This document shows positions 1 to 64,000 of a stretch of DNA of 64,000 nt, piece by piece. Numbering within the stretch: the first letter of the stretch is position 1; each line of letters begins with the position of its first letter. The DNA lies in the sequence record OQ174503.1; one strand, given 5' to 3'. This DNA comes from Escherichia phage REP4. The notes beneath the pieces were generated by a model. That model searched no databases, was not told the origin of the DNA, and saw nothing but the letters and a program-made list of their open reading frames with translations. The translations under genes were made by a program, and so were the position numbers.

Positions 1-111
1 AACCAAAGTTACTTCATGACCATTTTTAATAAACCAATCACGTTGCTCAAGAGAAAATTTAGTTACACCACAACCTTCAAGACCTCGAGCCATAAAAATG
101 CATACTTTCAT
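1..111 (-). CDS. a-gt: alpha-glucosyltransferase, N-terminal 37 codons (gene continues beyond window start)
   Basis: Minus-strand translation from ATG at 111 reads MKVCIFMARGLEGCGVTKFSLEQRDWFIKNGHEVTLV, matching the T4 AGT N-terminus as I recall it. Confidence 0.75.
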   Translation of the reverse strand, partial: MKVCIFMARGLEGCGVTKFSLEQRDWFIKNGHEVTLV

Positions 112-354
112 TTAATATCCTCATTGTTTTGGTTTATTTTACCAAAAATTTATAAAGCAATATAGGAGCCGAAGCTCCTATCCACATAATACACCATACA
201 GAGGCTCATTAGAGCTTCTAAATTTTATGCGCTTATATGTTATAGTTCCTTCTGCTTTAGCTTTATCGTGAGCCTCTTTAAAGCGTCTCATCATTTCTAC
301 TTTAGAGGAACGAATTTTATTATAATCTATTTCAGAAGTCTGGGTGTTCATCTT

Positions 355-561
355 TCACAATTGCCACCATTTTTTGACTTGATAAGAATCAACCCACACT
401 TTCATATTAGGGTCTGCTCTTACAATAGGAGGATTAACTTCTTTGATTGAACTATCATGGTATTCTTTTTCAGAAATTTTCACGCAAAGATGACCGTTCA
501 AAGATTCAGTAAATCCTGCATTAATTTTAAGACGCTTGAATTTTACGTGTGTAAGCATCAA
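355..561 (-). CDS. hypothetical small protein
   Basis: 68-aa ORF in the a-gt/55 intergenic block; overlaps stop of the upstream ORF; no recognisable motif. Confidence 0.3.
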   Translation of the reverse strand: MMLTHVKFKRLKINAGFTESLNGHLCVKISEKEYHDSSIKEVNPPIVRADPNMKVWVDSYQVKKWWQL

Positions 562-844
562 TCATATCCTCAATCTGCGATCTAGTAGTCTTCCAAAGAA
601 TACTAATGAGTTCATCGTTATATGGCTGTTTTAGAATATCCCGACTTTTCTTGATAGCATATTCGTATTGAGCAAAATTATTGTTTTCAGCTGCAATCTG
701 AGCGTGCTTATAAAGACGGTTCAGTTCGCGTTTATTTTTAGACAATAACTTATTTGCTTTTCTTTCTGCTTCAAGACGGTTCTTTTCTTCAATAGAAGAA
801 ATAAGCTTTTCCACTTCATCATTAATTTCGGGTTTATCAGTCAT
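527..844 (-). CDS. hypothetical protein, charged/coiled-coil
   Basis: 105-aa ORF, tightly packed with neighbours on the early strand. Confidence 0.5.
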   Translation of the reverse strand: MTDKPEINDEVEKLISSIEEKNRLEAERKANKLLSKNKRELNRLYKHAQIAAENNNFAQYEYAIKKSRDILKQPYNDELISILWKTTRSQIEDMIDAYTRKIQAS

Positions 845-845
845 A

Positions 846-1064
846 TTATTTCTCTAATATAAAATAAAAATCATCATCTGTTAAATGATACCGATAGTTT
901 AATTCTACACCATTAGATTTAAAAGCGGTATCATACGGATTTTCTGGATCAATATCAATGTCAAGAGCTAAAACTTCCCTGAGATACATTTTAAGTAAAT
1001 AGGGAATAGCTTCAACTTCAGGTATTTCTTCCAAGAATCCGGAGAGGTTAATCGTTAGCCTCAT
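846..1064 (-). CDS. hypothetical protein
   Basis: 72-aa ORF whose start overlaps the 3' end of gene 55. Confidence 0.45.
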
Positions 1065-1605
1065 ATAAAAAATCCAAACTAGGAGAATCGTCTACAACAC
1101 TTTTCTTTTCAGCCCCTAGTGTTCTATAGGTTGATTCTTCGTAATGCGTCATTTTATCATAGATGTCTTGAATAAAAGTTTCATCTACTAACGCAACCAT
1201 ATCGTCGTCACGACTGTCATAGACATTGTGAACGAAGTAACTATATTTCTTTGCAACTTCCTTACGTTCTTTTTTAATACGTTGGACGAATGCATTAAAA
1301 CAAGCTTGAGTTATATATGCATGTGGGTTTTTATATTTCGTTTCATCAAAATTATGAAGCCCCTTAATAGAAGCTTCTATACCATCTGCAATCATTTCTT
1401 GTTTCCAGGATTGGGTGTATCCTGAAAAGTTGAAACGTTTAGATAAGCCTTCTGCAATAAGCATAATGGCTAATCCGATAGTATCATTCTGACGAACTAC
1501 TTTATTTGGGTCTTTATTATTTGCTAATTCTGTTTTCCAATCAATAATAGCTTGTAAAAGCTCTTTATTGTTTACGTAATTATATTTAGGCTTAGTTTCT
1601 GACAT
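1048..1605 (-). CDS. 55: late-transcription sigma factor gp55
   Basis: Reads [24 protein letters not shown]... 185 aa from the second ATG, matching T4 gp55 sequence and length. Confidence 0.9.
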
Positions 1606-1683
1606 TTTCACCTCTTAGCTCAATTCATAGATCTATTATATCATAATATTTGAAGATCTATCTTAAAGCATAGAGGATATCAG

Positions 1684-1953
1684 TTATCTAAGTAAACAGT
1701 ATGCTTGGAACACTTTCTCCATCATCTTTTTAAATTCATGAATATCTATGTAATGACTAGTTAAATCAGCATGATATAAAAAGTCTAAAAACTTTTCATG
1801 TGTGCTAACATATTCACTTTCATTTAATTCAGAAACATGGCTTTCCCAATATCCAACACCAGTCTTATTTGGGAAAAATGAAATTTTCATATATTGGTCA
1901 ACATAGAAAATTCCATAATTTTCAATAGTAATAGAAATATTAATAAATTTCAT
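1684..1953 (-). CDS. hypothetical protein
   Basis: 89-aa ORF; stop overlaps start of next ORF. Confidence 0.5.
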   Translation of the reverse strand: MKFINISITIENYGIFYVDQYMKISFFPNKTGVGYWESHVSELNESEYVSTHEKFLDFLYHADLTSHYIDIHEFKKMMEKVFQAYCLLR

Positions 1954-2165
1954 GCATTCATCAACTTAGCCGCTTCAAGAGCTGCATCTAGTGAATCAAA
2001 TTGGTCAACATATTCAATCAGTTTACCGTAATTGGCATATAACCACCATTGACTAAATTCATACTCAAGGATGAATCCGTTTCCTTCAATTTGAGTTAAA
2101 CCAATGCCGTTTGTATTTACTTCATATCCGGCAAGACGTAAATCGTTAATAAGAGCTTCGTTCAT
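1950..2165 (-). CDS. hypothetical protein
   Basis: 71-aa ORF, translationally coupled. Confidence 0.5.
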   Translation of the reverse strand: MNEALINDLRLAGYEVNTNGIGLTQIEGNGFILEYEFSQWWLYANYGKLIEYVDQFDSLDAALEAAKLMNA

Positions 2166-2167
2166 AA

Positions 2168-2494
2168 TTATGCCTTAGTAATTTTCAGGTCAGCAAATTT
2201 TTTCTTGCGTTGATTTTTCATACGACGAATAGTTTTATCAGAAATTTCATGCTTTTGATAAGCTTTAGATTCTACACCAAAAGCTTTAACATCAAATTCT
2301 GACAGGATATATTGAACCAACAATTCACGTATAGTATTGCGTCCAATTTTCTGATCATTCTTTTTCATCGTCTGATGAAGCTCTTTTTCCCATTTATCCA
2401 AAATTTGAGGAGTTACAATATCGCCTTTTTCTAGCAAAGAAACTACTTTATCATATGCATAAGAATTGATGGCGTTTTTAATTTGAATAGTCAT
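2168..2494 (-). CDS. hypothetical basic protein
   Basis: 108-aa ORF with lysine/arginine-rich C-terminus. Confidence 0.5.
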   Translation of the reverse strand: MTIQIKNAINSYAYDKVVSLLEKGDIVTPQILDKWEKELHQTMKKNDQKIGRNTIRELLVQYILSEFDVKAFGVESKAYQKHEISDKTIRRMKNQRKKKFADLKITKA

Positions 2495-2526
2495 ACATTA
2501 TCCTCAATTGCGTTAAAATTTTATTA

Positions 2527-2548
2527 TCCAAAAAGGGCCGAAGCCCTT
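2527..2548 (-). terminator. hairpin terminator (AAGGGC-UUCG-GCCCUU followed by U-run on minus strand)
   Basis: 6-bp GC stem with tetraloop at 2533-2548, T5 tract immediately 3' on the transcribed strand. Confidence 0.5.
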
Positions 2549-2747
2549 AGCTAAACTTTTTGGCACCCTTCCAGCCTTCGTACATCATTGCGGCTGATAT
2601 TAATATTGCTCCTGCGCATTTTGAATATTTGTGATTCCAAAACCAGTTCAGAAAAACTTCGTCATCAATACCTTGGGCTATCATATTTTCAAAGAACTGA
2701 CGACGAGCTTCGGCAATTCGTTGTGATAATTTAGATTCAGGATTCAT
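2547..2747 (-). CDS. hypothetical protein
   Basis: 66-aa ORF. Confidence 0.45.
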   Translation of the reverse strand: MNPESKLSQRIAEARRQFFENMIAQGIDDEVFLNWFWNHKYSKCAGAILISAAMMYEGWKGAKKFS

Positions 2748-2963
2748 TTAAATTTTCCAGTTACCGTTTTCATCAATGAATTTAATCCAGTCATTTACTG
2801 ACCACTTGGTCGTATCACCTTTTGGAGTAACATTTAAAGTGTATAATCCTTGTTTAAAAAGCATACGTTTGATATTCATATTTTCCTCAGCTGTAACGAT
2901 AACACTCGTTTGATTTGCGCTTAGCAACTCGTTGAGAAGTATTGTAATCAAAATCATCGTCAA
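2748..2963 (-). CDS. hypothetical protein
   Basis: 71-aa ORF. Confidence 0.45.
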   Translation of the reverse strand: MTMILITILLNELLSANQTSVIVTAEENMNIKRMLFKQGLYTLNVTPKGDTTKWSVNDWIKFIDENGNWKI

Positions 2964-3180
2964 TGTAAACTGATTTTTTCAACTTTCTTACTTCACTACG
3001 TAATTGACGATTTAGCTCATCTTTAACTTCTGAATCAATGCCTTTCATTCTACGCCATTTATCTGAGCGAAAAATGTTTTCAACCATATCTTTATGACTT
3101 ACACCATCAGGAGCTTTACGCTTTCCGAAATAGTCATAATCACGTACTTTTAAATCTTTACGACGATACGTTTTACCCAT
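2887..3180 (-). CDS. hypothetical basic protein
   Basis: Start refined to internal ATG (MGKTYRRKD...), which overlaps the stop of the upstream 58-aa ORF. Confidence 0.45.
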   Translation of the reverse strand: MGKTYRRKDLKVRDYDYFGKRKAPDGVSHKDMVENIFRSDKWRRMKGIDSEVKDELNRQLRSEVRKLKKSVYIDDDFDYNTSQRVAKRKSNECYRYS

Positions 3181-3349
3181 GGAGTTTAATTTCCTTAGCA
3201 ACTGAACTAAATACAGCACGATCACAAATCATGTGTTTGTTCCATTTAAGTACAGTATAATGAACATCTAGATCATCTACTGCTGTAACAATAACAATAT
3301 GTCCGTTAACACGATAATACTGATCCCTTTTAATCTCTTTATCAACCAT
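3173..3349 (-). CDS. hypothetical small protein (58 aa, not in ORF track)
   Basis: ATG at 3349 with GAGGAA ribosome-binding site, directly downstream of an early promoter; reads MVDKEIKRDQYYRVNGHIVIV... Confidence 0.4.
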   Translation of the reverse strand: MVDKEIKRDQYYRVNGHIVIVTAVDDLDVHYTVLKWNKHMICDRAVFSSVAKEIKLHG

Positions 3350-3379
3350 ATCAATTCCTCAAAGGCAATTCATATGTTA

Positions 3380-3409
3380 ATAATACCACAGTTTGAACTT
3401 GTTGTAAAC
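3380..3409 (-). promoter_or_regulatory. sigma70-type early promoter (-35 TTTACA, 17-bp spacer, -10 TATTAT)
   Basis: Member of the repeated GTTTACA...TGTGG-TA(c/t)(t/a)AT family seen throughout the early region. Confidence 0.55.
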
Positions 3410-3506
3410 AACTTTGTGAAAATTATTTTAGGGAATGATAAGAAGTGAATGATAGTTAGAATGGTAATATACAGAATGTGAGAAAGAAAGGCCCAGAGGG
3501 CCCGTC

Positions 3507-3830
3507 TTAGTCTTCTATGATATCTCTATCATATCCAAGTGAAATGAGAGTTTCTTTGAAGTGTTTAATGTTCTTTTGTCTAGAATCATTAATGAAAATG
3601 ACTGGATAACGAATGTTAAGAGATGTGAATCCAGCGCGTTTAGCAAGAGATACAATCAGTGGACGATCATACTCAATCTTACCATTATTTGTAAGAACTT
3701 TATAGAAAGTAAAAGGAGCATTGAGCTCCTTTAGAAGTTTTGTAACTGATTGACATCCAGGACAACGACCTACTTCATCTGGAATTCCATAGACTTCAAT
3801 CTTATTCTTTAAGTTCGAGTTTTGTTCCAC
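3507..3830 (-). CDS. nrdH: glutaredoxin-like protein (NrdH-like redoxin)
   Basis: CPGC redox motif after a beta-strand (KIEVYG...GRCPGCQ); sits next to nrdG as in T4. Start uncertain: proposed GTG at 3830 preceded by AAGGA; the 150-aa ORF-track version overlaps the upstream gene. Confidence 0.5.
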   Translation of the reverse strand: MEQNSNLKNKIEVYGIPDEVGRCPGCQSVTKLLKELNAPFTFYKVLTNNGKIEYDRPLIVSLAKRAGFTSLNIRYPVIFINDSRQKNIKHFKETLISLGYDRDIIED

Positions 3831-4113
3831 GAGAAATAATTCCTTGATAAGCCCAGTATGGCGGGTTAACAGAATCATCGCCAGAATTTTCTTCAGGAAA
3901 ATAAACCTGGATAACAAATCCAGATGCGTCAAAGGTAAAATACACCGTAGGTAATTCACCTAACAATTCAGCACGGTTATTAATTTCTTCGAGTTCTCGT
4001 TCTCGTCCAGCCCAAAAACTAGGATTTAGACTACATTCATAGAAATAATAGTCATTACCGAACATATCAAAACCCTTCCAACTCTCTACCACATACCGCT
4101 CAAAACTAATCAT
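3802..4113 (-). CDS. hypothetical protein
   Basis: 103-aa ORF between nrdG and the redoxin. Confidence 0.5.
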   Translation of the reverse strand: MISFERYVVESWKGFDMFGNDYYFYECSLNPSFWAGRERELEEINNRAELLGELPTVYFTFDASGFVIQVYFPEENSGDDSVNPPYWAYQGIISRGTKLELKE

Positions 4114-4115
4114 AA

Positions 4116-4355
4116 TTAAGCCTTTTTATCAAGAACAGCATTCAGCTTGTTAGTAATTTTATCCAGACGCTCATTGAACTCACTAGAAGATAAGCCTTTT
4201 TCTGGAGAAATTAAGCTAATCACGAAAAATATAGCAATAAAAGGAATAAGAAAAATAGCACCAACTGCCATAAACAAAAAGAACGTTACAGTTGTAAGAA
4301 AATCAGCTAAACCTTTACGAAATTTATACATATTTACCCTTAATTGATTAACCAA
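4116..4355 (-). CDS. small membrane protein
   Basis: 79 aa with one long hydrophobic segment (FLTTVTFFLFMAVGAIFLIPFIAIFFVISLI). Confidence 0.5.
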   Translation of the reverse strand: MVNQLRVNMYKFRKGLADFLTTVTFFLFMAVGAIFLIPFIAIFFVISLISPEKGLSSSEFNERLDKITNKLNAVLDKKA

Positions 4356-4445
4356 GCATTGATAAGTACTAAACTATACTGCGAATAAAATTCTGGACCA
4401 AAATGAAAAATCATATCATTTATAGTATCAATAATATAATTCAGT

Positions 4446-4916
4446 TTAATCATGTTTCCACACCCCATCGGTATTTGACCAAAGTCGCTGATTATCTGAA
4501 CCTCGCCACAGCTTTTTGGTCGGAAGATTTTTCTCATACTTCCCATCAATAATAACATCAACATATTTAAGCATTTCTAGTTGTTTAATATCTTCAAACT
4601 TATATCCTGTCCACAACCAAATGCTTTTATTTGGATAAAGATTTTTTACCGTTTGAACAATGCAATGAACATCATCTCGGTTATCAGGATAAAGAGGGTC
4701 TCCTCCAGTTATAGTTAATCCTTCTATATAATCATTATTCAAACATTCAATTAATTGTTCAAGTGTTTCACCAGTGAATGGAACGCCATTTCTAGCATTC
4801 CATGTTGATTTATTATAACACCCTTCACATTTATGCAAACACCCCGTAACGAAAAGAACGACCCTGCATCCAGGGCCATTCACAAAATCGCAGGGATAAA
4901 ATCTATCGTAATTCAT
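4446..4916 (-). CDS. nrdG: anaerobic ribonucleotide reductase activating enzyme (radical SAM)
   Basis: 156 aa, CxxxCxxC radical-SAM cluster motif (CLHKCEGC), ATGA overlap with nrdD. Confidence 0.9.
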   Translation of the reverse strand: MNYDRFYPCDFVNGPGCRVVLFVTGCLHKCEGCYNKSTWNARNGVPFTGETLEQLIECLNNDYIEGLTITGGDPLYPDNRDDVHCIVQTVKNLYPNKSIWLWTGYKFEDIKQLEMLKYVDVIIDGKYEKNLPTKKLWRGSDNQRLWSNTDGVWKHD

Positions 4917-6730
4917 TGGTGTTTAACCCTATGCATGATTTCTTTATTTTTGCCAAGATTAAATCCGCGTTCGTTCGGATTTCCCAAATAACCACAAGTT
5001 CTTCTTATTGTGTTCATCTTTTTAGGATCAGTTTCTCCACAAATAGAACAAACAAATCCGTTTTCAGTAGGAGTCATTTCATGGGTACTTCCACACGTAA
5101 AACATTTATCTACTGGCATGTTAACACCAAAATAATCTAAATGTTGTGCAGCATAATCCCATACAGCCTCAAGACCTTTTAGGTTATTTTTCATATCAGG
5201 AAGTTCAACATAAGAAATGTGACCGCCTGTCGCAATGAAATGATATGGGGCTTCGCGAGAAATCTTTTCAAACGGAGTAATATTTTCTTCTACTGAAACG
5301 TGGAAACTGTTGGTGTACCAGCCTTTATCAGTAACATCCTTTACACTTCCATATTTTTCGGTATCAAGTTTACAGAAGCGATAGCACAGGTTTTCAGCAG
5401 GAGTAGAATACAAACTAAAAGCAAAACCAGTTCTTTCAGTCCACTGCTTAAGACGAGCATTCATTTTAGTTAAAATTTCTTGTCCAATATCACGACCGAC
5501 AAGAATATTCAATTCGTGAATACCAATGTATCCTAGGGACACTGAACTTCTACCGTTTTTAAATAACTCAATTATGTCGTCGTCAGGTTTAAGACGAACC
5601 CCGAATGCACCTTCTTGGTAAAGAATAGGAGCAACAGTCGCTTTAACTCCTTTTAAGGAACTAATTCTACACATCAAAGCTTCAAAACATAAATCCATTC
5701 GTTCATTGAACAATTCGGCAAATTTCTGTTCATTGAACTGTGTTCCAGTATAAGAATCTAACGCAATACGAGGAAGATTCAGTGTTACAACACCAAGATT
5801 ATTACGTCCATCAAGAATTTCATTACCAGTCGAATCTTTCCATACACTCAAGAAACTACGACAACCCATTGGAGAAACAGGAATAGATGAACCGGTGATA
5901 GCTTTATTGTTCTTAGCCGAAATGATGTCAGGATACATTCTTTTGCTTGCACACTCTAAAGCAAGCTGCTTAATATCATAGTTCGGATCGTCTTTATAAA
6001 GATTAACACCCTCTTCAACGAACATAACAAGCTTAGGGAAAATAGGAGTTATCCCATCACGACCAAGGCCTTTAATACGATTTTTCAGAATTGCTTTCTG
6101 AATCATTCGTTCAGTCCAGTCAGTTCCCGTACCAAATGTAATTGTTACAAAAGGCGTTTGTCCGTTTGAACTAAAGAGAGTATTTACTTCATATTCATAA
6201 GCTTGGAACGCATCGTATACGTCTTTTTCTGTTTTAGACTGGGCGTAATTCAACGCATCAGCGATTTGCCATTTTTCTGCATCCTCAATATGTTTTGCGT
6301 AGGTGCGTTTAACATAAGGAGAAAGGACTTTATCTACATTCGCAAAAGTCGTTCCGCCATATTGATGGGAAGCAACCTGCGCAGTAATTTGTGCCATAAT
6401 TGCAGTAGCAACGCCAATTGATTTAGGAGTTTCAATCTGTGCATTACCGAGCTTAAATCCGTTCTCAAGCATTCCTTTTAAATCTACTAAACAACAATTA
6501 GTAAATGGAAGAGCAGGAGAATAATCAATATCATGGAAATGGATAATTCCGCTTTCATGCGCTTTCATAATAAAAGACGGGACCATATTTTTGGCAATGT
6601 GTTTAGACACAATACCAGCCATAAGGTCCCGTTGAGTTGGAAAAACACGAGAATCTTTATTAGCATTCTCGTTTAAAAGGTCTTTATTAGTTTTATGAAT
6701 TAATCCTTCAATTTCTTTTTCAATTGTCAT
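4913..6730 (-). CDS. nrdD: anaerobic ribonucleoside-triphosphate reductase, uninterrupted
   Basis: 605 aa; C-terminal glycyl-radical motif RRTCGYLG and Zn-ribbon cysteines; contiguous ORF with no intron. Confidence 0.95.
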   Translation of the reverse strand: MTIEKEIEGLIHKTNKDLLNENANKDSRVFPTQRDLMAGIVSKHIAKNMVPSFIMKAHESGIIHFHDIDYSPALPFTNCCLVDLKGMLENGFKLGNAQIETPKSIGVATAIMAQITAQVASHQYGGTTFANVDKVLSPYVKRTYAKHIEDAEKWQIADALNYAQSKTEKDVYDAFQAYEYEVNTLFSSNGQTPFVTITFGTGTDWTERMIQKAILKNRIKGLGRDGITPIFPKLVMFVEEGVNLYKDDPNYDIKQLALECASKRMYPDIISAKNNKAITGSSIPVSPMGCRSFLSVWKDSTGNEILDGRNNLGVVTLNLPRIALDSYTGTQFNEQKFAELFNERMDLCFEALMCRISSLKGVKATVAPILYQEGAFGVRLKPDDDIIELFKNGRSSVSLGYIGIHELNILVGRDIGQEILTKMNARLKQWTERTGFAFSLYSTPAENLCYRFCKLDTEKYGSVKDVTDKGWYTNSFHVSVEENITPFEKISREAPYHFIATGGHISYVELPDMKNNLKGLEAVWDYAAQHLDYFGVNMPVDKCFTCGSTHEMTPTENGFVCSICGETDPKKMNTIRRTCGYLGNPNERGFNLGKNKEIMHRVKHQ

Positions 6731-7200
6731 TTTAAACTCTTTCTAAGCTGCTTCTTAAATGAAGCTATTAATTGTGTTTTAGTGTCAGATTCATTATATT
6801 CAAATCCTCTTTGAAGCATCTCAGCCATCATTTCCTCTTTTCCTAAACGAGAAAATTCCTTTGATTTATCTCCAACAAAGTTAGGGTGAATATTATTTTG
6901 GGTGTAATCGGATTTTAAATAAGTAAGTAAATTTTCTAACCATTCAAGATAATCAACACCTTGTCCCTTTAAGCCAGAACGATTAAATTTATGCTTCATT
7001 TGACCTTCCGCAGCATTGCAAAGATTACAGAGCAATCCACGCACCTTTCCAGCTTTCGGTCCATTTAATTCATGGTCATGGTCAAGGTGATTAGCTTGAA
7101 CATCAGGATTTAGTTCTCGTTGGCAAATTAAGCATTTACCGTTTTGTGCATCATAAAATTTTTGTTTTTCTTCTTTGTACAATTTGCCAGTCAATAACAT
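6727..7200 (-). CDS. 49: endonuclease VII (Holliday junction resolvase)
   Basis: 157 aa, Zn-binding CxxC...CNLCN and HLDHDH motif; matches T4 gp49 length and sequence. Confidence 0.9.
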   Translation of the reverse strand: MLLTGKLYKEEKQKFYDAQNGKCLICQRELNPDVQANHLDHDHELNGPKAGKVRGLLCNLCNAAEGQMKHKFNRSGLKGQGVDYLEWLENLLTYLKSDYTQNNIHPNFVGDKSKEFSRLGKEEMMAEMLQRGFEYNESDTKTQLIASFKKQLRKSLK

Positions 7201-7249
7201 AATAAAACCCTTACCTTGAATAGATAAGGGTATTTATTATTTTCAAGTA

Positions 7250-7696
7250 TTAAAACGCTCGGTCAGAAAAAGAAATTTGAGTTTCAAGCCATTCAATATA
7301 TTCTGCCGCAGCTTGCATCAAATTTCCTTCATAACCATCGTTATTTTCTTGTGCAGCTAATTTAGCTAATGCATATGAAATACGTTCACCTTGAAAAGCG
7401 GCTTTAGGTTTATGAATAGTTTGATCAACTCGTTCTACAACTTCTTCAATTTCGCCATTTTCTACTGATTCAGTATTCCACAAGCACCAATACGTAATTG
7501 GCTTATCGTAGATGTTAATAATCTTTCCATCAGAAAGTTCAATTTCAATAATTCCAGTATCAGGTTCTATATCATCTTCACATTCTTTTGCAAGTTCACG
7601 AACTTTAAAGACAGTACCTGCACTAAGTTCAGGCCAGTAATTACACAGCCCTGTATCAGCACGATTAATTCTAAACCACTTATCTACTGTAATCAT
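7250..7696 (-). CDS. hypothetical protein at the T4 pin position
   Basis: ORF after gene 49; start refined to MITVDKWF..., which overlaps the stop of a small upstream ORF. Identity with pin not verified. Confidence 0.45.
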   Translation of the reverse strand: MITVDKWFRINRADTGLCNYWPELSAGTVFKVRELAKECEDDIEPDTGIIEIELSDGKIINIYDKPITYWCLWNTESVENGEIEEVVERVDQTIHKPKAAFQGERISYALAKLAAQENNDGYEGNLMQAAAEYIEWLETQISFSDRAF

Positions 7697-7835
7697 GTCC
7701 CATCTCCATATCAATTAAGTCATTTATTGTTGGTTCATTATATACTGTTTCTTCATCAGTGTAAACCGGTTCTTCCGGCTCTGGCTCTACTGTTTCCCAT
7801 CTAGCCGCCCACCAGGGTTTTATAGCGTAATCCAT
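7680..7835 (-). CDS. hypothetical small acidic protein (51 aa, not in ORF track)
   Basis: Reads MDYAIKPWWAARWETVEPEPEEPVYTDEE...; translationally coupled to flanking genes. Confidence 0.3.
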   Translation of the reverse strand: MDYAIKPWWAARWETVEPEPEEPVYTDEETVYNEPTINDLIDMEMGHDYSR

Positions 7836-8128
7836 TCTCGTACTGTCTGAGTTACTACACGTTCTCGAGGTTCGACTAGTTCAACAGTCGGAACTGCATA
7901 ATACCAGTCAGAATGGTAAGAACCTGAGCGAGATTCATTTACAGCCACATGAACATTGTGTTTTGGACTAAAATAAACACATTGCCGATATTGGCATTTG
8001 CCATCTTGTACCCAGTCTTCTATTTCGATAGGTTTAAGATAATCCGAAAAATCGAAATCATAGTTTTCTGAAAATGCATCATGGTCTTCGATTATTTCGC
8101 TCAGAACTGCATCAACATCGTAAATCAT
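7820..8128 (-). CDS. hypothetical protein
   Basis: 102-aa ORF between 49 and nrdC. Confidence 0.5.
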   Translation of the reverse strand: MIYDVDAVLSEIIEDHDAFSENYDFDFSDYLKPIEIEDWVQDGKCQYRQCVYFSPKHNVHVAVNESRSGSYHSDWYYAVPTVELVEPRERVVTQTVREWITL

Positions 8129-8130
8129 AT

Positions 8131-8346
8131 TTACCCCAGTTTAACCATGCAATCGCCATATTTCCATTTAGAAATAGACTTTTCACCATTAGAATAATAA
8201 ACTTCGAGTTTAGCGCGGCCATTTTTAATTTGAATAACTTTTGCTGTCATCAAAGTTCCATACCCATAATAAACTGCAACCTCATCACCCACATATACCG
8301 CGCTTCCACGGTAGTCATGGATATAATCAGTTCCTTCAAGCATCAT
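8131..8346 (-). CDS. hypothetical protein
   Basis: 71-aa ORF; ATGA-type overlap with nrdC. Confidence 0.5.
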   Translation of the reverse strand: MMLEGTDYIHDYRGSAVYVGDEVAVYYGYGTLMTAKVIQIKNGRAKLEVYYSNGEKSISKWKYGDCMVKLG

Positions 8347-8606
8347 TTAAAGTATTCACGCAATTGGTCAAATCCACCAATATGACTTCCGTCAGGAGCA
8401 AATACCTGAGGCATCGTCAATCCGATTTGAGTATCACGACCCAGTTTAGTCAGAAGCTCAGCGATTTTCTCATCATCAAAAACACCTTTTTCCGGCATAA
8501 TGTTGATAAATTCAAACGGCTGTTTCTTCACAGTCAAGAGACGTTTTGCATTATCGCAATACACACATTTGTGGATGTTGCTATCATAACCATATACTTT
8601 AAACAT
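8343..8606 (-). CDS. nrdC: T4 thioredoxin/glutaredoxin
   Basis: 87 aa, MFKVYGYDSNIHKCVYCDNAKRLL... with CVYC active site, matching T4 NrdC. Confidence 0.9.
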   Translation of the reverse strand: MFKVYGYDSNIHKCVYCDNAKRLLTVKKQPFEFINIMPEKGVFDDEKIAELLTKLGRDTQIGLTMPQVFAPDGSHIGGFDQLREYFK

Positions 8607-8607
8607 A

Positions 8608-8865
8608 TTATTCCTTAATTCCTAGTACTTGTTTAAAAGTCTCGTCATAATCAAGACTTTGGCCCGTTTGTTCTTTATGTTTGTATATAATATCACTTAC
8701 TTCTGATAGCATATTTTTATATGAACGAGTTAAAGCAGATTTAAGCACGCTGTATCTATCAGGAAATTTACCATGTTCATTATAATAAGCTATTGCTAAT
8801 TCACGGACTGCTTTTTCAGCAATCTCCATATATTCTTTACGCTTTTTCATTTTCTTCTCGGTCAA
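8608..8865 (-). CDS. hypothetical protein (nrdC.1 position)
   Basis: 85-aa ORF. Confidence 0.5.
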
Positions 8866-9154
8866 ATCGATGTTTACAATGACGACATTTATAACGAAGA
8901 TTACTAGTCTGCCAATGAACTAATTGTACCTGTTCAGTACCACATTTTGGGCAGTTCGGAACATTCTTAGAAGCCCTTTCGCGGCGTTCAACCATAGCCA
9001 TAATAGCATCCCAGGCTGGAGGTTTAAAATCTAAATCGTCACAACCATGAATCTTTCCACGCATTTCTAAATCGTCTTCTTCACCATCCATAATAATTTT
9101 AATTAGACTGGAATTACTTGAAGCTGCAATATCTTCTAATAAGCGCTTTTTCAT
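8837..9154 (-). CDS. zinc-ribbon protein (nrdC.2 position)
   Basis: 105 aa with CPKC...CRHC four-cysteine motif. Confidence 0.5.
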
Positions 9155-10083
9155 TTCAATACCTCAATAGCATTTCGTAAACCGTCAGCTTTTGCATTCA
9201 GAGCTTTTAATGATTTAGTTTGTTCTGCAATCCGGGCTTCGACTTCTTTCAGACGAGATTTGAGATATTCGCGTTCTTCTCTTAAGTTATCAACTTTTTC
9301 TGCTTTAGGCTCTTTAATAGGCTTAGGCTTATACTCATTAGGGTTCTTCAACTTAATTTGAATGTGAGAACTGTATAACATTGAACCATTATCTTCGGTT
9401 TCATCATACGTTTCTACTACGTCCATGATTCTTAACATCATGCGAAGTTTATAAGACAGCGAACGAATGGTTTTGTTGCGCTTATTAATTTCTTCGGCTT
9501 TCATGGTACCGAGATTACGTGAGTAGTAATAAGGAACCTGGATATCAATTGATAATGATGCGTTACCATTACCGGTTGGTTTGAATACTGCAGTAACCCA
9601 ATCTTTAACATGAACTTTATTTGTACGATCATCGCCGCCTGTGAATAATTTACGTGAATGTTTAAAAAGCATATTCACTTGGTTATTGAATTCACAAGCA
9701 AATTTATCAGCAAATTTAGTTTCAGGAATGGTAGATAACCAATCAGCTAAATGGGTCTTTTTAACATCGTTAACAATAGTAAATTCAACCAAATCAGTTA
9801 TAGATGTCGCAGATTTAATGAAGCTTGGCTTCATAAAGTTTTTAATGTTATCGCGAGCTACAGTAGAAGATAACATACGAGAACGTTTAAACCATTCAAG
9901 CAAATTGCCTAACGAATGAGAATAAGCGTTTTGAGTATCTTTACAGATATGATTTTCCTGGCCAACATATTGAAGGAAATCACGAAGAATATTATTGATT
10001 ACTGCTCTGTGCCCGATTTGATAATTACGGTGTTTAGTAATAAGACTGTCAAAATAATCAATATAATGTTTACGAGTTTTCAT
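9151..10083 (-). CDS. coiled-coil protein, paralog family member 1
   Basis: 310 aa; PKP-rich linker then about 40-aa C-terminal heptad coiled coil ([43 protein letters not shown]). Confidence 0.55.
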   Translation of the reverse strand: MKTRKHYIDYFDSLITKHRNYQIGHRAVINNILRDFLQYVGQENHICKDTQNAYSHSLGNLLEWFKRSRMLSSTVARDNIKNFMKPSFIKSATSITDLVEFTIVNDVKKTHLADWLSTIPETKFADKFACEFNNQVNMLFKHSRKLFTGGDDRTNKVHVKDWVTAVFKPTGNGNASLSIDIQVPYYYSRNLGTMKAEEINKRNKTIRSLSYKLRMMLRIMDVVETYDETEDNGSMLYSSHIQIKLKNPNEYKPKPIKEPKAEKVDNLREEREYLKSRLKEVEARIAEQTKSLKALNAKADGLRNAIEVLK

Positions 10084-10135
10084 GTTCTTCTCACTTGGTT
10101 AATGATTTATACTCCGAGCCATCCTTGGCTTTAAA

Positions 10136-11137
10136 TTACTTAATTAACTGTAAAGCTTGTTCAAGACGATCCAAGCGATTAACAGATTCTTCCCAAATCC
10201 TTTTAGCCTTCTCATATTCTTTCTGTGCTTTATTAGAAATTTCTAGAACTTCCTTATAAGCTTTTTCTAATGCAATAACTTCTGGACGAATTTCTACCGG
10301 TTTAGGCGAATCATCAAGATTATCCATTAGTTCCTCAAGGGTAGTTTCTTCTTTAGGAGTATTCACAATTTCATCACATTTTTGTTGGTAAATTTCTTTA
10401 TCAGTCGGTGAGTACGTACGTTTCACTTCACGAAGGCTAATTATAATTTTATATCCTTCCCAACCACACATATTTTTGAAAGGATATGTATGAATACTTT
10501 TTACGGTTTCCATACAGCCCAAAGCCGCCTCTAATTGATAAGTTATAGTGCTAGCAATTGAGAAAAATTTATTAATATTCTTTTGGTTAGCGTTTGGTGT
10601 AAAAAATCCATAATTCACAAAAATAGCTACTTTATTTTTATCAAGCTCATATTCTTTTACGATAACCATATCAGAAGCCAAAGGATGAATTTGACGATAA
10701 TCGCCATAACATAATTTAGAAGCTGATTTTAGAATCTGTCCTTTGAAAAGCCTGAAATTACTAATCCAACGACGAGTAAAAATATTCTCAGGGTCTTCTT
10801 TATTATTAAGATGATAAGAATTAACATCACCGAACCAATTATATCCTACTACATCTTTAGTTCGTTTAATTTCTTTCCCAAATTTACCAAGAATATCTCT
10901 GTTGACTAAGTATGAAAGAAGACGAGACCCTTTAAAGGTTTTCTTAATGTCATCTTTATCTGTACGACTAGAAATTTCACGAACTTCGTGAATAAATCTG
11001 CTGGAAGAAACAATGCTTACATCAATATTATTGAGCCATTGATTGATAATAGAAAGAACACTATTCTGACTAGACTTAGGTTTAACTTTATCATCAATAA
11101 CGCTATTGAATGATTTGATATATTCGTTACGAGTCAT
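10136..11137 (-). CDS. coiled-coil protein, paralog family member 2
   Basis: Start refined to MTRNEY... behind GAGGAG site; same architecture, C-terminal coiled coil. Confidence 0.55.
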   Translation of the reverse strand: MTRNEYIKSFNSVIDDKVKPKSSQNSVLSIINQWLNNIDVSIVSSSRFIHEVREISSRTDKDDIKKTFKGSRLLSYLVNRDILGKFGKEIKRTKDVVGYNWFGDVNSYHLNNKEDPENIFTRRWISNFRLFKGQILKSASKLCYGDYRQIHPLASDMVIVKEYELDKNKVAIFVNYGFFTPNANQKNINKFFSIASTITYQLEAALGCMETVKSIHTYPFKNMCGWEGYKIIISLREVKRTYSPTDKEIYQQKCDEIVNTPKEETTLEELMDNLDDSPKPVEIRPEVIALEKAYKEVLEISNKAQKEYEKAKRIWEESVNRLDRLEQALQLIK

Positions 11138-11165
11138 ATTAATCTCCTCAGTAGAAAGTAAGAAC

Positions 11166-11194
11166 ATTATACCACATCCTTGTGGCAAAGTAAA
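11166..11194 (-). promoter_or_regulatory. sigma70-type early promoter (-35 TTTACT, 17 bp, TG-extended -10 TATAAT)
   Basis: Consensus hexamers with 17-bp spacer immediately upstream of the 10136-11137 gene. Confidence 0.55.
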
Positions 11195-12217
11195 CTAGTT
11201 CAGTGCATTTAGTGCATTGTTCAGTTTAGAACGTTGCTTCGTGAGATTTTTGACTTTTTCTTGAGCTTTTTCTAGCATCTTTTCAGCTTCTAACACTTCA
11301 TTAGTTGCTTTAACGAGTTCATCATCTACTGCCTTGATAGACTTCTCAATCGCATCCGCGTGCCATTTTTCAACAGGTTTAAGACTCGGATTTTCAACAG
11401 GAAGAAAATTCGCTTTATTGAATTTCCATGCATCCTTATTACCTGAACTATACATCCAAAATTTAGGATCGTTTGATGAGTAATTGGATAAATTTAAGAT
11501 ATCTTGCACTTCTTGCTTTTTCTCTTGCGTGACTTCGTCCTTTCTCAAAAAATCGTATTTAAATGAAACGATCATATCAAGTTCATACGTTGTTGTGTCT
11601 AATTTAAATCGTTCAAAACGAGGTAAAATCTTAGACTGAACAGCGGCAACAACATCCATATACTTAAATGCTTCTGTCAACTGCGATTTAAGGCATTCGC
11701 AAATTGAAAGAGAATTTTTTGTATTAGGTTTAAAGCTAATTCGTGCAGTTCTATTATTTTCTTTTAATGGTCTTACTTCCATCTGAAGAGTATAACCATC
11801 AAATTTCAGATTCTTTAAGTTAATATCAGAACCTTTTAATCGACTCGCAGTTGATAAAATTTGCTTTAATTGTCTACGGAACAGAGCAATAAATCTCCAT
11901 TCAATACGATAATGATTTGGATTGAAAAATCCAGATGATAAATCGACCTTACTTTGACCAACGCCTTGAACAAATAGAGGATTTTTATAATCAATAGTTT
12001 TACAGAAATCGGTGAGCTGCTCACGGGCCGTCATTTGTGTAATATACCCTGCTTTACTAAAATTACGCACCCATTCACTGCTATTCGTATACTTAAAGTG
12101 ATGAATAACACGATTAACTTTATCAGGGTCTAAATTATTTTCACACAAAAATGTCATAACATCACGAGTATAGCTGGCATTACGAACCATATCTTCAATT
12201 TGAGAACGAGTTTTCAT
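11195..12217 (-). CDS. coiled-coil protein, paralog family member 3
   Basis: 340 aa, N-terminus MKTRSQ resembles member 1 (MKTRKH); C-terminal coiled coil. Confidence 0.55.
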   Translation of the reverse strand: MKTRSQIEDMVRNASYTRDVMTFLCENNLDPDKVNRVIHHFKYTNSSEWVRNFSKAGYITQMTAREQLTDFCKTIDYKNPLFVQGVGQSKVDLSSGFFNPNHYRIEWRFIALFRRQLKQILSTASRLKGSDINLKNLKFDGYTLQMEVRPLKENNRTARISFKPNTKNSLSICECLKSQLTEAFKYMDVVAAVQSKILPRFERFKLDTTTYELDMIVSFKYDFLRKDEVTQEKKQEVQDILNLSNYSSNDPKFWMYSSGNKDAWKFNKANFLPVENPSLKPVEKWHADAIEKSIKAVDDELVKATNEVLEAEKMLEKAQEKVKNLTKQRSKLNNALNALN

Positions 12218-12225
12218 GGTATTCC

Positions 12226-13116
12226 TTAAGATTTAAGTAAATCAACGATTTTAATTAACTTTTCACGCTCAGATTTAGCTTTACTACTCAATCCAGATAG
12301 TCTGAAAATTTCATCGTCATATTGTTGAATAGAAATATTCAGCTCTTCAATTTGCTTATTAAAATAATCAATTTGTTCAGAATGTTTTTCGTTACTACGA
12401 ACTGGTACAGGTTTTGTAGGCAATTTAGTTGAACTGGATTCATCCGGGCGATAAATTAAAATACAACTTGAACCAATAGGGCATTTTGCACCAGATGAAT
12501 ATTCTAATGTTCCAGCTTCTTTTAAAACTTCAAAAGCCAAACAGAGATGATGCCCCATATTAACATAATCTGTAGAGTGAGCTCTGATGTAATAATCATC
12601 TCCGCGAATACTGAATTTAAAGCATTTAAGGTCTTCTGTATTATTGGTCTTAAAAATCATTTGTTTATCTAGACCTTTAGCTAATCGAGCGCCTAATGCT
12701 AATAATCGTCGTTGATTTTCCCACAAATCCGTTATCATTTGATCGAATGATAATTTTGGCATTAGTCGACCATAAAGGTCATATCCTTTATTATAATTAC
12801 GAAGGATTTCGCTCGCATTAATACGAGACAACGCTCCAATTTTATTAAGGGCTTTCATAATGCGATTAGATAAACTCATTCCAGACCCGGTTGTTCGCTG
12901 CAAATGTTTTTCTAATCCAAATCCAATATCAACTTTAAACTTATCTAAAATTTCTGCATGAACATCTTTGTCGATAACATTCAAATCCAAAGTTGGGTTA
13001 AATCTATGAAAAAATTTATCTGGCTCTCCACGGCGAAGTACAGTCCATTCATTCATCGTTTTTTTATTAACTAATGATTTAATTACTGCATTGACATTAT
13101 TAATTACTACTGACAT
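12226..13116 (-). CDS. coiled-coil protein, paralog family member 4
   Basis: Start refined to MSVVINNVN...; C-terminal coiled coil (SKAKSEREKLIKIVDLLKS). Confidence 0.5.
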   Translation of the reverse strand: MSVVINNVNAVIKSLVNKKTMNEWTVLRRGEPDKFFHRFNPTLDLNVIDKDVHAEILDKFKVDIGFGLEKHLQRTTGSGMSLSNRIMKALNKIGALSRINASEILRNYNKGYDLYGRLMPKLSFDQMITDLWENQRRLLALGARLAKGLDKQMIFKTNNTEDLKCFKFSIRGDDYYIRAHSTDYVNMGHHLCLAFEVLKEAGTLEYSSGAKCPIGSSCILIYRPDESSSTKLPTKPVPVRSNEKHSEQIDYFNKQIEELNISIQQYDDEIFRLSGLSSKAKSEREKLIKIVDLLKS

Positions 13117-13123
13117 ATTTTCC

Positions 13124-13531
13124 TCACTCAATTTCAATTTTACTAAATACACAGAATATGATTGAACAGACTACATAAGCGCCACACACGGATTGAACTA
13201 ATACCATCCCAAAGAACCAAACAATATTATCAAACAGTGTCTGTTTTACGTCGAAAGGACGTAAACTTACAGTAATATTATCACCCTTTTCTATTGAAGA
13301 ATACATCTCTGGGGAAATATATTCACTAAATCTATAACCGTCTTTAAGTTCATATACGGCAATAAACGATAAACTAGACCCTTTTCCTTGTGTTCCTGTA
13401 ATGGTATTAACTACAGTAACATCATAATCTTTATAATGCATATAATCATTAATTGCGTAATAACCGTATGCAACTACTACACATAAACAACATATCAATA
13501 AATTCAATCTTTTAATTATCAACTGTTTCAT
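13124..13531 (-). CDS. membrane protein
   Basis: 135 aa, N-terminal and C-terminal hydrophobic helices. Confidence 0.5.
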   Translation of the reverse strand: MKQLIIKRLNLLICCLCVVVAYGYYAINDYMHYKDYDVTVVNTITGTQGKGSSLSFIAVYELKDGYRFSEYISPEMYSSIEKGDNITVSLRPFDVKQTLFDNIVWFFGMVLVQSVCGAYVVCSIIFCVFSKIEIE

Positions 13532-13589
13532 AATAATAATCTCAATTAAAAGGGCTTAGAACCATTATACCATCCTTGGTATAAAGCGG

Positions 13590-14117
13590 TTATGCGAGTA
13601 CCGTCTTTAACCGTTCTTCAAACTTCCGAAGAGTATTTTGGCGTTCAGCTCTTTGCTTTTTGTAAGTTTCAATACGCTCTGAAATGAGAGAGTATCGTTC
13701 ATTTACTGATTCTTTCATAAAATCAGGAATTTCACGAGAAGCTTTAATCTCATCAAATTTATCAATAACAGCTTGCTCTTCAGCAATTAAGTTATCATAC
13801 ATTAAAATATCTTTCTTGATGAACTCAATATCTTCTTGAGTTACACGAGATAATTTAGATGCTTTATCCTTTTTGTACTGTTCGTTAGTATCACGAGACC
13901 AGTGTAATGTACGATTTTTATTCGTATTTTTGTAAATTTCGACAATACCAATCTCATCAATAATAACGATCCAATTCCAACGGGATTTGTAAATTTGTCC
14001 TCCATCAACAGTGATTTCACCTCCGATTGAGATGTCGTTAAAGAACTTACTCTGTGCTTCAGATTTAAATTTACCATCGTTGTAATTTACCAGGTTGAAA
14101 ATATCTTTAGCGTTCAT
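13590..14117 (-). CDS. coiled-coil protein (shorter relative of the paralog family)
   Basis: Start refined to MNAKDIF... behind GGAGGA site; the ORF-track N-terminal extension is the promoter and leader read as protein. Confidence 0.55.
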   Translation of the reverse strand: MNAKDIFNLVNYNDGKFKSEAQSKFFNDISIGGEITVDGGQIYKSRWNWIVIIDEIGIVEIYKNTNKNRTLHWSRDTNEQYKKDKASKLSRVTQEDIEFIKKDILMYDNLIAEEQAVIDKFDEIKASREIPDFMKESVNERYSLISERIETYKKQRAERQNTLRKFEERLKTVLA

Positions 14118-14144
14118 TTTTGTTCCTCCGTAGTTGATAGTTGT

Positions 14145-14173
14145 ATAGTACCACAGAGGAACAGTCTTGTAAA
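14145..14173 (-). promoter_or_regulatory. sigma70-type early promoter (-35 TTTACA, 17 bp, -10 TACTAT) with conserved leader ACAACTATCAACTAC
   Basis: Hexamers and spacer on the minus strand; leader runs directly into the ribosome-binding site of the 13590-14117 gene. Confidence 0.55.
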
Positions 14174-14176
14174 CCA

Positions 14177-14479
14177 CTAAAAGAAACTTCTTTCACAATT
14201 TTTTCCACTGAACCATGCGCTCACTGCTTTCTTAGTCTCAGGAGCAGTGTTATCCATAAACCATTCAAAGGCAGCCTTTTTATGATTCTGGAGGGCTTCT
14301 CGGGCTTTAATCTGCTCACGGTCTATTAACACTAACATATGAGCCTTTCTTGTCACCATGGGCTTCTTATGATTTTTTGAATACTCCCAATCATTTGTCC
14401 ATCGCATCGTTGTTGCGAACTGAAATACTGCTTCTTTAATTTTAGTTTCGTAAATTTCACGAGCCTTTGAGTATAACAT
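14177..14479 (-). CDS. hypothetical protein
   Basis: About 100 aa; start refined to second ATG behind GGAGG. Confidence 0.45.
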   Translation of the reverse strand: MLYSKAREIYETKIKEAVFQFATTMRWTNDWEYSKNHKKPMVTRKAHMLVLIDREQIKAREALQNHKKAAFEWFMDNTAPETKKAVSAWFSGKNCERSFF

Positions 14480-14580
14480 CACTACCTCCATTCACCAGTT
14501 TAATTCTAGTCATCTTTTTAATGGCAGTCCATATAATCTATTTCTGAACTGCCTTTTTGTCATAGAAGTCCTCTTATGAA

Positions 14581-15549
14581 TTATTTCAGAAGAGTAACCT
14601 CAGCAATTTCTTCCCAACCGTTTTTGTCGGTCATAATAAAGTCAGCAAGATAAAGAGCAGTACGCAGTGAAACATTGCGTAAACGGTTAACATTAACTTT
14701 CATCCATGATAATGCTTTATAAGTTTCTTCATCAGAAAGACCACGCTTTTGCATCATGTCAGTTGAAAGAATAACATCTTCAACCCTGACCATAATTTCT
14801 TCATTAGTGTGAACACCCAAATCCAAATAAACCGAGCGGGACACTAATGCTTGTAAATGTGGAGCAAGTTTAGTACCACGGTCTAATTCGCGGTCAATGT
14901 CAACGTTTGTGATAAAAACAATCGTTCCTTTAAATTCAAACTCACGCTCAATGCCTTTTTCTTCTAAGTAAGAAGACGCAGTGCTCCAGCAGACTTTACG
15001 GATCTCTCCAGTGTCCAGAGCAGCTTTTAGAAGATTAAGAATGTCCATATCAGAGAAAACATCCACATCATCAATCAAAAGGACAGAATTCTCTTCACGA
15101 TTATTCCAAAGCTGCTCATAAAGACCAATACCAGAGATTTTACCATTAATGCTTTTATATTCAATGTATCCATTATCATTTGCTTTATTTAAAGCTTTAT
15201 CTAAAGAATACGTTTTACCAATACCTGCTGCGCCAGAGATAATTAATGAACGAATATTTCCATTAATAATACCATTCGTCATCATTCCCATAACATTAAA
15301 TCTTTTATTAATGCGGGTTTTCATATCTTCATACGATTCTTTAACTTCTTCAACTTTTACACCATCATATGAAATATCTGATTTGTAAACCCAAACACCG
15401 CGACGTTTACCGTCAATTTCAACAAAAACTTTACCATCTCCTTGTGCATCTACCGGAGCATTATCTGGGAACCATTCGCCTAAGAGCTCAAAAGTTCCAG
15501 AGATTTCTTTACCGAAGTAGATACCCTTATTGATAGTTACAGTTTTCAT
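14581..15549 (-). CDS. P-loop ATPase (AAA-like)
   Basis: Walker A GAAGIGKT and Walker B VLLIDDVD; start refined to MKTVTINKG... behind GGAGAA site, downstream of an early promoter. Confidence 0.6.
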   Translation of the reverse strand: MKTVTINKGIYFGKEISGTFELLGEWFPDNAPVDAQGDGKVFVEIDGKRRGVWVYKSDISYDGVKVEEVKESYEDMKTRINKRFNVMGMMTNGIINGNIRSLIISGAAGIGKTYSLDKALNKANDNGYIEYKSINGKISGIGLYEQLWNNREENSVLLIDDVDVFSDMDILNLLKAALDTGEIRKVCWSTASSYLEEKGIEREFEFKGTIVFITNVDIDRELDRGTKLAPHLQALVSRSVYLDLGVHTNEEIMVRVEDVILSTDMMQKRGLSDEETYKALSWMKVNVNRLRNVSLRTALYLADFIMTDKNGWEEIAEVTLLK

Positions 15550-15583
15550 TTTATTCTCCAAATCCGTATCAGTTGATAGTTGT

Positions 15584-15612
15584 ATAGTACCATAAAGCTT
15601 TATGCCTGTAAA
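15584..15612 (-). promoter_or_regulatory. sigma70-type early promoter with A/T-rich UP-like tract
   Basis: -35 TTTACA, 17 bp, -10 TACTAT, followed by the conserved ACAACTATCAACT leader; T-rich tract upstream. Confidence 0.55.
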
Positions 15613-15640
15613 CCGTTTTGTGAAAAAAAAAAAAATTTGA

Positions 15641-15669
15641 AATAAAAAAAAGGGAGCCCGAAGGCTCCC
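15641..15669 (-). terminator. hairpin terminator (GGGAGCC-UUCG-GGCUCCC + U8)
   Basis: Perfect 7-bp GC stem with tetraloop followed by a long T-run on the transcribed strand, just after the stop of the nucleotidyltransferase gene. Confidence 0.65.
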
Positions 15670-15671
15670 TA

Positions 15672-16685
15672 TCATTTATAATAACTTCGGTGGTTTTCAA
15701 GATAAACCCTCTCAAGGAAGTCATCCCAGAAACCCATGTCTACTTTTTGCTGCATACCGTTCTTAGAAGCTTCAATGGATGCTGCTTCTACTTGATCGAC
15801 CACATCTTCCAAAAACTCTTGAACAGTTTTAAATGGATGTTTACCCAGCTTCACGTCGAGAATAAATGGAGCGTCTTGAAGTGGATAAACTAAGTCACCA
15901 GTTTTGTAAATTTCCAATAGTTGGAGTCCACCACGGCAAGCATGACTAAGAGCTTTCCAGTCAATGCCCTCATTCGCTTCAGCCTTACGAGCACGTTCGC
16001 CGTATTCAGCATCTAATTTGTTCAGTGACTGCTTAAGCTCAATAAGAGAAAGTGTTGTCTGATATTTACGACCCAACACAGTGTAAAACGTTTGTGGACC
16101 TGTTTTCTCATGATTATGGAATACCCATTCGCAGAACTCGTTCTCTGGAAGACGATGCTTAATATCTTCAACTTTAGTTCGACGTTGCTTAATAGAACCA
16201 TCTTCTTGGTAATCAACCCATTGCTCAGGGATTTGATTAACTACTTTCAATACATCACGTAATGCGGCCAAACGAGAACCCTTAACACCATATTTAGAAG
16301 CTTGCTTGCGAACATATCCTAAATAGGATTTCATGTTAGTTGTATAAAACCGTGAACGATTGTCTTGAATAAACTTCCATACATCAGGCAAATCAGATTT
16401 AACTACCAGTTCAGGTGGAGTGTGGAGCATATCCAATGCTACAGTTTCACCATCTGCTGCTAATTTAAAGAAATATTTAAGACTGTATAGTTCATGGTCA
16501 ATATCATCTTTGGTGTTTTTAGATGATGTGTTGTTAGTGTTTTTACTCATATGCTCTTTAACATTTCCGATAAGAATATCACGAGCAGGAGGAACAAAGA
16601 TTTCTTTAAAATCTACATCAGATTCTGGAGTAGAAGTTCCATAAAGATGACTACCGAAATAGCTTTTCATTACTGTTTTCATCAT
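15672..16685 (-). CDS. predicted Pol-beta-superfamily nucleotidyltransferase
   Basis: 337 aa; N-terminal GS...DVD motif (YFGSHLYGTSTPESDVDF) characteristic of the minimal nucleotidyltransferase fold; 4-bp overlap with the ATPase gene. Confidence 0.55.
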   Translation of the reverse strand: MMKTVMKSYFGSHLYGTSTPESDVDFKEIFVPPARDILIGNVKEHMSKNTNNTSSKNTKDDIDHELYSLKYFFKLAADGETVALDMLHTPPELVVKSDLPDVWKFIQDNRSRFYTTNMKSYLGYVRKQASKYGVKGSRLAALRDVLKVVNQIPEQWVDYQEDGSIKQRRTKVEDIKHRLPENEFCEWVFHNHEKTGPQTFYTVLGRKYQTTLSLIELKQSLNKLDAEYGERARKAEANEGIDWKALSHACRGGLQLLEIYKTGDLVYPLQDAPFILDVKLGKHPFKTVQEFLEDVVDQVEAASIEASKNGMQQKVDMGFWDDFLERVYLENHRSYYK

Positions 16686-17143
16686 TCAGCCTTATATTCA
16701 ATAACAGGACATACTTTAGCTTTACGCGCTTTTAAAAATTCGACGATAATAGATTTCTTGGGTTGAATAGGAGGTAAACCTTTATATGCCCTATCAATAT
16801 TTTCTACATGTAAAGCATAATCCTTTTTCCATTTATAATCTTTATATTTTTCATGCAGTTGTGCAGGAATAACAAATGAACCGATAATAAGTAAAACAAG
16901 CAAAATAGCAAGTATAAATGCTGATGGAATAAGAGTCCATAAACTACCAAAAATAAGCCATTTCTGCATGATTTCTGCGCAGATGATAGTTAGACCTGCG
17001 AGTATAGTACATCCGAAAAAAGAAACGAAAAATGTAGGAATAACAATAGACCAAAAATACGCGCACAGTGTCTTAGGTCGTTTCCATTCATCATTAAACA
17101 TTTTGAATAATTTATAGTGCCAAGAGCTTTCATTAATAATCAT
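16682..17143 (-). CDS. multi-pass membrane protein
   Basis: 153 aa with 3-4 predicted transmembrane helices and a basic C-terminus. Confidence 0.5.
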   Translation of the reverse strand: MIINESSWHYKLFKMFNDEWKRPKTLCAYFWSIVIPTFFVSFFGCTILAGLTIICAEIMQKWLIFGSLWTLIPSAFILAILLVLLIIGSFVIPAQLHEKYKDYKWKKDYALHVENIDRAYKGLPPIQPKKSIIVEFLKARKAKVCPVIEYKAE

Positions 17144-17145
17144 AA

Positions 17146-17667
17146 CTATCCTTTCATTGAAGGTGTAACAGTTGTTAAATACTTAATCATAGCTTCAGCT
17201 TCTGATTTTGATAATGAAATTTCTCCATTGTTTTGACGAATAGAAATAAAATCCGGATGACGATCACCACCAGCCTTTAAAACACACATATAAGTATCAG
17301 TTTCATCTTCAATATTTGAAATGATTGAAGCAGTTCCACATGAATGTGGTTTTTGATAAATCAATGCAGCTTTTCTTCCACCGTTTGACTGTTCATAAAC
17401 TTTTAACACATCAAACAAATCACTTCTTTTATCAATAGCTAAGATGTTGTTTTCATCTTCAATGTTAAATCCTTCGGATACTTCATAAAGTGTCACCCAT
17501 AAATCACCTATATCGATAGTAGCATTTCCTTTTCCACGACTTTCAAGAATATGACAAATTTTCTTGATTTCGTCATAACTCATTTTAATAATATCATCTC
17601 CTTGAATAAGGAAGATGTCATTTTTAAATTCAACACGAATTAAACCGCTTTCACTTGAAATAAACAT
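17146..17667 (-). CDS. hypothetical protein, paralog A
   Basis: 173 aa; C-terminal motif SKSEAEAMIKYLTTVTPSM shared with the next ORF. Confidence 0.5.
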   Translation of the reverse strand: MFISSESGLIRVEFKNDIFLIQGDDIIKMSYDEIKKICHILESRGKGNATIDIGDLWVTLYEVSEGFNIEDENNILAIDKRSDLFDVLKVYEQSNGGRKAALIYQKPHSCGTASIISNIEDETDTYMCVLKAGGDRHPDFISIRQNNGEISLSKSEAEAMIKYLTTVTPSMKG

Positions 17668-17673
17668 ATTTCC

Positions 17674-18231
17674 TCACTTTGAAATCATAGTTGGAATGAC
17701 AGAATCAAGATAAGTCTTTAGCGCAATAGCTTCGTCTTTGGTAAATGTGACAATATGTGATCGAAAATCATCAATTTGACGAATAGTTAAGACATCTCCC
17801 TCTTCATAACATTTTGATACATTTAAAAGAGTTTCATCATTCTGATTGCAATCGTTAGTAATAATAGCATTGCAATTTTTGAGCCATTTTAAACTATGTT
17901 TTCTTTCATTAGAATAATAAAAATATTTAATCTTAGCTATAAAACTATCCCAATGAATAACTGATAAACACATTGACTCACTTTTAATATTAAATCCTGG
18001 GCATGAAGAATAAAAATGAATTTTGTGCTCATCATTGATGCTTACTATTTTATCAGTATAAGGATATTCAATTTGGGTTAAATGAATGATTTCACTAGGC
18101 GTAAAATACAGCATATCGTCTTCTTGCGTCAAACGATACATGTTATTTACTTTTTCTATAGCCAATTCACCAAAAAGCGGACTAACTTCTAATACTAATC
18201 GTTTCATATTGATTCTCTTCGACTCACTCAC
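17674..18231 (-). CDS. hypothetical protein, paralog B
   Basis: 185 aa; C-terminal motif TKDEAIALKTYLDSVIPTM. Start is GTG at 18231 (AAGGAG 9 nt upstream) or ATG at 18207. Confidence 0.5.
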   Translation of the reverse strand: MSESKRINMKRLVLEVSPLFGELAIEKVNNMYRLTQEDDMLYFTPSEIIHLTQIEYPYTDKIVSINDEHKIHFYSSCPGFNIKSESMCLSVIHWDSFIAKIKYFYYSNERKHSLKWLKNCNAIITNDCNQNDETLLNVSKCYEEGDVLTIRQIDDFRSHIVTFTKDEAIALKTYLDSVIPTMISK

Positions 18232-18233
18232 AA

Positions 18234-18338
18234 TTACATACTCCTTTGAATAATATCAATAATGTTGTTCACCAGATTATAAGTAAACATTGGGTAATTA
18301 TATTGAATCATCACATACACAACAAACAAAATTTTCAT
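18234..18338 (-). CDS. small hydrophobic peptide (34 aa, not in ORF track)
   Basis: ATG at 18338 behind AAGGAG, first ORF after an early promoter; reads MKILFVVYVMIQYNYPMFTYNLVNNIIDIIQRSM. Confidence 0.35.
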   Translation of the reverse strand: MKILFVVYVMIQYNYPMFTYNLVNNIIDIIQRSM

Positions 18339-18366
18339 TCTCTTCTCCTTGGCAGTTGACAAGATT

Positions 18367-18395
18367 ACTATACCATAACCTTGCCAACTTGTAAA
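18367..18395 (-). promoter_or_regulatory. sigma70-type early promoter (-35 TTTACA, 17 bp, -10 TATAGT)
   Basis: Promoter-family member upstream of the small peptide and paralog genes. Confidence 0.5.
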
Positions 18396-18399
18396 CCAT

Positions 18400-18572
18400 T
18401 AAATGACGTTTTCAATAAAATTCTGGAGTTTTGTGTGAGCATCAACCATAATTTTCATTTCTTCCTTTGCGAAAGCTGTACCTCTTTCACGAGAAGAATA
18501 CTCATAGTCAGAAACTGCATTAGCATATTCTTCAATTAGCTTCATTAAAAACATCTGCTTTTCAGTTTTCAT
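18400..18572 (-). CDS. hypothetical small protein (57 aa, not in ORF track)
   Basis: ATG at 18572 behind AGGTGG; reads MKTEKQMFLMKLIEEYANAVSDYEY... Confidence 0.4.
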
Positions 18573-18756
18573 TATTCCACCTAATCATTTCAAGATATTG
18601 AACTAACTTAGCTTTGGATTTATCCAAATCCTTTTTAGCTGCTTCTATACCATCGTACGAATATCCTTCACAATGCTCAACTGCCAATTGGTATGAATCT
18701 ATTTCAATATCACGTGCTAATTTAATGATTTTTTCAAACTGTTCACGTGTTAGCAT
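18562..18756 (-). CDS. hypothetical protein
   Basis: 64-aa ORF. Confidence 0.45.
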   Translation of the reverse strand: MLTREQFEKIIKLARDIEIDSYQLAVEHCEGYSYDGIEAAKKDLDKSKAKLVQYLEMIRWNNEN

Positions 18757-18758
18757 AC

Positions 18759-18962
18759 TTAAACTCTCGTATTATGATCGATAATTTCATCAAGAAACAT
18801 ATCTAAAGCTTCTACAGCATTATCAACTTTAGCTTCAAGTTCTTCAGCGCCTTTATTTGCAATGCCTGCCGAAAACCAAGCAAAGTCACTAAGTTCCTCG
18901 TCTGCTTTGCGAATTAAAGCTACCAATTCTTTAATTTTATCTGCTTGTTCGATACTAATCAT
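18759..18962 (-). CDS. hypothetical acidic protein
   Basis: Start refined to [13 protein letters not shown] behind GGTGG; TAATG overlap with upstream gene. Confidence 0.45.
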   Translation of the reverse strand: MISIEQADKIKELVALIRKADEELSDFAWFSAGIANKGAEELEAKVDNAVEALDMFLDEIIDHNTRV

Positions 18963-19150
18963 TATTCCACCACATATGAAAGAGAGAATATTGCACACGC
19001 CATATGAGTTGCAGCTTCATCACACATATCATAACGTTTCTTAAGAAGTTTTTCAAGTTCTTCACTAGTAACTTCATCCATGTCGACGAAAAAATCACCA
19101 TTAATGATGACGTAGATATTTCCTTCTTGATTAAGTGCTTCAATTTTCAT
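18962..19150 (-). CDS. hypothetical protein
   Basis: Start refined to [10 protein letters not shown]... behind GAGGAGAA, downstream of an early promoter. Confidence 0.45.
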
Positions 19151-19178
19151 GATGTTCTCCTCTTTATCTGATGGTTGT

Positions 19179-19207
19179 ATAGTATCACAGCTCAAATGGA
19201 AAGTAAA
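19179..19207 (-). promoter_or_regulatory. sigma70-type early promoter (-35 TTTACT, 17 bp, -10 TACTAT)
   Basis: Promoter-family member with conserved leader ACAACCATCAGA. Confidence 0.5.
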
Positions 19208-19218
19208 CCGGTAAAATG

Positions 19219-19243
19219 AAAAAAGTCTCCCGAAGGAGACTAA
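19219..19243 (-). terminator. hairpin terminator (AGUCUCC-UUCG-GGAGACU + U-run)
   Basis: 7-bp stem with tetraloop followed by a T6 tract on the minus strand after the stop of the 19246-19632 gene. Confidence 0.6.
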
Positions 19244-19245
19244 TG

Positions 19246-19632
19246 TTATTCGAGGGAAAGAAGATATTTACTCTGGTAAAACATTCCAGTAATATCATCT
19301 ATCGTGCTTTGAATGGCTGGAGGCATTTCTTTGTAAATGCTATTAGATTGGTCTAGTATGCGATCAATCATTTTAATTGTGTCGGTAGGAAGTTTACTAG
19401 CATCTGGAATTGAAGGTGTGTATTTTCTACCAGAATACCCCAAATACTGCTCACCAAATTTATCAATCAAATCTGGCAACTCAGAGAAAATAAAATCGTA
19501 TGCCTTGTGTCTAGCATAACTTTTAGTTTCAAAATGCGCAGAATGAAAATAAGCTTGCGCAGCCATTAATAAACCTAAGTATTCATCTGCCTTTGAAGGT
19601 TTTCCACTTTGTGAAAAGTCGCTGAATTTCAT
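19246..19632 (-). CDS. hypothetical protein
   Basis: 128-aa ORF; its ATG overlaps the reconstructed rI stop (ATGA). Confidence 0.5.
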
Positions 19633-19923
19633 TCAGTCTCCAATTTAATGTTCATAATTCTAGCGTATGATTGTGCCATCTCCGCGCCTCGTTCTATACA
19701 TTCAAAATCAGAAGAACACGGGTCATTTTTTATAAGTCGTTCGCATAAAACTATAGAACTGTTCAGATGATTCTACGCTTTTATTTTCAAAAAGCATATA
19801 AACGTGTCTAATACCAGATTCCATAAATTTATCAAAATGAGGATCGACATTCGCTTCAATTGGCGGAGATAAAGCAAACGCTAATCCTAGCATGGCAAAT
19901 AGTGCCGTTGCTTTTAAGGCCAT
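19629..19923 (-). pseudogene. rI: rI lysis-inhibition regulator (antiholin), disrupted by +1 frameshift in an A6 run
   Basis: N-terminal 66 codons (MALKATALFAMLGL...FYSFMRTTYK) stop after the run at 19726-19731; the +1 frame continues [32 protein letters not shown] to the expected stop. Span is 295 nt, one more than 3 x 98. Confidence 0.7.
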
Positions 19924-19935
19924 AAAGGCCTCCTA

Positions 19936-20148
19936 TCATTTTTGTCCTGTATTTACTTTATGCCGATGCACGGCCTTAACTTTATCAAGGTATTTTTCAA
20001 AATTTCGCAATCTAGTATAGTCTGCCGGAGATTGGTTAAGTGATACTTCTCGACGCAAAGCTGAAATGATATTTCCAACTTCCCTACGAATTTCATCTAA
20101 TTGAAGAACAGTAAGATTGCGAAGTTGCTTTTCAGTTAATTGTAGCAT
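19936..20148 (-). CDS. hypothetical protein
   Basis: 70-aa ORF between tk and rI. Confidence 0.45.
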
Positions 20149-20190
20149 ATATACCCCTTTAGTTAGATAAACCTATTTATAACTTTTGCA

Positions 20191-20772
20191 CTAACCGAGC
20201 TTTTTAGTTAATTCATTCCAATGTTTTCTACACAAAGAAACATAAATTTCATCACCAATACAGATTTGATTACCTTCTTTAACTGGTGTTCCATCTTCCA
20301 TTAATCGAGCTGTCATAATCGCTTTTTTACCGCAATGACAAACTGCCTTTAGTTCAATAAGTTTATCTGCAATCGCCAAAAGTTCTTTAGAACCTTCAAA
20401 TAATTTTCCAGCGAAATCAGTCCTTAGACCATAAGCCATAACAGGAACATTATATGTATCGACAATTCGGCTTAATTGATGTACCTGTTCAGTTTTTAAA
20501 AACTGAGCTTCATCTACAAATACACAATGAATATCTTTTTGTGCTTCAGCCCATTTATAGAACTCAAAAATATCCATATCATCCGTAATAATATTCGCTT
20601 CCTGCTTAATTCCAATGCGAGAAACGACTTCACAGACAGAATCACGAGTATCAATAGCAGGCTTAAGAACTAATACACCCATTCCGCGTTCTTTATAATT
20701 ATGCGCAGCAGTCAAAAGAGAAGCAGATTTTCCAGCATTCATTGCTGCATAAGTAAAAATTAAACTCGCCAT
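20191..20772 (-). CDS. tk: thymidine kinase
   Basis: 193 aa; P-loop NAGKSASLL and C-terminal Zn-binding cysteines; matches T4 Tk length. Confidence 0.9.
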   Translation of the reverse strand: MASLIFTYAAMNAGKSASLLTAAHNYKERGMGVLVLKPAIDTRDSVCEVVSRIGIKQEANIITDDMDIFEFYKWAEAQKDIHCVFVDEAQFLKTEQVHQLSRIVDTYNVPVMAYGLRTDFAGKLFEGSKELLAIADKLIELKAVCHCGKKAIMTARLMEDGTPVKEGNQICIGDEIYVSLCRKHWNELTKKLG

Positions 20773-20781
20773 ATCACCTTC

Positions 20782-20967
20782 TTAAAGCGTATTCACATAA
20801 GCTATTAATTCGTTTTCTTTCTTATCAAACCGGTCAGCAAATTCTTCCTGTTGTTCGGGAGATAGCGGGCCGTATTCATCATAAAAGGTGTTTGCTTCTA
20901 TATGCTCATCTAGAAGTTCATGGATAAGCTCAAACAATTTATCTTTTTGTTCTTTACTCAGACTCAT
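20782..20967 (-). CDS. hypothetical acidic protein
   Basis: 61-aa ORF. Confidence 0.45.
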   Translation of the reverse strand: MSLSKEQKDKLFELIHELLDEHIEANTFYDEYGPLSPEQQEEFADRFDKKENELIAYVNTL

Positions 20968-21137
20968 ATATTAATTTCCAGAAGTTTTAAAATAATTCGC
21001 TTTTGCTTAAATATTTCCATAGTTAAATGATCAGTATCTTTTTGACCAATTCCGATGGCAAAACCTTTATTAACAGCGAGTTCAATTAAATTATCAAGCT
21101 CACGTAACACTTCATATTGTAACTCAGAACTATTCAT
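20964..21137 (-). CDS. hypothetical small protein (57 aa, not in ORF track)
   Basis: ATGA overlap with the upstream gene; reads MNSSELQYEVLRELDNLIELAVNKGF... Confidence 0.35.
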   Translation of the reverse strand: MNSSELQYEVLRELDNLIELAVNKGFAIGIGQKDTDHLTMEIFKQKRIILKLLEINI

Positions 21138-21361
21138 TTTGGTTTACCTTCTTTAACAAAATCGGGATAAGGATAAAATCCTGAATAAAATCCTTCACCT
21201 TTATGATTAATGCATCCTTTATTAGAGCAATAGCACCAATAATCGAAATCACAAGCCATTTCATCATTGCATAAAGCAAAAACAACTGGCCATTTACACT
21301 TTTCACAATGTGCATTTTTAAGAATGCTAGTTTGGCTCATAACCGTGTAACCTTTAAGCAA
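21134..21361 (-). CDS. cysteine-rich small protein (putative Zn-binding)
   Basis: 75 aa with nine Cys including CEKC and CxC pairs. Confidence 0.45.
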   Translation of the reverse strand: MLKGYTVMSQTSILKNAHCEKCKWPVVFALCNDEMACDFDYWCYCSNKGCINHKGEGFYSGFYPYPDFVKEGKPK

Positions 21362-21549
21362 TATTCTTCTACATGCTGTTTACGACCTTTCTTATCAATA
21401 AAGGTATATTCAACGAATGTTCCAATATAGTCTTTATCTACATCATGTGGACTATTAATTGGGCATTTAGTACGGCAAATGCGTTCCCATTGACGAATAA
21501 TTTCCACTTTGTTTTTAGGATCAAACGGATGCGGGTAATGTGCTTTCAT
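21337..21549 (-). CDS. hypothetical protein
   Basis: 70-aa ORF. Confidence 0.4.
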   Translation of the reverse strand: MKAHYPHPFDPKNKVEIIRQWERICRTKCPINSPHDVDKDYIGTFVEYTFIDKKGRKQHVEEYCLKVTRL

Positions 21550-22000
21550 AATCCACCACTATTAAATCAATATCAGGAGTAAACATGTCGATTAATTTAG
21601 AAACCTTATCCCAATCGCCGCCAGCAATACCGCAACCTATGCGTGGAATATAAATTACTGGTTTAAACAAAAGGGTCTCTGCCTGTAGATTTAATTCTAT
21701 CATGCAGTTTACTAAAGCACCATAATCAAGATTAGGACCCGGTTCGTATTGCGTATAAAGGTTATAGCATATACCAAATCCTGTAGGACTGTGTTTAAAA
21801 ACAATAGACATATCGCCTAATTTATCACGAGAACCGTACTCGGTAGTGGTTTTATCTATTTCTAAAATTTTGGGATAGGCTTTTGCTAATTGACCTGCTA
21901 CGCCAGAGCCCATTGTGTGGAAGCAATTGCACCCGTGCGCAATAATATTACCTTGAAGAAATAGGGCGACAATATCGCCCTTGATATATTTTACAATCAT
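21521..22000 (-). CDS. macro-domain protein (putative ADP-ribose binding/processing)
   Basis: 159 aa; N-terminal GDI...QGNIIAHGCNCFHTMGSGVAGQLAKA and later IPRIGCGIAGG resemble macro-domain motifs (GDIT / NAAN / GGGV / G-x-G-G). Confidence 0.55.
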   Translation of the reverse strand: MIVKYIKGDIVALFLQGNIIAHGCNCFHTMGSGVAGQLAKAYPKILEIDKTTTEYGSRDKLGDMSIVFKHSPTGFGICYNLYTQYEPGPNLDYGALVNCMIELNLQAETLLFKPVIYIPRIGCGIAGGDWDKVSKLIDMFTPDIDLIVVDYESTLPASV

Positions 22001-22338
22001 CTAGTACTCAATCCTCGATTATAAGAATCTACCAAACGGTCAACCATTGAATGACAAGCGGCTTTATCTTTCTCCTCCGCAACTGAACATTCTAAGGTAT
22101 TCCACTTTTTAGCATATCGTTTTAATAAAGTATCATTTTTGTATCTGCTTGATTTATCTCTTTCTCCGTCTTTATATGCATATATTAATTTCTGCGCAAA
22201 TTCAGCTTGGCATGCTTTATTTTTCCCGCAATAATCCGCGGCAGTACGGTTTACATACTCTCTAATTTCAGTATATGATGTATTTGCTAACGCAGAAAAT
22301 GAAATTAATCCTATACATAAAACCAAAATTTTAGTCAT
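21997..22338 (-). CDS. small secreted/periplasmic protein
   Basis: 113 aa with N-terminal signal peptide (MTKILVLCIGLISFSALA) and four Cys. Confidence 0.5.
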   Translation of the reverse strand: MTKILVLCIGLISFSALANTSYTEIREYVNRTAADYCGKNKACQAEFAQKLIYAYKDGERDKSSRYKNDTLLKRYAKKWNTLECSVAEEKDKAACHSMVDRLVDSYNRGLSTR

Positions 22339-22876
22339 TTACTATTTCCAAAAGTTTATTATTTTTAAGGTAGTTAGCCTTTTCTAGGACTTCAGAAGCA
22401 TATTTAGAACCTGCTTTAACATTCCATCCCGAATTATAAGAGGATATTGCCTTTCTTATATCACCCTTATGTATATTTAACCAATAAGAAAGTTCAATGT
22501 ACGCCCAGGAAGCTGAATTGGACCGTTTATTCAACATTCTTTTTATTTCGGCATCGGTCATATTATAACCAAGTTCCTTAATTCTTGCTCGCATGGTCGG
22601 CAAATAATTTTGGAACATTCCGTAGGCATGATGCTTTGGTTTAGATTTTAAATTAACTCCGGCAGAGCTTTCTTGCCATAAAATAGCAGCCATTATATGA
22701 CCTAATCCACTCTTGTGGATATTTTTGTGTGTTTTATATTTTCCATCCTTAGAAAATTGTTCCCCGAATTGATACGCGTAACGCATGTTATCGAGTTGGA
22801 CATTACTGAAAGTATGCTCGGAGCTATGTGCCATCATAGAAATGGCCAATAGACCAGCGAGTAGTGCTTTTCTCAT
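22331..22876 (-). CDS. periplasmic lytic transglycosylase-like protein (SLT domain)
   Basis: 181 aa; signal peptide then SLT-type motifs (LWQESS, GMFQ, SYNSGW). Confidence 0.6.
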   Translation of the reverse strand: MRKALLAGLLAISMMAHSSEHTFSNVQLDNMRYAYQFGEQFSKDGKYKTHKNIHKSGLGHIMAAILWQESSAGVNLKSKPKHHAYGMFQNYLPTMRARIKELGYNMTDAEIKRMLNKRSNSASWAYIELSYWLNIHKGDIRKAISSYNSGWNVKAGSKYASEVLEKANYLKNNKLLEIVND

Positions 22877-22883
22877 GCTTACC

Positions 22884-23345
22884 TCATTGAGTTTTAATTA
22901 CTGCTTTAGAAGCCTTTCCTGGTAAACGACGACTGTTGATAATTGCCATCCTGCATTGAAGCGACGGGTCTTTGAACTTCGCATTAGGTTTACAAACTGT
23001 AAATCCAAGCCAAAGATTTCCATCGGTGATTTCTAAACGCCCAGGACGATATTCAACCCCATCAATAAAATCCTCGTCAATGTCAGGACGCGGAGGCATA
23101 CTTAGGAATTCATTAACTTCTAAAACATGGTCTTTTATTTTATGGAATAATTCAAAAACATATGTCTCATCAATCTCCCGTTGAATTGCGCGATCAAGAA
23201 GATGCTGAGAATATTTTAGATGAAACGATGAGACCCCTGCTGCTTTTGATGCCTCACGAATCTCATTGTTAATTTGACGAAACTCCGACTCAAAGTGACG
23301 ACGGAGCTTATTTCGACGGATAAAAACTTCTGTGTTGATAGTCAT
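22884..23345 (-). CDS. regB: RegB site-specific endoribonuclease
   Basis: 153 aa matching T4 RegB in length; early promoter immediately upstream. Confidence 0.8.
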   Translation of the reverse strand: MTINTEVFIRRNKLRRHFESEFRQINNEIREASKAAGVSSFHLKYSQHLLDRAIQREIDETYVFELFHKIKDHVLEVNEFLSMPPRPDIDEDFIDGVEYRPGRLEITDGNLWLGFTVCKPNAKFKDPSLQCRMAIINSRRLPGKASKAVIKTQ

Positions 23346-23372
23346 GTTATTCTCCTCTTAACTGATAGAAAA

Positions 23373-23401
23373 ATTATACCACAGTCAAGAGGAAAAGTAA
23401 A
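23373..23401 (-). promoter_or_regulatory. sigma70-type early promoter (-35 TTTACT, 17 bp, TG-extended -10 TATAAT)
   Basis: Consensus hexamers upstream of regB. Confidence 0.55.
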
Positions 23402-23404
23402 CAG

Positions 23405-23725
23405 TTATTCTTTAAATCTAATCAATTTATTCATAGACTTTGAAACTTCTGCACGAACCTCATGTAGGTTTTTAAGCTGTTCAAGACGCTGCTCATAGTA
23501 AGCAATTTCATCTTCTTCGAGACAGTCCTGTGAATCTTCTTTAAGATAACGTGCATAGTCCTGGAAAGCTTTACGGACTACTTCCTGGAAGTCATCAAGA
23601 CTTTGAATTTTCTTAGGAGCAACAGATACACGACGAGGGGCAGTATAATACTCATAACCAAACCCTGCGCTTAATTGAGCCATTAATATTTTTCCTCTGG
23701 TTGAAACACAGCACGACAAGCCCAC
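23405..23725 (-). CDS. hypothetical protein (vs.3 position)
   Basis: 106-aa ORF. Confidence 0.5.
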
Positions 23726-23985
23726 ATACTAGCTTCTTTGAGTTTCGTTTTAGCAATAGTTAACTGATCGATGCTTTCAGCATAATTCTTCGCGAATTCA
23801 TAGTCTTCACAATTATTTAGCACTTCCCAGAATTCGTCGTATAAAGCATCAAAGATAAGTCCTAAACGAACTTCAGCGTCTTTGATTGCATTCACTTTAC
23901 CGATTTTCTCTTCAGTATGGGGCTTATAACCTTTAATGTCTTCAATCATATTTGACTTCCTCACCAGTACATAAATCATATTCAA
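23683..23985 (-). CDS. hypothetical protein (vs.4 position; candidate Acb2-like cyclic-nucleotide sponge)
   Basis: About 90-100 aa helical protein at the position of T4 vs.4; assignment is by synteny only. Confidence 0.35.
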
Positions 23986-24163
23986 CTAAACGAATAGGTT
24001 CATGAATGCCATATCCCTGAACGGAAATTTCTGTCGTAGGATAAATTCCACTAATATCACCCATGTTCCATGCTTCATTAAATTGCTGTTCGCCTGAATT
24101 ACTAAACCATTCGGCGAAAGCATTTAGCACATCTTCAGAACCTTCAATAATTATCTTTGCCAT
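23942..24163 (-). CDS. hypothetical protein
   Basis: 73-aa ORF. Confidence 0.45.
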   Translation of the reverse strand: MAKIIIEGSEDVLNAFAEWFSNSGEQQFNEAWNMGDISGIYPTTEISVQGYGIHEPIRLVEYDLCTGEEVKYD

Positions 24164-24525
24164 TACAGGCTCTCAGTAAAGGTACGAGCGATAACGTCGC
24201 GCTGCTGTTCCGGAGTCAGAGAGTTAAAGCGAACTGCATAACCGGATACACGGATGGTCAGCTGCGGATATTTTTCCGGATGCTTAACTGCATCTTCCAG
24301 AGTTTCACGACGCAGAACGTTAACGTTCAGGTGTTGACCACCCTCGATTTTAACTGTAGGTTGTGTTTCAATTTCAATTTCACGGGCATGCAAACCATAG
24401 AAAATTTCTGGGTCTACAAAAGAGTCCTCTTTAAAAGTTTTAGAGACAATAATTCGTGCTTGAATACCATCTTCAAAATAAATAGTACCTTTATGCGTGC
24501 CTTCAAGAATTTGATATGCTTTCAT
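24163..24525 (-). CDS. autonomous glycyl-radical cofactor (GrcA/YfiD-like)
   Basis: 120 aa; C-terminal about 60 aa carry the glycyl-radical motif [25 protein letters not shown] and look identical to E. coli GrcA as I recall it. Confidence 0.75.
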
Positions 24526-24532
24526 ATAAACC

Positions 24533-24862
24533 TCAATTAGAAAATAAATTTATCCAAGATTGTTCTTTAATTAAAAATGGCTCAGAATCATATGCCATTA
24601 AACTCTGTGTGATTAGTCCTTTAAAAGGCCCATCAATAAATTCCATAGTAAAATATGGAATTTTATTCATTAGCCGTGCATTAGGAGCCGTGCACAAAAC
24701 TCTGCATCCTTTGAATACGCCTTTTTGTAATTTGTATTGCTTAGGATAAAATTCGCTCAAAATGTTATTTTTTGCTAAAATTTCAAAATGATTCACCAAT
24801 TTATTTTTAATAGTTTTTGGCGAAAAATAGAGATATTCGAAAAGCTGAGTGTCTGTCATCAT
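24533..24862 (-). CDS. hypothetical protein
   Basis: Start refined to [10 protein letters not shown]..., overlapping the stop of the upstream gene. Confidence 0.45.
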
Positions 24863-25398
24863 TGCATTCCGATTACGAAAAACTGTGGACGAGTAATACC
24901 ACCAATGCAACATTTAATATTACAGCAGCAGTGTACAGTGTCAATATGGACACTATAAATCTTATCCATATCAGGAGATTTGACAGGCTCATCAATTATA
25001 TATAAAATTCGCGAAAGCTTTAAACCTCTGAACTTGCTTCCTTTATTACCGATAAAACTGCGCACAGAATCAGTAAATAAACGAAAACGTATATCATCAT
25101 TAGAATAACGCGAAAATTCCTTTTTAATGTTATTTGCAGAAATTTTAGCGTAAGCTGAAGTATTAGAAAGAACAATAACTGTTCCGCCATCATACAACCA
25201 ATTAGCAGCAAAGTTAGTCACAGCAATTGATTTACCGGATTGACGTCCACCGTCTAGTCGAAGTGTGCAATACTGTTTAAGTAATTCTTCAAATGGCGGG
25301 ATATATTCGTTTTTACAAATTTCTTCTACTCTAGCATCAGAATGGTGTGTAAAAGCATTCATCAGGGATAGATAAGGACCAGTTAAAAATGTTCTCAT
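24859..25398 (-). CDS. P-loop NTPase-like protein
   Basis: 179 aa; Walker A-like GGRQSGKS and Walker B-like ILYIIDE. Confidence 0.45.
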   Translation of the reverse strand: MRTFLTGPYLSLMNAFTHHSDARVEEICKNEYIPPFEELLKQYCTLRLDGGRQSGKSIAVTNFAANWLYDGGTVIVLSNTSAYAKISANNIKKEFSRYSNDDIRFRLFTDSVRSFIGNKGSKFRGLKLSRILYIIDEPVKSPDMDKIYSVHIDTVHCCCNIKCCIGGITRPQFFVIGMQ

Positions 25399-25538
25399 TT
25401 CTTCTCTCTAAATTTGGGCCATTCCGTGGCGCATGAATTGTCCATTTCTGTATTTACCCATTACCGCACTTGGGCTCGACCTTATTACAGGTTGGCGGGA
25501 ATCCCTCACAGAATCATGAGGTCCAGGTTGTTCCCATA

Positions 25539-26012
25539 TTATTTGAACGATTTAACGTACTGAATAGAACCTTTACTATTCACGAAAGCGATTTTACCAT
25601 TTTTATTATACATGGTAGCAGTACGCTGATAGCCATAAGTTTGCTTACCAGATTGATAACCAACTAATGCAAAATTATCTTCACCCATTTTATTCTGTTT
25701 AGCGCGAATGCGTTCATGACCATGTGCCATAAGAACCTTAGCATCACCAGTTGCAATGGATCGACGAGTTTTTTCATCTTCAACTGTATTAACAAAGTCG
25801 TCAAATGAATCAAATTTAGCATGAGATTTATTATACAGTTTTCCATCTACTGCATAATTATATCCCTGTACATCCATCTCAACTTCTGTACCATCATCCA
25901 ATACAGCAGTGATTTTCTGTCCTTTTTTAAATTTCAAAAGATCAGTAAAAGATTCAGCAATAATTTGAGAATTAATAGTTGCTTCAGTAATAAATTCTTG
26001 ATATGTTTTCAT
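25539..26012 (-). CDS. internal-protein-like head protein with N-terminal capsid-targeting sequence
   Basis: 157 aa beginning MKTYQEFITEA, the conserved internal-protein leader shared with ipI. Confidence 0.6.
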   Translation of the reverse strand: MKTYQEFITEATINSQIIAESFTDLLKFKKGQKITAVLDDGTEVEMDVQGYNYAVDGKLYNKSHAKFDSFDDFVNTVEDEKTRRSIATGDAKVLMAHGHERIRAKQNKMGEDNFALVGYQSGKQTYGYQRTATMYNKNGKIAFVNSKGSIQYVKSFK

Positions 26013-26028
26013 GTGTATCCTTTAATTT

Positions 26029-26346
26029 TTATTCTTTAGGGAAGTTTTTAGAATATGCATCATAAAGCTTATTTCCAATACGGCGGAAAACTCTAGCCGC
26101 AAAACGATTTTCTGGGTTTTTAATCATGATTTGCATCATATAAGTACCCGCGTCAGAAAGAGCTTCTTCATAGTACCCGTTAATTTCTTTAAGAGTCCTA
26201 CGTTTACCACCAGGACCATCAACAGTGATTTTCCATTTACCTGTAGAAGTGCGACTTGGCGGCTCAACTTGTTCAATCCAGATATAACCGCCTTCTACAC
26301 GTTGTCCTTGGGCAGATTCTGCAATAAATTCTTTAAACGTTTTCAT
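26029..26346 (-). CDS. internal-protein-like head protein with capsid-targeting sequence
   Basis: 105 aa beginning MKTFKEFIAES; early promoter upstream. Confidence 0.6.
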   Translation of the reverse strand: MKTFKEFIAESAQGQRVEGGYIWIEQVEPPSRTSTGKWKITVDGPGGKRRTLKEINGYYEEALSDAGTYMMQIMIKNPENRFAARVFRRIGNKLYDAYSKNFPKE

Positions 26347-26383
26347 ATGGTTCCTTTAAATATTTTAATTAGTAACTATGAAT

Positions 26384-26412
26384 ATACTATCACAGTTCTA
26401 GGAGAAAGTAAA
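26384..26412 (-). promoter_or_regulatory. sigma70-type early promoter (-35 TTTACT, 17 bp, -10 TAGTAT)
   Basis: Promoter-family member at the 3' end of e, driving the internal-protein genes. Confidence 0.5.
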
Positions 26413-26417
26413 CAACT

Positions 26418-27386
<969 letters not shown>

Positions 27387-27405
<19 letters not shown>

Positions 27406-27890
27406 TCAGTGATAAAATTATTTAAATTTTGAGTATATTTCTTTTCATCAAAAATCTTTTGCTGCCTACGTAACCGCCATGGCATTTCAATGAACACGCA
27501 CCATATTCCTGATAGTACTGCTGCTGTAAAAATATTAACAAGTATAATTAAAAGAATCCAATCTTCCGTTCTGCCTACTGGACTTTCTCCAAAGAAGCAA
27601 AATACAAATGATGTCACAGGAAAACTAATAATATACCACAGAATCATAATCTTATCTGTGAACCAATCAGCGTTCGTTAATTTAGCGCGACCATTATGAA
27701 TACACACGAATTTATCATCTGTTGCAGTAGATGGCTTAACTGGTTGATATCCCATTCTAAACTCCCTAATCAGCAAATTTTTCATATCTTCGGAACAGCC
27801 ATTCCAGTCAACTCTATCAACTGAAATGCCATCATCCCCGTCATCTAAATCATACCAGCGAGTTTTTAAAATCATTTGATTTTCCTGCAA
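27387..27890 (-). CDS. membrane protein, tandem paralog 1
   Basis: 167 aa; transmembrane hairpin; C-terminal motif FITECRKLK. Confidence 0.5.
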
Positions 27891-28234
27891 TCACTCACAA
27901 ACTCTTTCATTGATTCATTTTCAATATAAGACATGTAGCTATTATATTCTTTTAATTGTATTTTGTAATCCTTTTTTCTTTGCCAATTTATTTTAAAATT
28001 ATCATAATGAAAATATAGCATGGTACCAAAGAATGAAAATAATGAAATAATTTTAGTATAGCGAAGTTCACTCCAAACTTCTATTATATTTACTGTGCCG
28101 TCGATGTTTAAAATAAGACAGTCAATTAATAATCCAAAAAGACTACCCGCAAGAGCTGCAGCCAACGCCACAGCAAAAATTAAAAATGACTCAGGAAGCG
28201 AATATTTGACTTTATTTAGTTTTGGCTTTTGCAT
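27872..28234 (-). CDS. membrane protein, tandem paralog 2
   Basis: 120 aa; transmembrane hairpin; C-terminal motif FVSDCRKIK. Confidence 0.5.
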   Translation of the reverse strand: MQKPKLNKVKYSLPESFLIFAVALAAALAGSLFGLLIDCLILNIDGTVNIIEVWSELRYTKIISLFSFFGTMLYFHYDNFKINWQRKKDYKIQLKEYNSYMSYIENESMKEFVSDCRKIK

Positions 28235-28629
28235 CGTGATTCCTTAACAAATTTCATAATTTCATCAAATTCATACGCAGCAAGTTTAAGCTGATGTTCC
28301 TTTTTAATCTTTTTACACTGTGCTTTCCAATCACGTACGCGTTTACGATAATGCCTTCCTTGATACCAGTATCCTACCCAATTTACAGGTACTAATAAAA
28401 GTGGAACTATTAATGGAAGAATTAGCATTAACACAAGTATTTCGCCAGAATCAATATCAGTCATAACATCTAAAACACCTCCAATAATCAATAGAATTAC
28501 AAATGATATGAGTATAACAGGACCTATTAATACATCAGTAGGAATTAGCTGGCGCTTTAATTCATACTTCAAAGGTTTACTTGGAAGGTATAGTGATGGC
28601 TTTGACATATTCTCTACATTCCTTAACAA
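28216..28629 (-). CDS. membrane protein, tandem paralog 3
   Basis: 137 aa; two hydrophobic helices; C-terminal FVKESRCK. Confidence 0.5.
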   Translation of the reverse strand: MLRNVENMSKPSLYLPSKPLKYELKRQLIPTDVLIGPVILISFVILLIIGGVLDVMTDIDSGEILVLMLILPLIVPLLLVPVNWVGYWYQGRHYRKRVRDWKAQCKKIKKEHQLKLAAYEFDEIMKFVKESRCKSQN

Positions 28630-29185
28630 ATTTTTCTAGTAATAAATCACTTTCAAAATTAGGATTTTCCACTAATTTATCAAAAAGATCATCAACAATA
28701 TTCAAGATATTTCTTTTACTAAGAATACGTTTATTTTCATGCTTCGTTTCAGAATCAACTATAAGAGTAAAGAAATATTTCTTTCCCTGAAATTTTACTG
28801 TAGTATCAATATAGAATAAATTTGACTTTTGTAAGTTACGTTTAAACCATGCGTCACTTAAACTATAAACACCGAGATAATCAAAATCGTCGTTTAAATA
28901 ACAAACTGTCCATTCAGGAGAAATGAAATCAGTAAATTCAACATCAAAATCACATGTCAATAAATGAATTGATTCAATATTGTTAATAAGTATTCCAGGA
29001 CGTATTAAAGACTTTTTACCTCTGGAAAATCTTCCAGAAAGACTTTCATCAGTTTCATATGAAGAACCCCAATAATAATTACGTCCTTCTGCCATACGTT
29101 TAAGAGCATTTAGTAATTGATCTGGAACATCAACCTGTCTTTGGAACTCTTCAAACATTGAATTGAAATCACTTTGCATTTTCAT
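28577..29185 (-). CDS. hypothetical protein
   Basis: 202-aa ORF. Confidence 0.5.
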   Translation of the reverse strand: MKMQSDFNSMFEEFQRQVDVPDQLLNALKRMAEGRNYYWGSSYETDESLSGRFSRGKKSLIRPGILINNIESIHLLTCDFDVEFTDFISPEWTVCYLNDDFDYLGVYSLSDAWFKRNLQKSNLFYIDTTVKFQGKKYFFTLIVDSETKHENKRILSKRNILNIVDDLFDKLVENPNFESDLLLEKFVKECREYVKAITIPSK

Positions 29186-29226
29186 TCCTATTTACTCCAA
29201 GTAATAGGGGCCGAAGCCCCTTATCA

Positions 29227-29820
29227 TTATTTCAGAGAATTAATGTATTCCTGAACATCGGCAGAAGTAGTTTCAACCCCAGAAATATTACCGTTAAAGG
29301 TTTCAACTCGAGCAAGGGTATCTTCAATATCAACCTTAGTCAGTGCTGCAATTTCAACTACATCATCAGCAGTACTAATTCCAAGGGCATTTGCCGCACG
29401 AGTTTCACGGATATATTCCAATTTAACTGCAAGTTCTTGGCGAGCATCATCTAACTCAACTACTTTCTTAGCGATTTCAATTCGCATTTCGGCATAACCG
29501 TCAGCCTTAGTAGTCAACTGCTCAGCTGTTCGACGATATAGTAAACCAAGTTTAGCATGCATTGTTACATCTTGACCTTCGGAAAGAAGCTTGCGAATTT
29601 CACGCTCTTTTGATTCGGCCTGTCGATTCTTTTCGATAACAAGTTCACGAATACGTTTTTCTTCATTAATAGATTTAACGGAAGCAGTTTTTAGATCTTT
29701 AATTTTATCAAGTAGTTTTGCTGCTGCAGCAGTATACTGTTCTTCAACAGATAGATTTTTAGCCATAGCAGAACCAAGTTTAGTGCGAATAAAATCAACA
29801 ATTTTCTTCAGTGTGTTCAT
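29227..29820 (-). CDS. coiled-coil protein
   Basis: 197 aa, highly charged helical sequence. Confidence 0.5.
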
Positions 29821-29864
29821 AGTATTTCCTTAGGTTAATTAAGATTTAAAATCCATGAGAGTAT

Positions 29865-30040
29865 TATACTCCGGATAGTTTGTAAACTATTTCAACATCG
29901 CCTTTTGCTGCTTTATAACCTTCAGCCCAAGATACAACCGAGTTTTTATCTGAAGATTCAAATTCTGGCATTGGACTTTCATCAATGTTCACACAGTATG
30001 TTTCTTCATTTTCGTCAAACCAAATAGTTAAAGTAGTCAT
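29865..30040 (-). CDS. hypothetical small acidic protein (58 aa, not in ORF track)
   Basis: ATG at 30040 behind GGAGAA; reads MTTLTIWFDENEETYCVNIDESPMPEFE... Confidence 0.4.
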
Positions 30041-30108
30041 TTATTTCTCCGCTTCTGTGATTGTTTTGATAAGTCTATAATAACACCGTCCTTGGTGTTT
30101 GTACACAC

Positions 30109-30372
30109 TTATTTCATATTATTGAAATATTCTTCTGCGATTTCATCGTTATCGTGGTAAACTTTAGAAGACAGTTTAACATAACCTTCAGCAGTGAACA
30201 TATTAATCACAACTTTTACAGTATACCACTGACCGTCTTCATTACCCATTACTGCGTAAGTTTCAAACATCGGATGGTCAGGACCGATGACTTTAATATC
30301 ATTCACTGTACGACCGAAATCTTCTGAAACGCATTTCATAAAGAAGTTGAACAGTTCGCCGTAATTATCCAT
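30109..30372 (-). CDS. hypothetical protein
   Basis: Start refined to MDNYGELFNFF... behind GGAGAA, directly downstream of an early promoter. Confidence 0.5.
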   Translation of the reverse strand: MDNYGELFNFFMKCVSEDFGRTVNDIKVIGPDHPMFETYAVMGNEDGQWYTVKVVINMFTAEGYVKLSSKVYHDNDEIAEEYFNNMK

Positions 30373-30406
30373 TTCATTCTCCAAGTTGTTTTTCTGTATC
30401 AGTAGT

Positions 30407-30435
30407 TGATAGTTGTATAGTACCACGGAAGAACA
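30407..30435 (-). promoter_or_regulatory. sigma70-type early promoter (-35 TTTACA, 17 bp, -10 TACTAT)
   Basis: Promoter-family member with conserved leader ACAACTATCAACTAC. Confidence 0.55.
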
Positions 30436-30579
30436 GGGATGTAAACAATTTTGTGAAAAAATTTTTAAAAAGTTTTAGGGAATTCTAGGGAAGGGAGGGG
30501 CAATTAAAGGATAGGATAATATATTATAAAGGGTAGAAACTAAATGATGCCTAGAGAGGTCCAGAAAGGCCTAGATATC

Positions 30580-30604
30580 AAAAAGCCCTATCATTTAGAT
30601 AGGG
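30580..30604 (-). terminator. hairpin terminator (CCCUAUC-UAAAU-GAUAGGG + U-run)
   Basis: 7-bp stem, 5-nt loop, T5 tract on the minus strand, just after the stop of the 30613-31176 gene. Confidence 0.55.
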
Positions 30605-30612
30605 ATTTAAAA

Positions 30613-31176
30613 TTATTTACCTAGTTTAGTTATTATAGCTTCTGCGGCAGCTTTTAGTTTAGATGCGGTGTTAATACGATTTTTAATTTCAGTATACGCA
30701 TCGCCAAGAACGTCAAGGCTATCAGAATAAACGCTTACACTATTGCGTTCGCTATTTGAAATAGAACCTTTAGTTTTACGATCAAAATCAATGTACACGT
30801 CTTGAAGATCATGGGCTGCCTTCTTTGCATCATCCAATGCATCAAGAGCTTTATTCAAAGCATTAACGTATTTTTTAGTGTCGAACATATTCTTAGAAAT
30901 TTTAACAGGCGCACGTTCAGGAGTAGCTAAGGCAGATTTAGGAACCTGAGCGCCAGATGCCAGTTTCTTAGAAATTTTGAAAAATGCTTTATTGAATTTA
31001 TTTTCTTGACTCATCGTAAAAGAACTATTATCGATGTTATACATTTCAATAGCTTTAGCTTTCCACTTAAGAAAATCGCCACGGTCTTTTGGGTCCAATT
31101 GGAAGAATACTTTAGTAAGTTCTGCTTCAGATGGTAATTTTGCTGCTTCGGTTAAAAATTCGGCATAAGTTTTCAT
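30613..31176 (-). CDS. internal-protein-like protein with capsid-targeting sequence
   Basis: 187 aa beginning MKTYAEFLTEAA; no T4 counterpart at this position that I recall. Confidence 0.55.
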   Translation of the reverse strand: MKTYAEFLTEAAKLPSEAELTKVFFQLDPKDRGDFLKWKAKAIEMYNIDNSSFTMSQENKFNKAFFKISKKLASGAQVPKSALATPERAPVKISKNMFDTKKYVNALNKALDALDDAKKAAHDLQDVYIDFDRKTKGSISNSERNSVSVYSDSLDVLGDAYTEIKNRINTASKLKAAAEAIITKLGK

Positions 31177-31263
31177 TTAAAATCCTTGAAATAATCTATC
31201 GGTTGGTTATTAATTATTTATTACTTTGTTATTATCCGTAACAGCGTTATCCGAGTGATTCAA

Positions 31264-31296
31264 ACTAAAAAGCCCCAACCTTTCGGTCGGGGCTAA
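31264..31296 (-). terminator. hairpin terminator (GCCCCGACC-GAAA-GGUUGGGGC + U5), copy 1 of a 33-bp direct repeat
   Basis: 9-bp stem with GAAA tetraloop and T5 tract on the minus strand, after the stop of the 31302-31775 gene. Confidence 0.65.
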
Positions 31297-31301
31297 GAAT
31301 G

Positions 31302-31775
31302 TTATTTGATTTGTTTAGCAGACCAAATGCGGTCTTTGATGATTTTTTGGAGATCTTCAACATACTCTAGGTCATGAGCATGTGGATTATCTTTGAAACT
31401 ATAGGCACGGGCTAATTTTTGGCCTTCGGTTTTAATTACTAAAAGCTCTTTAAGGATAGCTTCATATTTAGCGATAATTCCTTTAACAATATTTTTTTCT
31501 TGTGCAGCTTTAGGATCTGCTTTAGGAGCAGGTTTACCCGAAGCCTTTGCAAAAGCAGCACCAGTAGCAACTAAACTTTTCCAGGCCATACTAACCGCAT
31601 TTCCTGTAAATCCTTCTGCTTTCATGTCGCGAGCAAACTGGAATCGTGATTCGTCAGAAGCATCTTTATAGGAATATTTACCCGCTGCAATGGCTGCTTT
31701 TGCGACAGCTTGAATTTCGGTGCTAGATGCTTCATTTAACACCGCTTCATTTAAAAATTGAGCATATGATTTCAT
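31302..31775 (-). CDS. internal-protein-like protein with capsid-targeting sequence
   Basis: 157 aa beginning MKSYAQFLNEA; Ala/Lys-rich; late promoter upstream. Confidence 0.55.
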   Translation of the reverse strand: MKSYAQFLNEAVLNEASSTEIQAVAKAAIAAGKYSYKDASDESRFQFARDMKAEGFTGNAVSMAWKSLVATGAAFAKASGKPAPKADPKAAQEKNIVKGIIAKYEAILKELLVIKTEGQKLARAYSFKDNPHAHDLEYVEDLQKIIKDRIWSAKQIK

Positions 31776-31815
31776 CTTATTTCCTGTTTTAATTCGTGGA
31801 TTTAATATACTACTA

Positions 31816-31823
31816 TATTTATA
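31816..31823 (-). promoter_or_regulatory. late promoter (TATAAATA)
   Basis: Exact TATAAATA on the minus strand upstream of the 31302-31775 gene. Confidence 0.5.
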
Positions 31824-31855
31824 CTAAAAAGCCCCAACCTTTCGGTCGGGGCTAA
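31823..31855 (-). terminator. hairpin terminator, copy 2 of the 33-bp direct repeat
   Basis: Identical to 31264-31296 (ACTAAAAAGCCCCAACCTTTCGGTCGGGGCTAAG on the plus strand). Confidence 0.65.
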
Positions 31856-31904
31856 GCCTTGCGGCAACCTTGTCGGGGTTCCACCTGCTAAGGCAAGTGT
31901 TTGT

Positions 31905-32061
31905 ACGAAACGCCGGGATTCGAACCCGGTTATTAAGCAGTTGACGCTACTTAATATTTTTAAAAGGCCATATCTCGACCATATCCGAACGTTCCGTCAA
32001 AAACGCTACTCGGCTTACGGCAAAGATATTTCCTCGAATCGATAATTCGGTGCGCCGTTTC
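31905..32061 (-). ncRNA. putative stable small RNA with tRNA-like acceptor/T-arm (T4 species-1/rnaC-like)
   Basis: Perfect T-arm (CCGGG-UUCGAAU-CCCGG) and a closing helix GAAACG/CGUUUC, about 155 nt, no ORF, followed by a terminator; boundaries approximate. Confidence 0.4.
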
Positions 32062-32164
32062 TGCTGTGATGTAAGAGGGCATCAACAAATCATAAAGATT
32101 TATTAACACAATTCCTTACCCAGGGAACATCAGTCCGACGACTTACCGGTAGCGACCCGGTTTC

Positions 32165-32515
32165 TTAATATTCTTTTAAAGCATCAATCTGTTCACGACG
32201 TTTACGCCATAAATCAATTGCTTCATACGCAGATTCAGCATTTCGAATTGGACGGCATTTATATAAAGACTTGTGATTTTGATATTGCGTAGATAACGGA
32301 ATTTTATCTAAAAGGTCTTTACGTTCAAAGTATTCGTAACCATCTAAGCCAAATGAACGATTTTTGAGAAATTGCCAATGACCAAATTCGTTTTGAATAT
32401 AAATATAATCCGCGTGTTGATAAAGTAAATTAATTTCACGAAATGAGATATGTTTTTCATATTCATTGAAGTAAAATGTTAAATCATGAACTACTAAATA
32501 AACATTACCTTTCAT
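32165..32515 (-). CDS. hypothetical protein
   Basis: 116-aa ORF between tRNA-Arg and the small-RNA region. Confidence 0.5.
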   Translation of the reverse strand: MKGNVYLVVHDLTFYFNEYEKHISFREINLLYQHADYIYIQNEFGHWQFLKNRSFGLDGYEYFERKDLLDKIPLSTQYQNHKSLYKCRPIRNAESAYEAIDLWRKRREQIDALKEY

Positions 32516-32533
32516 ATTTTCCTCACTTATAAT

Positions 32534-32609
32534 TGGTCGAGGCAGTAGGGATCGAACCTACGACCTAGGACTTAGAAGGTCCTTGCTCTTCCTTCTGAGC
32601 TATGCCCCG
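32534..32609 (-). tRNA. tRNA-Arg (anticodon UCU)
   Basis: Hand-folded cloverleaf: acceptor CGGGGCA/UGCCUCG, anticodon loop CUUCUAA, T-loop UUCGAUC, CCA encoded. Confidence 0.85.
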
Positions 32610-32613
32610 TAAT

Positions 32614-32689
32614 TGGGGTGACCGATGGGAGTCGAACCCATGACTACGAGAATCACAATCTCGAGTTCTACCAACTGAACTACGGCCAC
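32614..32689 (-). tRNA. tRNA-His (anticodon GUG)
   Basis: Acceptor GUGGCCG/CGGUCAC, discriminator C73, anticodon loop UUGUGAU, CCA encoded; base at -1 is U, not G. Confidence 0.75.
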
Positions 32690-32802
32690 ATTAATACCTA
32701 CTCCAACAATCAAGATGTCTTCACACGAAATTAAGAGAAGAGTGATCAGTTCAACCCTATAATCGCGTCAAGTAGATATTAATGTGACAGTTGTCACAAA
32801 TT

Positions 32803-32877
32803 TGGCGGACGTGATAGGATTCGAACCTATAACCAATCGCTTAACAGGCGATCGCTCTGCCATTGAGCTACACATCC
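32803..32877 (-). tRNA. tRNA-Asn (anticodon GUU)
   Basis: Acceptor GGAUGUG/CACGUCC, anticodon loop CUGUUAA, T-loop UUCGAAU, CCA encoded. Confidence 0.75.
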
Positions 32878-32881
32878 AAAT

Positions 32882-32968
32882 TGGTGGGGAGTGATGGAGT
32901 CGAACCACCCGAGTCGCAATGACAATGGATTTACAGTCCACACCGCTACCTCTACGGGATAACTCCCC
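32882..32968 (-). tRNA. tRNA-Tyr (anticodon GUA), long variable arm
   Basis: Acceptor GGGGAGU/ACUCCCC, anticodon loop CUGUAAA, 87 nt with long variable arm. Confidence 0.7.
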
Positions 32969-32981
32969 TTAATTCTTAATT

Positions 32982-33056
32982 TGGTGGCCCTGGGTGGAAT
33001 TGAACCACCATCTGGCGATTATGAGTCGCTTGCTTGAACCTTCCAGCTACAGGGCC
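32982..33056 (-). tRNA. tRNA with anticodon CAU (Ile2-type by T4 synteny, or Met)
   Basis: Acceptor GGCCCUG/CAGGGCC, anticodon loop CUCAUAA, T-loop UUCAAUU; sits where T4 has tRNA-Ile. Confidence 0.7.
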
Positions 33057-33057
33057 T

Positions 33058-33133
33058 TGGTGCTGATTGACGGAATCGAACCGCCGACCTTCTCATTACA
33101 AGTGAGTTGCTCTACCTACTGAGCTAAATCAGC
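33058..33133 (-). tRNA. tRNA-Thr (anticodon UGU)
   Basis: Acceptor GCUGAUU/AAUCAGC, anticodon loop CUUGUAA. Confidence 0.85.
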
Positions 33134-33138
33134 AAAAC

Positions 33139-33228
33139 TGGCGGAGGCGATAGGATTTGAACCTATGAGTCGCCGGAGCGACTGCCGGTTTTCAAGACCG
33201 GTGCATTAAACCACTCTGCCACGCCTCC
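33139..33228 (-). tRNA. tRNA-Ser (anticodon UGA), long variable arm
   Basis: Acceptor GGAGGCG/CGCCUCC, anticodon loop CUUGAAA, 90 nt. Confidence 0.85.
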
Positions 33229-33230
33229 AG

Positions 33231-33304
33231 TCTCCATACAAGGATTTGAACCTTGGACCTCCTGATCCCAAATCAGGCGCTCTACCAAACTGAGCTACAC
33301 GGAG
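33231..33304 (-). tRNA. tRNA-Pro (anticodon UGG), CCA not encoded
   Basis: Acceptor CUCCGUG/UAUGGAG, anticodon loop UUUGGGA; only 2 nt from tRNA-Ser (dimeric precursor). Confidence 0.8.
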
Positions 33305-33314
33305 TAAATTAAAT

Positions 33315-33388
<74 letters not shown>

Positions 33389-33393
33389 AAATT

Positions 33394-33480
33394 TGGTGCG
33401 AGAAGTGGGACTCGAACCCACAAGGAAATCATTCCGCAGCATTTTAAGTGCTGTGCCTTTACCAATTTGACCATTCTCGC
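33394..33480 (-). tRNA. tRNA-Leu (anticodon UAA), long variable arm
   Basis: Acceptor GCGAGAA/UUCUCGC, anticodon loop CUUAAAA, 87 nt. Confidence 0.85.
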
Positions 33481-33481
33481 G

Positions 33482-33554
33482 CTGGGAATAAAGGACTCGA
33501 ACCTTTGCATCCTGGAATCAAAATCCAGTGCCTTACCAACTTGGCTAATTCCCA
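33482..33554 (-). tRNA. tRNA-Gln (anticodon UUG), CCA not encoded
   Basis: Acceptor UGGGAAU/AUUCCCA, anticodon loop UUUUGAU; 1 nt from tRNA-Leu (dimeric precursor). Confidence 0.8.
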
Positions 33555-33651
33555 ATTATTAACAAAGGCTCTCAAGCAAGAACCCTTGATGATAGAGGGT
33601 ATTAATCAGTGCGATATGAGTTAATAATAACAAATAATTCTTAAAGCATAT

Positions 33652-33939
33652 TTACCATTTATGATAATACATATTTACGATGCATTCAAGACCCAAAGGA
33701 TTCTTGAAAATATCATATTCAAGAGGACCTTTTTCCGTTTCAATAAAGAAATCAAAATTTACTGTATTAAATTTACGGTCTTCCTTCACTAATTTAACTT
33801 GAGAAGATGAACGATCAATGTAAACCTTTTCAACTTCAAAACATGTTAAAATGCCATAATCATCAATCAAGGCTTTAGCTGCTTCTTGATCATATTTATA
33901 TCCATTTTCAATGGATGATACTTTCGCATAAAGAATCAT
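33652..33939 (-). CDS. hypothetical protein
   Basis: 95-aa ORF. Confidence 0.5.
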   Translation of the reverse strand: MILYAKVSSIENGYKYDQEAAKALIDDYGILTCFEVEKVYIDRSSSQVKLVKEDRKFNTVNFDFFIETEKGPLEYDIFKNPLGLECIVNMYYHKW

Positions 33940-33941
33940 TA

Positions 33942-34346
33942 TTAACCTTTATCAACAATAGTATGTGTATGGGCATTTACGATTTGCCACCAGTCAAAAC
34001 TATCGCCAAATCGTTTTGATTTATTGTCTTCAATAATTTGGCGTAATTCATCTTCTGTTTCAGCATACGCAATCAAATCATCATATCCACCGCAAGGATA
34101 GTAATTATCGCCTGCGAACAAAAGAAAATTTACTTTAGATGGGTCTACATAATAATGCTCTTTAGGATATTTAGTTCCTTTCCAATCAGTTACTTCAACA
34201 TAACGATAAGAAAATCCATTTTTACTTTCAACCCAACTCCACGCTTCAAAAGGAGTATTAAAAACTCTATCAGGTATTAAATTACCTTCAAAATGAGAAG
34301 GATTTGCATAATCCCCAGCATAAACATAATATTCGTTAATATTCAT
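33942..34346 (-). CDS. hypothetical protein
   Basis: 134 aa, aromatic-rich. Confidence 0.5.
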   Translation of the reverse strand: MNINEYYVYAGDYANPSHFEGNLIPDRVFNTPFEAWSWVESKNGFSYRYVEVTDWKGTKYPKEHYYVDPSKVNFLLFAGDNYYPCGGYDDLIAYAETEDELRQIIEDNKSKRFGDSFDWWQIVNAHTHTIVDKG

Positions 34347-34532
34347 TTATTCACCTTTAGAAATTTTATCCATAACAATAGCGATTAAACCAATTAAAAA
34401 TGCTACTACAAGTGAAAAAACATTTTCTGCTGTAGTCAATAATCCACATATAAATCCAACAAACATTGAAAAACTAAAAGCAGAAGCAGAAATTGCAATA
34501 GCAACATTTCGAATTAATTCACAACGTTTCAT
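34347..34532 (-). CDS. small membrane protein
   Basis: 61 aa, mostly hydrophobic; early promoter and AGGAGAA site upstream. Confidence 0.5.
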   Translation of the reverse strand: MKRCELIRNVAIAISASAFSFSMFVGFICGLLTTAENVFSLVVAFLIGLIAIVMDKISKGE

Positions 34533-34560
34533 TTTATTCTCCTCAGTAGTTGATAGGGTA

Positions 34561-34589
34561 ATAGTATCACAACTAAAACCCTATGTAAA
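34561..34589 (-). promoter_or_regulatory. sigma70-type early promoter (-35 TTTACA, 17 bp, -10 TACTAT)
   Basis: Promoter-family member; -10 flanked by inverted repeat TAGGGT/ACCCTA. Confidence 0.5.
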
Positions 34590-34608
34590 CAACTTTGTGA
34601 AATATTTA

Positions 34609-34896
34609 TTACAAAAGATTTTTAGCAATAATCTTGAGATGTGCCGCAGAAATGTGTTTAGCTTTAAACAACGCAGTTTCTTCAGCAGGAGAGATAATGA
34701 TTGTAGCACCATCCTTTTTAGCAGACCACCCATCACCTAGGTAAACAGTACCTTTGATTTCTTCGCCATCAACCAAACTAATCATTGGTTTACCTTCTCG
34801 TCCTTTATTTGCTTTAATAACTTCAGAAGTAAGAGTAGCTTCAGTAATAGTAGAAACCGGGGTAGTTGTAGAAGTAAATTCTTTGAAAGTTTTCAT
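34609..34896 (-). CDS. ipI: internal protein I (injected head protein)
   Basis: 95 aa beginning MKTFKEFTS..., body ATLTSEVIKANKGREGKPMISLVDGEEIKGTVYLGDGWSAKKDG matches T4 IPI as I recall. Confidence 0.8.
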   Translation of the reverse strand: MKTFKEFTSTTTPVSTITEATLTSEVIKANKGREGKPMISLVDGEEIKGTVYLGDGWSAKKDGATIIISPAEETALFKAKHISAAHLKIIAKNLL

Positions 34897-34926
34897 TTTA
34901 TTTTCCTAATTAATTTTGATGAGATA

Positions 34927-34955
34927 ATAGTATCACTACCTCATCAACGTGTAAA
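34927..34955 (-). promoter_or_regulatory. sigma70-type early promoter for ipI
   Basis: -35 TTTACA, 17 bp, -10 TACTAT; -10 flanked by inverted repeat TTGATGAG/CTCATCAA. Confidence 0.5.
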
Positions 34956-34968
34956 CAACTTTGTGAAA

Positions 34969-35665
<697 letters not shown>

Positions 35666-35666
<1 letters not shown>

Positions 35667-36379
35667 TATAGTACCTTTAGTGTATTTTTAATTTTAGAAA
35701 AAAGTTCTTCAAGAGAACCATCGTTTGTAATTACTAAATCGCCATCACGAATTGGCAATCCAGCTTCTGTAATATGAGTATCATTGGATTTTTGACCAGG
35801 ACGAACTACATGAATTACTGTAGCACCCATCGCCCTAGCCGCATCCATTTCATGATCTTGACGAGTATCAGGAACGATATAATAATCATAACCTGAGTTA
35901 AATTTATCAAGATAATCTAAAGCAAATAATTTTACCCAATACATGCGGTCGAAGTTATTAACAATCAAATCCGTACCTAGGGCTTGCATCAGACGACGGA
36001 CTGACCATTGATCTTCAATATTATTTATAACGTCAGCAATCTTGTTAAATGCTACGAAATTAACTGCGTCATCAAAAACAAACACACCTTTAATTGGGCT
36101 TTTACTATTAAGATAGCAAAATGCTTGTTCCATAATCGTAATTACTTCTAATTTAGTCAGATTTAAATTAGTCTCACGATCATAGTCAATTCCTTCAAAC
36201 TCTTTACGAGTTAAACAAGGATAGTCAGTGTTTGCTGCAAATACACCCCATGCATAAGCCAATGCATCCTTAATAGGACCAGCAAGTTGATATTTAACTG
36301 CAGAATAATTATTCATAATAAAATCTGCAGTAGTATCTTTTCCACTACGCTTTACACCACTTAAAAAGATTAGTTTCAT
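35666..36379 (-). CDS. 1: deoxynucleoside monophosphate kinase
   Basis: 237 aa; P-loop GVKRSGKDT; T4 gene order. Confidence 0.85.
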
Positions 36380-36428
36380 ATGTTTCTCCTCAAATTTAGT
36401 TAAGATTATAACACATGAAACTGAAGCA

Positions 36429-36959
36429 TTAAACTTCTGCTATAATTTTGCCATCTTTTTCTACTTGAAAATACGTATAAGGAATCGTTGCTGTGCATAC
36501 TAAGGCTGGGTCTGAATCTTCCGTGTAGCTAAATTCTACTTCAGACAGGTCAGAAACCCAAGGCTTATAAAAATTTATTGACATCACGATTTCAGTTTTA
36601 CTATTATCTAAAATGTAAAGCGTAATGTATTCAGGACCTGTTTTTTGGGCAGTATTTTCGCCTGTAAGATAGTTACTAGTTCCTAGCATCCATTCATACA
36701 TTCCTATCCACGACTTAAGCTCTTCATCAACTATAAATCTCACGATGAGTGGGTCGTACTCAAATGTAACACCTGGACGTTGTGCTCGGCCTAGTCCAAA
36801 CGGCCCAGTCACGGTATCAGTAACAGGTATCCTAATTCCCGGAATAGGAACTGACTGAGCATTTAAAGTAAAAGCGGATGTAGTATTACTATGCGGTATT
36901 GATACTACAAAGTTAGTTGTATTTGCTTGGTTAAAAATTTGTTGTAGTGCTTGCGACAT
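36429..36959 (-). CDS. 3: gp3 tail tube terminator / sheath stabiliser
   Basis: Start refined to MSQALQQIF..., giving 176 aa as in T4. Confidence 0.8.
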   Translation of the reverse strand: MSQALQQIFNQANTTNFVVSIPHSNTTSAFTLNAQSVPIPGIRIPVTDTVTGPFGLGRAQRPGVTFEYDPLIVRFIVDEELKSWIGMYEWMLGTSNYLTGENTAQKTGPEYITLYILDNSKTEIVMSINFYKPWVSDLSEVEFSYTEDSDPALVCTATIPYTYFQVEKDGKIIAEV

Positions 36960-37065
36960 ATATTCCTCATAATGCTTCATAAATGTTGGTGGTATAATGG
37001 GTCTAAGTCCCTTCCATTCAATTCCAATTAGAACAAACAATAGAAAAGAATGGAAGATAATAGAA

Positions 37066-37890
37066 TTAGATATTTGACCAGACTTTGTTTGCAGAGAAAC
37101 GTTTTCCTTTTGAAACGAACTGCTGAAGTGGCATTAATACAACGTTCGCCCAGTCTTTCGGGGCGATTTCAACAAGGCTACCCATGATATTACCAGGTAT
37201 ATATGCCTTAATCATTTGGTCTGCACCTCTAAATCCTTTCACTTGACTCCAATCAATTTTTAATTTCGTTTTATTAGTAATAGTAGGTGTATTTGAATAT
37301 TGCTTTAAAAGCTCTTCTAGAAATTGCTGACGAGCTTTAGGTGGAATATAGTGCAAGTTCAATCCGTACATTAAATTATGTTTACCTAAACCGAGGTAAA
37401 TTATCAAAGGAAATTTATCCCAGTAAGGAAGAGTTTCTTTGTGTTTAGCATCGTAAGCAAAAGCATATATTCGTCCCGGCTGCGGGCGAACAACTTTATG
37501 TCCTTTTACCTGCTTAATAGTTTCAGCAAACCACTTTCTGGTTTTATTATTAATTGCTGCGCCTTCATTACGAATTTTATCACGCAATGTTTGCCTGAAT
37601 GAATTTATCATAAGCAGTTGTCTTTCTTGCTTATTGAGTTTATTCATTGGTTTTGATTCAAGCTTTTGAATCTTTTCAGCCGTTTTAATTCCTGAAGCAT
37701 ATTTTGACATTGCCGAAGTAAACGTAGAGTATTTGATTCCTCTTTCTTCAGCAAATTGCTTTCCTGTCATTCCTTTTGCTTTGGCCTTTTTGTATTCAAG
37801 ACCTATCTGAATCCATTTCTTTTCGTTTAATGATTGCTTAACCTTTGGAACTTGGGGAGTGCTTTCATTAATTATTTGAAAAATAGCCAT
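37066..37890 (-). CDS. 2: gp2 DNA end-protector protein
   Basis: 274 aa, T4 length and order. Confidence 0.8.
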
Positions 37891-38342
37891 TATGCCCCCT
37901 TAAAGCCAAGAGCTCGTAATCCATCTTCTGTTAGAATTCTAAATTTTATTCCACGCTTTTCAGCTAAAGCTTGCGCTGCTTTCCATTTATCAGTATTAAC
38001 GGAATATGTATAAATTTCATTCATAAATCTTTTCTTCGCTGCGGTTGTTAGATGTGCCGGTTTAACTGGTGGTTGTGTTTCTTTTTTAGGTTTTATTTCA
38101 ATAAAAAATTCTTGTCCAGAAGAATCTTTCATCCAAATATCCATGAAGTATCTACGTTTTTTCCCTTCTGCATTACAAAAATAAGGAATTACTGCTGTTT
38201 CACTACCCCATGCAATAATTTCTGGATTTTTATCTAACCATTCAAAAAAGAATTTTTCCCAATTTGATCTATACGTAATTTTTTTAGGGTCACCTCTATA
38301 TTTTGATATATTTTTAGGAACCCATTTTCCAGAATATGCCAT
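37890..38342 (-). CDS. 4: gp4 head completion protein
   Basis: 150 aa, T4 length and order. Confidence 0.8.
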
Positions 38343-38353
38343 TGGATTCTCCT

Positions 38354-38376
38354 TATAAATAGATAATATATTTATA
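38354..38376. promoter_or_regulatory. divergent late promoters (TATAAATA on each strand) between genes 4 and 53
   Basis: Plus-strand TATAAATA at 38354-38361 for gene 53; minus-strand TATAAATA at 38369-38376 for gene 4. Confidence 0.55.
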
Positions 38377-38389
38377 AACAGGAGGGCCC

Positions 38390-38980
38390 ATGCTCTTTAC
38401 ATTTTTTGATCCGATTGAATATGCGGCCAAAACGGTGAATAAAAACGCGCCGACTATTCCTATGACAGATATTTTTAGAAACTATAAAGACTATTTTAAA
38501 CGCGCTCTTGCGGGATATCGCTTACGTACTTATTATATTAAAGGTTCACCACGCCCGGAAGAATTAGCAAATGCTATATATGGAAATCCACAGTTGTATT
38601 GGGTTTTATTGATGTGTAATGATAATTATGATCCGTATTATGGATGGATTACTTCGCAGGAAGCTGCTTATCAAGCATCTATACAAAAATACAAAAATGT
38701 AGGTGGAGACCAAATAGTATATCATGTGAATGAGAACGGTGAAAAATTTTATAATTTAATATCATACGATGATAATCCGTATGTTTGGTATGACAAAGGC
38801 GATAAAGCCAGAAAATATCCTCAATATGAAGGAGCACTTGCTGCGGTCGATACGTATGAAGCTGCTGTTCTTGAAAATGAAAAACTTCGTCAAATAAAAA
38901 TAATAGCAAAATCAGACATTAATTCATTTATGAACGACCTTATACGTATAATGGAGAAATCTTATGGAAATGATAAGTAA
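38390..38980 (+). CDS. 53: gp53 baseplate wedge protein
   Basis: 196 aa, T4 length and order. Confidence 0.9.
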   Translation: MLFTFFDPIEYAAKTVNKNAPTIPMTDIFRNYKDYFKRALAGYRLRTYYIKGSPRPEELANAIYGNPQLYWVLLMCNDNYDPYYGWITSQEAAYQASIQKYKNVGGDQIVYHVNENGEKFYNLISYDDNPYVWYDKGDKARKYPQYEGALAAVDTYEAAVLENEKLRQIKIIAKSDINSFMNDLIRIMEKSYGNDK

Positions 38981-40691
38981 TAACCTTAATTGGTTTGTTG
39001 GTGTTGTTGAAGATAGAATGGACCCATTAAAATTAGGTCGTGTTCGTGTTCGTGTGGTTGGTCTGCATCCGCCTCAAAGAGCACAAGGCGATGTAATGGG
39101 TATTCCAACTGATAAATTACCATGGATGTCAGTTATTCAACCTATAACTTCTGCAGCAATGTCTGGAATTGGAGGCTCCGTTACTGGTCCGGTAGAAGGA
39201 ACTAGAGTATATGGTCATTTTTTAGACAAATGGAAAACTAACGGAATTGTCCTTGGCACGTATGGTGGGATAGTTCGCGAAAAACCTAATAGACTTGAAG
39301 GATTTTCTGACCCAACTGGACAGTATCCTAGACGTCTAGGAAATGATACTAACGTATTAAACCAAGGCGGAGAAGTAGGATATGATTCGTCTTCTAATAT
39401 TATCCAAGACAGTAATTTAGATACTGCAATAAATCCAGATGATAGACCGCTATCAGAAATTCCAACTGATGATAATCCAAATATGTCAATGGCTGAAATG
39501 CTTCGCCGTGATGAAGGATTAAGACTAAAAGTTTATTGGGATACTGAAGGATATCCGACAATTGGTATTGGTCATCTTATCATGAAGCAGCCAGTTCGTG
39601 ATATGGCCCAAATTAATAAAGTTTTATCAAAACAAGTTGGTCGTGAAATTACCGGAAATCCAGGTTCTATTACAATGGAAGAAGCGGTAACTTTATTTGA
39701 ACGCGATTTGGCTGATATGCAACGTGACATTAAATCACATTCTAAAGTTGGCCCAGTTTGGAAAGCAGTTAATCGTTCTCGTCAAATGGCGTTAGAAAAT
39801 ATGGCATTTCAGATGGGTGTTGGCGGTGTAGCTAAATTTAACACAATGTTAACTGCTATGTTAGCCGGAGATTGGGAAAAAGCATATAAAGCTGGTCGTG
39901 ATTCATTGTGGTATCAACAAACAAAAGGCCGTGCATCCCGTGTTACCATGATTATTCTTACCGGGAATTTGGAATCATACGGTATTGAAGTGAAAACGCC
40001 AGCTAGGTCTTTGTCTGCAATGGCTGCTACTGTAGCAAAGTCTTCTGACCCGGCTGATCCTCCTATTCCGAATGATTCGAGAATTTTATTTAAAGAACCT
40101 GTTTCTTCATATAAAGGTGAATATCCGTATGTTCACACAATGGAAACTGAAAGCGGTCATATTCAGGAATTCGATGATACCCCTGGGCAAGAGCGATACA
40201 GATTAGTTCATCCGACTGGAACGTATGAGGAAGTATCACCATCAGGAAGAAGAACAAGAAAAACTGTTGATAATTTGTATGATATAACAAATGCTGATGG
40301 TAATTTTTTGGTAGCCGGTGATAAAAAGACTAACGTCGGTGGATCAGAAATTTATTACAACATGGATAATCGTCTTCACCAAATAGATGGAAGCAATACA
40401 ATATTTGTGCGTGGCGATGAAACTAAGACAGTTGAAGGTAATGGAACTATCCTAGTTAAAGGTAATGTTACTATTGTAGTTGAAGGTAATGCTGACATTA
40501 CAGTTAAAGGAGATGCTACCACTTTAGTTGAAGGAAATCAAACTAATACAGTAAATGGAAATCTTTCTTGGAAAGTTGCTGGGACAGTTGATTGGGACGT
40601 TGGTGGTGATTGGACAGAAAAAATGGCATCTATGAGTTCTATTTCATCTGGTCAATACACAATTGATGGATCGAGGATTGACATTGGCTAA
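38964..40691 (+). CDS. 5: gp5 baseplate hub / tail-associated lysozyme
   Basis: 575 aa; internal lysozyme domain (MAEMLRRDEGLRLKVYWDTEGYPTIGIGHL) similar to e; C-terminal VEGN repeat beta-helix. Confidence 0.95.
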   Translation: MEMISNNLNWFVGVVEDRMDPLKLGRVRVRVVGLHPPQRAQGDVMGIPTDKLPWMSVIQPITSAAMSGIGGSVTGPVEGTRVYGHFLDKWKTNGIVLGTYGGIVREKPNRLEGFSDPTGQYPRRLGNDTNVLNQGGEVGYDSSSNIIQDSNLDTAINPDDRPLSEIPTDDNPNMSMAEMLRRDEGLRLKVYWDTEGYPTIGIGHLIMKQPVRDMAQINKVLSKQVGREITGNPGSITMEEAVTLFERDLADMQRDIKSHSKVGPVWKAVNRSRQMALENMAFQMGVGGVAKFNTMLTAMLAGDWEKAYKAGRDSLWYQQTKGRASRVTMIILTGNLESYGIEVKTPARSLSAMAATVAKSSDPADPPIPNDSRILFKEPVSSYKGEYPYVHTMETESGHIQEFDDTPGQERYRLVHPTGTYEEVSPSGRRTRKTVDNLYDITNADGNFLVAGDKKTNVGGSEIYYNMDNRLHQIDGSNTIFVRGDETKTVEGNGTILVKGNVTIVVEGNADITVKGDATTLVEGNQTNTVNGNLSWKVAGTVDWDVGGDWTEKMASMSSISSGQYTIDGSRIDIG

Positions 40692-41220
40692 TATACTTCC
40701 AATGAGCGCTGATTTAGGAGAATCCATGGAAGGTTCTTCTATCGACGTCACCTTTACCGCTCAATTAGAAACAGGTGAAACGTTAGTATCTATAAATATA
40801 ACTAGTTACGAAGAAACTCCTGGGGTTTTAGTAGAAGAAAATCATTTATATGGAACGTATGAATCTGTGTTTGGATTTGGAAATGACGCATTGAAATATC
40901 GTTTAGATGATGAATTTAAAACTGCTGCTTCATGGGAAGACCTTCCAACTGATTCTAATACTCAGTTATATTTGTGGAAAGCTCCTCAAAACCTCCAGAA
41001 GACATTCACTTATGAAGTAACATTAATATATGACTACCAAGAACAAAGTGAATCTGGAGGTTCTGGCAGTAATTCTAGGTCATCTTCTGATACTACTGAA
41101 CCAACGAATCCTCCAGCTCCAATAAGAAAAACTCTTGTTAAAAATTACACAAAAACTATAGTTGGAAATTGGAGTCGTTGGGCTAATAAATTGAGAAGCT
41201 ATGTGTATGAGAGGCCATAA
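40663..41220 (+). CDS. 5.1: gp5.1
   Basis: 185-aa ORF directly after gene 5. Confidence 0.7.
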
Positions 41221-41514
41221 ATGTCAGGATTAAGTTATGATAAGTGTGTTACTGCTGGCCATGAAGCATGGCCTCCAACAGTTGTGAATGCCACACAAAG
41301 TAAAGTATTCACCGGAGGAATTGCTGTTCTCGTAGCAGGTGATCCAATTACAGAACATACAGAAATTAAAAAGCCATATGAGACACATGGCGGAGTGACA
41401 CAACCTAGAACTTCTAAGGTATATGTCACTGGAAAGAAAGCTGTTCAAATGGCTGATCCAATATCATGCGGTGATACTGTGGCTCAGGCATCATCTAAAG
41501 TATTCATTAAATAG
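41221..41514 (+). CDS. 5.4: gp5.4 spike-tip protein
   Basis: 97 aa, directly follows 5.1 with no intervening gene. Confidence 0.75.
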
Positions 41515-41522
41515 GATTTAAA

Positions 41523-43505
41523 ATGGCAAATACCCCTGTAAATTATCAATTAACAAGAACAGCAAATGCTATTCCCGAGATATTCGTCGGGGGTACATTT
41601 GCTGAAATAAAACAAAACCTCATTGAATGGCTTAATGGTCAAAATGAATTTTTGGATTATGATTTTGAAGGCTCAAGATTAAACGTTCTGTGCGACCTTT
41701 TAGCTTATAATACATTATACATTCAGCAGTTTGGTAATGCTGCTGTGTATGAAAGCTTTATGCGTACTGCTAACTTACGTAGTTCAGTAGTTCAAGCTGC
41801 ACAAGATAATGGATATTTACCTACTTCAAAATCAGCTGCTCAAACTGAAATTATGCTAACTTGTACAGACGCATTGAATAGAAATTACATTACTATTCCT
41901 CGTGGTACTCGCTTTTTAGCATATGCAAAGGATACTTCTGTTAATCCTTATAACTTTGTCTCTACCGAAGATGTTATTGCTATTCGTGATAAAAATAACC
42001 AATATTTTCCACGTTTAAAATTGGCCCAGGGACGTATAGTAAGAACTGAAATCATTTATGATAAATTAACACCTATTATCATTTATGACAAAAATATAGA
42101 TAGAAACCAAGTTAAATTATACGTTGATGGAGCAGAATGGATTAACTGGACAAGAAAGTCAATGGTTCATGCTGGTTCTACATCAACAATTTACTACATG
42201 CGTGAAACTATTGATGGAAATACTGAATTTTATTTTGGTGAAGGCGAGATTTCCGTCAACACGGCAGAAGGAGCATTGACTGCTAATTATATTGGAGGTC
42301 TTAAACCTACCCAGAACTCTACGATTGTTATTGAGTACATCAGTACTAACGGTGCAGATGCGAATGGCGCAGTCGGATTTTCATACGCAGATACATTAAC
42401 AAATATAACTGTTATCAATATTAATGAAAACCCAAACGATGACCCAGATTTTGTTGGGGCAGACGGTGGCGGTGATCCAGAAGATATTGAGCGTATTCGC
42501 GAATTGGGTACTATTAAACGCGAAACTCAGCAACGATGCGTAACTGCGACTGACTATGATACATTCGTTTCAGAGAGATTTGGTTCTATTATTCAAGCAG
42601 TTCAGACTTTCACTGATTCTACTAAACCTGGTTATGCATTTATTGCTGCTAAACCTAAATCAGGGCTGTATTTAACTACTGTACAGCGTGAAGATATTAA
42701 AAATTATCTCAAAGACTACAATTTAGCTCCTATTACGCCATCAATTATTTCTCCTAATTATCTTTTTATTAAGACTAATTTAAAAGTCACATATGCTTTA
42801 AATAAGCTGCAAGAATCCGAACAGTGGCTCGAAGGTCAAATAATTGATAAAATTGATCGTTATTATACCGAAGATGTAGAAATTTTTAACTCATCTTTCG
42901 CTAAATCTAAGATGTTGACATACGTAGATGATGCAGATCATTCTATCATTGGCTCATCGGCGACAATTCAAATAGTACGTGAAGTACAAAACTTCTATAA
43001 AACGCCTGAAGCGGGTATTAAATACAATAATCAAATAAAAGATCGTTCTATGGAATCTAATACGTTTTCATTTAATTCTGGACGAAAGGTTGTAAATCCT
43101 GATACTGGTTTAGAAGAAGATGTATTATATGACGTTCGTATAGTATCAACAGACCGAGATTCTAAAGGAATTGGTAAAGTTATTATTGGTCCATTTGCTT
43201 CTGGCGATGTTACAGAAAATGAAAACATTCAGCCGTATACAGGCAACGATTTTAACAAATTAGCAAATTCTGATGGACGCGACAAATACTATGTTATCGG
43301 TGAAATAAATTATCCGGCTGATGTGATTTACTGGAATATCGCTAAAATTAATTTAACATCTGAAAAATTTGAAGTTCAGACTATTGAATTATATTCTGAC
43401 CCAACCGATGATGTTATCTTTACTCGCGATGGTTCACTGATTGTATTTGAAAATGACTTACGTCCACAATACTTAACTATCGATTTGGAGCCTATATCAC
43501 AATGA
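41523..43505 (+). CDS. 6: gp6 baseplate wedge
   Basis: 660 aa, T4 length and order. Confidence 0.9.
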   Translation: MANTPVNYQLTRTANAIPEIFVGGTFAEIKQNLIEWLNGQNEFLDYDFEGSRLNVLCDLLAYNTLYIQQFGNAAVYESFMRTANLRSSVVQAAQDNGYLPTSKSAAQTEIMLTCTDALNRNYITIPRGTRFLAYAKDTSVNPYNFVSTEDVIAIRDKNNQYFPRLKLAQGRIVRTEIIYDKLTPIIIYDKNIDRNQVKLYVDGAEWINWTRKSMVHAGSTSTIYYMRETIDGNTEFYFGEGEISVNTAEGALTANYIGGLKPTQNSTIVIEYISTNGADANGAVGFSYADTLTNITVININENPNDDPDFVGADGGGDPEDIERIRELGTIKRETQQRCVTATDYDTFVSERFGSIIQAVQTFTDSTKPGYAFIAAKPKSGLYLTTVQREDIKNYLKDYNLAPITPSIISPNYLFIKTNLKVTYALNKLQESEQWLEGQIIDKIDRYYTEDVEIFNSSFAKSKMLTYVDDADHSIIGSSATIQIVREVQNFYKTPEAGIKYNNQIKDRSMESNTFSFNSGRKVVNPDTGLEEDVLYDVRIVSTDRDSKGIGKVIIGPFASGDVTENENIQPYTGNDFNKLANSDGRDKYYVIGEINYPADVIYWNIAKINLTSEKFEVQTIELYSDPTDDVIFTRDGSLIVFENDLRPQYLTIDLEPISQ

Positions 43506-46500
43506 CAGTAAAAGCACCTTCAGTCACTAGTCTCAGAATTTCCAAGTTATCCGCAAATCAGGTGCAAGTACGCTGGGATGACGTTGGTGCTAATTTCTAC
43601 TATTTTGTAGAAATCGCTGAGACAAAAACAAACTCGGGGGAAAATCTCCCGAGTAATCAATATAGATGGATTAACTTAGGATATACTGCAAATAACAGCT
43701 TCTTTTTTGACGATGCTGACCCGTTGACATCATACATTATCAGAGTAGCTACTGCTGCGCAAGATTTTGAGCAGTCTGATTGGATTTATACCGAAGAGTT
43801 TGAAACTTTTGCTACAAATGCTTATACATTTCAAAACATGATTGAAATGCAATTAGCTAATAAATTCATTCAGGAAAAATTTACTCTTAATAATTCTGAT
43901 TATGTCAATTTTAATAATGACACTATAATGGCTGCATTAATGAATGAATCATTTCAGTTCAGCCCATCATATGTTGACGTTTCATCAATAAGTAATTTTA
44001 TTATTGGTGAAAATGAGTATCATGAAATACAGGGTTCTATTCAGCAAGTATGTAAGGATATTAACCGAGTTTATTTGATGGAATCAGAAGGGATTTTATA
44101 CCTTTTTGAGCGCTATCAACCTGTAGTTAAAGTATCCAATGATAAAGGACAAACTTGGAAAGCTGTAAAGCTCTTCAATGACCGCGTAGGATATCCTTTA
44201 TCTAAGACAGTATATTACCAATCTGCGAACACAACATACGTTCTAGGATACGACAAGATTTTCTATGGCCGCAAATCTACTGATGTTAGATGGTCAGCTG
44301 ACGATGTCAGATTTAGTTCGCAGGATATAACATTCGCTAAACTTGGCGACCAATTACATCTAGGATTTGATGTAGAAATTTTTGCCACTTACGCAACTTT
44401 GCCAGCGAATGTATATCGCATTGCAGAAGCTATTACTTGCACCGATGATTACATTTACGTTGTCGCCAGAGACAAAGTTAGATACATAAAAACGAGTAAT
44501 GCACCTATAGATTCTGATCCATTATCTCCGACATATTCGGAAAGACTTTTTGAACCTGATACTATGACTATAACTGGAAATCCTAAAGCAGTATGCTATA
44601 AAATGGATTCTGTCGGTGATAAAGTTTTTGCTCTTATTATTGGTGAAGTTGAAACACTAAATGCTAATCCTAGAACATCAAAAATAATTGATTCTGCTGA
44701 TAAAGGAATATATGTTTTAAATCATTACACAAAAACATGGAAAAGAGTTTTTGGCAACACTGAAGAAGAAAGAAGACGTATTCAACCAGGGTATGCGAAT
44801 ATGTCAACTGATGGTAAATTAGTTTCTCTATCATCGAGTAATTTTAAATTTTTAAGTGATAATGTTGTTAATGACCCTGAAACTGCGGCAAAATATCAGT
44901 TAATCGGTGCCGTTAAATATGAATTTCCTCGTGAATGGCTAGCTGATAAACATTATCATATGATGGCATTTATAGCGGATGAAAAGTCTGATTGGGAAAC
45001 TTTTACTCCTCAGCCGATGAAATACTACGCAGAACCATTCTTTAACTGGTCTAAAAAATCTAACACACGTTGTTGGATAAACAACTCTGATAGGGTTGTA
45101 GTAGTTTATGCTGATTTAAAATACACTAAAGTTATAGAAAATATTCCGGAAACATCACCAGATAGATTAGTTCATGAATACTGGGATGATGGCGATTGCA
45201 CTATAGTAATGCCAAATGTTAAATTCACTGGATTTAAAAAATATGCATCTGGGATGCTTTTCTATAAAGCCTCTGGTGAAATAATTTCTTACTATGATTT
45301 TAACTATCGTGTTAGAGACACTGTCGAAATTATTTGGAAGCCAACTGAAGTATTTTTAAAAGCATTTTTACAAAACCAAGAGCATGAAACTCCTTGGTCG
45401 CCCGAAGAAGAGCGTGGATTAGCTGACCCTGATTTAAGACCATTGATTGGCACAATGATGCCTGATTCTTATTTGTTACAGGATTCGAATTTTGAGGCAT
45501 TTTGCGAAGCATATATTCAGTATCTTTCTGATGGATATGGAACTCAGTATAACAATTTACGAAATTTAATTCGTAACAAATATCCACGAGAAGAGCATGC
45601 ATGGGAATATTTGTGGTCAGAGATATATAAAAGAAACATTTATTTAAATGCTGACAAACGTGATGCTGTTGCAAGATTTTTCGAATCACGCAGCTATGAT
45701 TTTTATTCTACTAAAGGAATTGAAGCATCATACAAATTTCTTTTTAAAGTTCTTTATAATGAAGAAGTTGAAATTGAAATTGAATCTGGAGCTGGTACTG
45801 AATATGATATAATCGTTCAATCTGATTCTTTGACTGAAGATTTAGTAGGACAAACGATTTATACAGCTACAGGAAGATGTAATGTTACTTATATAGAAAG
45901 AAGCTATTCTAATGGTAAATTGCAATGGACCGTAACTATTCATAATCTTTTGGGAAGATTAATTGCTGGTCAAGAAGTTAAAGCAGAAAGACTCCCTAGT
46001 TTTGAAGGCGAAATTATTCGCGGGGTTAAAGGAAAGGATTTGCTTCAAAATAATATAGACTATATTAATAGAAGTCGATCATATTATGTAATGAAAATTA
46101 AATCCAATTTACCTTCTTCCCGCTGGAAATCTGACGTTATTCGTTTTGTTCATCCAGTAGGATTTGGATTTATAGCAATTACTCTTTTAACAATGTTTAT
46201 TAATGTTGGTTTAACTCTTAAACATACAGAGACTATAATTAATAAATACAAAAACTATAAATGGGATTCTGGATTGCCTATTGAATATGCTGATAGAGTA
46301 GCTAAATTGACTCCAACCGGTGAAATTGAGCATGATTCGGTAACAGGCGAAGCAATTTATGAACCTGGCCCAATGGCTGGTGTAAAATATCCTCTTCCTG
46401 ATGACTATAATGCTGAAAATAATAATTCAATATTTCAAGGTCAATTGCCATCTGAACGACGTAAATTAATGAGTCCTCTATTTGATGCATCTGGAACAAC

Positions 46501-46600
46501 ATTTGCACAATTTAGGGATTTAGTTAATAAACGTCTAAAAGATAATATAGGAAATCCAAGAGACCCTGAAAATCCAACACAGGTTAAAATAGATGAATGA
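43502..46600 (+). CDS. 7: gp7 baseplate wedge
   Basis: 1032 aa, T4 length and order. Confidence 0.9.
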   Translation: MTVKAPSVTSLRISKLSANQVQVRWDDVGANFYYFVEIAETKTNSGENLPSNQYRWINLGYTANNSFFFDDADPLTSYIIRVATAAQDFEQSDWIYTEEFETFATNAYTFQNMIEMQLANKFIQEKFTLNNSDYVNFNNDTIMAALMNESFQFSPSYVDVSSISNFIIGENEYHEIQGSIQQVCKDINRVYLMESEGILYLFERYQPVVKVSNDKGQTWKAVKLFNDRVGYPLSKTVYYQSANTTYVLGYDKIFYGRKSTDVRWSADDVRFSSQDITFAKLGDQLHLGFDVEIFATYATLPANVYRIAEAITCTDDYIYVVARDKVRYIKTSNAPIDSDPLSPTYSERLFEPDTMTITGNPKAVCYKMDSVGDKVFALIIGEVETLNANPRTSKIIDSADKGIYVLNHYTKTWKRVFGNTEEERRRIQPGYANMSTDGKLVSLSSSNFKFLSDNVVNDPETAAKYQLIGAVKYEFPREWLADKHYHMMAFIADEKSDWETFTPQPMKYYAEPFFNWSKKSNTRCWINNSDRVVVVYADLKYTKVIENIPETSPDRLVHEYWDDGDCTIVMPNVKFTGFKKYASGMLFYKASGEIISYYDFNYRVRDTVEIIWKPTEVFLKAFLQNQEHETPWSPEEERGLADPDLRPLIGTMMPDSYLLQDSNFEAFCEAYIQYLSDGYGTQYNNLRNLIRNKYPREEHAWEYLWSEIYKRNIYLNADKRDAVARFFESRSYDFYSTKGIEASYKFLFKVLYNEEVEIEIESGAGTEYDIIVQSDSLTEDLVGQTIYTATGRCNVTYIERSYSNGKLQWTVTIHNLLGRLIAGQEVKAERLPSFEGEIIRGVKGKDLLQNNIDYINRSRSYYVMKIKSNLPSSRWKSDVIRFVHPVGFGFIAITLLTMFINVGLTLKHTETIINKYKNYKWDSGLPIEYADRVAKLTPTGEIEHDSVTGEAIYEPGPMAGVKYPLPDDYNAENNNSIFQGQLPSERRKLMSPLFDASGTTFAQFRDLVNKRLKDNIGNPRDPENPTQVKIDE

Positions 46601-47597
46601 TTCAAGTGTTATCTATCGTGCGATAGTTACTTCAAAATTTAGAACAGAAAAAATGTTGAATTTTTATAATTCAATTGGAAGTGGTCCGGATAAAAACACT
46701 ATCTTTATCACATTTGGAAGATCAGAACCATGGTCATCAAATGAAAATGAGGTGGGATTTGCCCCACCTTATCCCACCGATTCTGTATTAGGTGTAACTG
46801 ACATGTGGACTCATATGATGGGAACCGTGAAGGTTCTTCCATCTATGCTTGATGCAGTTATTCCTCGTCGAGATTGGGGAGATACTAGATATCCGGATCC
46901 ATACACATTTAGAATTAACGATATTGTAGTATGTAACTCAGCTCCTTACAATGCTACCGAATCAGGCGCAGGCTGGTTAGTATATCGTTGTTTAGATGTT
47001 CCTGATACCGGAATGTGTTCAATTGAGTCTTTAACTAATAAGGATGAATGCCTTAAGTTAGGTGGAAAATGGACTCCTTCTGCTAGGTCAATGACTCCTC
47101 CTGAAGGTCGAGGAGACGCGGAAGGAACAATTGAACCTGGAGACGGATATGTTTGGGAATATCTTTTTGAGATTCCGCCTGATGTGTCTATAAATAGATG
47201 CACGAATGAATATATCGTGGTTCCTTGGCCTGAGGAATTAAAAGAAGACCCGACTAGATGGGGATATGAAGATAATCTCACATGGCAGCAAGATGATTTT
47301 GGATTAATTTACCGGGTTAAGGCAAATACTATTCGTTTTAAAGCATATTTAGATTCAGTTTATTTTCCTGAAGCTGCATTGCCGGGAAATAAAGGATTTA
47401 GACAAATATCAATAATCACGAATCCTCTTGAAGCTAAAGCTCATCCAAATGACCCAAACGTTAAAGCTGAAAAGGATTATTATGATCCGGAAGATTTAAT
47501 GAGGCATTCGGGCGAAATGATTTATATGGAAAATAGGCCACCTATTATCATGGCAATGGATCAAACAGAAGAAATCAATATTCTGTTTACATTTTAA
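46593..47597 (+). CDS. 8: gp8 baseplate wedge
   Basis: 334 aa. Confidence 0.9.
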   Translation: MNDSSVIYRAIVTSKFRTEKMLNFYNSIGSGPDKNTIFITFGRSEPWSSNENEVGFAPPYPTDSVLGVTDMWTHMMGTVKVLPSMLDAVIPRRDWGDTRYPDPYTFRINDIVVCNSAPYNATESGAGWLVYRCLDVPDTGMCSIESLTNKDECLKLGGKWTPSARSMTPPEGRGDAEGTIEPGDGYVWEYLFEIPPDVSINRCTNEYIVVPWPEELKEDPTRWGYEDNLTWQQDDFGLIYRVKANTIRFKAYLDSVYFPEAALPGNKGFRQISIITNPLEAKAHPNDPNVKAEKDYYDPEDLMRHSGEMIYMENRPPIIMAMDQTEEINILFTF

Positions 47598-47602
47598 CTT
47601 AA

Positions 47603-47629
47603 GGGAGCCCATGGGCTCCCTTTTTCTTT
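47603..47629 (+). terminator. hairpin terminator after gene 8 (GGGAGCCC-AUGGGCUCCC + U-run)
   Basis: Perfect GC-rich palindrome followed by TTTTTCTTT; late promoter TATAAATA follows at 47629-47636. Confidence 0.65.
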
Positions 47630-47636
47630 ATAAATA
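47629..47636 (+). promoter_or_regulatory. late promoter (TATAAATA) for gene 9
   Basis: Exact TATAAATA 25 nt upstream of the gene 9 ATG. Confidence 0.6.
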
Positions 47637-47660
47637 CTATAAACTCATAAGGAAACCGCT

Positions 47661-48527
47661 ATGTTCATTCAAGAACCAAAGAAATTGATTGATACCGGCG
47701 AAATTGGTAACGCTTCTACTGGTGATATCTTATTCGACGGTGGTAATAAAATTAATAGTGATTTTAACGCAATTTATAATGCGTTTGGCGATCAACGTAA
47801 AATGGCAGTAGCAAATGGCACTGGAGCAGATGGTCAAATTATCCATGCTACTGGATATTATCAAAAACACTCTATTGCAGAGTACGCAACTCCAGTAAAA
47901 GTTGGCACTAGACATGATATTGATACCTCTACTGTAGGTGTTAAAGTTATCATTGAAAGAGGCGAACTTGGCGACTGCGTTGAATTTATTAACTCAAATG
48001 GATCAATATCAGTTACTAATCCTTTAACGATTCAAGCTATTGATTCAATTAAAGGCGTTTCAGGTAATTTGGTAGTAACTAGCCCATATAGTAAAGTAAC
48101 TTTACGCTGTATTTCATCTGATAATTCTACATCGGTTTGGAATTATTCTATTGAAAGTATGTTTGGACAAAAGGAATCACCAGCTGAAGGTACATGGAAT
48201 ATTTCTACATCCGGATCAGTTGATATTCCACTATTTCATCGTACTGAATATAACATGGCTAAATTGTTAGTTACATGTCAATCAGTAGATGGAAGAAAAA
48301 TTAAAACGGCAGAAATAAATATTCTTGTAGATACTGTTAATTCAGCGGTCATTTCTTCTGAATATGCTGTCATGCGAGTTGGGAATGAAACCGAAGAAGA
48401 CGAAATCGCTAATATTGCATTTAGTATTAAAGAAAATTATGTAACGGCGACTATAAGTTCTTCAACTGTCGGTATGAGAGCAGCAGTTAAAGTTATCGCT
48501 ACGCAGAAAATCGGGGTGGCTCAATAA
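47661..48527 (+). CDS. 9: gp9 baseplate, long-tail-fibre socket
   Basis: 288 aa. Confidence 0.9.
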   Translation: MFIQEPKKLIDTGEIGNASTGDILFDGGNKINSDFNAIYNAFGDQRKMAVANGTGADGQIIHATGYYQKHSIAEYATPVKVGTRHDIDTSTVGVKVIIERGELGDCVEFINSNGSISVTNPLTIQAIDSIKGVSGNLVVTSPYSKVTLRCISSDNSTSVWNYSIESMFGQKESPAEGTWNISTSGSVDIPLFHRTEYNMAKLLVTCQSVDGRKIKTAEINILVDTVNSAVISSEYAVMRVGNETEEDEIANIAFSIKENYVTATISSSTVGMRAAVKVIATQKIGVAQ

Positions 48528-50335
48528 TGAAACAAAATATTAATATCGGTAATGTTGTTGATGATGGTACCGGTGACTACCTGCGTAAAGGTGGTATAAA
48601 AATAAATGAAAACTTTGATGAGCTTTATTACGAGCTTGGTGATGGAGATGTTCCATATTCAGCCGGTGCCTGGAAAACTTATGATGCTTCATCTGGTCAA
48701 ACACTAAAAGCCGAATGGGGAAAATCATACGCTATTAATACCTCTTCTGGAAGAGTGACTATAAATCTTCCAAAAGGAACTGTCAATGATTACAACAAGG
48801 TAATTAGAGCTAGAGACGTATTTGCTACATGGAACGTCAACCCAGTTACACTAGTAGCTGCTTCCGGCGATACGATTAAAGGGTCTGCAGTACCAGTTGA
48901 AATTAATGTTCAATTCAGCGATTTAGAATTAGTGTATTGCGCCCCAGGACGTTGGGAATATGTCAAAAATAAGCAAATTGACAAAATTACCAGTTCAGAC
49001 ATTAGTAATGTAGCTCGTAAAGAATTTTTAGTCGAAGTCCAAGGACAAACAGACTTTTTAGATGTTTTCCGTGGAACTAGTTATAATGTAAATAACATCA
49101 GAGTAAAACATCGTGGTAACGAATTGTATTACGGCGATGTATTTAGTGAAAACAGCGATTTTGGCTCTCCGGGCGAAAACGAAGGTGAATTAGTTCCTCT
49201 TGATGGATTTAATATTCGATTAAGACAGCCTTGTAATATTGGTGATACTGTTCAAATTGAAACATTTATGGATGGCGTATCACAGTGGAGAAGTTCATAT
49301 ACAAGACGTCAAATTAGAGTGTTAGATTCAAAATTAACGTCAAAGACTTCTTTAGAAGGAAGCATTTACGTTACTGATTTATCAACAATGAAATCAATTC
49401 CGTTTTCAGCTTTTGGATTAATTCCAGGTGAACCTATTAATCCTAATTCTCTTGAGGTTCGTTTTAATGGAATTTTACAAGAATTGGCTGGAACAGTTGG
49501 AATGCCATTATTTCATTGTGTTGGTGCCGATTCAGACGATGAAGTAGAATGCTCTGTTTTAGGTGGAACTTGGGAACAGTCTCATACAGACTATTCAGTT
49601 GAAACTGATGAAAACGGCATACCAGAAATTTTACATTTCGATAGAGTATTTGAGCATGGTGACATTATCAATATCACCTGGTTTAATAATGATTTAGGTA
49701 CATTATTAACAAAAGATGAGATTATCGATGAAACTGATAATCTCTATGTATCGCAAGGACCAGGAGTAGATATTTCCGGTGATGTAAATTTAACAGACTT
49801 CGATAAAATTGGTTGGCCAAATGTAGAAGCAGTTCAATCCTATCAACGCGAATTTAATGCTGTTTCAAATATCTTTGATACGATTTATCCTATTGGAACT
49901 ATATATGAAAACGCTGTTAATCCAAATAACCCTGTTACATATATGGGATTCGGCTCATGGAAATTATTTGGGCAAGGAAAAGTTTTAGTTGGATGGAATG
50001 AAGATATTTCGGACCCTAACTTTGCTCTAAATAATAACGATTTAGATTCGGGTGGAAATCCTTCACATACGGCGGGTGGAACAGGCGGTTCTACTTCTGT
50101 TACATTGGAAAATGCTAATCTTCCTGCAACTGAGACAGATGAAGAAGTTCTAATAGTTGATGAAAATGGATCAGTCATTGTTGGTGGATGTCAATACGAC
50201 CCAGATGAATCCGGTCCAGTTTACACGAAATACCGTGAAGCTAAAGCATCTACTAACTCTACTCATACTCCGCCAACATCAATAACTAACATTCAACCAT
50301 ATATTACAGTTTATCGTTGGATAAGGATTGCATAA
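48527..50335 (+). CDS. 10: gp10 baseplate wedge
   Basis: 602 aa. Confidence 0.9.
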
Positions 50336-50994
50336 TGAGTTTACTTAATAATAAAGCGGGAGTTATTTCCCGCTTAGCCGATTTTCTTGGTTTTAGACCT
50401 AAAACTGGCGACATCGATGTAATGAATCGTCAATCAGTTGGGTCAGTGACAATTTCTCAATTAGCGAAAGGATTTTATGAACCAAACGTAGAATCAGCTA
50501 TTAATGACGTTCATAATTTTTCTATAAAAGACGTTGGTACAATTATTACTAATAAAACTGGTGTTTCTCCTGAGGGTGTTTCTCAAACTGATTATTGGGC
50601 ATTTTCGGGAACTGTAACAGATGATTCGCTTCCTCCTGGTTCTCCTGTTACTGTGTTAGTATTTGGTCTTCCAGTTTCAGCAACAACTGGAATGACAGCT
50701 ATTGAGTTTGTCGCCAAAGTTCGTGTTGCTCTACAAGAAGCTATTGCGTCATTTACTGCTATCAATTCATATAAAGACCATCCAACAGATGGTAGTAAAT
50801 TAGAAGTTACTTATTTAGATAATCAAAAACATGTATTAAGCACATATTCTACATATGGAATAACTATTTCTCAGGAAATTATTTCAGAATCTAAGCCTGG
50901 ATATGGCACATGGAATTTGCTTGGTGCACAAACTGTAACTTTAGATAATCAGCAAACTCCGATAGTACTTTATCATTTTGAGAGAACAGCATGA
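50335..50994 (+). CDS. 11: gp11 baseplate wedge, short-tail-fibre attachment
   Basis: Start refined to MSLLNNKAG..., giving 219 aa as in T4; ATGA overlap with gene 10. Confidence 0.85.
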
Positions 50995-52574
50995 GTAATA
51001 ATACATACCAACACGTTTCTAATGAATCTCGCTATGTAAAATTTGATCCAACTGGTACAAATTTTCCAGCAGAGATTACTGATGTTCAGGCTGCTATAGC
51101 AGCCATTTCTCCTGCTGGTGTAAATGGAGTTCCTGATGCATCATCAACAACAAAGGGAATTTTATTTCTTGCCACTGAACAGGAAGTTATCGACGGAACT
51201 GATAATACCAAAGCAGTTACACCAGCAACGTTGGCAACAAGATTATCTTATCCAAACGCAACTGAAACTGTTTATGGATTAACAAGATATTCAACCAATG
51301 ATGAAGCAATTGCCGGAGTTAATAATGAATCTTCTATAACTCCTGCTAAATTTACTGTTGCCCTTAATAATGCCTTTGAAACTCGTGTTTCAACTGAATC
51401 AAAGAATGGAGTTATTAAAATTTCATCTCTACCGCAAGCATTAGCTGGCGCAGATGATACTACTGCGATGACTCCGTTAAAAACGCAGCAGTTAGCTATT
51501 AAACTAATTGCGCAAATCGCTCCTTCTGAAACCACAGCTACCGAATCGGACCAAGGTGTTGTTCAATTAGCGACAGTAGCTCAAGTTCGTCAAGGAACCT
51601 TAAGAGAAGGCTATGCAATTTCTCCTTATACGCTAATGAATTCTACTGCTACTGAAGAATATAAAGGCGTAATTAAATTAGGAACACAATCAGAAGTTAA
51701 CTCGAATAATGCTTCTGTTGCGGTTACTGGCGCAACTCTTAATGGTCGTGGTTCTACAACGTCAATGAGAGGCGTAGTTAAATTAACTACAACCGCCGGC
51801 TCACAGAGTGGAGGTGATGCTTCATCAGCATTAGCTTGGAATGCTGATGTTATCCACCAAAGAGGTGGTCAAACGATTAATGGAACACTTCGCATTAATA
51901 ATACGCTCACAATAGCTTCAGGCGGAGCAAATATTACCGGAACAGTTAACATGACCGGTGGTTATATTCAGGGTAAGCGTGTTGTAACACAGAATGAAAT
52001 AGATAGAACTATTCCTGTCGGAGCTATTATGATGTGGGCGGCAGATAGTCTTCCTAGTGATGCTTGGCGCTTCTGTCATGGCGGAACTGTTTCAGCATCA
52101 GATTGTCCGTTATATGCTTCTAGAATTGGAACAAGATACGGCGGAAGCTCATCAAATCCTGGATTACCTGATATGCGCGGTCTTTTTGTTCGTGGCTCTG
52201 GTCGTGGCTCTCACTTAACAAATCCAAATGTTAACGGTAATGACCAATTTGGCAAGCCTAGATTAGGCGTAGGTTGTACTGGTGGGTATGTTGGTGAAGT
52301 ACAGAAACAACAGATGTCTTATCATAAACACGCTGGCGGATTTGGTGAGCATGATGATTCTGGAGCATTCGGTAATACCCGTAGATCAAATTTTGTTGGT
52401 ACACGTAAAGGACTTGACTGGGATAACCGTTCATATTTCACCAATGACGGATATGAAATTGACCCAGCATCACAACGAAATTCCAAATATACACTAAACC
52501 GTCCTGAATTAATTGGAAATGAAACACGTCCATGGAACATTTCTTTAAACTACATAATTAAGGTAAAAGAATGA
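50991..52574 (+). CDS. 12: gp12 short tail fibre
   Basis: 527 aa. Confidence 0.9.
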
Positions 52575-54034
52575 CAGATATTGTACTGAATGACTTACCA
52601 TTCGTTGACGGCCCTCCTGCAGAGGGCCAGAGCCGCATTTCCTGGATTAAAAACGGCGAAGAAATATTAGGAGCTGACACACAGTATGGAAGTGAAGGTT
52701 CAATGAATAGACCTACAGTTTCTGTACTAAGAAATGTTGAAGTTCTTGATAAAAACATTGGAATACTCAAAACATCTTTAGAATCCGCGAATAGTGATAT
52801 TAAAACAATTCAGGGCATCTTAGATGTATCTGGTGATATTGAAGCTTTGGCCCAAATAAGTATCAATAAAAAGGATATTTCTGACCTTAAAACGCTAACC
52901 AGTGAACATACAGAAATATTAAATGGAACTAATAGTACAGTTGACAGCATTCTTGCTGATATTGGTCCATTTAACTCCGAGGCCAACTCTGTATACAGAA
53001 CGATCAGAAATGATTTACTGTGGATAAAGCGTGAACTTGGGCAATATACAGGCCAAGATATTAATGGTCTTCCTGTTGTAGGAAATCCTAGCACAGGAAT
53101 GAAGCATCGCATTATTAATAATACTGATGTCATCACTTCACAGGGAATACGTTTAAGCGAATTAGAAACAAAATTTATTGAATCTGATGTAGGTTCTTTA
53201 ACTATTGAAGTTGGTAATCTTCGCGAAGAACTTGGACCTAAACCACCATCGTTTTCACAAACCGTTTATAGTCGCTTAAATGAAATTGACACTAAACAGA
53301 CAACAGTTGAGTCTGACATTAGTGTTATTAAGACCTCAATAGGATATCCAGGAAATAATTCGATTATTACGAGTGTTAATACAAACACTGATAATATTGC
53401 ATCTATTAATTTAGAGCTAAATCAAAGTGGAGGTATTAAACAACGTTTAACCGTTATTGAAACTTCTATTGGTTCAGATGATATTCCTTCGAGTATTAAA
53501 GGCCAAATCAAAGATAATACAACTTCAATCGAAGCTCTAAATGGAATCGTCGGTGAAAACACTTCATCCGGTTTAAGAGCGAATGTTTCGTGGTTAAACC
53601 AAATTGTTGGAACTGATTCTAGCGGTGGACAACCTTCTCCTCCTGGGTCTCTTTTAAACCGAGTTTCTACAATTGAAACTTCTGTTTCAAGCTTGAACAA
53701 CGATGTTCAAAACCTACAAGTAGAGATTGGTAATAACAGCGCAGGAATTAAAGGGCAAGTTGTAGCGTTAAATACTTTAGTAAATGGAACTAATCCAAAC
53801 GGTTCAACTGTCGAAGAACGTGGATTAACCAATTCAATAAAAGCTAACGAAACCAACATTGCATCAGTTACACAAGAAGTGAATACAGCCAAAGGCAGTA
53901 TATCTTCTCTGCAAAGTGATGTTCAAGCTCTACAAGAAGCAGGTTATATTCCTGAAGCTCCGAAAGATGGTCAAGCTTACGTTCGTAAAGACGGCGAATG
54001 GGTATTACTTTCTACCTTTTTATCACCAGCATAA
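52571..54034 (+). CDS. wac: fibritin (whisker antigen control)
   Basis: 487 aa; long heptad coiled coil; C-terminal foldon [27 protein letters not shown]. Confidence 0.95.
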
Positions 54035-54066
54035 CATGGGGCCGCAAGGCCCCAAAGGATTTTTAA

Positions 54067-55768
<1,702 letters not shown>

Positions 55769-55809
55769 TAAATATTATAAACTAATTAAAGCCCAGATTA
55801 GGAGAAATC

Positions 55810-58950
<3,141 letters not shown>

Positions 58951-58978
58951 TATTAAAGCATATTAAAGAGGATTAAAA

Positions 58979-60958
58979 ATGACTTTATTATCTCCGGGCA
59001 TTGAGCTCAAAGAAACTACGGTTCAAAGCACCGTGGTTAATAACTCTACTGGTACAGCAGCTTTGGCCGGTAAATTCCAGTGGGGTCCTGCTTTTCAGAT
59101 TAAACAGGTTACAAATGAAGTAGATTTAGTTAATACTTTTGGTCAACCTACAGCTGAAACTGCTGATTATTTTATGTCTGCAATGAATTTCTTACAATAT
59201 GGAAATGATTTACGAGTTGTGCGCGCTGTCGATAGAGATACCGCTAAAAACTCATCTCCGATTGCTGGTAATATTGAATACACTATTTCTACCCCAGGTA
59301 GTAACTACGCGGTTGGAGATAAAATCACAGTTAAGTATGTTTCAGAAGACATTGAAACGGAAGGTAAAATTACCGAAGTAGATGCTGATGGAAAAATTAA
59401 GAAAATTAATATTCCTACCGCAAAAATTATCGCTAAAGCGAAAGAAGTCGGTGAATATCCAGCATTAGGTTCTAACTGGACCGCGGAAATTTCTTCGTCT
59501 TCCTCTGGTTTAGCTGCAGTAATAACTCTTGGAAAAATTATTACTGATTCTGGTATTTTATTAGCTGAAATTGAAAATGCCGAAGCTGCTATGACAGCGG
59601 TTGAATTTCAAACAAATCTTGAAAAATATGGAATTCCAGGAGTAGTAGCTCTTTATCCAGGCGAGTTGGGCGATAAAATCGAAATTGAAATCGTATCTAA
59701 AGCTGACTACGCAAAAGGCGCTTCTGCATTACTCCCAATTTATCCAGGTGGCGGAACACGCGCATCTACTGCAAAAGCAGTGTTTGGATATGGACCACAA
59801 ACTGATTCACAATATGCTATTATAGTTCGTCGCAATGATGCTATTGTTCAAAGCGTTGTTCTTTCAACAAAGCGTGGTGAAAAAGATATTTACGATAGTA
59901 ACATCTATATTGATGACTTTTTCGCAAAAGGTGGTTCAGAATATATTTTTGCAACTGCACAAAACTGGCCAGAAGGCTTCTCTGGAATTTTAACTCTGTC
60001 TGGCGGATTATCATCAAATGCTGAAGTAACAGCAGGAGATTTGATGGAAGCTTGGGACTTCTTTGCTGACCGTGAATCCGTTGATGTTCAGTTGTTTATT
60101 GCTGGCTCTTGTGCCGGTGAATCTTTAGAAACAGCATCTACTGTCCAAAAACATGTTGTTTCAATCGGGGATGCTCGTCAGGATTGCTTAGTATTATGCT
60201 CACCACCGCGTGAAACTGTAGTTGGAATTCCTGTAACTCGTGCTGTCGATAACTTAGTCAATTGGAGAACTGCAACTGGTTCATACACTGATAATAACTT
60301 TAATATCAGTTCAACCTATGCAGCAATTGATGGTAACTACAAATATCAGTATGACAAATATAATGATGTAAATCGTTGGGTTCCATTAGCAGCTGATATT
60401 GCTGGTTTATGCGCAAGAACTGATAACGTTTCTCAGACTTGGATGTCTCCAGCTGGTTATAATCGCGGCCAGATTCTTAACGTTATTAAACTTGCTATTG
60501 AAACTCGCCAGGCTCAGCGCGACCGTTTATATCAAGAAGCTATCAACCCGGTAACCGGTACAGGTGGTGATGGTTACGTATTGTATGGTGATAAAACAGC
60601 TACTTCTGTTCCTTCTCCATTTGATCGTATTAACGTTCGTCGTCTGTTTAATATGTTGAAAACGAATATCGGACGTAGTTCAAAATATCGTTTGTTCGAA
60701 TTAAACAACGCGTTTACTCGTTCATCATTCCGCACAGAAACTGCCCAATACTTACAGGGAATTAAAGCTCTCGGTGGAATTTATGAATATCGTGTAGTTT
60801 GCGATACAACAAATAACACTCCGTCAGTAATTGATAGAAATGAGTTTGTTGCAACATTCTACATCCAACCGGCTAGAAGCATTAACTACATTACCTTGAA
60901 CTTCGTAGCAACTGCTACTGGTGCAGATTTCGATGAGTTAACTGGTCTTGCAGGTTAA
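58979..60958 (+). CDS. 18: tail sheath protein
   Basis: 659 aa. Confidence 0.95.
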   Translation: MTLLSPGIELKETTVQSTVVNNSTGTAALAGKFQWGPAFQIKQVTNEVDLVNTFGQPTAETADYFMSAMNFLQYGNDLRVVRAVDRDTAKNSSPIAGNIEYTISTPGSNYAVGDKITVKYVSEDIETEGKITEVDADGKIKKINIPTAKIIAKAKEVGEYPALGSNWTAEISSSSSGLAAVITLGKIITDSGILLAEIENAEAAMTAVEFQTNLEKYGIPGVVALYPGELGDKIEIEIVSKADYAKGASALLPIYPGGGTRASTAKAVFGYGPQTDSQYAIIVRRNDAIVQSVVLSTKRGEKDIYDSNIYIDDFFAKGGSEYIFATAQNWPEGFSGILTLSGGLSSNAEVTAGDLMEAWDFFADRESVDVQLFIAGSCAGESLETASTVQKHVVSIGDARQDCLVLCSPPRETVVGIPVTRAVDNLVNWRTATGSYTDNNFNISSTYAAIDGNYKYQYDKYNDVNRWVPLAADIAGLCARTDNVSQTWMSPAGYNRGQILNVIKLAIETRQAQRDRLYQEAINPVTGTGGDGYVLYGDKTATSVPSPFDRINVRRLFNMLKTNIGRSSKYRLFELNNAFTRSSFRTETAQYLQGIKALGGIYEYRVVCDTTNNTPSVIDRNEFVATFYIQPARSINYITLNFVATATGADFDELTGLAG

Positions 60959-60993
60959 TACGGTGCATTCTAAAGGCCTGTTTCGGCAGGCCA

Positions 60994-61060
60994 TATAAAT
61001 ACACTATATCCTTAATTCTTTAATTCTATATGCCCTAGGTTAAACATAGGGATATAAATA
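60994..61060 (+). promoter_or_regulatory. two late promoters (TATAAATA) for gene 19
   Basis: Exact TATAAATA at 60994-61001 and 61053-61060; GGCCUG...CAGGCC hairpin just upstream. Confidence 0.55.
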
Positions 61061-61074
61061 CTACAGAGGCTAAT

Positions 61075-61566
61075 ATGTTTGTAGATGATGTAACACGAGC
61101 GTTTGAATCTGGTGATTTTGCTCGACCTAACTTATTCCAAGTAGAAATTTCTTATCTTGGACAAAATTTTACGTTTCAATGTAAAGCCACTGCTTTACCA
61201 GCTGGTATTGTAGAAAAAATTCCAGTCGGATTTATGAACCGTAAAATTAACGTAGCAGGCGATCGTACATTCGATGACTGGACTATTACAGTAATGAACG
61301 ATGAAGCACATGATGCTCGCCAGAAGTTTGTTGATTGGCAAAGCATTGCTGCTGGGCAAGGGAACGAAATTACTGGTGGAAAACCAGCAGAATATAAAAA
61401 GAGCGCTGTTGTTCGCCAATATGCTCGTGACGCTAAAACTGTAACAAAAGAAGTCGAAATTAAAGGCTTGTGGCCTACTAACGTGGGTGAACTTCAATTA
61501 GATTGGGATTCAAACAATGAAATCCAAACCTTTGAAGTAACTCTCGCTCTCGATTATTGGGAATAA
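61075..61566 (+). CDS. 19: tail tube protein
   Basis: 163 aa. Confidence 0.95.
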   Translation: MFVDDVTRAFESGDFARPNLFQVEISYLGQNFTFQCKATALPAGIVEKIPVGFMNRKINVAGDRTFDDWTITVMNDEAHDARQKFVDWQSIAAGQGNEITGGKPAEYKKSAVVRQYARDAKTVTKEVEIKGLWPTNVGELQLDWDSNNEIQTFEVTLALDYWE

Positions 61567-61598
61567 AATGAATGGGGAGAAATCCCCATCCTGCTTAA

Positions 61599-63223
<1,625 letters not shown>

Positions 63224-63224
<1 letters not shown>

Positions 63225-63472
63225 TGGAAGGTTTAATTGAAGCTATTAAATCAAACGACCTCGTAGCCGCTCGTAAATTATTTGCTGAAGCCATGGCTGC
63301 AAGAACGATTGATTTAATTAAAGAAGAAAAAATCGCTATCGCTCGTAATTTCTTAATCGAAGGTGAAGAACCTGAAGACGAGGATGATGACGAAGACGAA
63401 GATAGTGATGATAAAGACGACAAAAAAGACAAAGACTCTGACGAAGATGACGAAGACGAGGATGATGAATAA
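63224..63472 (+). CDS. 67: prohead core protein gp67
   Basis: 82 aa with extremely acidic Asp/Glu C-terminal tail. Confidence 0.85.
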
Positions 63473-63897
63473 TGCTTCTGATCCCTGAAACTCATGAATT
63501 AGTTCTCGAGAATGTCGAAGCACTTATTCCTGAAGCACAGGGTCGCTTTGACGAATTGTCTTCTGCTTTAAATAAAGACGATATAAATACAATTGTCGAG
63601 AATATGCTTGATGATGAAACTGATTTAGCAGTTGCATTAGCTTCTATTAATGAAAATATGCCGTTAAATGAATTCATTGTTAAGCATGTTTCAGCTCGTG
63701 GTGAAATTACACGTACTAAAGACCGCAAAACACGCGAACGTAATGCATTTCAAACCACTGGGCTGTCTAAAGCAAAACGTAGACAAATTGCTCGCAAAGC
63801 TACCAAAACGAAGATTGCCAATCCAGCAGGTCAATCTCGTGCTCAGCGTAAGCGTAAAAAAGCTCTTAAACGCCGTAAAGCATTAGGATTAAGCTAA
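63472..63897 (+). CDS. 68: prohead core protein gp68
   Basis: 141 aa, basic C-terminus. Confidence 0.85.
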
Positions 63898-64000
63898 TGA
63901 ATGAACCCCAATTACTAATTGAAACTTGGGGTCAACCTGGCGAAATTATTGATGGTGTGCCAATGCTTGAATCCCACGATGGAAAAGACTTAGGTTTAAA
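63897..64000 (+). CDS. 21: prohead core protease gp21, N-terminal fragment (continues beyond window end)
   Basis: Begins [34 protein letters not shown]; TAATG overlap with gene 68. Confidence 0.8.
   Translation, partial: MNEPQLLIETWGQPGEIIDGVPMLESHDGKDLGL

What the first reader, a model, noticed from the sequence alone, without database searches (positions are those of the whole stretch)
4913..6730. Intron-less nrdD and no homing-endonuclease genes at the T4 positions
nrdD is a single 605-codon ORF, whereas T4 nrdD is interrupted by a group I intron carrying I-TevIII. The positions where T4 has homing endonucleases (near nrdG/nrdD, after the nrdC.x block, inside the tRNA cluster, between 5.1 and 5.4) carry no GIY-YIG or HNH ORF in this window; 5.1 and 5.4 are directly adjacent. 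This genome looks like the endonuclease-free recipient state.
Basis: partly seen in the sequence, partly recalled or inferred. Interest (0 to 1): 0.4.

Follow-up and report, generated by a model that had tools for sequence, protein, structure and literature searches.

The report
Ordinary intron-less nrdD, T2-like phage
This T4-like phage segment has an uninterrupted anaerobic ribonucleotide reductase gene and none of T4's selfish endonuclease genes, which is the normal, majority condition among T4 relatives (as in phage T2) and is already well documented.

Summary
nrdD (4913-6730, minus strand) is one 605-codon ORF, 600/605 identical to spliced T4 NrdD. The 1033-nt T4 intron is missing exactly between window bases 6193 and 6192.

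One detail is wrong: the T4 nrdD intron carries I-TevII. I-TevIII belongs to the nrdB intron.

The window is collinear with T4 about 37.7-103.5 kb. All six T4 homing-endonuclease elements in that interval fall in alignment gaps: mobB, mobC, the nrdD intron with I-TevII, mobD, segB and segC. No GIY-YIG, HNH or group I intron signal was found, and the positive controls on T4 worked.

This is not unusual. T2 has the same arrangement at every one of these positions. About 89% of sequenced relatives have an uninterrupted nrdD junction. Each T4 element occurs in only 25-126 of roughly 700 related records. Two 2010 reviews already call T4 the outlier.

"Recipient state" is plausible for this 64-kb window. 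The nrdD homing site and tRNA-Asn (the preferred SegB target) match T2. Neither was tested, and 9 of T4's 15 endonuclease positions lie outside the window.

Side findings: donor-derived sequence tracts travel with the intron and with mobC.

Verdict: already known, low interest.

The parts
4913..6730 (-). nrdD: uninterrupted class III (anaerobic) ribonucleotide reductase large subunit, 605 codons
   Evidence: Pfam NRDD and Gly_radical; 600/605 identical to spliced T4 NrdD; C-terminal CxxC...CxxC and the RRTCGYLG glycyl-radical motif are present
6192..6193 (-). Position equivalent to the T4 nrdD intron insertion site (splits codon 180, T|AT); nothing is inserted here
   Evidence: the T4 intron 44815-45847 (1033 nt) is absent exactly between these bases
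6173..6194 (-). T2-type (intron-less) homing-site allele, positions -2 to +20 relative to the insertion site: GAAT|ATGAAGTAAATACTCTCTTT. It has 7 synonymous differences from the patch carried by intron-containing phages.
4446..4916 (-). nrdG: radical-SAM activase. Its ATG overlaps the nrdD stop (ATGA, 4913-4916), which is the empty mobC site holding a single copy of the 21-nt sequence that is duplicated around mobC in T4.
6727..7200 (-). gene 49 endonuclease VII (Holliday-junction resolvase), directly upstream of nrdD with no endonuclease gene between them
   Evidence: 157/157 identical to T4 gp49
102..127 (.). Empty mobB position between a-gt and a-gt.2; T4 has 861 nt with mobB here
   Evidence: collinear with T2
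16682..17667 (-). mobD position after nrdC.11. It is occupied by a 153-aa predicted membrane protein (16682-17143, phrog_944) and a 173-aa y05I-like protein (17146-17667). Neither is an endonuclease, and T2 has the same arrangement.
32534..33554 (-). Cluster of 11 tRNA genes with no segB. tRNA-Asn (32803-32877) is identical to T2's, which is the preferred SegB target in T2L.
   Evidence: PMC2330249
32165..32515 (-). 116-aa ORF (phrog_3355, function unknown) next to tRNA-Arg; not an endonuclease; also present in T2
40663..41514 (+). Genes 5.1 (stop at 41220) and 5.4 (ATG at 41221), directly adjacent. segC and 5.3 of T4 (558 nt) are absent.

Best explanation
The window is an ordinary Tequatrovirus (T4-like) segment with T2-type gene organisation. 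Its nrdD is the native, never-interrupted gene for the anaerobic ribonucleotide reductase large subunit. It is translated directly without splicing and is translationally coupled to the activase gene nrdG through an ATGA overlap.

The six selfish elements that T4 carries in this interval are simply not there: mobB, mobC, the nrdD group I intron with I-TevII, mobD, segB and segC. T4's condition is the derived, invaded one. The window shows the uninvaded majority condition.

Inferred, not shown: in a mixed infection with T4, the window's T2-type targets would be cut by the T4 enzymes. Double-strand-break repair would then convert those targets to the T4 version. This is the known basis of T2 marker exclusion.
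For: Shown here:
- Identity and collinearity with T4, with precise gaps at every endonuclease gene.
- Collinearity with T2 across all of those positions without gaps.
- No endonuclease or intron signal, with working controls.

Majority state:
- 426 of 478 records matching the nrdD junction are uninterrupted.
- The T4-type intron is in 25 records and a second intron type in 44.
- mobC is in 32 records, mobD in 47, segB in 126 and segC in 37. About 713 records hold the nrdG-pin region.

Footprints showing that T4 is the invaded state:
- A 7-substitution synonymous patch (-2 to +20) is found in 5/5 intron-containing phages and 0/10 close intron-less ones. No intron-less record exceeds 94.9% identity to the spliced T4 junction.
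- mobC is flanked by a 21-nt direct repeat that is single-copy in the window.
- The first 300 nt of T4 nrdG differ by 33% from the window and T2, but match Klebsiella phage Wolf_ER13, which carries the same mobC.

Literature:
- Table 5 of PMC2993671 lists T4 15, T2 1, RB26 none, RB69 none.
- SegB cuts T2L tRNA-Asn, and segB is inherited at nearly 100% in T4 x T2L crosses (PMC2330249).
Against: - Only 64 kb of a genome of about 167 kb is visible, so endonuclease genes may exist elsewhere.
- Cleavage of the window's sites by T4 enzymes was not tested.
- The nrdD site differs at 7 of 22 positions from the T4 exon junction, which as I recall was the sequence used as the I-TevII substrate in the classic assays.
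- Several window-specific ORFs have no known function: 16682-17143, 30613-31176, 31302-31775 and 32165-32515.
Confidence: 0.9

Rival explanations
1. Resistant allele rather than naive recipient. On this view the T2-type sequence at -2 to +20 of the nrdD homing site escapes I-TevII cleavage. That would explain why about 89% of relatives stay intron-less even though homing is efficient.
For: There are seven differences within the 22 nt next to the insertion site. Phage intron endonucleases cleave within 25 bp of the insertion site (PMC2988022). As I recall from Bell-Pedersen et al. 1990, I-TevII cuts 13-15 nt downstream. Every intron-less close relative examined has this allele, and no intron-less phage has the T4 patch.
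Against: All seven changes are synonymous third-position changes, as expected for simple divergence of the donor lineage. Sequence between the insertion site and the break is necessarily copied from the donor, so a linked patch is expected without any resistance. I-TevI and I-TevII make sequence-tolerant minor-groove contacts (PMC2988022). The nearly identical intron (99.2-100%) sits in at least four different downstream exon backgrounds. Some of these are window-like at +34 and +37, which suggests repeated entry into T2-type alleles.
Confidence: 0.12
2. Secondary loss. On this view the lineage once carried the intron and the free-standing endonuclease genes and lost them by precise deletion.
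For: Endonuclease genes are known to decay. T4 I-TevIII and mobA are relics. A cyclical gain-and-loss model exists (PMC2988022).
Against: Precise loss of the intron would leave the donor patch, but the window has the T2 patch. nrdG is the native allele rather than the mobC-linked divergent one. No remnant similarity to any of the 15 T4 endonucleases was found. T2 and hundreds of other phages share the same junctions.
Confidence: 0.04
3. A homing endonuclease of an unrecognised family is hidden among the window-specific ORFs of unknown function at the mobD, e.8/rnaC or tRNA positions.
For: ORFs 16682-17143, 30613-31176, 31302-31775 and 32165-32515 occupy variable intergenic slots of the kind endonuclease genes favour, and they have only 'unknown function' PHROG matches. 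New endonuclease families, such as F-CphI with an EndoVII motif, are still being described (PMC6083498, listed).
Against: No nuclease or DNA-binding module (NUMOD, HTH, zinc finger) was detected in these four ORFs. Elsewhere among the window-specific pieces Pfam did report a phage zinc-binding domain and a weak putative DNA-binding domain; I did not locate them. 16682-17143 matches a membrane-protein family. 17146-17667 belongs to the y05I/mobD.1 family. Three of the four are conserved in T2 at the same place.
Confidence: 0.03

Closest known systems
Phage T2 (AP018813) nrdH-nrdG-nrdD-49 region and T2/T2L tRNA region
   Same: - nrdD is a single 605-codon ORF overlapping nrdG.
- There is no mobB, mobC, mobD, segB or segC.
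- The same two ORFs sit at the mobD position, and 5.1 and 5.4 are adjacent.
- The homing site is identical from -16 to +50, and tRNA-Asn is 75/75 identical.
   Different: Nucleotide identity is about 91-98% and the genomes are mosaic. The window has extra tRNA-Thr and tRNA-His genes and a 1.2-kb insertion (30604-31821) that T2 lacks. T2 has a 402-nt ORF inside its tRNA cluster.
Phage T4 nrdD (sunY) with its group IA intron encoding I-TevII
   Same: The exons encode the same protein (600/605 identical). Gene order is nrdG-nrdD-49-pin.
   Different: The window lacks the 1033-nt intron, I-TevII, the adjacent mobC and the 7-nt donor patch. T4's nrdG 5' half is a divergent allele.
Endonuclease-poor T4 relatives listed in PMC2993671 Table 5 (RB26 none, RB69 none, T2 one, RB14 two)
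   Same: No homing-endonuclease genes at the positions where T4 has them. This is described as the common condition.
   Different: The full count for this phage is unknown because only 64 kb is visible.
IME537/JK45-type nrdD intron (second intron variant at the same insertion site)
   Same: It targets exactly the same nrdD position (between codon positions 538 and 539), which shows that this site is a hotspot.
   Different: The window has neither variant. The IME537 intron is 1045 nt, its endonuclease is 56% identical to I-TevII, and it carries its own distinct exon-2 patch.

Membership tests
Class III anaerobic ribonucleotide reductase large subunit (NrdD) | Full-length NRDD catalytic domain | tested here: met
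   Pfam PF13597, 1.2e-171, residues 21-604 against profile positions 1-562 of 562. PDB 1h78 T4 NrdD matched over 1-605, 1397 bits.
Class III anaerobic ribonucleotide reductase large subunit (NrdD) | C-terminal glycyl-radical motif and Cys4 zinc ribbon | tested here: met
   Pfam Gly_radical 1.2e-25. The sequence shows CFTCG...CSICG and RRTCGYLG.
Class III anaerobic ribonucleotide reductase large subunit (NrdD) | Adjacent radical-SAM activase NrdG | tested here: met
   ORF 4446-4916 matches Fer4_12 (2.1e-48) and Radical_SAM, and overlaps the nrdD stop.
Group I self-splicing intron (Rfam RF00028) in nrdD | Catalytic core matching the covariance model, interrupting the ORF | tested here: not met
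   No RF00028 match at gathering score, at E<=5 on the whole window, or at E<=10 on 4300-7400. Controls: T4 scores 105 bits and IME537 72 bits. The ORF is continuous and the same length as spliced T4 nrdD.
GIY-YIG homing endonucleases (Seg, I-TevI, I-TevII) | GIY-YIG catalytic domain, with or without NUMOD or I-TevI DNA-binding modules | tested here: not met
   tblastn with 9 T4 proteins gave E>0.3. The HMM search of the six-frame translation gave E>1, against a T4 control at 1e-24 to 1e-44, and a motif regex found nothing. Pfam scans of the window-specific ORFs found none.
HNH homing endonucleases (Mob, I-TevIII) | HNH / His-Me finger catalytic motif in a free-standing or intron ORF | tested here: not met
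   tblastn gave E>0.3. The Mob HMM gave E>1, against a T4 control at 1e-91 to 1e-105. Pfam found none. The only His-Me-superfamily protein is gp49 EndoVII, identical to T4's resolvase.
Homing-site (recipient) allele for I-TevII | Uninterrupted exon junction at the insertion site | tested here: met
Homing-site (recipient) allele for I-TevII | Sequence match to a substrate shown to be cleaved | tested here: inconclusive
   There are 7 mismatches to the T4 exon junction within -2 to +20, but the site is identical to T2 from -16 to +50. I could not retrieve a paper showing I-TevII cleavage of the T2-type site.
Homing-site (recipient) allele for I-TevII | Actual cleavage and intron acquisition in a cross | not testable with these tools
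   Needs an enzyme assay or a mixed infection.
SegB target (T2L-type tRNA cluster) | tRNA-Asn gene carrying the 27-bp preferred site with the GGTTCRANTCC core | tested here: met
   tRNA-Asn 32803-32877 is 75/75 identical to T2's, and the core GGTTCGAATCC is present. The site is defined in PMC2330249.

The most novel reading that the evidence does not exclude
The T2-type synonymous patch at the nrdD homing site (window 6173-6194) could be a cleavage-resistant allele kept by selection, rather than merely the un-converted sequence. It is carried by every intron-less relative examined. If so, it would explain why about 89% of sequenced Tequatroviruses remain intron-less despite efficient homing, and the window would be an immune state rather than a recipient state.
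Probability: 0.1. Interest if true: 0.35.

Novelty: already known. Interest (0 to 1): 0.08.

Why it matters
It matters little as a discovery. Variable presence of the T4 introns and of the seg and mob genes among T-even phages has been known since the late 1980s and is the textbook explanation for T2 marker exclusion by T4. Reviews already state that T4 is the outlier.

The window is a clean reference for the uninvaded state. Compared with T4, it makes the donor-derived tracts that travel with the intron and with mobC easy to see. The mobC tract hints that the still-unidentified MobC target lies in the first ~300 nt of nrdG.

Tried and rejected
- Rfam in 'gathering' mode gave no hit on the IME537 locus, although 'evalue' mode found a 72-bit group I intron above the 50-bit threshold. 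The fast filters can therefore miss real introns. For that reason I re-scanned the window's nrdD region with lax filters and relied mainly on ORF continuity.
- A weak tblastn/HMM similarity of SegB/SegC to ORF 33652-33939 (trna.2; E 0.37-1.2) was checked with Pfam. It found nothing, so I treat it as chance.
- I tried to read Sandegren & Sjoberg 2004 (JBC) and Sandegren et al. 2005 (PMC1275590) for homing tests into T2-type sites. Neither is held. Searches for the I-TevII cleavage position in open papers were unproductive.
- I did not run Pfam on every T4-homologous ORF. Block lengths match T4 to within tens of bases, which leaves no room for an extra endonuclease gene.
- IMG/VR gave only 21 nrdD loci, so prevalence was estimated from the GenBank phage collection instead.
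- No identical phage record exists. The best match for 14000-36000 is 98.1% (vB_EcoM_G50).

Full report
**What the window is.** The 64-kb window is a Tequatrovirus (T4-like) segment. It aligns collinearly with T4 NC_000866 from about 37.7 to 103.5 kb at 86-98% nucleotide identity, running from the 5' end of a-gt to gene 68. No identical record exists in the GenBank phage collection. The best matches are about 98% (IME340 and HY01 for the nrdD region; vB_EcoM_G50 for 14-36 kb), so it is an ordinary mosaic member of the genus.

**The observation.**
- ORF 4913-6730 on the minus strand is 605 codons.
- It matches Pfam NRDD (1.2e-171) and Gly_radical, and the T4 NrdD crystal-structure sequence over its full length. 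It contains the Cys4 ribbon and the RRTCGYLG glycyl-radical motif.
- I rebuilt spliced T4 nrdD by joining 45848-46385 to 43535-44814. That gives a 605-codon product, 600/605 identical to the window protein, with 95.2% nucleotide identity.
- The T4 intron (44815-45847, 1033 nt) is therefore missing exactly between window bases 6193 and 6192, inside codon 180.
- Rfam finds no group I intron in the window at gathering score, at E<=5, or with lax filters on 4300-7400. The T4 intron scores 105 bits as a control.

The T4 nrdD intron encodes I-TevII (GIY-YIG). I-TevIII is the HNH relic in the nrdB intron (T4 annotation; Table 1 of PMC2988022).

**The other T4 endonuclease positions.** In the T4 interval covered by the window there are six elements, and each falls in an alignment gap.
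- mobB: T4 37885-38679 corresponds to window 102-127, about 24 nt.
- mobC: the window's nrdD stop overlaps the nrdG ATG as ATGA at 4913-4916.
- The nrdD intron with I-TevII, as above.
- mobD: replaced by window 16686-17649.
- segB with tRNA-Arg and tRNA-Ile: replaced by window 32165-33037.
- segC plus 5.3: the 5.1 stop at 41220 abuts the 5.4 ATG at 41221.

**What occupies the non-empty positions.**
- At the mobD position: a 153-aa predicted membrane protein (phrog_944) and a 173-aa y05I-family protein.
- At the segB position: additional tRNA genes and a 116-aa ORF of unknown function.

**Negative tests with controls.**
- tblastn with all 15 T4 homing endonucleases finds nothing below E=0.3. 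gp49 is recovered at 157/157 identity.
- HMMs built from the nine GIY-YIG and five Mob HNH proteins find nothing below E=1 in 1187 six-frame pieces. They recover the T4 genes at 1e-24 to 1e-105.
- Pfam and PHROGs scans of the ten main window-specific ORFs give no endonuclease, NUMOD or LAGLIDADG family.
- A Pfam scan of all 91 six-frame pieces of at least 30 aa in window-specific DNA gives the same result. Only 21 families were listed, so that list is complete.
- Aligned blocks match T4 in length to within tens of bases, so no extra endonuclease gene can hide in the T4-homologous parts.

**How unusual this is.** It is not unusual.
- T2 (AP018813) is collinear with the window without gaps across the mobB, mobC/intron, mobD and segC positions. 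It has the same 605-codon nrdD overlapping nrdG.
- In the phage collection, 426 of 478 records matching a 100-nt spliced junction are uninterrupted.
- The T4-type intron is present in 25 records, mostly T4 itself and its derivatives. A second intron type is in 44 records.
- mobC occurs in 32 records, mobD in 47, segB in 126 and segC plus 5.3 in 37. About 713 records hold the nrdG-pin region.
[quoted passage not shown] They tabulate T4 15, T2 1, RB26 none and RB69 none (PMC2993671 Table 5).

**Is it a recipient?** Three points support this.
- The window's nrdD site is identical to T2's from -16 to +50.
- Its tRNA-Asn is 75/75 identical to T2's.
- That gene holds the preferred 27-bp SegB site in T2L, and segB is inherited at nearly 100% in T4 x T2L crosses (PMC2330249).

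For nrdD the picture is less direct.
- Intron-containing phages (T4, EC128, fPS-2, Manna, G8) all carry GAGT|ATGAAGTGAACACGTTATTCAG.
- The window, T2 and eight IMG/VR relatives carry GAAT|ATGAAGTAAATACTCTCTTTAG.
- These are seven synonymous differences within -2 to +20. No intron-less record exceeds 94.9% identity to the spliced T4 100-mer.
- Phage intron endonucleases cut within 25 bp of the insertion site (PMC2988022). From memory of Bell-Pedersen et al. 1990, I-TevII cuts 13-15 nt downstream.
- Sequence between the insertion site and the break must be copied from the donor. The patch is therefore most simply an obligatory co-conversion tract.
- Downstream of the patch the intron-containing phages differ from one another, and some match the window. 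That suggests repeated entry into T2-type alleles. This step is inference; I could not retrieve a paper that tests I-TevII on the T2-type site.

**Direction of change.** T4 is the invaded state and the window the uninvaded one.
- mobC in T4 is flanked by a 21-nt direct repeat (ATGAATTATGAYAGAATYTAT, encoding MNYDRIY). It begins both mobC and nrdG, and is single-copy in the window.
- The first 300 nt of T4 nrdG differ at 100 positions from the window. The last 170 nt differ at one.
- Klebsiella phage Wolf_ER13, whose mobC matches T4's at 100% over the 601-nt query, shares T4's 5' nrdG sequence.
- The window, T2, Manna and IME537 share the other nrdG allele at 96-99%.
- Together with the absence of any endonuclease remnant, this argues against secondary loss.

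**Verdict.** The phenomenon is textbook T-even biology and represents the majority state, so novelty is nil and interest is low.

Noticed in passing
window 6173-6194 (nrdD positions -2 to +20 around the intron insertion site): A patch of 7 synonymous substitutions is perfectly linked to the T4-type nrdD intron. It is present in 5/5 intron-containing phages and absent from 10/10 close intron-less ones. No intron-less GenBank phage exceeds 94.9% identity to the spliced T4 junction. This looks like an obligatory co-conversion tract and shows no sign of precise intron loss in nature.
   Followed up: yes
window 4446-4916 (nrdG) versus L001 6447-7539 (T4 nrdG and mobC) and L032: T4 mobC is bounded by a 21-nt direct repeat encoding MNYDRIY, which is single-copy in the window. 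The first 300 nt of T4 nrdG are 33% divergent from the window and T2, but are shared with Klebsiella phage Wolf_ER13, which carries a mobC matching T4's at 100% over the 601-nt query. This is a mobC-linked donor tract, and it hints that the still-unknown MobC target lies in the 5' part of nrdG.
   Followed up: partly
L030 2294-3338 (phage IME537; 44 records hold it): A second, distinct group I intron (1045 nt) sits at exactly the same nrdD insertion site. Its endonuclease is 56% identical to I-TevII and it carries its own exon-2 patch. Rfam 'gathering' mode missed it (0 hits) although it scores 72 bits against a 50-bit threshold in 'evalue' mode. This is a filter false negative worth knowing about.
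   Followed up: partly
window 25539-26346: denV (endonuclease V, pyrimidine-dimer repair), ipII and ipIII of T4 are absent. They are replaced by a 157-aa internal virion protein (DUF7412, phrog_3155) and a 105-aa ORF. T2 is collinear here.
   Followed up: partly
window 30604-31821: A 1.2-kb insertion lies between e.8 and the rnaC/rnaD genes and is absent from both T4 and T2. It holds two paralogous ORFs (30613-31176, 187 aa; 31302-31775, 157 aa) of PHROG family 2280, function unknown, with no nuclease signal.
   Followed up: partly
window 32534-33554: There are 11 tRNA genes against 8 in T4. The extra ones are His, Asn and Tyr. A CAT-anticodon tRNA (called Met by ARAGORN) sits at the position of T4 tRNA-Ile. 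The T2 record lists 9 tRNAs and lacks Thr and His.
   Followed up: no
window 1684-1953, 3802-4113 and 8131-8346: Small ORFs differ from T4: an extra 89-aa DUF7200 ORF between genes 55 and 55.1, an extra 103-aa ORF (phrog_2749) next to nrdH, and a 71-aa DUF7205 ORF replacing 49.3. These are ordinary mosaic variation.
   Followed up: no
L028 (fPS-2), L029 (Manna), L022 (G8): nrdD exon 1: In three intron-containing phages, exon 1 of nrdD is only 82-86% identical to the window, against 96-98% in T4 and EC128. In fPS-2 there is an extra endonuclease gene (NUMOD3) between nrdD and gene 49, and Manna has extra ORFs of unknown function there (G8's flank was not examined). This may be another endonuclease-linked donor tract. 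EC128 and fPS-2 also carry a GIY-YIG/NUMOD3 gene at the mobC position.
   Followed up: no

What the first reader, a model, noticed from the sequence alone, without database searches (positions are those of the whole stretch)
9151..14117. Tandem array of four or five diverged paralogs ending in leucine-zipper-like coiled coils
Four consecutive genes (about 310, 334, 340 and 296 aa) share one architecture: a globular N-terminal domain of about 250 aa, a Pro/Lys-rich linker, and a C-terminal 35-45 residue heptad coiled coil. Members 1 and 3 share the N-terminus MKTR. A fifth, shorter gene (13590-14117) also ends in a coiled coil. The globular parts are strongly diverged while the coiled-coil tail is kept, which is the pattern expected for a family with a shared oligomerisation module and diversified target-binding heads.
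Basis: seen in the sequence. Interest (0 to 1): 0.55.

Follow-up and report, generated by a model that had tools for sequence, protein, structure and literature searches.

The report
T-even phage NrdC.3–NrdC.6 paralog array
Four neighbouring, dispensable genes of a T4-like phage (nrdC.3 to nrdC.6) are old duplicates of one protein design, a globular head plus a C-terminal coiled-coil tail; one of them (NrdC.5) is already known to neutralise a bacterial immune protein, so the other three are probably inhibitors of other host defences.

Summary
The window is a Tequatrovirus (T4-like) genome. The finding covers the annotated T4 genes nrdC.3, nrdC.4, nrdC.5 and nrdC.6, plus nrdC.8. The four ~300-340 aa genes are real and share one architecture.

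- **Paralogy by sequence.** Profile comparison gives nrdC.3/nrdC.4 E=4e-14 and nrdC.4/nrdC.5 E=1e-5, co-linear over 225 columns.
- **nrdC.6 by structure.** Its AlphaFold model has the same order of elements as nrdC.4. Both models hit the same full-length viral structures. Secondary structure agrees at 76% of weakly aligned head positions, against 39% in shifted controls.
- **The tails.** Each ends in about seven unbroken heptads in the same register, with a shared terminal motif found in no other of the 73 ATG-started ORFs of at least 100 aa in the window.
- **The fifth gene.** nrdC.8 is not a member, and its tail is not a convincing coiled coil.
- **Known function.** T4 NrdC.5 counters the Dsr1 sirtuin defence. 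Neighbouring genes 49.2 and nrdC.1 and the apparent nrdC.8 ortholog in phage Bas37 counter OLD, Septu and Druantia III.

My best reading is a tandem-duplicated family of stoichiometric anti-defence proteins in an anti-defence island. The genes are known. The superfamily link, and a tail-terminator-like core fold, appear not to have been described.

The parts
9151..10083 (-). nrdC.3 ortholog, 310 aa; family member 1
   Evidence: ORF. Full-length match to PHROG 1435, E=8e-110. hhalign against the nrdC.4 family: probability 98.2%, E=3.6e-14 over 226 columns. The most variable member: no record in the phage collection reaches 90% aa identity, and there are two allele classes, at 80-90% and 60-80% (listed examples about 62%).
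10136..11137 (-). nrdC.4 ortholog, 333 aa; family member 2 and the hub of the profile links
11195..12217 (-). nrdC.5 ortholog, 340 aa; family member 3; T4 NrdC.5 counteracts Dsr1
   Evidence: Pfam DUF7235, 426.8 bits against a cut-off of 30. 96.5% aa identity to T4 nrdC.5 (H30). hhalign against the nrdC.4 family: probability 80.5%, E=1.3e-5, 225 co-linear columns; the reversed-profile control gives E=0.27. Function reported in PMC9391042.
12226..13116 (-). nrdC.6 ortholog, 296 aa; family member 4, assigned by fold
   Evidence: PHROG 2257, E=5e-152. Precomputed PF26899. AF2 model with pLDDT 75.8 has the same order of elements as nrdC.4. Foldseek on BFVD shares five full-length significant targets with nrdC.4. 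Merged C.3/4/5 profile against C.6: E=0.0056, with 76% secondary-structure agreement in the head against 0.39±0.06 in shifted controls.
9154..9300 (-). Coiled-coil tail of nrdC.3 (last 49 aa)
   Evidence: Single-register heptads. In the 49-aa tail, a = V,R,L,I,L,A,I and d = L,L,V,Q,L,L,L. Ends in LRNAIEVLK.
10139..10285 (-). Coiled-coil tail of nrdC.4 (last 49 aa)
   Evidence: AF2 helix 285-332. Period-3.5 power exceeded by 0 of 1000 shuffles. Y/Y/W at position a with A/A/S at position d in the centre. Nearly invariant 'WEES.NRLD.LEQAL.L.K' across orthologs.
11198..11344 (-). Coiled-coil tail of nrdC.5 (last 49 aa)
   Evidence: Best heptad score in the window, 0.82. Periodicity P=0.001. Ends in LNNALNALN.
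12229..12390 (-). Coiled-coil tail of nrdC.6 (last 54 aa)
   Evidence: AF2 helix 243-295. Heptads with Ile at position a and Leu/Phe/Tyr at position d. Invariant 'DDEIF' and 'LLK' across orthologs.
11166..11194 (-). Sigma-70-like promoter match upstream of nrdC.4
   Evidence: TTTACT-17-TATAAT with an extended TG, 10 of 12 matches. This is a consensus scan only, and the number of sites in the region is no higher than in shuffles.
   Evidence: Two hydrophobic stretches. PHROG 2547. Present in the Tequatrovirus loci that extend this far and absent from the other genera.
   Evidence: No profile similarity to C.3-C.6. Tail not significant as a coiled coil. Same position and size as bas37_0203 (528 nt, between a 390-nt and a 315-nt gene), which is reported as a Druantia III inhibitor.

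Best explanation
The block nrdC.3-nrdC.4-nrdC.5-nrdC.6 is a tandem-duplicated, fast-evolving family of accessory proteins found in T-even phages; nrdC.5 is described as an early gene, the others are assumed to be.

**Architecture.** Each protein has four parts:
1. an N-terminal helical bundle;
2. an alpha/beta core that resembles phage tail-terminator (gpU-like) proteins;
3. a short Pro-rich linker containing KP[V/I];
4. a C-terminal coiled-coil helix of about seven heptads.

**Proposed mechanism.** The proteins act as non-enzymatic, stoichiometric binders that neutralise host anti-phage defence proteins. NrdC.5 blocks the SIR2 NADase Dsr1. The paralogs have diversified to hit other systems or other alleles. 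The coiled coil makes each protein an oligomer, which would give avidity against oligomeric immune proteins.

**Shown here.**
- The gene set and the shared architecture.
- Paralogy of nrdC.3, nrdC.4 and nrdC.5 by sequence, and of nrdC.6 by predicted fold.
- The heptad tails.
- Hypervariability and frequent loss or fusion in nature.

**Shown by others.**
- NrdC.5 counters Dsr1.
- The genes are dispensable in the laboratory.
- Neighbouring genes are anti-defence genes.

**Inferred.**
- That NrdC.3, NrdC.4 and NrdC.6 are anti-defence proteins.
- That inhibition is by direct binding.
- That the tail oligomerises.
For: **Paralogy and architecture**
- hhalign: C.3/C.4 E=3.6e-14 and C.4/C.5 E=1.3e-5, with reversed-profile controls at E>0.2.
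- The C.4/C.5 alignment is co-linear and runs through the shared motif W...F.....IL..AS[KR]L..G.D.
- The C.4 and C.6 models have the same order of elements.
- Both models hit the same BFVD targets: A0A7G3KGN9, A0A0A0PZG4, A0A345AUV5, A0A023W506 and A0A1V0DXL6.
- Secondary-structure agreement is 76% against 39% in controls.
- The heptad registers are identical when counted from the C-terminus, and the terminal motif is unique to these four of 73 ORFs.

**Function**
- Plasmid-borne T4 nrdC.5 restores plating of a deletion mutant on cells carrying dsr1 (PMC9391042). The window's copy is 96.5% identical to T4's.
- The genes sit in an anti-defence island: 49.2 is anti-OLD (PMC13096335); nrdC.1 is anti-Septu, and the gene at the nrdC.8 position in Bas37 is anti-Druantia III (bioRxiv 10.1101/2025.11.20.689424).
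- nrdC.2 to nrdC.11, which include all four, are classed non-essential in T4.

**Arms-race signature**
- Identity to the window across Tequatrovirus records falls in the order C.8 (mostly ≥95%), C.6 (mostly 95-99%), C.5 (mostly 90-95%), C.4 (mostly 80-90%), C.3 (none ≥90%).
- C.5 orthologs in other genera are only 22-28% identical.
- Natural deletions and in-frame hybrids occur.

**No sign of an enzyme**
- No Pfam or NCBIfam domain, and no residue invariant across the paralogs.
Against: - Only one of the four has any functional data, and its mechanism is unknown. Direct binding to Dsr1 has not been shown.
- In the HIDEN-SEQ main-text passages read here, nrdC.3, nrdC.4 and nrdC.6 are not among the conditionally essential hits on the clinical strains tested.
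- The sequence link of nrdC.6 is weak (E=0.006) and rests mainly on two AF2 models with pTM 0.63-0.66.
- The oligomeric state is untested, and g/e' electrostatics are uninformative.
- Location in an anti-defence island is evidence by association only.
Confidence: 0.6

Rival explanations
1. The paralogs are subunits of one hetero-oligomeric assembly, held together by their coiled-coil tails. They carry out a single job rather than acting as independent inhibitors.
For: - The tails share the same length, register and terminal motif.
- C.4/C.3-type, C.5-type and C.6-type genes co-occur in the complete Tequatrovirus loci and in the other T-even loci examined (L005-L015, including one Mosigvirus record).
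- The g/e' scores do not disfavour hetero-pairs.
Against: - nrdC.5 alone, expressed from a plasmid, complements the Dsr1 phenotype.
- Natural phages lack individual members. Pinarejo has no C.6 head, Manna has no C.5, and ACG-C40 lacks C.3-C.5.
- Moonvirus, Jiaodavirus, Karamvirus and ZZ1 carry a single such gene at this position.
- The tail sequence is conserved within each paralog family but differs between paralogs, which fits paralog-specific pairing better.
Confidence: 0.12
2. The family has a host-takeover or housekeeping role unrelated to immunity, for example modulating host transcription, the nucleoid or nucleotide metabolism. The anti-Dsr1 effect of NrdC.5 would then be indirect.
For: - The mechanism of NrdC.5 is unknown.
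- The genes lie between nucleotide-metabolism genes (nrdC, nrdD, tk).
- nrdC.3-nrdC.6 are not among the hits named in the HIDEN-SEQ passages read here.
Against: - The genes are non-essential in T4.
- Within a genus they are far more variable than neighbouring conserved genes.
- They are frequently deleted in nature.
- There are no enzymatic or DNA-binding domain hits.
- Four neighbouring genes have direct anti-defence phenotypes.
Confidence: 0.15
3. Only nrdC.3, nrdC.4 and nrdC.5 are true paralogs. nrdC.6 merely converged on a similar helix-rich head with a C-terminal helix.
For: Sequence profiles alone give no significant head similarity for C.6 (C.4 against C.6 E=0.23; merged profile E=0.0056). 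The AF2 confidence for C.6 is moderate (pLDDT 75.8).
Against: - The order of elements matches, including the H-H-h-hairpin-H-hairpin core.
- The motifs G-Y-[ND]-x-[FY]-G and L..[AG].[KR]L..G align.
- Secondary-structure agreement is 76% against a maximum of 54% in 71 shifted controls.
- The two models share full-length Foldseek targets at E 1e-8 to 1e-4.
- The linker KPV, the tail register and the terminal motif are the same.
- The genomic position is adjacent.
Confidence: 0.1

Closest known systems
T4 NrdC.5 (DUF7235, PF23882), the phage-encoded antagonist of the Dsr1 defence sirtuin (Srikant et al. 2022, PMC9391042)
   Same: Gene 3 of the array is its ortholog: 96.5% aa identity and a full-length DUF7235 match. 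Genes 1, 2 and 4 are its diverged paralogs with the same architecture.
   Different: Genes 1, 2 and 4 do not match the DUF7235 model. Nothing is known of their targets. The paper does not describe the paralogy, the fold or the coiled coil.
DSAD1, the anti-DSR2 protein of SPbeta-like phages
   Same: It is a phage protein that inhibits a defence-associated sirtuin by direct binding to the immune protein (abstracts of PMC10973363, PMC10981675 and PMC11087589, listed). This is the mode of action I propose for NrdC.5.
   Different: No sequence or fold relationship was detected or tested. It has a different target (DSR2, whose trigger is the tail tube protein), and it is not a tandem paralog family.
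Tail terminator / tail completion proteins (lambda gpU fold, DUF3168, SPP1 gp17-like)
Anti-defence islands of T-even phages (dmd-tifA-adfA 'anti-TA island'; 49.2, nrdC.1)
   Same: A cluster of small, non-essential accessory genes, each neutralising a different host defence, prone to amplification and deletion.
   Different: Those neighbours are unrelated to each other in sequence. Here four adjacent genes are paralogs of one another, so the repertoire arose by local duplication and divergence.

Membership tests
NrdC.3/NrdC.4 family (PHROG 1435; Pfam PF26897) | Full-length profile match | tested here: met
   Genes 1 and 2 match PHROG 1435 end to end (E=8e-110 and 1e-164). PF26897 is precomputed on nrdC.4 homologs and on a chimera carrying the nrdC.3 C-terminal part. 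Genes 3 and 4 do not match.
DUF7235 (PF23882; NrdC.5) | Score above the Pfam gathering threshold (30 bits) | tested here: met
   Gene 3 scores 426.8 bits over residues 1-340. Genes 1, 2 and 4 give no hit at E≤0.1, so they are not members at the Pfam-family level.
NrdC.6 family (PHROG 2257; Pfam PF26899) | Full-length profile match | tested here: met
   Gene 4 matches PHROG 2257 over 1-296, E=5e-152. PF26899 is precomputed on all 105 homologs.
Proposed NrdC.3-6 superfamily (one fold, common descent) | Significant profile-profile similarity over the head domain | tested here: met
   Met for C.3/C.4 (E=3.6e-14) and C.4/C.5 (E=1.3e-5), with reversed controls at E>0.2. For C.6 the signal is weak: E=0.0056 against the merged profile.
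Proposed NrdC.3-6 superfamily (one fold, common descent) | Same predicted fold | tested here: inconclusive
   The C.4 and C.6 models have the same order of elements, share BFVD targets and show 76% secondary-structure agreement.
Phage anti-defence protein (anti-Dsr1) | Orthology to the tested protein | tested here: met
   Gene 3 is 96.5% identical to T4 nrdC.5 over its full length (H30).
Phage anti-defence protein (anti-Dsr1) | Restores phage growth on a host carrying the defence system | not testable with these tools
   Shown for T4 nrdC.5 only (PMC9391042). Nothing is known for genes 1, 2 and 4.
Leucine zipper / parallel coiled coil | At least 4-5 uninterrupted heptads with hydrophobic a/d positions and Leu dominant at d | tested here: met
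   About seven heptads in one register in all four tails. Leu fills 5 of 7 d positions in C.3. C.4, C.5 and C.6 have mixed d positions (Ala, Ser, Phe, Tyr), so 'leucine zipper' fits only C.3 strictly.
Leucine zipper / parallel coiled coil | Actual oligomerisation and partner specificity | not testable with these tools
   No multimer prediction was available. The g/e' charge score ranges from -2 to +2 over 14 pairs for all homo- and hetero-pairs, which is uninformative.
Tail terminator (gpU-like) proteins | Fold match to solved terminators | tested here: inconclusive
Thioredoxin/glutaredoxin (the label on these genes in many GenBank records) | Thioredoxin fold and CxxC active site | tested here: not met
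   No thioredoxin or glutaredoxin Pfam hit. No CxxC in any of the four sequences (read directly). The predicted folds are not thioredoxin-like. The label is propagated from the neighbouring nrdC gene.

The most novel reading that the evidence does not exclude
The family is an exapted tail-terminator-like structural fold that works as a decoy or plug for host pattern-recognition sensors. Recent work reports that Dsr1 and Avs TPR sensors recognise conserved folds of virion proteins (major capsid protein for Dsr1, tail terminator for Avs15; PMC12803255).

On this reading, early-made oligomeric NrdC.3-6 proteins would occupy such sensors without activating them. Each paralog would be tuned to a different sensor family, and the coiled coil would mimic or block the multimeric interface that the sensors read. 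Tandem duplication would then be the phage's way of building a repertoire of sensor blockers.
Probability: 0.12. Interest if true: 0.8.

Novelty: new member of a known kind. Interest (0 to 1): 0.45.

Why it matters
T4 is the best-studied phage, yet most of its accessory genes have no known function. Showing that nrdC.3, nrdC.4 and nrdC.6 are paralogs of the anti-Dsr1 protein NrdC.5 has three consequences.

- **Candidates.** It gives three concrete, testable candidate anti-defence proteins in T4 itself, and a family found across Straboviridae with one to four copies at a conserved locus.
- **Evolution.** It suggests that local duplication and divergence, not only gene capture, builds phage counter-defence repertoires. 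Natural in-frame head/tail hybrids show that the modules can be reshuffled.
- **Mechanism.** The shared head-linker-coiled-coil design and the tail-terminator-like core give a structural starting point for working out how NrdC.5 silences a sirtuin NADase.

Tried and rejected
- **Plain BLASTP among the window proteins.** It links only C.3 and C.4 (E=3e-5).
- **Exhaustive HMMER search of 1.84 billion representatives with a C.3+C.4 profile.** It found only 9 proteins, all from the same family or fragments of it, so it gave no bridge to C.5 or C.6 and no cellular homologs.
- **The three word-indexed homolog searches.** They returned only T-even phage orthologs.
- **PDB sequence searches.** Nothing meaningful; only designed helical repeats at E about 1e-3 for the N-terminal helices of C.4.
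- **NCBIfam.** Only sub-threshold noise, such as the tyrosine recombinase N-terminus at 16.8 bits against a cut-off of 279.
- **Weak Pfam hits** (DUF3905, DUF3287, DUF7310, DUF4164). All are below their cut-offs and I discarded them.
- **nrdC.8 as a fifth member.** Rejected: no profile similarity and no significant heptad signal.
- **A crude 28-residue heptad scan.** It under-called C.4 and C.6, so I replaced it with single-register and Fourier analyses.
- **g/e' electrostatics for pairing specificity.** Uninformative.
- **Single-copy genes from Aeromonas Aes012 and Acinetobacter ZZ1.** No significant profile link. The Jiaodavirus, Karamvirus and Moonvirus singletons link only weakly (E 1e-5 to 1e-2).
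- **Guessing the Bas37 accession.** This failed; I resolved the question through the paper's supplement instead.
- **A literature search with 'anti-dsr'.** It was swamped by dsRNA papers.
- **The promoter scan.** No more sites than in shuffles, so I draw no expression claim from it.

Full report
**Identity of the region**

The window is a Tequatrovirus (T4-like) genome. The ORF at 8343-8606(-) is the NrdC glutaredoxin. The 5-kb stretch of the finding matches 740 phage records, best at 96% nucleotide identity, and in curated records the genes are annotated nrdC.3 to nrdC.8. NrdC.4 is 100% identical to a protein of Escherichia phage REP4. NrdC.5 is 96.5% identical to the T4 protein.

The genes, all on the minus strand, are:

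| Gene | Coordinates | Length |
|---|---|---|
| nrdC.3 | 9151-10083 | 310 aa |
| nrdC.4 | 10136-11137 | 333 aa (true start 'MTRNEY') |
| nrdC.5 | 11195-12217 | 340 aa |
| nrdC.6 | 12226-13116 | 296 aa |
| nrdC.8 | 13590-14117 | 175 aa |

**Are the four long genes related?**

BLASTP links only C.3 and C.4 (E=3e-5). PHROGs puts these two in one family (1435) and puts C.5, C.6 and C.8 in separate families. Pfam has DUF7235 for C.5. Precomputed annotations give PF26897 for C.3/C.4 and PF26899 for C.6.

I built family alignments from 14 IMG/VR loci, GenBank loci and the homolog searches and compared the profiles.
- C.3/C.4: probability 98%, E=3.6e-14 over 226 columns.
- C.4/C.5: probability 80.5%, E=1.3e-5 over 225 co-linear columns.
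- Controls with reversed profiles all give E>0.2.

The C.4/C.5 alignment runs from the alpha/beta core into the tail. It passes through a shared motif: 'F..RW...F......ILKSASKL..GD' in C.4 against 'Y..EW....LF.....ILSTASRLKGSD' in C.5.

C.6 gives no significant head match on its own. Against a merged C.3/4/5 profile it gives E=0.0056, in the structurally equivalent region.

**Structure**

The AlphaFold2 model of NrdC.4 (pLDDT 83.9) has these elements, in order: an N-terminal helical bundle (3-84), three strands, helices 119-148, a hairpin, a long helix 185-208, a second hairpin, two short helices, a disordered linker (276-284) and a 48-residue terminal helix.

The model of NrdC.6 (pLDDT 75.8) has the same order of elements. 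It lacks the two short helices, has a disordered linker at 228-242 and ends in a 53-residue helix.

Three results tie the two models together.
- Foldseek against BFVD returns, for both models, the same full-length uncharacterised proteins of other Straboviridae, with E from 1e-8 to 1e-3. They come from Enterobacter IME523, Pectobacterium PM2, Acinetobacter fHyAci03, Serratia PS2 and Yersinia fHe-Yen9-01.
- I projected the two DSSP strings onto the weak sequence alignment. Agreement in the head is 76% over 191 positions, against 0.39±0.06 (maximum 0.54) for shifted controls.
- Family-invariant motifs line up: GYNWFGD with GYDLYGR, and ILKSASKL..GD with LLALGARLAKGLD.

I therefore accept C.6 as a fourth, more distant member.

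**The tails**

All four tails can be written in a single heptad register for about seven heptads. Counted from the C-terminus the register is the same in all four. Each ends with L(d)-x-x-[A/I]-hydrophobic(a)-x-x-[L/I](d)-[K/N]. That pattern was defined after the fact, but it occurs in these four and in none of the other 69 ATG-started ORFs of at least 100 aa in the window.

Hydrophobic periodicity peaks at 3.4-3.5 residues rather than 3.6. Shuffle P ranges from 0 of 1000 shuffles to 0.026. Only C.3 is a leucine zipper in the strict sense. C.4 has Tyr/Tyr/Trp at position a opposite Ala/Ala/Ser at position d.

Within each orthologous family the tail is the most conserved segment, and this includes its surface residues. 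The linkers all contain KP[V/I].

The tail of NrdC.8 peaks at 3.6, contains a proline and is not significant (P=0.066). Its head has no similarity to the others. It is a neighbour, not a member.

**Distribution and dynamics**

- The complete Tequatrovirus loci carry C.3, C.4, C.5 and C.6.
- Other T-even genera carry three copies. Loci L005-L014 carry a C.4-type gene with C.5 and C.6. The Mosigvirus phage AV112 carries a C.3-type gene with C.5 and C.6.
- Moonvirus, Jiaodavirus, Karamvirus and Acinetobacter phage ZZ1 have one 324-386-aa gene with a coiled-coil end at the same position, upstream of the short ORFs that precede nrdC. The first three of these link weakly to the family by profile.

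Identity to the window across Tequatrovirus records falls in this order: C.8 (mostly ≥95%), C.6 (mostly 95-99%), C.5 (mostly 90-95%), C.4 (mostly 80-90%), C.3 (none ≥90%, with a second allele class at 60-80%, listed examples about 62%). C.5 orthologs in other genera are only 22-28% identical.

Natural isolates show deletions and fusions inside the array.
- ACG-C40 lacks most of C.5, all of C.4 and most of C.3.
- Pinarejo lacks the C.6 head.
- Salmonella phage Manna encodes an in-frame hybrid of the NrdC.6 head and the NrdC.4 C-terminus, joined at a shared 'DEI'.
- One metagenomic protein is a C.5/C.3 chimera.

**Function**

- Srikant et al. showed that a T4 clone carrying compensatory deletions cannot plate on ECOR17 or on K-12 carrying dsr1, and that plasmid-borne nrdC.5 restores plating (PMC9391042).
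- HIDEN-SEQ classifies nrdC.2 to nrdC.11 as non-essential in T4. It identifies nrdC.1 as a Septu inhibitor and bas37_0203 as a Druantia III inhibitor.
- By position and size, bas37_0203 is the nrdC.8 ortholog. I did not compare the sequences.
- Gene 49.2, just beyond nrdC, inhibits OLD.

So the array sits in an anti-defence island, and one of its members is a proven counter-defence gene.

It is notable because a 2026 preprint reports that the Dsr1 sensor recognises the major capsid protein and that Avs15 recognises tail terminators.

**Conclusion**

- **Observation.** It is largely right for four genes and wrong for the fifth.
- **Mechanism.** The best-supported reading is a tandem-duplicated family of non-enzymatic, probably oligomeric, defence inhibitors. 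NrdC.5/Dsr1 is the only characterised pair.
- **Novelty.** The genes are known. What appears undescribed in the literature I could search is the four-member superfamily, its common architecture and the terminator-like core.
- **Limits.** Oligomerisation, direct binding and the targets of NrdC.3, NrdC.4 and NrdC.6 remain untested.

Noticed in passing
window 13124-13531 (-): nrdC.7, 135 aa, has two hydrophobic membrane-like stretches. It sits between nrdC.6 and nrdC.8. It is present in the Tequatrovirus loci that extend this far and absent from the other T-even genera examined.
   Followed up: partly
window 13590-14117 (-): [quoted passage not shown] Unlike nrdC.3-5 it is conserved at ≥95% in about 500 of 741 phage records. 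Sequence identity to Bas37 was not checked directly.
   Followed up: partly
L023 2715-3752 (Salmonella phage Manna gene 094); L022 3230-3641 (ACG-C40); L024 3439-3655 (Pinarejo); proteins P0224 and P0064: Natural rearrangements occur inside the array. Manna has an in-frame hybrid of the NrdC.6 head and the NrdC.4 C-terminus joined at a shared 'DEI'. ACG-C40 has a deletion from nrdC.5 into nrdC.3. Pinarejo has lost the nrdC.6 head. P0224 is a C.5/C.3 chimera. P0064 is an NrdC.6 with an internal duplication.
   Followed up: yes
window 9151-10083 (-): The window's NrdC.3 allele is less than 90% identical in protein sequence to every one of 653 matching phage records. The records fall into two allele classes, at 80-90% and 60-80% identity (listed examples about 62%).
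   Followed up: partly
window 14581-15552 (-) and 15672-16685 (-): nrdC.10 gives weak nSTAND3/AAA ATPase hits. nrdC.11 is an RlaP-type (RNA-repair pathway) nucleotidyltransferase, PF10127, E=3e-11. nrdC.11 is found in 1504 phage records, as far out as Vibrio, Aeromonas and Acinetobacter phages.
   Followed up: no
window 15651-15670: A perfect 8-bp GC-rich hairpin (AGGGAGCC-TTCG-GGCTCCCT) followed by a T-run on the minus strand lies between nrdC.11 and nrdC.10. It is the strongest terminator-like site in the region.
   Followed up: no
window 30613-31176 (-) and 29227-29820 (-): Two further ORFs (187 and 197 aa) have heptad-like C-terminal tails, ranking 3rd and 5th of 73 ORFs. Neither has a Pfam match.
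   Followed up: partly
GenBank records matched: Many deposited T4-like genomes label nrdC.3 to nrdC.11 as 'thioredoxin' (or 'Mur ligase domain-containing protein' for one gene in the block). For nrdC.3-nrdC.9 there is no thioredoxin hit, and nrdC.3-6 have no CxxC motif. The name appears to have been propagated from the gene symbol nrdC.
   Followed up: yes
BFVD targets E5E4A1 and E5E4A2 (Acinetobacter phage Acj61): Two proteins with consecutive UniProt accessions are hit, one by the NrdC.4 model and the other by the NrdC.6 model. This suggests a tandem pair of family members in an Acinetobacter phage too. The adjacency is inferred from the accession numbers only.
   Followed up: no

What the first reader, a model, noticed from the sequence alone, without database searches (positions are those of the whole stretch)
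19629..19923. rI (lysis inhibition / antiholin) is split by a single extra A in a homopolymer run
On the minus strand the rI reading frame runs MALKATALFAMLGL...FYSFMRTTYK and then meets TAT AAA AAA TGA, an A6 run at plus 19726-19731. The +1 frame immediately continues [32 protein letters not shown] and ends in an ATGA overlap with the next gene. Together these reconstruct the 97-aa RI protein, so one extra A truncates RI before its periplasmic holin-binding domain. If real, this phage should show the rapid-lysis (r) plaque phenotype; if not, it marks a homopolymer sequencing error.
Basis: partly seen in the sequence, partly recalled or inferred. Interest (0 to 1): 0.6.

Follow-up and report, generated by a model that had tools for sequence, protein, structure and literature searches.

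The report
Frameshifted rI antiholin gene, T4-like phage
A T4-like phage (Escherichia phage REP4) has one extra A in a short A-run of its lysis-inhibition gene rI, which cuts the protein from 97 to 66 residues; this is an ordinary, classical kind of "rapid-lysis" mutation (or, less likely, a sequencing slip), not a new biological system.

Summary
On the minus strand, rI runs 19923..19723 (66 codons + TGA). The run at 19726-19731 is A6, where T4, G50, HY01, ime09 and 11B_SA_NWU have A5. The next frame encodes RI residues 66-97 exactly and ends in the ATGA overlap with rI.-1. The window is Escherichia phage REP4, whose GenBank record already annotates this 66-aa product.

The interpretation needs one correction. 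The truncation is not "before" the holin-binding domain. The product keeps the signal peptide and residues 25-66, including all seven mapped holin-contact residues. It loses the Cys69-Cys75 loop and the last helix.

Real mutation is favoured over sequencing error. rI is the only annotated gene in 64 kb broken by a 1-nt indel, although the window has 361 homopolymer runs of 5 or more. The same run is A6 in an unrelated Logan contig and A4 in RB55/RB59. Several other rI-null alleles exist in public assemblies.

This fits classical slippage plus selection or picking of r plaques. Loss of lysis inhibition is likely but untested, and only reads or a plaque assay can settle it. Novelty and interest are low.

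The parts
19723..19923 (-). Truncated rI ORF: 66 codons plus premature TGA (19725..19723). It is identical to GenBank WBY53229.1 'lysis inhibition [Escherichia phage REP4]'.
19726..19731 (-). A6 run (T6 on the + strand), read as codons K65-K66. Relatives have A5 (K65-N66). This is the site of the +1 insertion.
19629..19727 (-). Out-of-frame remainder of rI. It encodes RI residues 66-97 (NDPCSS...KLETE) plus the original TGA (19631..19629). It contains C69, C75, G79, Y86 and the last helix.
19852..19923 (-). Codons 1-24: cleavable signal peptide ending in IEA, with cleavage before N25 as shown for T4 RI. Intact.
19929..19934 (-). AGGAGG ribosome-binding site of rI, 5 nt upstream of the ATG. It lies within a small hairpin (AGGCC-TTTAT-GGCCT, 19917-19931) that is conserved in T4.
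19246..19632 (-). rI.-1 (DUF5856, 128 aa), intact. Its ATG overlaps the original rI stop (ATGA) and it has its own GGAG upstream. It now lies 90 nt beyond the premature rI stop.
19936..20148 (-). rI.1 (70 aa), intact, the upstream neighbour of rI.
20191..20772 (-). tk (thymidine kinase, 193 aa), the synteny anchor for the order tk - rI.1 - rI - rI.-1 seen in T4.
19224..19241 (-). Terminator-like hairpin followed by a T-run just after rI.-1, marking the end of the transcription unit. G50 has an annotated terminator at the equivalent place.

Best explanation
The window is part of Escherichia phage REP4, a Tequatrovirus. Its rI gene encodes the periplasmic antiholin RI, which blocks holin T and so imposes lysis inhibition (LIN) when infected cells are superinfected. 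The gene carries a genuine +1 A replication-slippage mutation (A5 to A6, Streisinger type) at codons 65-66.

Translation stops after Lys66. After signal-peptide cleavage, the product is a 42-residue fragment (25-66). It holds helices 1-3 and the holin-contact residues, but lacks the Cys69-Cys75 loop and the 18-residue C-terminal helix. Such a fragment of a small four-helix domain is most likely misfolded or degraded, so the phage should be LIN-defective, with a rapid-lysis 'r' plaque type.

The allele probably became fixed in the sequenced stock because r variants arise frequently and give larger, clearer plaques that are picked or enriched during isolation and propagation.

Shown: the sequence change, what is retained and what is lost, the recurrence at this run, and the cleanness of the rest of the assembly. 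Inferred: that the change is in the phage rather than in the reads, that the fragment is non-functional, and that selection or picking fixed it.
For: (1) Five window proteins are exact matches to REP4 proteins WBY53211, 53213, 53220, 53221 and 53229. The database record carries the same 66-aa CDS.

(2) Against the closest genome, G50, over the alignable part of the 64 kb, the rI insertion is the only uncompensated 1-nt indel inside an annotated CDS. The other single-base indels are intergenic, or paired within 14 nt at a gene end. Of 156 G50 ORFs with a window counterpart, rI is the only annotated gene truncated this way. The window has 361 homopolymer runs of 5 or more, so the assembly is not generally homopolymer-noisy.

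(3) The same run varies independently elsewhere. A Logan contig from SRR23924988 has A6. It differs from phage 11B_SA_NWU (A5) by only that base plus 1 SNP in 3,695 nt containing 25 runs of 5 or more. RB55 and RB59 have A4 (75-aa product, AIT75019.1 and AIT75291.1). RB55 differs from T4 by that base plus 1 SNP in 2,236 nt. The three haplotypes differ at SNPs 4-12 nt from the run, which argues for independent events.

(4) Other rI-null alleles exist in public assemblies: a -T at codon 42, a TTA to TGA nonsense change at codon 18, an rI::rI.-1 deletion between GATAAATTT repeats, and a frameshift whose product diverges at the T5 run (inferred from the protein).

(5) All nucleotide differences between the window's rI and its relatives, on both sides of the run, are synonymous in the RI frame, so the break looks recent.

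(6) Literature: r mutants arise at 1e-3 to 1e-4 and give larger, sharper plaques, and serial transfer of RB69 selected rI mutations in 6 of 6 sequenced mutants (PMC6832632).

(7) The AF2 model of RI has helices at 28-45, 48-52, 54-66 and 72-89 and matches crystal chain 6psk_R (TM 0.82). The conserved cysteines, G79 and the aromatic residue at 86 lie in the lost part.
Against: No reads were available, so an isolated consensus error at this homopolymer cannot be excluded.

All mapped interface-1 residues survive in the fragment, and single substitutions G79A and Y86A/L in the lost part did not affect LIN. Complete loss of function is therefore an inference, not a demonstration.

No description of REP4 plaque morphology was found.

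The A6 allele was absent from IMG/VR (0 hits, against 5 with A5) and from JGI metagenome contigs. No A6 record appeared in either 101-nt search of the phage collection: the identity ceiling in both searches equals that of an A5 record and every listed row is A5, but only 30 of 388 and 12 of 306 rows were listed. The allele is rare.
Confidence: 0.65

Rival explanations
1. Sequencing or assembly artefact: the phage really has A5 and an intact 97-aa RI, and the extra A is a homopolymer miscall in the consensus.
For: The change is a 1-nt length change in a homopolymer, the classic error class. The downstream frame is perfectly preserved, which is also what an artefact would give. For 11B_SA_NWU the deposited genome has A5 while a Logan assembly of a near-identical phage has A6. 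That could reflect ambiguous reads at this site, if the run SRR23924988 belongs to that phage. The platform used for RB55/RB59 (A4) was not determined here, so a homopolymer error there cannot be excluded.
Against: This is the only such change in a CDS across 64 kb with 361 runs of 5 or more. In the other two genome pairs the rI run is likewise the only homopolymer difference. Random errors would not repeatedly pick the run whose disruption gives a selectable phenotype. A5/A6 runs are short for systematic errors on current platforms (general knowledge).
Confidence: 0.2
2. The mutation is real but lysis inhibition is not abolished. Either the secreted 25-66 fragment still binds holin T, or a little full-length RI is made by recoding. 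Recoding could be a +1 ribosomal slip of tRNA-Lys at AAA-UGA-C, giving RI N66K, or an RNA-polymerase slip from A6 to A5.
For: All seven interface-1 residues and the signal peptide are retained. Point mutations in the lost segment (G79A, Y86A/L) were neutral. The stop is UGA followed by C after a Lys codon, a context in which +1 slippage is conceivable (prfB-like; from general knowledge).
Against: There is no Shine-Dalgarno-like stimulator upstream and no significant RNA structure around the site (z = -1.55). A -1 slip does not restore the frame (direct reading). A6 is shorter than the runs known for efficient transcriptional slippage (general knowledge). Relatives are plainly in frame with A5, so this is not a conserved recoding site. 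Loss of one of four helices and the disulfide from a 73-residue domain is unlikely to leave a stable protein.
Confidence: 0.1
3. The rI A-run is an evolved contingency locus: a reversible A5/A6/A4 switch that lets T4-like phage populations hedge between LIN-proficient and rapid-lysis states.
For: Length variants A4, A5 and A6 occur on three different haplotypes. Contingency loci at homopolymers of 6 or more, including an A6 run in rIIA that affects the r phenotype, have been proposed for T2/T4, with about 10,000-fold higher reversion than a point mutant (bioRxiv 10.1101/2025.10.21.683753). The A6 mutant allele would itself revert readily.
Against: The wild-type run is only A5, below the threshold used in that work. 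Frameshifted alleles are rare: a handful of contigs against 758 + 598 contigs for the two intact proteins. rI is also inactivated by non-run lesions, which fits simple loss-of-function selection rather than a dedicated switch. No data on reversion or fitness are available.
Confidence: 0.05

Closest known systems
Bacteriophage T4 rI (antiholin RI, ANTIH_BPT4; PDB 6PSH, 6PSK, 6PX4, 6PXE)
   Same: The gene order is the same (tk - rI.1 - rI - rI.-1), as are the signal peptide and its cleavage motif. Residues 25-97 of the repaired product are 100% identical to the crystallised T4 domain.
   Different: One extra A at codons 65-66 gives a 66-aa product lacking residues 67-97, with N66K. The signal-peptide region has the AFALSPP haplotype rather than T4's SFVLSPS.
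Classical T-even rapid-lysis (r) mutants in rI (e.g. T4 r48) and Streisinger slippage frameshifts at A-runs (rII hot spots)
   Same: It is a loss-of-function lesion in rI made by a +1 change in a homopolymer. The expected phenotype is large sharp plaques and no LIN (PMC6832632; mechanism from general knowledge).
   Different: The phenotype was not observed here. This allele sits in a natural isolate (REP4) rather than a laboratory T4 stock. Whether this run is a mapped hot spot in the published T4 rI spectra could not be checked, because Burch et al. 2011 is not held.
rI of phages RB55 and RB59 (AIT75019.1, AIT75291.1; KM607002 CDS 59233-59460)
   Same: The frameshift is in exactly the same run of the same gene, and is annotated as a shortened 'lysis inhibition regulator'.
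   Different: It is a deletion (A4) rather than an insertion. The product is 75 aa ending ...YKMTRALLILNV, on a T4-identical haplotype.
Phage contingency loci (Gomez, Barrick and Waters 2025, bioRxiv 10.1101/2025.10.21.683753), e.g. the A6 run in T4 rIIA
   Same: It is a homopolymer inside an r gene whose length change toggles the reading frame, in the same group of phages.
   Different: The wild-type run is A5, not 6 or more. No measurement of mutation or reversion rate exists for this site. Nothing shows that the run is maintained for mutability.

Membership tests
T4-like antiholin RI (Pfam PF24205) | Profile match above the curated threshold | tested here: met
   Truncated ORF 51.5 bits, repaired ORF 82.2 bits, cut-off 27.
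T4-like antiholin RI (Pfam PF24205) | N-terminal cleavable signal peptide with the IEA|N site | tested here: met
   ...LSPPIEA|NVDP... is present. Cleavage after A24 was shown experimentally for T4 RI (PMC8385771). Cleavage in REP4 itself was not tested.
T4-like antiholin RI (Pfam PF24205) | Holin-contact (interface 1) residues F30, M34, Y42, S53, E54, F56, Y57 | tested here: met
   All seven are present in the 66-aa ORF (numbering checked).
T4-like antiholin RI (Pfam PF24205) | Complete periplasmic domain in frame: conserved C69/C75, G79, aromatic at 86, C-terminal helix | tested here: not met
   These residues are encoded only in the +1 frame after the premature TGA. The helix is predicted at 72-89.
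T4-like antiholin RI (Pfam PF24205) | Conserved genomic context tk - rI.1 - rI - rI.-1, with the rI stop overlapping the rI.-1 start | tested here: met
T4-like antiholin RI (Pfam PF24205) | Imposes superinfection-dependent lysis inhibition by binding holin T | not testable with these tools
   This needs lysis curves or plaque assays.
Phage contingency locus (hypermutable simple-sequence repeat) | Homopolymer of 6 or more inside an ORF | tested here: inconclusive
   The criterion is met by the mutant allele (A6) but not by the wild-type A5 of relatives.
Phage contingency locus (hypermutable simple-sequence repeat) | Independent length variants of the same tract among related genomes | tested here: met
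   A4 (RB55/RB59), A5 (the large majority) and A6 (REP4, SRR23924988 contig) occur on different haplotypes.
Phage contingency locus (hypermutable simple-sequence repeat) | Elevated, reversible indel rate within populations, and a fitness benefit for both states | not testable with these tools
   This needs read-level data and competition experiments.
Programmed +1 ribosomal frameshift (prfB-like) | Shift-prone codon followed by a poor-context stop | tested here: inconclusive
   AAA-UGA-C is present, but re-pairing of tRNA-Lys on AAU is imperfect. This is an inference only.
Programmed +1 ribosomal frameshift (prfB-like) | Upstream Shine-Dalgarno-like stimulator, and conservation of the shift site in relatives | tested here: not met
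   There is no SD-like sequence in the 30 nt upstream. All relatives are in frame with A5.

The most novel reading that the evidence does not exclude
The short A-run at rI codons 65-66 is a recurrent, reversible on/off switch for lysis inhibition in T4-like phages. That would make it a contingency locus in the antiholin gene itself, generating A4/A5/A6 subpopulations that hedge between high-yield delayed lysis and rapid lysis.
Probability: 0.08. Interest if true: 0.5.

Novelty: already known. Interest (0 to 1): 0.15.

Why it matters
If real, REP4 is a natural-isolate T4-like phage that probably lacks lysis inhibition. That affects how it should be titred, how it performs in lysis-curve assays, and how it behaves as a therapeutic or biocontrol phage, with faster clearing and smaller bursts at high density. 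It also reminds annotators that a 66-aa 'lysis inhibition' CDS is a broken gene.

The survey done here shows that rI is disrupted again and again in public T4-like genomes. The same A-run is hit in both directions. This is a useful caution when inferring LIN proficiency from gene presence, and a modest data point for the current discussion of homopolymer 'contingency loci' in phages. It opens no new biological question.

Tried and rejected
(1) Exact and degenerate searches for the A6 allele gave 0 hits in IMG/VR viral contigs and in JGI metagenome contigs, while the A5 pattern gave 5 IMG/VR hits.

(2) The key primary papers are not in the held library: Burch 2011 (rI mutational spectrum), Paddison 1998, Krieger 2020, Moussa 2012 and 2014, and Tran 2005. 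I could therefore not check whether this run is a published hot spot, or whether C-terminal truncations of RI have been tested.

(3) No paper describing REP4 or its plaques was found.

I used a 91%-identical database RI instead.

(5) Recoding was considered and set aside. There is no significant RNA structure and no stimulatory SD. A -1 slip gives the wrong frame.

(6) Recombinational transfer of the A6 allele between phages was considered for the Logan contig. It was rejected because SNPs 4-12 nt from the run differ between the two A6 haplotypes, and each A6/A4 allele sits on a haplotype otherwise identical to an intact relative. The REP4-specific neighbouring protein is found in different SRA runs (SRR33249075/6) than the second A6 contig.

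(7) The promoter scan of the region found fewer sigma-70-like sites than shuffled sequence did, and was not informative.

Full report
**What is in the sequence**

On the minus strand an ORF starts at 19923 behind an AGGAGG ribosome-binding site. It reads MALKATALFAMLGLAFALSPPIEANVDPHFDKFMESGIRHVYMLFENKSVESSEQFYSFMRTTYKK and stops at TGA 19725..19723. The codons around the stop are TAT AAA AAA TGA. The run of six A's is T6 on the plus strand at exactly 19726-19731.

Translating 19727..19629 gives [32 protein letters not shown]. That stop overlaps the ATG of the next gene as ATGA.

**What the gene is**

- Pfam PF24205 (T4-like antiholin) matches the 66-aa ORF over profile positions 1-65 of 96 (51.5 bits). 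It matches the repaired 97-aa sequence over positions 1-93 (82.2 bits; cut-off 27).
- Residues 25-97 of the repaired protein are 100% identical to the T4 RI periplasmic domain crystallised alone and with holin T (6PSH, 6PSK, 6PX4, 6PXE).
- The neighbours are tk, rI.1 upstream and rI.-1 (DUF5856) downstream, as in T4, HY01, ime09 and G50.

**Which phage it is**

About 500 Tequatrovirus records match at 95-99% identity. The closest in the phage collection is vB_EcoM_G50, at about 97.6%. Five window proteins are exact matches to proteins of Escherichia phage REP4 (WBY53211, 53213, 53220, 53221, 53229), a 166,772-nt genome. Two of these are REP4-specific among named NCBI records. GenBank already annotates the 66-aa product as 'lysis inhibition'.

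**The lesion**

Alignments with HY01, ime09, T4, G50 and 11B_SA_NWU show a single inserted A. All five relatives have A5 and an intact 294-nt gene. In both 101-nt searches of the phage collection, the best identity equals what an A5 record would give, and every listed row spans 100 nt of the record against 101 nt of the query, that is A5. Only 30 of 388 and 12 of 306 rows were listed, so this does not exclude an A6 record further down. The remaining differences between the window's rI and its relatives are all synonymous in the RI frame, on both sides of the run. The break therefore looks recent.

**Real mutation or sequencing error?**

Reads are not available, so this cannot be proven. Three lines of evidence favour a real change.

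1. *The assembly is otherwise clean.* Against G50, over the alignable part of the 64 kb, the rI insertion is the only uncompensated 1-nt indel in an annotated CDS. The other single-base indels are intergenic, or paired within 14 nt at a gene end. In an ORF-by-ORF comparison, 156 G50 ORFs have a window counterpart. Seven were flagged. Apart from rI, these are unannotated frames, start-codon differences, or a mosaic junction. rI is the only annotated gene truncated by a frameshift. The window contains 361 homopolymer runs of 5 or more.

2. *The same run is altered independently elsewhere.* A Logan contig from SRR23924988 carries A6 and encodes the identical 66-aa protein, but on a different haplotype. 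It differs from phage vB_EcoM_11B_SA_NWU (A5, intact rI) by only that A plus one SNP in 3,695 nt that contain 25 runs of 5 or more. RB55 and RB59 carry A4, giving a 75-aa product (AIT75019.1, AIT75291.1). RB55 differs from T4 by that base plus one SNP in 2,236 nt. SNPs 4-12 nt from the run distinguish the haplotypes, so these are separate events rather than one allele spread by recombination.

3. *rI is a recurrent target of other lesions in public assemblies.*
   - Deletion of a T at codon 42, in a 166,904-nt ENA scaffold and in Logan contigs from five samples.
   - A TTA to TGA nonsense change at codon 18.
   - A deletion between GATAAATTT repeats that fuses rI to rI.-1.
   - A frameshift product that diverges at the T5 run (inferred from the protein sequence).
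   - Two further frame-fused variants.

The two intact RI proteins are seen on 758 and 598 contigs, so disrupted alleles amount to roughly 1% of observations. This figure is rough, because contig counts are not independent.

This pattern is what classical genetics predicts. r mutants arise at 1e-3 to 1e-4 and make larger, sharper plaques. Serial transfer of RB69 selected rI mutations in six of six sequenced short-latent-period mutants (PMC6832632). Random read errors would not repeatedly choose the run whose disruption has a selectable, visible phenotype. I put a real mutation at about 0.8 and an artefact at about 0.2.

**What the truncation does**

[quoted passage not shown] Mutagenesis in a phage-free reconstitution showed that the physiologically relevant holin interface uses F30, M34, Y42, S53/E54, F56 and Y57 (PMC11413866). 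All of these are upstream of the stop and present in the REP4 product. The truncation is therefore inside the holin-binding domain, after all mapped contact residues, not before the domain.

What is lost is the conserved Cys69/Cys75 pair, G79, the conserved aromatic residue at 86 and the last helix. An AlphaFold2 model of a 91%-identical RI has helices at 28-45, 48-52, 54-66 and 72-89 (mean pLDDT 71.6). It superposes on crystal chain 6psk_R (TM 0.82, rmsd 2.3 A).

A 42-residue, three-helix fragment of an already short-lived periplasmic protein is most likely unstable. That is an inference. The neutral G79A and Y86A/L substitutions show that individual residues in the lost part are dispensable. 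Loss of lysis inhibition is thus likely but not demonstrated.

**Recoding**

- A -1 slip gives the wrong frame (...KKMTRVLLILNV*).
- A +1 slip of tRNA-Lys at AAA-UGA-C would give full-length RI with N66K.
- There is no Shine-Dalgarno-like stimulator upstream and no significant RNA structure (z = -1.55).
- Relatives are simply in frame. This is not a programmed site, and any leak would be small.

**Polarity**

rI.-1 has its own GGAG upstream of its ATG. It is followed by a terminator-like hairpin at 19241..19224. Premature termination 90 nt upstream could reduce any translational coupling. This was not tested.

**Comparison with what is known**

This is a loss-of-function allele of the well-studied T4 rI gene, made by the textbook homopolymer-slippage mechanism. 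The same run is also hit in the deposited RB55 and RB59 genomes. A recent preprint proposes that homopolymers of 6 or more in T2/T4 act as contingency loci. It shows that an inserted A in the A6 run of rIIA reverts about 10,000 times more often than a point mutation (10.1101/2025.10.21.683753).

The A4/A5/A6 series at rI is compatible with that idea. However, the wild-type run is only A5, disrupted alleles are rare, and rI is also inactivated at non-run sites. Simple mutation plus selection or plaque picking is therefore the better-supported reading.

**Verdict**

The feature is ordinary and of a known kind. Its interest is low, apart from practical relevance for anyone using REP4 and as one data point on recurrent rI inactivation.

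Noticed in passing
L012 (KM607002.1 RB55) 3734-3961; also RB59 protein AIT75291.1: RB55 and RB59, otherwise T4-identical in this region, carry the opposite frameshift (A4) in the same rI run. It gives a 75-aa product that is annotated as a normal 'lysis inhibition regulator membrane protein'.
   Followed up: yes
L006 (Logan SRR23924988_4805) 3001-3201 versus L021 (OR062527.1): A Logan re-assembly contig has A6 in rI, while the near-identical deposited genome vB_EcoM_11B_SA_NWU has A5. There are only 2 differences in 3.7 kb. It is unknown whether the run belongs to that phage, a sibling isolate or a mixed lysate.
   Followed up: partly
L014/L016 (576-868), L015 (about 570-868), L018 (701-1009): Other rI-null alleles occur in public assemblies. 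They are a 1-nt deletion at codon 42 (GTTTATATG to GTTTAATG) in an ENA metagenome scaffold of 166,904 nt and in Logan contigs from 5 samples, a TTA to TGA nonsense change at codon 18, and a deletion between GATAAATTT direct repeats fusing rI codons 1-33 to the C-terminal part of rI.-1.
   Followed up: partly
window 19917-19931: A small GC-rich hairpin (AGGCC TTTAT GGCCT) spans the end of the rI Shine-Dalgarno sequence and the start codon. It is conserved in T4, G50, RB55 and 11B, and may modulate rI translation initiation.
   Followed up: no
window about 15630-15660 (intergenic): A long A-run (A13) and an adjacent A8 are present where G50 has shorter runs (6-nt and 2-nt insertions relative to G50). 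This is the longest homopolymer in the window and is a length-variable intergenic tract.
   Followed up: no
window 8853-9600 versus L004 9503-10320: This is a mosaic or divergent junction relative to G50, with several small compensating indels. The gene equivalent to G50_00085 has a different C-terminus (105 aa against 129 aa). It looks like recombinational mosaicism rather than a frameshift.
   Followed up: no
protein look-ups: Short contigs labelled Enterococcus faecalis (MFP91..., WP_4114...) encode T4-like rI.-1 and tk fragments. Several 'Shigella sonnei' and 'E. coli' assemblies contain ~164-170-kb T4-like contigs. These are probably phage contamination or carry-over in bacterial assemblies.
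   Followed up: no
protein cluster of the 66-aa RI: The truncated RI proteins (66 aa and 75 aa) are filed in a 90%-identity cluster whose representative is an unrelated 173-aa Tequatrovirus protein. The window's own copy of that protein is at 17146-17667. This appears to be a clustering artefact of the database, so cluster sizes for these proteins are not meaningful.
   Followed up: no

Follow-up and report, generated by a model that had tools for sequence, protein, structure and literature searches.

Which protein is encoded by the small open reading frame between vs and tk.3 of Escherichia phage REP4, and what might it do in the infected cell? The window analysed here is a stretch of 64,000 nucleotides from this phage (OQ174503.1), and its source is a Tequatrovirus (T4-like). 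The original prediction placed a 159-aa product at 21521-22000, within an accessory block running from tk to regB. Both points hold: an ATG-to-TGA ORF is present on the minus strand, and tk, vs, vs.1 and regB all lie on that same strand, 96-99% identical to T4. The genes concerned are:

20191..20772, minus strand: tk, 99% identity to T4
21521..22000, minus strand: tk.4 / adfM, stand-alone macrodomain protein of 159 aa, an ATG-to-TGA ORF
21997..22338, minus strand: vs, 96.5% identity to T4
22331..22876, minus strand: vs.1, 99% identity to T4
22884..23345, minus strand: regB, 99% identity to T4

Many Tequatrovirus genomes, KFS-EC3, PP01, Shigella Sf21 and Yersinia ZN18 among them, match the 2.4 kb surrounding the ORF at 98-98.7% identity, and the PP01 record annotates the same gene as tk.4. 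The minus strand of the T4 reference carries tk, tk.1, tk.2, tk.3, tk.4, vs, vs.1 and regB, with tk.4 annotated as 'phosphatase; contains A1pp phosphatase motif'. Order and strand are the same in the window, where tk.3 is 91% identical to its T4 counterpart. As the ORF lies between vs and tk.3, the syntenic slot that the window has in common with T4, it is tk.4.

The gene overlaps its neighbors on both sides, and a promoter scan returned one site just upstream of regB:

21997..22000, minus strand: ATGA overlap, read from the sequence, of the vs stop codon TGA (21997..21999) and the tk.4 start codon ATG (21998..22000)
23373..23401, minus strand: promoter-like site TTTACT-17-TATAAT with TG

At the other end of the gene, tk.3 starts 29 nt ahead of the tk.4 stop codon. 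The vs/tk.4 and tk.4/tk.3 overlaps therefore define a tightly packed, co-directional gene string. A purine-rich GAGGATTGAG can be read 7-16 nt upstream of the tk.4 start which, together with the ATGA overlap, suggests translational coupling within the regB-vs.1-vs-tk.4-tk.3 string. The site upstream of regB might serve the co-directional genes from regB to tk.4 as an early promoter, but is a weak lead. Promoter-like sites in the region did not exceed chance (17 observed, 19.0 by shuffling) and terminator-like sites were at the chance level (4 observed, 3.0 expected); no claim about transcription is therefore drawn from them. A strict search of the minus strand from 21500 to 25500 found no MotA box.

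Sequence and fold searches identify the product as a macrodomain. The Pfam Macro profile (PF01661) matches residues 22-136 of Tk.4 at 31.9 bits (E=1.4e-7; curated gathering cut-off 22 bits), covering profile positions 2-117 of 118, and PHROG 335 matches with E=5e-72. In a large protein collection, 786 homologues were found at E<=1e-3. By tblastn, 2855 of 50,697 phage records (about 5.6%) contain a homologue; these extend across Straboviridae, Felix O1-like, rV5-like and PAK_P1-like phages, and also occur in Vibrio, Bacillus and Streptomyces phages. The ORF can thus be taken to lie far beyond chance expectation. An alignment-based AF2 model (pLDDT 94) was used for structural comparison, a single-sequence AlphaFold model (pLDDT 34.4) having been discarded, and Tk.4 has the three-layer α/β/α macro fold. 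The highest fold search values were those of BT1257 (2AFC; 18.1), the M. tuberculosis DarG macrodomain (5M3I; 17.4), yeast Poa1p (17.3), human TARG1 (16.4) and Thermosipho DarTG (16.4), followed by coronavirus Mac1 and other macrodomains at 13.7 or less. Foldseek agrees with this ranking, with TARG1 and Poa1p among its top matches. A Tk.4 family profile compared with the PDB likewise recovered BT1257 (2.8e-19), TARG1 (5e-17), SCO6735 (7e-16), Poa1p (1.5e-14) and DarG (6e-12 and 2.7e-10). The closest neighbors in structure and sequence are members of the ALC1/TARG1-like class; since these closest profile and fold neighbors all belong to it, Tk.4 is a stand-alone macrodomain of that class. The original assignment to the macro-domain superfamily is thus borne out by profile and fold searches alike.

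Database labels for tk.4 are heterogeneous: hypothetical protein, phosphatase, macro domain protein, Poa1p-like family protein and O-acetyl-ADP-ribose deacetylase. Some records (e.g. P0002) give a 130-aa product from Met30, i.e. one that lacks the AHGCNC active-site loop, which is probably a start-codon mis-call.

The macro motifs quoted in the original prediction are all present in the translation. Together with a further segment located from profile-to-PDB alignments, they are placed as follows:

21974..21979, minus strand: GD motif
21923..21940, minus strand: A21-H22-G23-C24-N25-C26, first active-site loop (AHGCNC), with H22, G23, N25 and C26 invariant
21896..21913, minus strand: M30-G31-S32-G33-V34-A35 (MGSGVA), glycine-rich loop typical of ADP-ribose-binding macrodomains
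21737..21763, minus strand: N80-L-Y82-T83-Q84-Y-E-P-G88, with the Q84 codon at 21749..21751
21611..21646, minus strand: P119-R-I-G122-C-G124-I-A-G-G-D-W130, phosphate-binding loop, PRIGCGIAGGDW

Fourteen residues do not vary across 89 homologues, whose identities reach down to 38%: H22, G23, N25, C26, G33, A35, D49, N80, Y82, Q84, P119, G122, G124 and W130. Sequence alignment maps H22, G23, N25, Q84, G122 and G124 onto SCO6735 His24, Val25, Asn27, Gln85, Gly126 and Gly128, N25 being also the counterpart of DarG N22; the positions that PMC9411070 names as His24, Val25, Asn27 and Lys34 served to check the SCO6735 numbering. In profile-to-PDB alignments Q84 pairs with Lys84, the catalytic lysine of TARG1, and with the Gln in the 'GQH' motif of BT1257, which corresponds to SCO6735 Gln85 when BT1257 is aligned to SCO6735. 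The equivalence of DarG Lys80 (T. aquaticus), TARG1 Lys84 and SCO6735 Gln85 has been published (PMC9411070). Elsewhere in the site, S32 occupies the slot of the DNA-positioning Lys34 of SCO6735 and is Ala in most Tk.4 homologues, A126 stands where TARG1 has its catalytic Asp125, and the loop after Q84 has 6 residues fewer than that of BT1257/SCO6735. Judged from these alignments, the Tk.4 family has a Gln-type active site like that of SCO6735, unlike the Lys-type sites of DarG and the PhiKZ protein AdfM. The family also has signatures of its own, HGCNC and NLYTQ, and the glycine-rich loops of the window protein, MGSG and IGCGIAGG, would bind ADP-ribose or a derivative.

The best-characterized comparison is with SCO6735 of Streptomyces coelicolor which, like BT1257 of Bacteroides, is a stand-alone Gln-type ALC1-like protein about 26-29% identical to Tk.4. 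Both take thymidine-linked ADP-ribose off DNA, SCO6735 faster than DarG or TARG1; the Q85A mutant of SCO6735 has no activity, N27S almost none, and G128E is substantially reduced (PMC9411070). The backbone of Val25 positions a water molecule, while Lys34 and Lys89 position the DNA (PMC9411070). Tk.4 shares with SCO6735 the Gln at the catalytic-Lys position, the conserved Asn and the GCG glycines. Unlike SCO6735 and BT1257, it is without the 'mobile loop' extension, 5-6 residues long, on which Lys89 sits, and unlike SCO6735 its family has Ser or Ala in place of Lys34. With both lysines absent, DNA binding must be arranged differently; full membership in the SCO6735/BT1257 subclass was rejected on account of the missing long mobile loop and two lysines. 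In its short loop after Gln84, Tk.4 instead resembles DarG and TARG1. Human TARG1 (OARD1) and yeast Poa1p have the ALC1-like class in common with Tk.4. Where TARG1, which also cleaves thymidine-ADP-ribose DNA (PMC9411070), has its Lys84/Asp125 dyad, Tk.4 has Gln84/Ala126. The activity described for Poa1p is that of an Appr1''p phosphatase; its residues H23 and S30, probed together with F152 in PDB 6LFS/6LFT/6LFU, align to H22 and T29 of Tk.4 in a pairwise alignment that leaves the middle of the protein unaligned. By analogy with SCO6735, Tk.4 is predicted to hydrolyze thymidine-ADP-ribose in ssDNA.

DarG is the best and sole significant family for both the window and T4 alleles in PADLOC and NCBIfam. 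The NCBIfam DarG model (NF048014) scores 28.2 bits, far under its cut-off of 250, over model positions 2-142 of 338, and the PADLOC DarG model is matched over positions 3-144 of 329. DarG (PDB 5M3I, 5M31/5M3E, 7OMU) has a catalytic Lys, K80, where Tk.4 has the invariant Gln84; its C-terminus adds a DarT-binding domain of about 180 aa and darT lies next to it, whereas Tk.4 has neither, its neighbors being vs and tk.3. With a score so far below the cut-off, and without the catalytic Lys, the C-terminal domain or a darT neighbor, Tk.4 was rejected as a DarG. A single look-up of a bacterial homologue (P0092, Pelagimonas, 40% identity) found no darT beside it, only unrelated housekeeping-type genes; in that one instance the homologue, alone among unrelated genes, more closely resembles the stand-alone SCO6735 than a toxin-antitoxin operon.

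Phage-encoded stand-alone macrodomains are also found beyond the Tk.4 family. Gp104 of the chimallivirus PhiKZ, independently named AdfM, is one that counters DarTG2, and it strips thymidine-ADP-ribose from oligonucleotides in vitro with a putative active site of N23/K78 (PMC13309987, Cell Rep 2026). It shares with Tk.4 the stand-alone architecture and the name. Their sequences, however, match at only 23 bits by BLASTP (about 23% identity), and PhiKZ AdfM is Lys-type, imported into the phage nucleus and expressed late, whereas Tk.4 is Gln-type. We therefore rejected the two as one family, their relationship being merely remote: PhiKZ AdfM is a different family of the same class. AdfB of ICP1 was dropped as a macrodomain precedent, as the article describing it gives a direct interaction with DarT and we found no statement about a macrodomain there (PMC11481870).

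An anti-DarTG2 role of tk.4 genes is already known for the T4 orthologue. DarT2 ADP-ribosylates thymidine in ssDNA, and T2 and T4 without adfN/adfA are still resistant to DarTG2, so that a further factor was predicted (PMC11825919). In a recent preprint, a HIDEN-SEQ transposon screen on a DarTG2 host returned T4 tk.4 as the single significant gene, a clean knockout of it rendered T4 DarTG2-sensitive, and the gene was named adfM, for anti-DarT factor Macrodomain (bioRxiv 10.1101/2025.11.20.689424). The authors noted that T4 Tk.4 resembles the DarG macrodomain of M. tuberculosis, and described enzymatic removal of ADP-ribose from DNA only as something that 'seems likely' (bioRxiv 10.1101/2025.11.20.689424). 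The plating of a deletion mutant on DarTG hosts, suggested in the original prediction, has thus already been published for T4, and its proposal of counter-defence against an ADP-ribosylating host toxin matches those genetics, albeit obtained with an allele 59% identical to that of the window. Our literature search found no published enzymology for any Tk.4. Proteomics has picked up the Tk.4 protein of T2, and T2 tk.4 mRNA was recovered on Hfq together with the host sRNA ArcZ (bioRxiv 10.64898/2026.06.19.733364); that report mislabels the gene as a 'putative thymidine kinase'.

How far can results for T4 be carried over to the window allele? The two Tk.4 proteins are 59% identical (E=6e-71) without gaps over 155 residues, all 14 family-invariant residues are common to both, and the window protein is 4 residues longer at its C-terminus. 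T2 Tk.4 (8424..8891 in record L005) is 100% identical to T4 Tk.4 (4923..5390 in record L001), and the DarTG2 data found on T-even phages therefore concern one allele. The phosphate loop is GCGIAGGD in the window, the family consensus, and GAGIGKGN in T4 and T2. Sliding identity and a codon alignment delimit the divergent segment:

21530..21962, minus strand: divergent allele cassette relative to T4/T2

Within the cassette, nucleotide identity to T4 is about 45-75%, against 95-100% on either side; the first 38 nt of the tk.4 ORF are identical to T4, and the cassette is essentially the rest of the ORF. At the protein level, identity is 85% over the first 48 residues, and the most divergent parts are residues 49-79 (39%) and 131-155 (24%). 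Between the window and T4, tk.4 has a dS of 1.81, a dN of 0.37 and a dN/dS of 0.21, against a dS of 0.11-0.12 in tk, vs.1 and regB. With dS at saturation and a dN/dS of 0.21, the window tk.4 is an old allele brought in by recombination and under purifying selection; rapid positive selection was rejected, on the same values, as the source of the low identity to T4. The allele is not confined to this phage, occurring at >=90% identity in 318 phage records by tblastn, and there are intermediate lineages at 62-82% identity. Taken together, the window allele presumably has the same anti-DarTG2 function as that of T4.

A perfect 8-bp GC-rich hairpin, AAGGGCGATATTGTCGCCCTT (21963..21981, minus strand), lies inside the N-terminal codons of tk.4, with about -13 kcal/mol as RNA. 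It is identical in T4 and sits where identity to T4 stops and the divergent cassette starts. The hairpin, flagged by a terminator scan whose yield was at the chance level, could be the mark of a recombination junction, or a coincidence.

Other loci in the window also vary relative to T4. A second cassette (20770..21350) lies between tk and tk.3; it has no tk.1, and its tk.2 is 54% identical to that of T4. The ORF list gives three frames here:

20782..20967, minus strand: ORF of the tk-tk.3 cassette
20964..21137, minus strand: ORF of the tk-tk.3 cassette
21134..21361, minus strand: ORF of the tk-tk.3 cassette

This cassette matches T2, its 57-aa and 75-aa ORFs being 98% identical to EcT2_00116 and EcT2_00117. 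Cysteines are abundant in the 75-aa product (CEKCKW...CNDEMACDFDYWCYCSNKGC), which suggests a small zinc-binding protein. T4 denV (endonuclease V) has no match anywhere within the window. From vs.8 to the lysozyme gene e, the region 25509..26912 is a variable internal-protein locus, with two ORFs that have internal-protein-like N-termini:

25539..26012: internal-protein-like ORF, 157 aa, MKTYQEFITE..., weak likeness to T4 ipII (31%)
26029..26346: internal-protein-like ORF, 105 aa, MKTFKEFIAE..., no resemblance to T4 ipII
26418..26912: e lysozyme gene

We consider it likely that the window Tk.4 removes thymidine-ADP-ribose made by DarT2 from phage ssDNA, through a water mechanism positioned by Gln84 and Asn25. 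Tk.4 would be made during infection as part of the regB-vs-tk.4 string. In a host carrying DarTG2, the toxin DarT2 ADP-ribosylates thymidines in phage ssDNA and so blocks replication. Most likely the ADP-ribose moiety is bound in the glycine-rich pocket of Tk.4 and the enzyme hydrolyzes the thymine-ribose bond, restoring replicable DNA. In this reaction the invariant Gln84, held by the invariant Asn25, would position the distal ribose, with the chemistry left to a water molecule instead of a catalytic lysine. It is the enzymatic step, de-ADP-ribosylation of DNA, that we infer here for Tk.4.

Protection from DarT2 may also be achieved by binding. Catalytically dead SCO6735 Q85A, DarG K80A and TARG1 K84A still inhibit DarT in vitro, SCO6735 most strongly (PMC9411070), so hydrolysis is not the sole possible protective route, and AdfB of ICP1 counters DarT via direct interaction (PMC11481870). 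Tk.4 might thus act mainly as a stoichiometric mimic of an antitoxin that binds DarT2, and not by hydrolyzing ADP-ribosylated DNA, and diversification of a toxin-contact surface could yield the pattern seen between the alleles, whose most divergent parts lie outside the catalytic motifs. We regard this as unlikely, however: Tk.4 is without the C-terminal DarT-binding domain of DarG, dN/dS gives no overall sign of positive selection, and the strict invariance of the active-site residues in the 89 homologues points to catalysis as the property under selection.

Two further readings retain a catalytic Tk.4 and change its substrate. The 'phosphatase' label would make it a Poa1p-like ADP-ribose-1''-phosphate phosphatase that clears a by-product of RNA 2'-phosphate removal. 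This label was carried over by homology from 'A1pp', the first name of the macro domain, and the Gln84/Asn25 pair fits the DNA-ADP-ribose hydrolase SCO6735. Moreover, the route that yields Appr1''p is not known to be active in T4 infection. Tk.4 may have weak side activity on Appr1''p, but as its main role this is very unlikely. It is similarly very unlikely that Tk.4 erases other ADP-ribose marks or signals, be they those of Alt/ModA/ModB, the mRNA ADP-ribosylation of CmdT, or NAD-derived Thoeris-like signals. The Alt and Mod enzymes of T4 modify arginine, and ALC1-like macrodomains are not known to cleave arginine-linked ADP-ribose. SCO6735 is inactive on 5'-phospho- and 2'-OH-linked nucleic-acid ADP-ribose in gel assays. 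T4, though carrying tk.4, is strongly restricted by CmdTAC (PMC11618068), so the CmdT mark is not neutralized by Tk.4. The original prediction had also raised Thoeris as a target, and regulation of T4's own ADP-ribosylation as a role. We found no evidence for either; the parts of the preprint searched contain no Thoeris phenotype for tk.4 (bioRxiv 10.1101/2025.11.20.689424). Removal of thymidine-ADP-ribose from phage DNA therefore remains our preferred reading of Tk.4.

A bolder extension of this reading, which we hold to be rather unlikely, is that the Tk.4 family comprises a third mechanistic type of thymidine-ADP-ribose DNA hydrolase, with alleles, anciently diverged and recombining as cassettes into near-identical T4-like backbones, that would differ in the DarT2 variants or other ADP-ribosylating toxins they neutralize. 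If true, this type would combine the Gln centre of SCO6735 with the short loop of DarG/TARG1, without the DNA-positioning lysines, and allele-specific neutralization would make the tk.4 allele a host-range determinant. As it stands, tk.4 is an ordinary feature of T4-like phages, and current understanding is not overturned. The annotation 'phosphatase' would be better replaced by 'macrodomain ADP-ribosylglycohydrolase, AdfM/Tk.4 family'. Overall, these data move a T4 accessory gene that was long unannotated, often listed as 'hypothetical protein' or 'phosphatase', into the set of genes with which phages counter the ADP-ribosylation of DNA by DarTG2.

Follow-up and report, generated by a model that had tools for sequence, protein, structure and literature searches.

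The adjacent genes vs.1 and vs of Escherichia phage REP4 encode a lytic transglycosylase and a small cysteine-containing protein, both of which are predicted to be exported, and we put at about an even chance the proposal that they form a periplasmic module, expressed early, in which Vs either cooperates with the transglycosylase Vs.1 or holds it in check. The window referred to throughout is the whole 64,000-nucleotide stretch of record OQ174503.1 that was analysed; it is Tequatrovirus DNA with approximately 98.6% identity to phages GEP001 and CT01. Since vs.1 and vs are long-annotated T4 genes and the SLT similarity of vs.1 was already in print in 2003 and 2006 (PMC1524935), they are not new genes; they have been mapped in T4 for decades, and our literature search on vs.1 returned comparative-genomics work only.

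Gene layout and the transglycosylase domain of Vs.1

Both genes lie on the minus strand. The first to be transcribed, vs.1 (22331..22876), encodes 181 residues with 99% identity to T4 Vs.1 (NP_049725), and vs (21997..22338) encodes a basic protein of 113 residues, modelled as a four-helix bundle, with 97% identity to T4 Vs (NP_049724). An earlier note on this DNA had described an 8-nt overlap of the two reading frames, and this is indeed found at 22331..22338, where the minus-strand sequence ATGACTAA holds the ATG start of vs and, in the other frame, the TAA stop of vs.1. The start codon of vs is thus placed inside the last codons of vs.1, at a translational-coupling junction that ties the gene for the small Cys protein to the 3' end of the SLT gene. 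The same note had assigned the SLT motifs to the downstream frame; the motifs are present, but the gene that carries them is the upstream one in the direction of transcription. Because the vs.1-vs region has counterparts in 719 phage records, with an identity of 95-99% in 452 of these, we regard both as real genes rather than chance reading frames. In T4 the order, strand, 8-nt overlap and neighbours (regB and tk.4) are all identical to those in the window. Vs differs in the c-region of its signal peptide, by a 2-aa deletion and by substitutions, and Vs.1 is changed at two residues; no functional difference between the two pairs is expected.

Upstream of regB, an early-type sigma-70 promoter-like site (TTTACT-17-TATAAT with a TGn extended -10; 23373..23401, minus strand) is the only one in the region that resembles a T4 early promoter, and it is the likely start of a regB-vs.1-vs transcript. 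This assignment is tentative because promoter-like sites occur in the region at the level of shuffled sequence (19 found against 19.9 expected), with no enrichment. A terminator scan of the region likewise gave no enrichment over shuffles, and no terminator-like site was found between regB and vs.

Vs.1 contains a complete family-1 SLT/GH23 lytic-transglycosylase domain, catalytic Glu69 included. Residues 61-154 match the Pfam SLT profile PF01464 at 23.1 bits (cut-off 21.3; E=5.7e-5), and 30 of 32 members of the Vs.1 family match it at E<=0.01. Family 1 is defined by a Glu in an E-S motif, GxxQ, (A/S)YNxG and a downstream Tyr, and Vs.1 carries the entire set. Across 32 homologues E69 is invariant and S70 nearly so in the catalytic ES motif (Glu69-Ser70; codons 22667..22672, minus strand), while G86, F88 and Q89 of the GMFQ motif (residues 86-89; 22610..22621, minus), Y147, N148 and G150 of the YNSG motif (residues 147-150; 22427..22438, minus) and the downstream Y159 are all invariant. 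The AlphaFold2 model (pLDDT 88.8, with low confidence at residues 1-20 only) predicts a goose-lysozyme-like all-helical fold, and every top Foldseek match to it is of GH23 type, so that structure prediction gave the SLT/GH23 fold on which the earlier proposal had been staked. Sequence identity to solved enzymes is 13-20%, and a sequence-profile search of the PDB found no solved relative of either Vs.1 or Vs. A conserved N-terminal extension (residues 19-58) is particular to Vs.1. On this evidence we think it quite likely that Vs.1 is catalytically active.

The kin with which we compared Vs.1 are small Sec-exported family-1 lytic transglycosylases, namely EtgA of a type III secretion system, MltE, and the catalytic domains of Slt70, MltC and MltF. 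IpgF, IagB, P19 and VirB1 are further small members of this family. Unlike the EtgA-type enzymes, Vs.1 comes from the early block of a virulent phage and has no link to a secretion or conjugation machine.

Predicted export of both proteins

Signal peptides were called by n-h-c rules together with family-wide conservation. Both N-termini open with a positively charged n-region, continue into a hydrophobic core (11-13 residues) and carry small residues at -3 and -1. In Vs.1 the predicted signal peptide (residues 1-18; 22823..22876, minus strand) is MRKALLAGLLAISMMAHS, cleaved before SEH; the N-terminus reads MRK-ALLAGLLAISMMAHS and then SEH, and its n-, h- and c-parts are MRK, ALLAGLLAISMMA and A-H-S, the last standing before S. 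In Vs the corresponding peptide (residues 1-18; 22285..22338, minus strand) is MTKILVLCIGLISFSALA, cleaved before NTSY; here MTK-ILVLCIGLISFSALA precedes NTSY and the parts are MTK, ILVLCIGLISF and A-L-A before N. All four differences between the window and T4 Vs fall in residues 16-21, that is, in the c-region and cleavage site, and the predicted mature proteins differ in their first residue only (N19 in place of D).

The n-h-c rule is selective, since only three of the 104 putative genes in the window pass it (rI, vs and vs.1). Among homologues, the architecture is present in 45 of 48 distinct Vs.1 proteins, the 3 failures being start-codon calling artefacts, and the n-h rule is passed by every one of the 45 distinct full-length Vs homologues even though the sequence of the signal peptide drifts. 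Family-wide conservation of Vs, at 0.40 in the signal region against 0.43 in the mature region, does not discriminate between the two regions and carries no weight here; it is only between T4 and the window that the changes are confined to the signal peptide and cleavage site. Four of the 45, forming one subclade, carry a lipoprotein lipobox (ALSGC; MKKLFVLLVVVALSGCK), which is only sensible for an envelope protein. The rule-based check thus agrees with the earlier note, which had ascribed signal peptides to both reading frames, and we consider it highly probable, judging from these sequence patterns, that Vs.1 and Vs are both exported.

The predicted mature Vs has 95 residues, a mass of 11.0 kDa (12.9 kDa for the precursor) and a pI of 9.05. 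Its AlphaFold2 model (pLDDT 85.4) places helices at residues 15-37, 41-63, 68-84 and 89-110, and the mature part is modelled as a soluble helical bundle without a membrane segment. Four cysteines are kept in all 45 full-length distinct homologues; their codons span 22054..22230 on the minus strand, at 22228-22230 (Cys37), 22210-22212 (Cys43), 22087-22089 (Cys84) and 22054-22056 (Cys95). They are spaced C-x5-C and C-x10-C at the two helix-hairpin turns and probably pair in disulfides. In its apparent export and its four conserved cysteines, Vs resembles the small Cys-containing periplasmic protein pictured in the earlier note.

Could Vs.1 simply be a lysis endolysin of the signal-peptide or SAR type, or else a virion-borne enzyme that pierces the wall, with the small reading frame as a holin-like or spanin-like accessory? 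The muralytic fold and the hydrophobic N-terminal segment would suit such a role, and a Felixounavirus homologue that lies about 1.2 kb from spanins is annotated ‘putative lysin’. Signal-peptide and SAR endolysins are exemplified by P1 Lyz, phage 21 R and fOg44 Lys44, and like them Vs.1 appears to be a phage muralytic enzyme exported by the host Sec system with no holin. It differs from SAR endolysins, however, in its short h-region with a cleavage motif and in its location in an early gene block. SAR or holin-independent endolysins are defined by an uncleaved, weakly hydrophobic membrane domain of about 20 residues at the N-terminus together with a lysis role, whereas the core of Vs.1 runs for about 13 residues, too short for a SAR anchor, before the A-H-S cleavage motif. 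A canonical, cytoplasmic endolysin e without a signal peptide is encoded elsewhere in the window (26418-26912), which sets Vs.1 apart from the holin/endolysin route, as the earlier note had held; with e and t present, it is not the lysis enzyme. In T4 the holin gene t is essential but vs.1 is dispensable (HIDEN-SEQ Extended Data Table 6). The placement of vs.1-vs behind an early-type promoter and the soluble bundle predicted for mature Vs also speak against lysis or virion functions. On the short h-region with A-H-S and the presence of e we reject both the SAR-endolysin and the virion-enzyme readings, which we regard as extremely improbable.

The valyl-tRNA synthetase label and the transposon phenotypes

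Vs matches phrog_1256 over its full length (E=6.5e-40) and by sequence belongs to the family PF26829/phrog_1256, ‘valyl tRNA synthetase modifier’; PF26829 is found on all database relatives of Vs, and a search of NCBIfam and of a Pfam copy that does not hold PF26829 gave no match. As recounted in PMC8076793, biochemistry and genetics assigned vs to modification of the cytoplasmic valyl-tRNA synthetase (ValRS; Muller & Marchin 1975, 1977). Binding to a cytoplasmic enzyme is hard to reconcile with the extracytoplasmic location predicted for Vs.

The phenotypes that bear on this conflict come from published T4 transposon data (HIDEN-SEQ Extended Data Table 6). On LB neither vs nor vs.1 is required. 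During competition in liquid LB, mean insertions are 26.6 for vs and 22.6 for vs.1, against 178.6 for regB, 289.6 for tk.4 and 652 for vs.3, so that the pair has 7- to 30-fold fewer insertions than the flanking genes (HIDEN-SEQ Extended Data Table 6). From LB to M9 the log2 fold change is -2.19 for vs (padj 0) and -0.87 for vs.1 (p 0.0055) (HIDEN-SEQ Extended Data Table 6). A fitness defect is thus common to vs and vs.1 and absent from their neighbours, although the comparison of vs.1 with vs insertions is confounded by polarity of vs.1 insertions on vs. The greater drop of vs in M9 indicates that losing vs alone is worse than losing vs.1, the outcome to be expected were Vs.1 damaging when left unchecked. 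In LB, vs.1 insertions are as depleted as those of vs, which counts against a pure antidote model, and for this reason we reject a simple ‘toxic enzyme plus antidote’ arrangement.

These data can be read in favour of the historical label. Vs might be a cytoplasmic binder or modifier of host ValRS whose place behind vs.1 is inherited T4 synteny and whose hydrophobic N-terminus goes unused for export, or is used for partial export. Every database labels the family in this way (phrog_1256), and the label derives, so far as PMC8076793 recounts it, from factor purification and genetics (Muller & Marchin 1975, 1977). The defect of a vs deletion is specific to minimal medium, in which aminoacylation could become limiting, and the M9 phenotype fits equally well with this reading; moreover, the adjacency of regB and vs.1 is nearly as conserved as that of vs.1 and vs, such that synteny need not mean shared function. 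Nevertheless, the persistence of a signal peptide through family-wide drift, and the lipobox of one clade, are difficult to square with a cytoplasmic protein, and the fitness pattern of vs is common to vs.1 insertions. The invariant residues of Vs are essentially the four cysteines and two glycines, with no conserved surface, although ValRS itself is highly conserved. His-tagged full-length Vs was insoluble in the cytoplasm (PMC8076793), which also argues against this reading.

Signal-peptide processing takes place on the periplasmic side, and the purified ValRS-modifying factor, reportedly of about 10 kDa, is nearer in size to processed Vs than to the precursor. Weighing both sides, we consider it unlikely that cytoplasmic ValRS is what Vs acts on.

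Linkage of vs.1 and vs and the proposed module

Returning to the proposed pairing of Vs with Vs.1, a Vs-family reading frame lies directly 3' of vs.1 at 47 of 47 loci (41/41 distinct), with a spacing of -8..+7 nt, and this linkage is seen down to 43% Vs.1 identity; conversely, vs.1 is directly upstream at all 22 Vs loci examined (22/22). Acinetobacter phage Acj9 keeps the pair intact with both T4-type flanks, regB and tk.4, absent next to it, and Shewanella phage Thanatos-2 also keeps the two genes together. In many lineages the gene for a third signal-peptide protein follows vs with a 4-nt overlap. By itself vs.1-vs synteny is weak evidence, because the gene for the cytoplasmic RNase RegB adjoins vs.1 nearly as regularly (39/41 loci), and we do not accept it as decisive proof of function.

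Vs.1-like genes also occur without Vs, in 44RR, Aeromonas phage 65, Klebsiella phage Miro, Vibrio D506, Ackermannviridae and Felixounavirus, which means that the enzyme has no need of Vs. Our first homologue search (tblastn; 795 Vs against 2051 Vs.1 records) had left most vs.1 genes apparently without vs, an artefact of how far Vs has diverged; with a profile that includes a Krischvirus member, Vs is found behind all sampled Straboviridae vs.1 genes, the exceptions being 44RR, Aeromonas phage 65 and Miro. The lipoprotein ORF105c, which occupies the vs position in 44RR, has no similarity to Vs.

It is conceivable that Vs and Vs.1 are both exported yet independent. Vs.1 would be an auxiliary wall-remodelling or lysis enzyme, and Vs would be directed at another periplasmic target, such as the lytic transglycosylases or the lysozyme inhibitors of the host or, as for T4 Spackle, the tail lysozyme that superinfecting phages bring in. 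The conserved n-h-c N-termini, the phage groups with Vs.1 and no Vs, the much stronger M9 effect for vs than for vs.1 and the basic character of both proteins would all be accommodated. Export of small effectors to the periplasm is known from T4, where one is listed as ‘sp spackle periplasmic protein’ (HIDEN-SEQ Extended Data Table 6). Against independence, none of the loci counted above has Vs apart from vs.1, the tight junction survives where regB and tk.4 are absent, as in Acj9, low insertion counts are common to vs and vs.1 and not their neighbours, and the Vs model retrieved neither Spackle nor an inhibitor fold. We judge independence rather improbable.

The close coupling of the genes, their joint occurrence and the similar transposon phenotypes suggest to us that Vs may be a partner or controller of Vs.1, in line with the chaperone, regulator or inhibitor that the earlier note had considered. 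That the two act in one pathway is, in our estimation, somewhat probable, and direct binding of Vs to Vs.1 is a little doubtful; both mature proteins are basic (the pI of Vs.1 is 9.65), a property that does not speak for tight association. The logic proposed here, of a small exported protein controlling a periplasmic lysozyme-fold enzyme, is that of PliG with g-type lysozyme (PDB 4g9s) and of Tse3-Tsi3 (4luq), and targets of PliG/Tsi3-type inhibitors are among the structural neighbours of Vs.1. Ivy-MltB and T4 Spackle-gp5 are other inhibitor pairs. Vs itself shows no structural or sequence kinship to the known inhibitor families Ivy, PliC/MliC, PliG and Spackle: a fold search with its model returned generic helical bundles only, with no lysozyme or transglycosylase inhibitor and no Spackle among them.

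In the model that we favour, both proteins would be synthesised early, under the promoter that precedes regB, and both precursors would leave by Sec, with signal peptidase I cleaving them. Once in the periplasm during infection, Vs and Vs.1 would act jointly, and Vs.1 would cut the glycan strands of host peptidoglycan independently of holin T and endolysin e. Translational coupling would supply Vs at a fixed ratio, and Vs, oxidised to two disulfides, would bind or otherwise control Vs.1, in all likelihood by holding it back or directing it to its site, and would thereby avert premature wall damage. More tentatively, we suggest that Vs in the infected cell is a Sec-exported, disulfide-bonded periplasmic partner of Vs.1, joined in some phages by the third secreted protein, that ValRS modification is secondary or arises after cell breakage, and that the minimal-medium phenotype is an envelope phenotype.

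If this is true, one of the oldest function labels of T4 sits on a protein that is made for the periplasm and whose gene is tied to that of an enzyme that cuts the wall; this would explain why no one has found what ValRS modification does biologically and would provide a concrete, testable cause for the recent minimal-medium phenotype of vs mutants. Many records name Vs ‘valyl-tRNA synthetase’ and vs.1 ‘endoribonuclease’, and these labels need correction. In addition, if the reading is right, an early, holin-independent peptidoglycan-remodelling step would be added to the T4 infection cycle, one that would span many T4-like phages of Escherichia, Klebsiella, Edwardsiella, Acinetobacter and Shewanella.

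Layout and expression of the vs.1-vs pair

The larger of the two overlapping minus-strand ORFs, vs.1 (22876..22331, 181 aa), encodes the SLT-type transglycosylase candidate Vs.1, and the smaller, vs (22338..21997, 113 aa), encodes Vs, annotated as a “valyl-tRNA synthetase (ValRS) modifier”. They share 8 nt (minus-strand reading ATGACTAA), such that the vs start codon falls within the final codons of vs.1. Rechecking both ORFs on the minus strand confirmed the coordinates, the overlap and the SLT motifs of Vs.1 (ES 69-70, GMFQ 86-89, YNSG 147-150) put forward in the earlier note, whose gene order must nevertheless be reversed: by transcription the SLT gene is the upstream partner and the gene for the small Cys protein the downstream one. 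Its observation is otherwise upheld, and its interpretation of the pair was largely reasonable.

The region has matches in 719 phage records (95-99% identity in 452), the closest being Tequatrovirus genomes (98.6%); T4-style records name the pair vs.1 and vs, with regB upstream and tk.4 downstream. Since the proteins match those of T4 (179/181 residues identical for Vs.1, 111/115 for Vs), these are not new genes but genes known for long. All four Vs differences lie within residues 16-21, that is, in the signal-peptide c-region and cleavage site, leaving mature Vs otherwise unchanged. A weak SLT similarity of vs.1 is reportedly mentioned in the T4 genome review. It was also published by Nolan et al. 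2006 (PMC1524935).

Just upstream of regB is a promoter-like site of the T4 early type (23401..23373; TTTACT-17 nt-TATAAT, extended -10), and the terminator scan found no terminator-like site between regB, vs.1 and vs. Because the overall promoter/terminator scan was not enriched over shuffles, this promoter assignment is suggestive only. The vs.1 gene has a GAGG Shine-Dalgarno sequence; that of vs is only weak and located within the end of vs.1, which fits translational coupling. The phage also carries its ordinary endolysin e (26418-26912), which is without a signal peptide, and it is most improbable that Vs.1 and Vs are to be read as an endolysin or virion enzyme.

A GC-rich 8-bp hairpin (21963-21981; minus-strand AGGGCGATATTGTCGCCCT) followed by a T-rich stretch is located 16 nt past the vs stop codon, within the first codons of tk.4, and could be a partial terminator or an RNA-stability or translation-control element between the two genes. 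The tk.4 ORF itself (21521-22000, minus), which overlaps the end of vs, at the stop codon, by 4 nt, encodes a macrodomain protein (Pfam Macro match, weak DarG similarity) that the HIDEN-SEQ preprint (10.1101/2025.11.20.689424) names AdfM and shows to shield T4 against DarTG2 defence; this protein has no connection with the envelope module. In the lysis-inhibition gene rI (19620-19923, minus), one extra A in a poly-A run near 19726-19732 (A6, as opposed to A5 in T4 and PP01) shifts the frame past about codon 65 to a stop at residue 66 of 97, so that the C-terminal periplasmic part and its two cysteines are lost. Either the phage is truly a rapid-lysis (r) mutant, or the extra base is a sequencing error in the homopolymer.

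Export signals and protein families

The N-termini of Vs.1 (MRK-ALLAGLLAISMMAHS, cleavage before SEH) and Vs (MTK-ILVLCIGLISFSALA, cleavage before NTSY) fit a simple signal-peptide rule requiring a positive n-region, a hydrophobic core and small residues before the cleavage site. Applied to 104 putative window genes, the rule flagged only three, namely rI, vs and vs.1; across the families it is satisfied by 45/45 full-length distinct Vs homologues and by 45 of 48 distinct Vs.1 homologues, the three failures being start-codon calling artefacts. In both families the architecture of the signal segment is constant while its sequence drifts freely. The signal peptides previously assigned to both ORFs are thus borne out, and by this sequence rule both proteins are very probably exported. 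Furthermore, a canonical lipobox (MKKLFVLLVVVALSGCK) occurs in four distinct Vs homologues (loci L060, L061, L063 and L075), which argues for a role of the family in the envelope, because a lipoprotein version makes sense only for an envelope protein.

The identity of Vs.1 as an SLT enzyme likewise holds. It scores 23.1 bits against Pfam SLT (curated cut-off 21.3), which 30/32 family members match; E69, G86, F88, Q89, Y147, N148, G150 and Y159 are invariant among 32 aligned homologues with identity down to 42%; and its confident AlphaFold2 model (pLDDT 88.8, low solely at residues 1-20 and the last few) had only GH23-type enzymes as top Foldseek matches, with weak E-values. No solved-structure relative was detectable from sequence alone. 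Vs.1 (18.8 kDa and pI 9.65 calculated for the mature form) is therefore an SLT enzyme that looks exported and keeps its active site intact, and we consider catalytic activity likely. As an enzyme it is a member of the family-1 SLT/GH23 transglycosylases, and it resembles the small, secreted “specialised” members, EtgA among them.

Mature Vs (calculated 11.0 kDa, pI 9.05) is predicted to form a four-helix bundle (helices 15-37, 41-63, 68-84 and 89-110; pLDDT 85.4) with its four cysteines at two hairpin turns, spaced C-x5/6-C and C-x8/10-C. Among 20 diverse members identity drops to 17%, and only the four Cys, two Gly and a few hydrophobic positions are conserved; we infer two DsbA-formed disulfides. 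The insolubility of His-tagged full-length T4 Vs made in the cytoplasm (PMC8076793) fits weakly with an exported protein. By sequence Vs belongs to the Vs family (PF26829, phrog_1256); a fold search with its model retrieved no known lysozyme or transglycosylase inhibitor family, and a mode of action shared with PliG, Ivy or Spackle would be a mechanistic hypothesis, not a classification.

Annotation drift is widespread in public records: Vs is often misnamed as the enzyme “valyl-tRNA synthetase” itself, and vs.1 homologues are called “endoribonuclease”, “putative RegB protein” or “T4 RegB-like” in Miro, CF1, STP07, LIMEstone1 and others.

Linkage of vs to vs.1 across phages

Early searches implied that Vs was rare (6 clusters in a word-index search; 8 representatives among 1.84 billion proteins), and early counts gave 795 phage records for Vs versus 2051 for Vs.1. 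Krischvirus phage Cognac, however, has a secreted four-Cys Vs relative as the ORF immediately after its vs.1-like gene, and a rescan with the Vs profile rebuilt to include this divergent homologue overturned the view of Vs as a rare family. With the extended profile, a Vs-family ORF lies immediately downstream on the same strand in 47/47 vs.1 loci of a viral contig collection (41 distinct Vs.1 sequences, 99% to 43% identity; spacing -8 to +7 nt), and vs.1 lies immediately upstream in 22/22 Vs loci. Named phages with the pair include Kanagawavirus, Dhakavirus, a Klebsiella phage, Krischvirus, Acinetobacter phage Acj9, where regB and tk.4 are both absent alongside and rI is nearby, and Shewanella phage Thanatos-2. 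No search made found the family outside phages. Wherever Vs was found it strictly co-occurs with vs.1. Vs.1-like genes do occur without Vs (44RR, Aeromonas phage 65, Klebsiella phage Miro, Vibrio phage D506, Ackermannviridae, Felixounavirus); Vs is an accessory to the enzyme, not a requirement. Two degenerate copies, one frameshifted (L062) and one with an internal deletion that loses the first Cys pair (L029/L045), fit a non-essential gene.

The gene for the cytoplasmic RNase RegB immediately precedes vs.1 in 39/41 loci, so adjacency by itself is no proof of common function; tk.4 immediately follows vs in only 20/41. The classical view, in which Vs function is unrelated to Vs.1, may draw on this; overall we regard it as unlikely.

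In many T4-like lineages a third secreted family (130-150 aa, two conserved Cys, signal peptide ending in A before WEKLPGYP) comes immediately after vs, overlapping it by 4 nt and giving a run of three signal-peptide genes (locus coordinates L039 3866-4267, L056 3869-4303, L060 3872-4291, L073 3842-4267, L079 2270-2689 (Acj9p136), L081 2367-2819 (TH2_047), and others); the window holds no homologue, and by inference T4 lacks it as well. The Acj9 block (L079 2695-3281) comprises vs.1, vs, the third secreted protein, a small membrane protein and rI, without regB or tk.4, so that here the module adjoins lysis-inhibition genes. In 44RR no Vs occupies the slot between vs.1 and tk.4; a 75-aa ORF is present there together with a predicted lipoprotein of 146 aa (MKKSIATLIAIGMYGC...; L005 2856-3296, Aeromonas phage 44RR2.8t ORF105c) that has no similarity to Vs and may be its non-homologous replacement.

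Fitness signature, proposed mechanism and the ValRS annotation

In the HIDEN-SEQ preprint (10.1101/2025.11.20.689424), vs is the T4 gene most depleted in M9-glucose relative to LB, and its clean deletion yields poor plaques on M9Glc; its authors call the role of ValRS modification unknown. Both genes are non-essential in LB (insertions at 30/32 TA sites in vs and 46/52 in vs.1; Extended Data Table 6), and between K-12 and clinical strain CFE299 the log2FC was -1.20 for vs.1 (padj 0.015) and -1.04, not significant, for vs. Mean insertion counts in the liquid LB control and LB-to-M9 log2FC in the same table were 26.6 and -2.19 (padj 0) for vs and 22.6 and -0.87 (p 0.0055, padj 0.155) for vs.1, as against 178.6 and +1.17 for regB, 289.6 and -0.07 for tk.4, 767.3 and -0.03 for tk.3, and 652.1 and -0.06 for vs.3. 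Therefore, vs and vs.1 have a common fitness signature that is absent from their neighbours, which fits one pathway, with the caveat that vs.1 insertions may be polar on vs. Independent periplasmic functions, which the export signals alone would equally accommodate, seem rather improbable beside this signature. In M9, loss of vs alone is more damaging than loss of vs.1, as expected if Vs.1 without Vs were harmful. Since depletion in LB extends to insertions in vs.1, a pure toxin-antidote relation is excluded.

Vs is an exported-looking, Cys-stapled small helical protein whose gene is coupled to the 3' end of vs.1. We propose that the two proteins would be produced early and at a fixed ratio, would pass the inner membrane via Sec and would jointly act on host peptidoglycan without need for holin T or endolysin e, Vs most likely binding Vs.1 and restraining or targeting it. 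Action in one pathway we hold to be somewhat favoured; direct binding is offered tentatively.

The name of Vs denotes a factor that binds cytoplasmic ValRS. The purified factor was reportedly of about 10 kDa, closer to processed 11.0-kDa Vs than to the 12.9-kDa precursor; signal peptidase works on the periplasmic side. Possibly ValRS binding is secondary or occurs after cell breakage, a fraction of Vs remains cytoplasmic, or the ORF was wrongly assigned. What remains of value is strong evidence, drawn from across the family, for regarding the textbook “ValRS modifier” as an envelope protein tied to a secreted transglycosylase.
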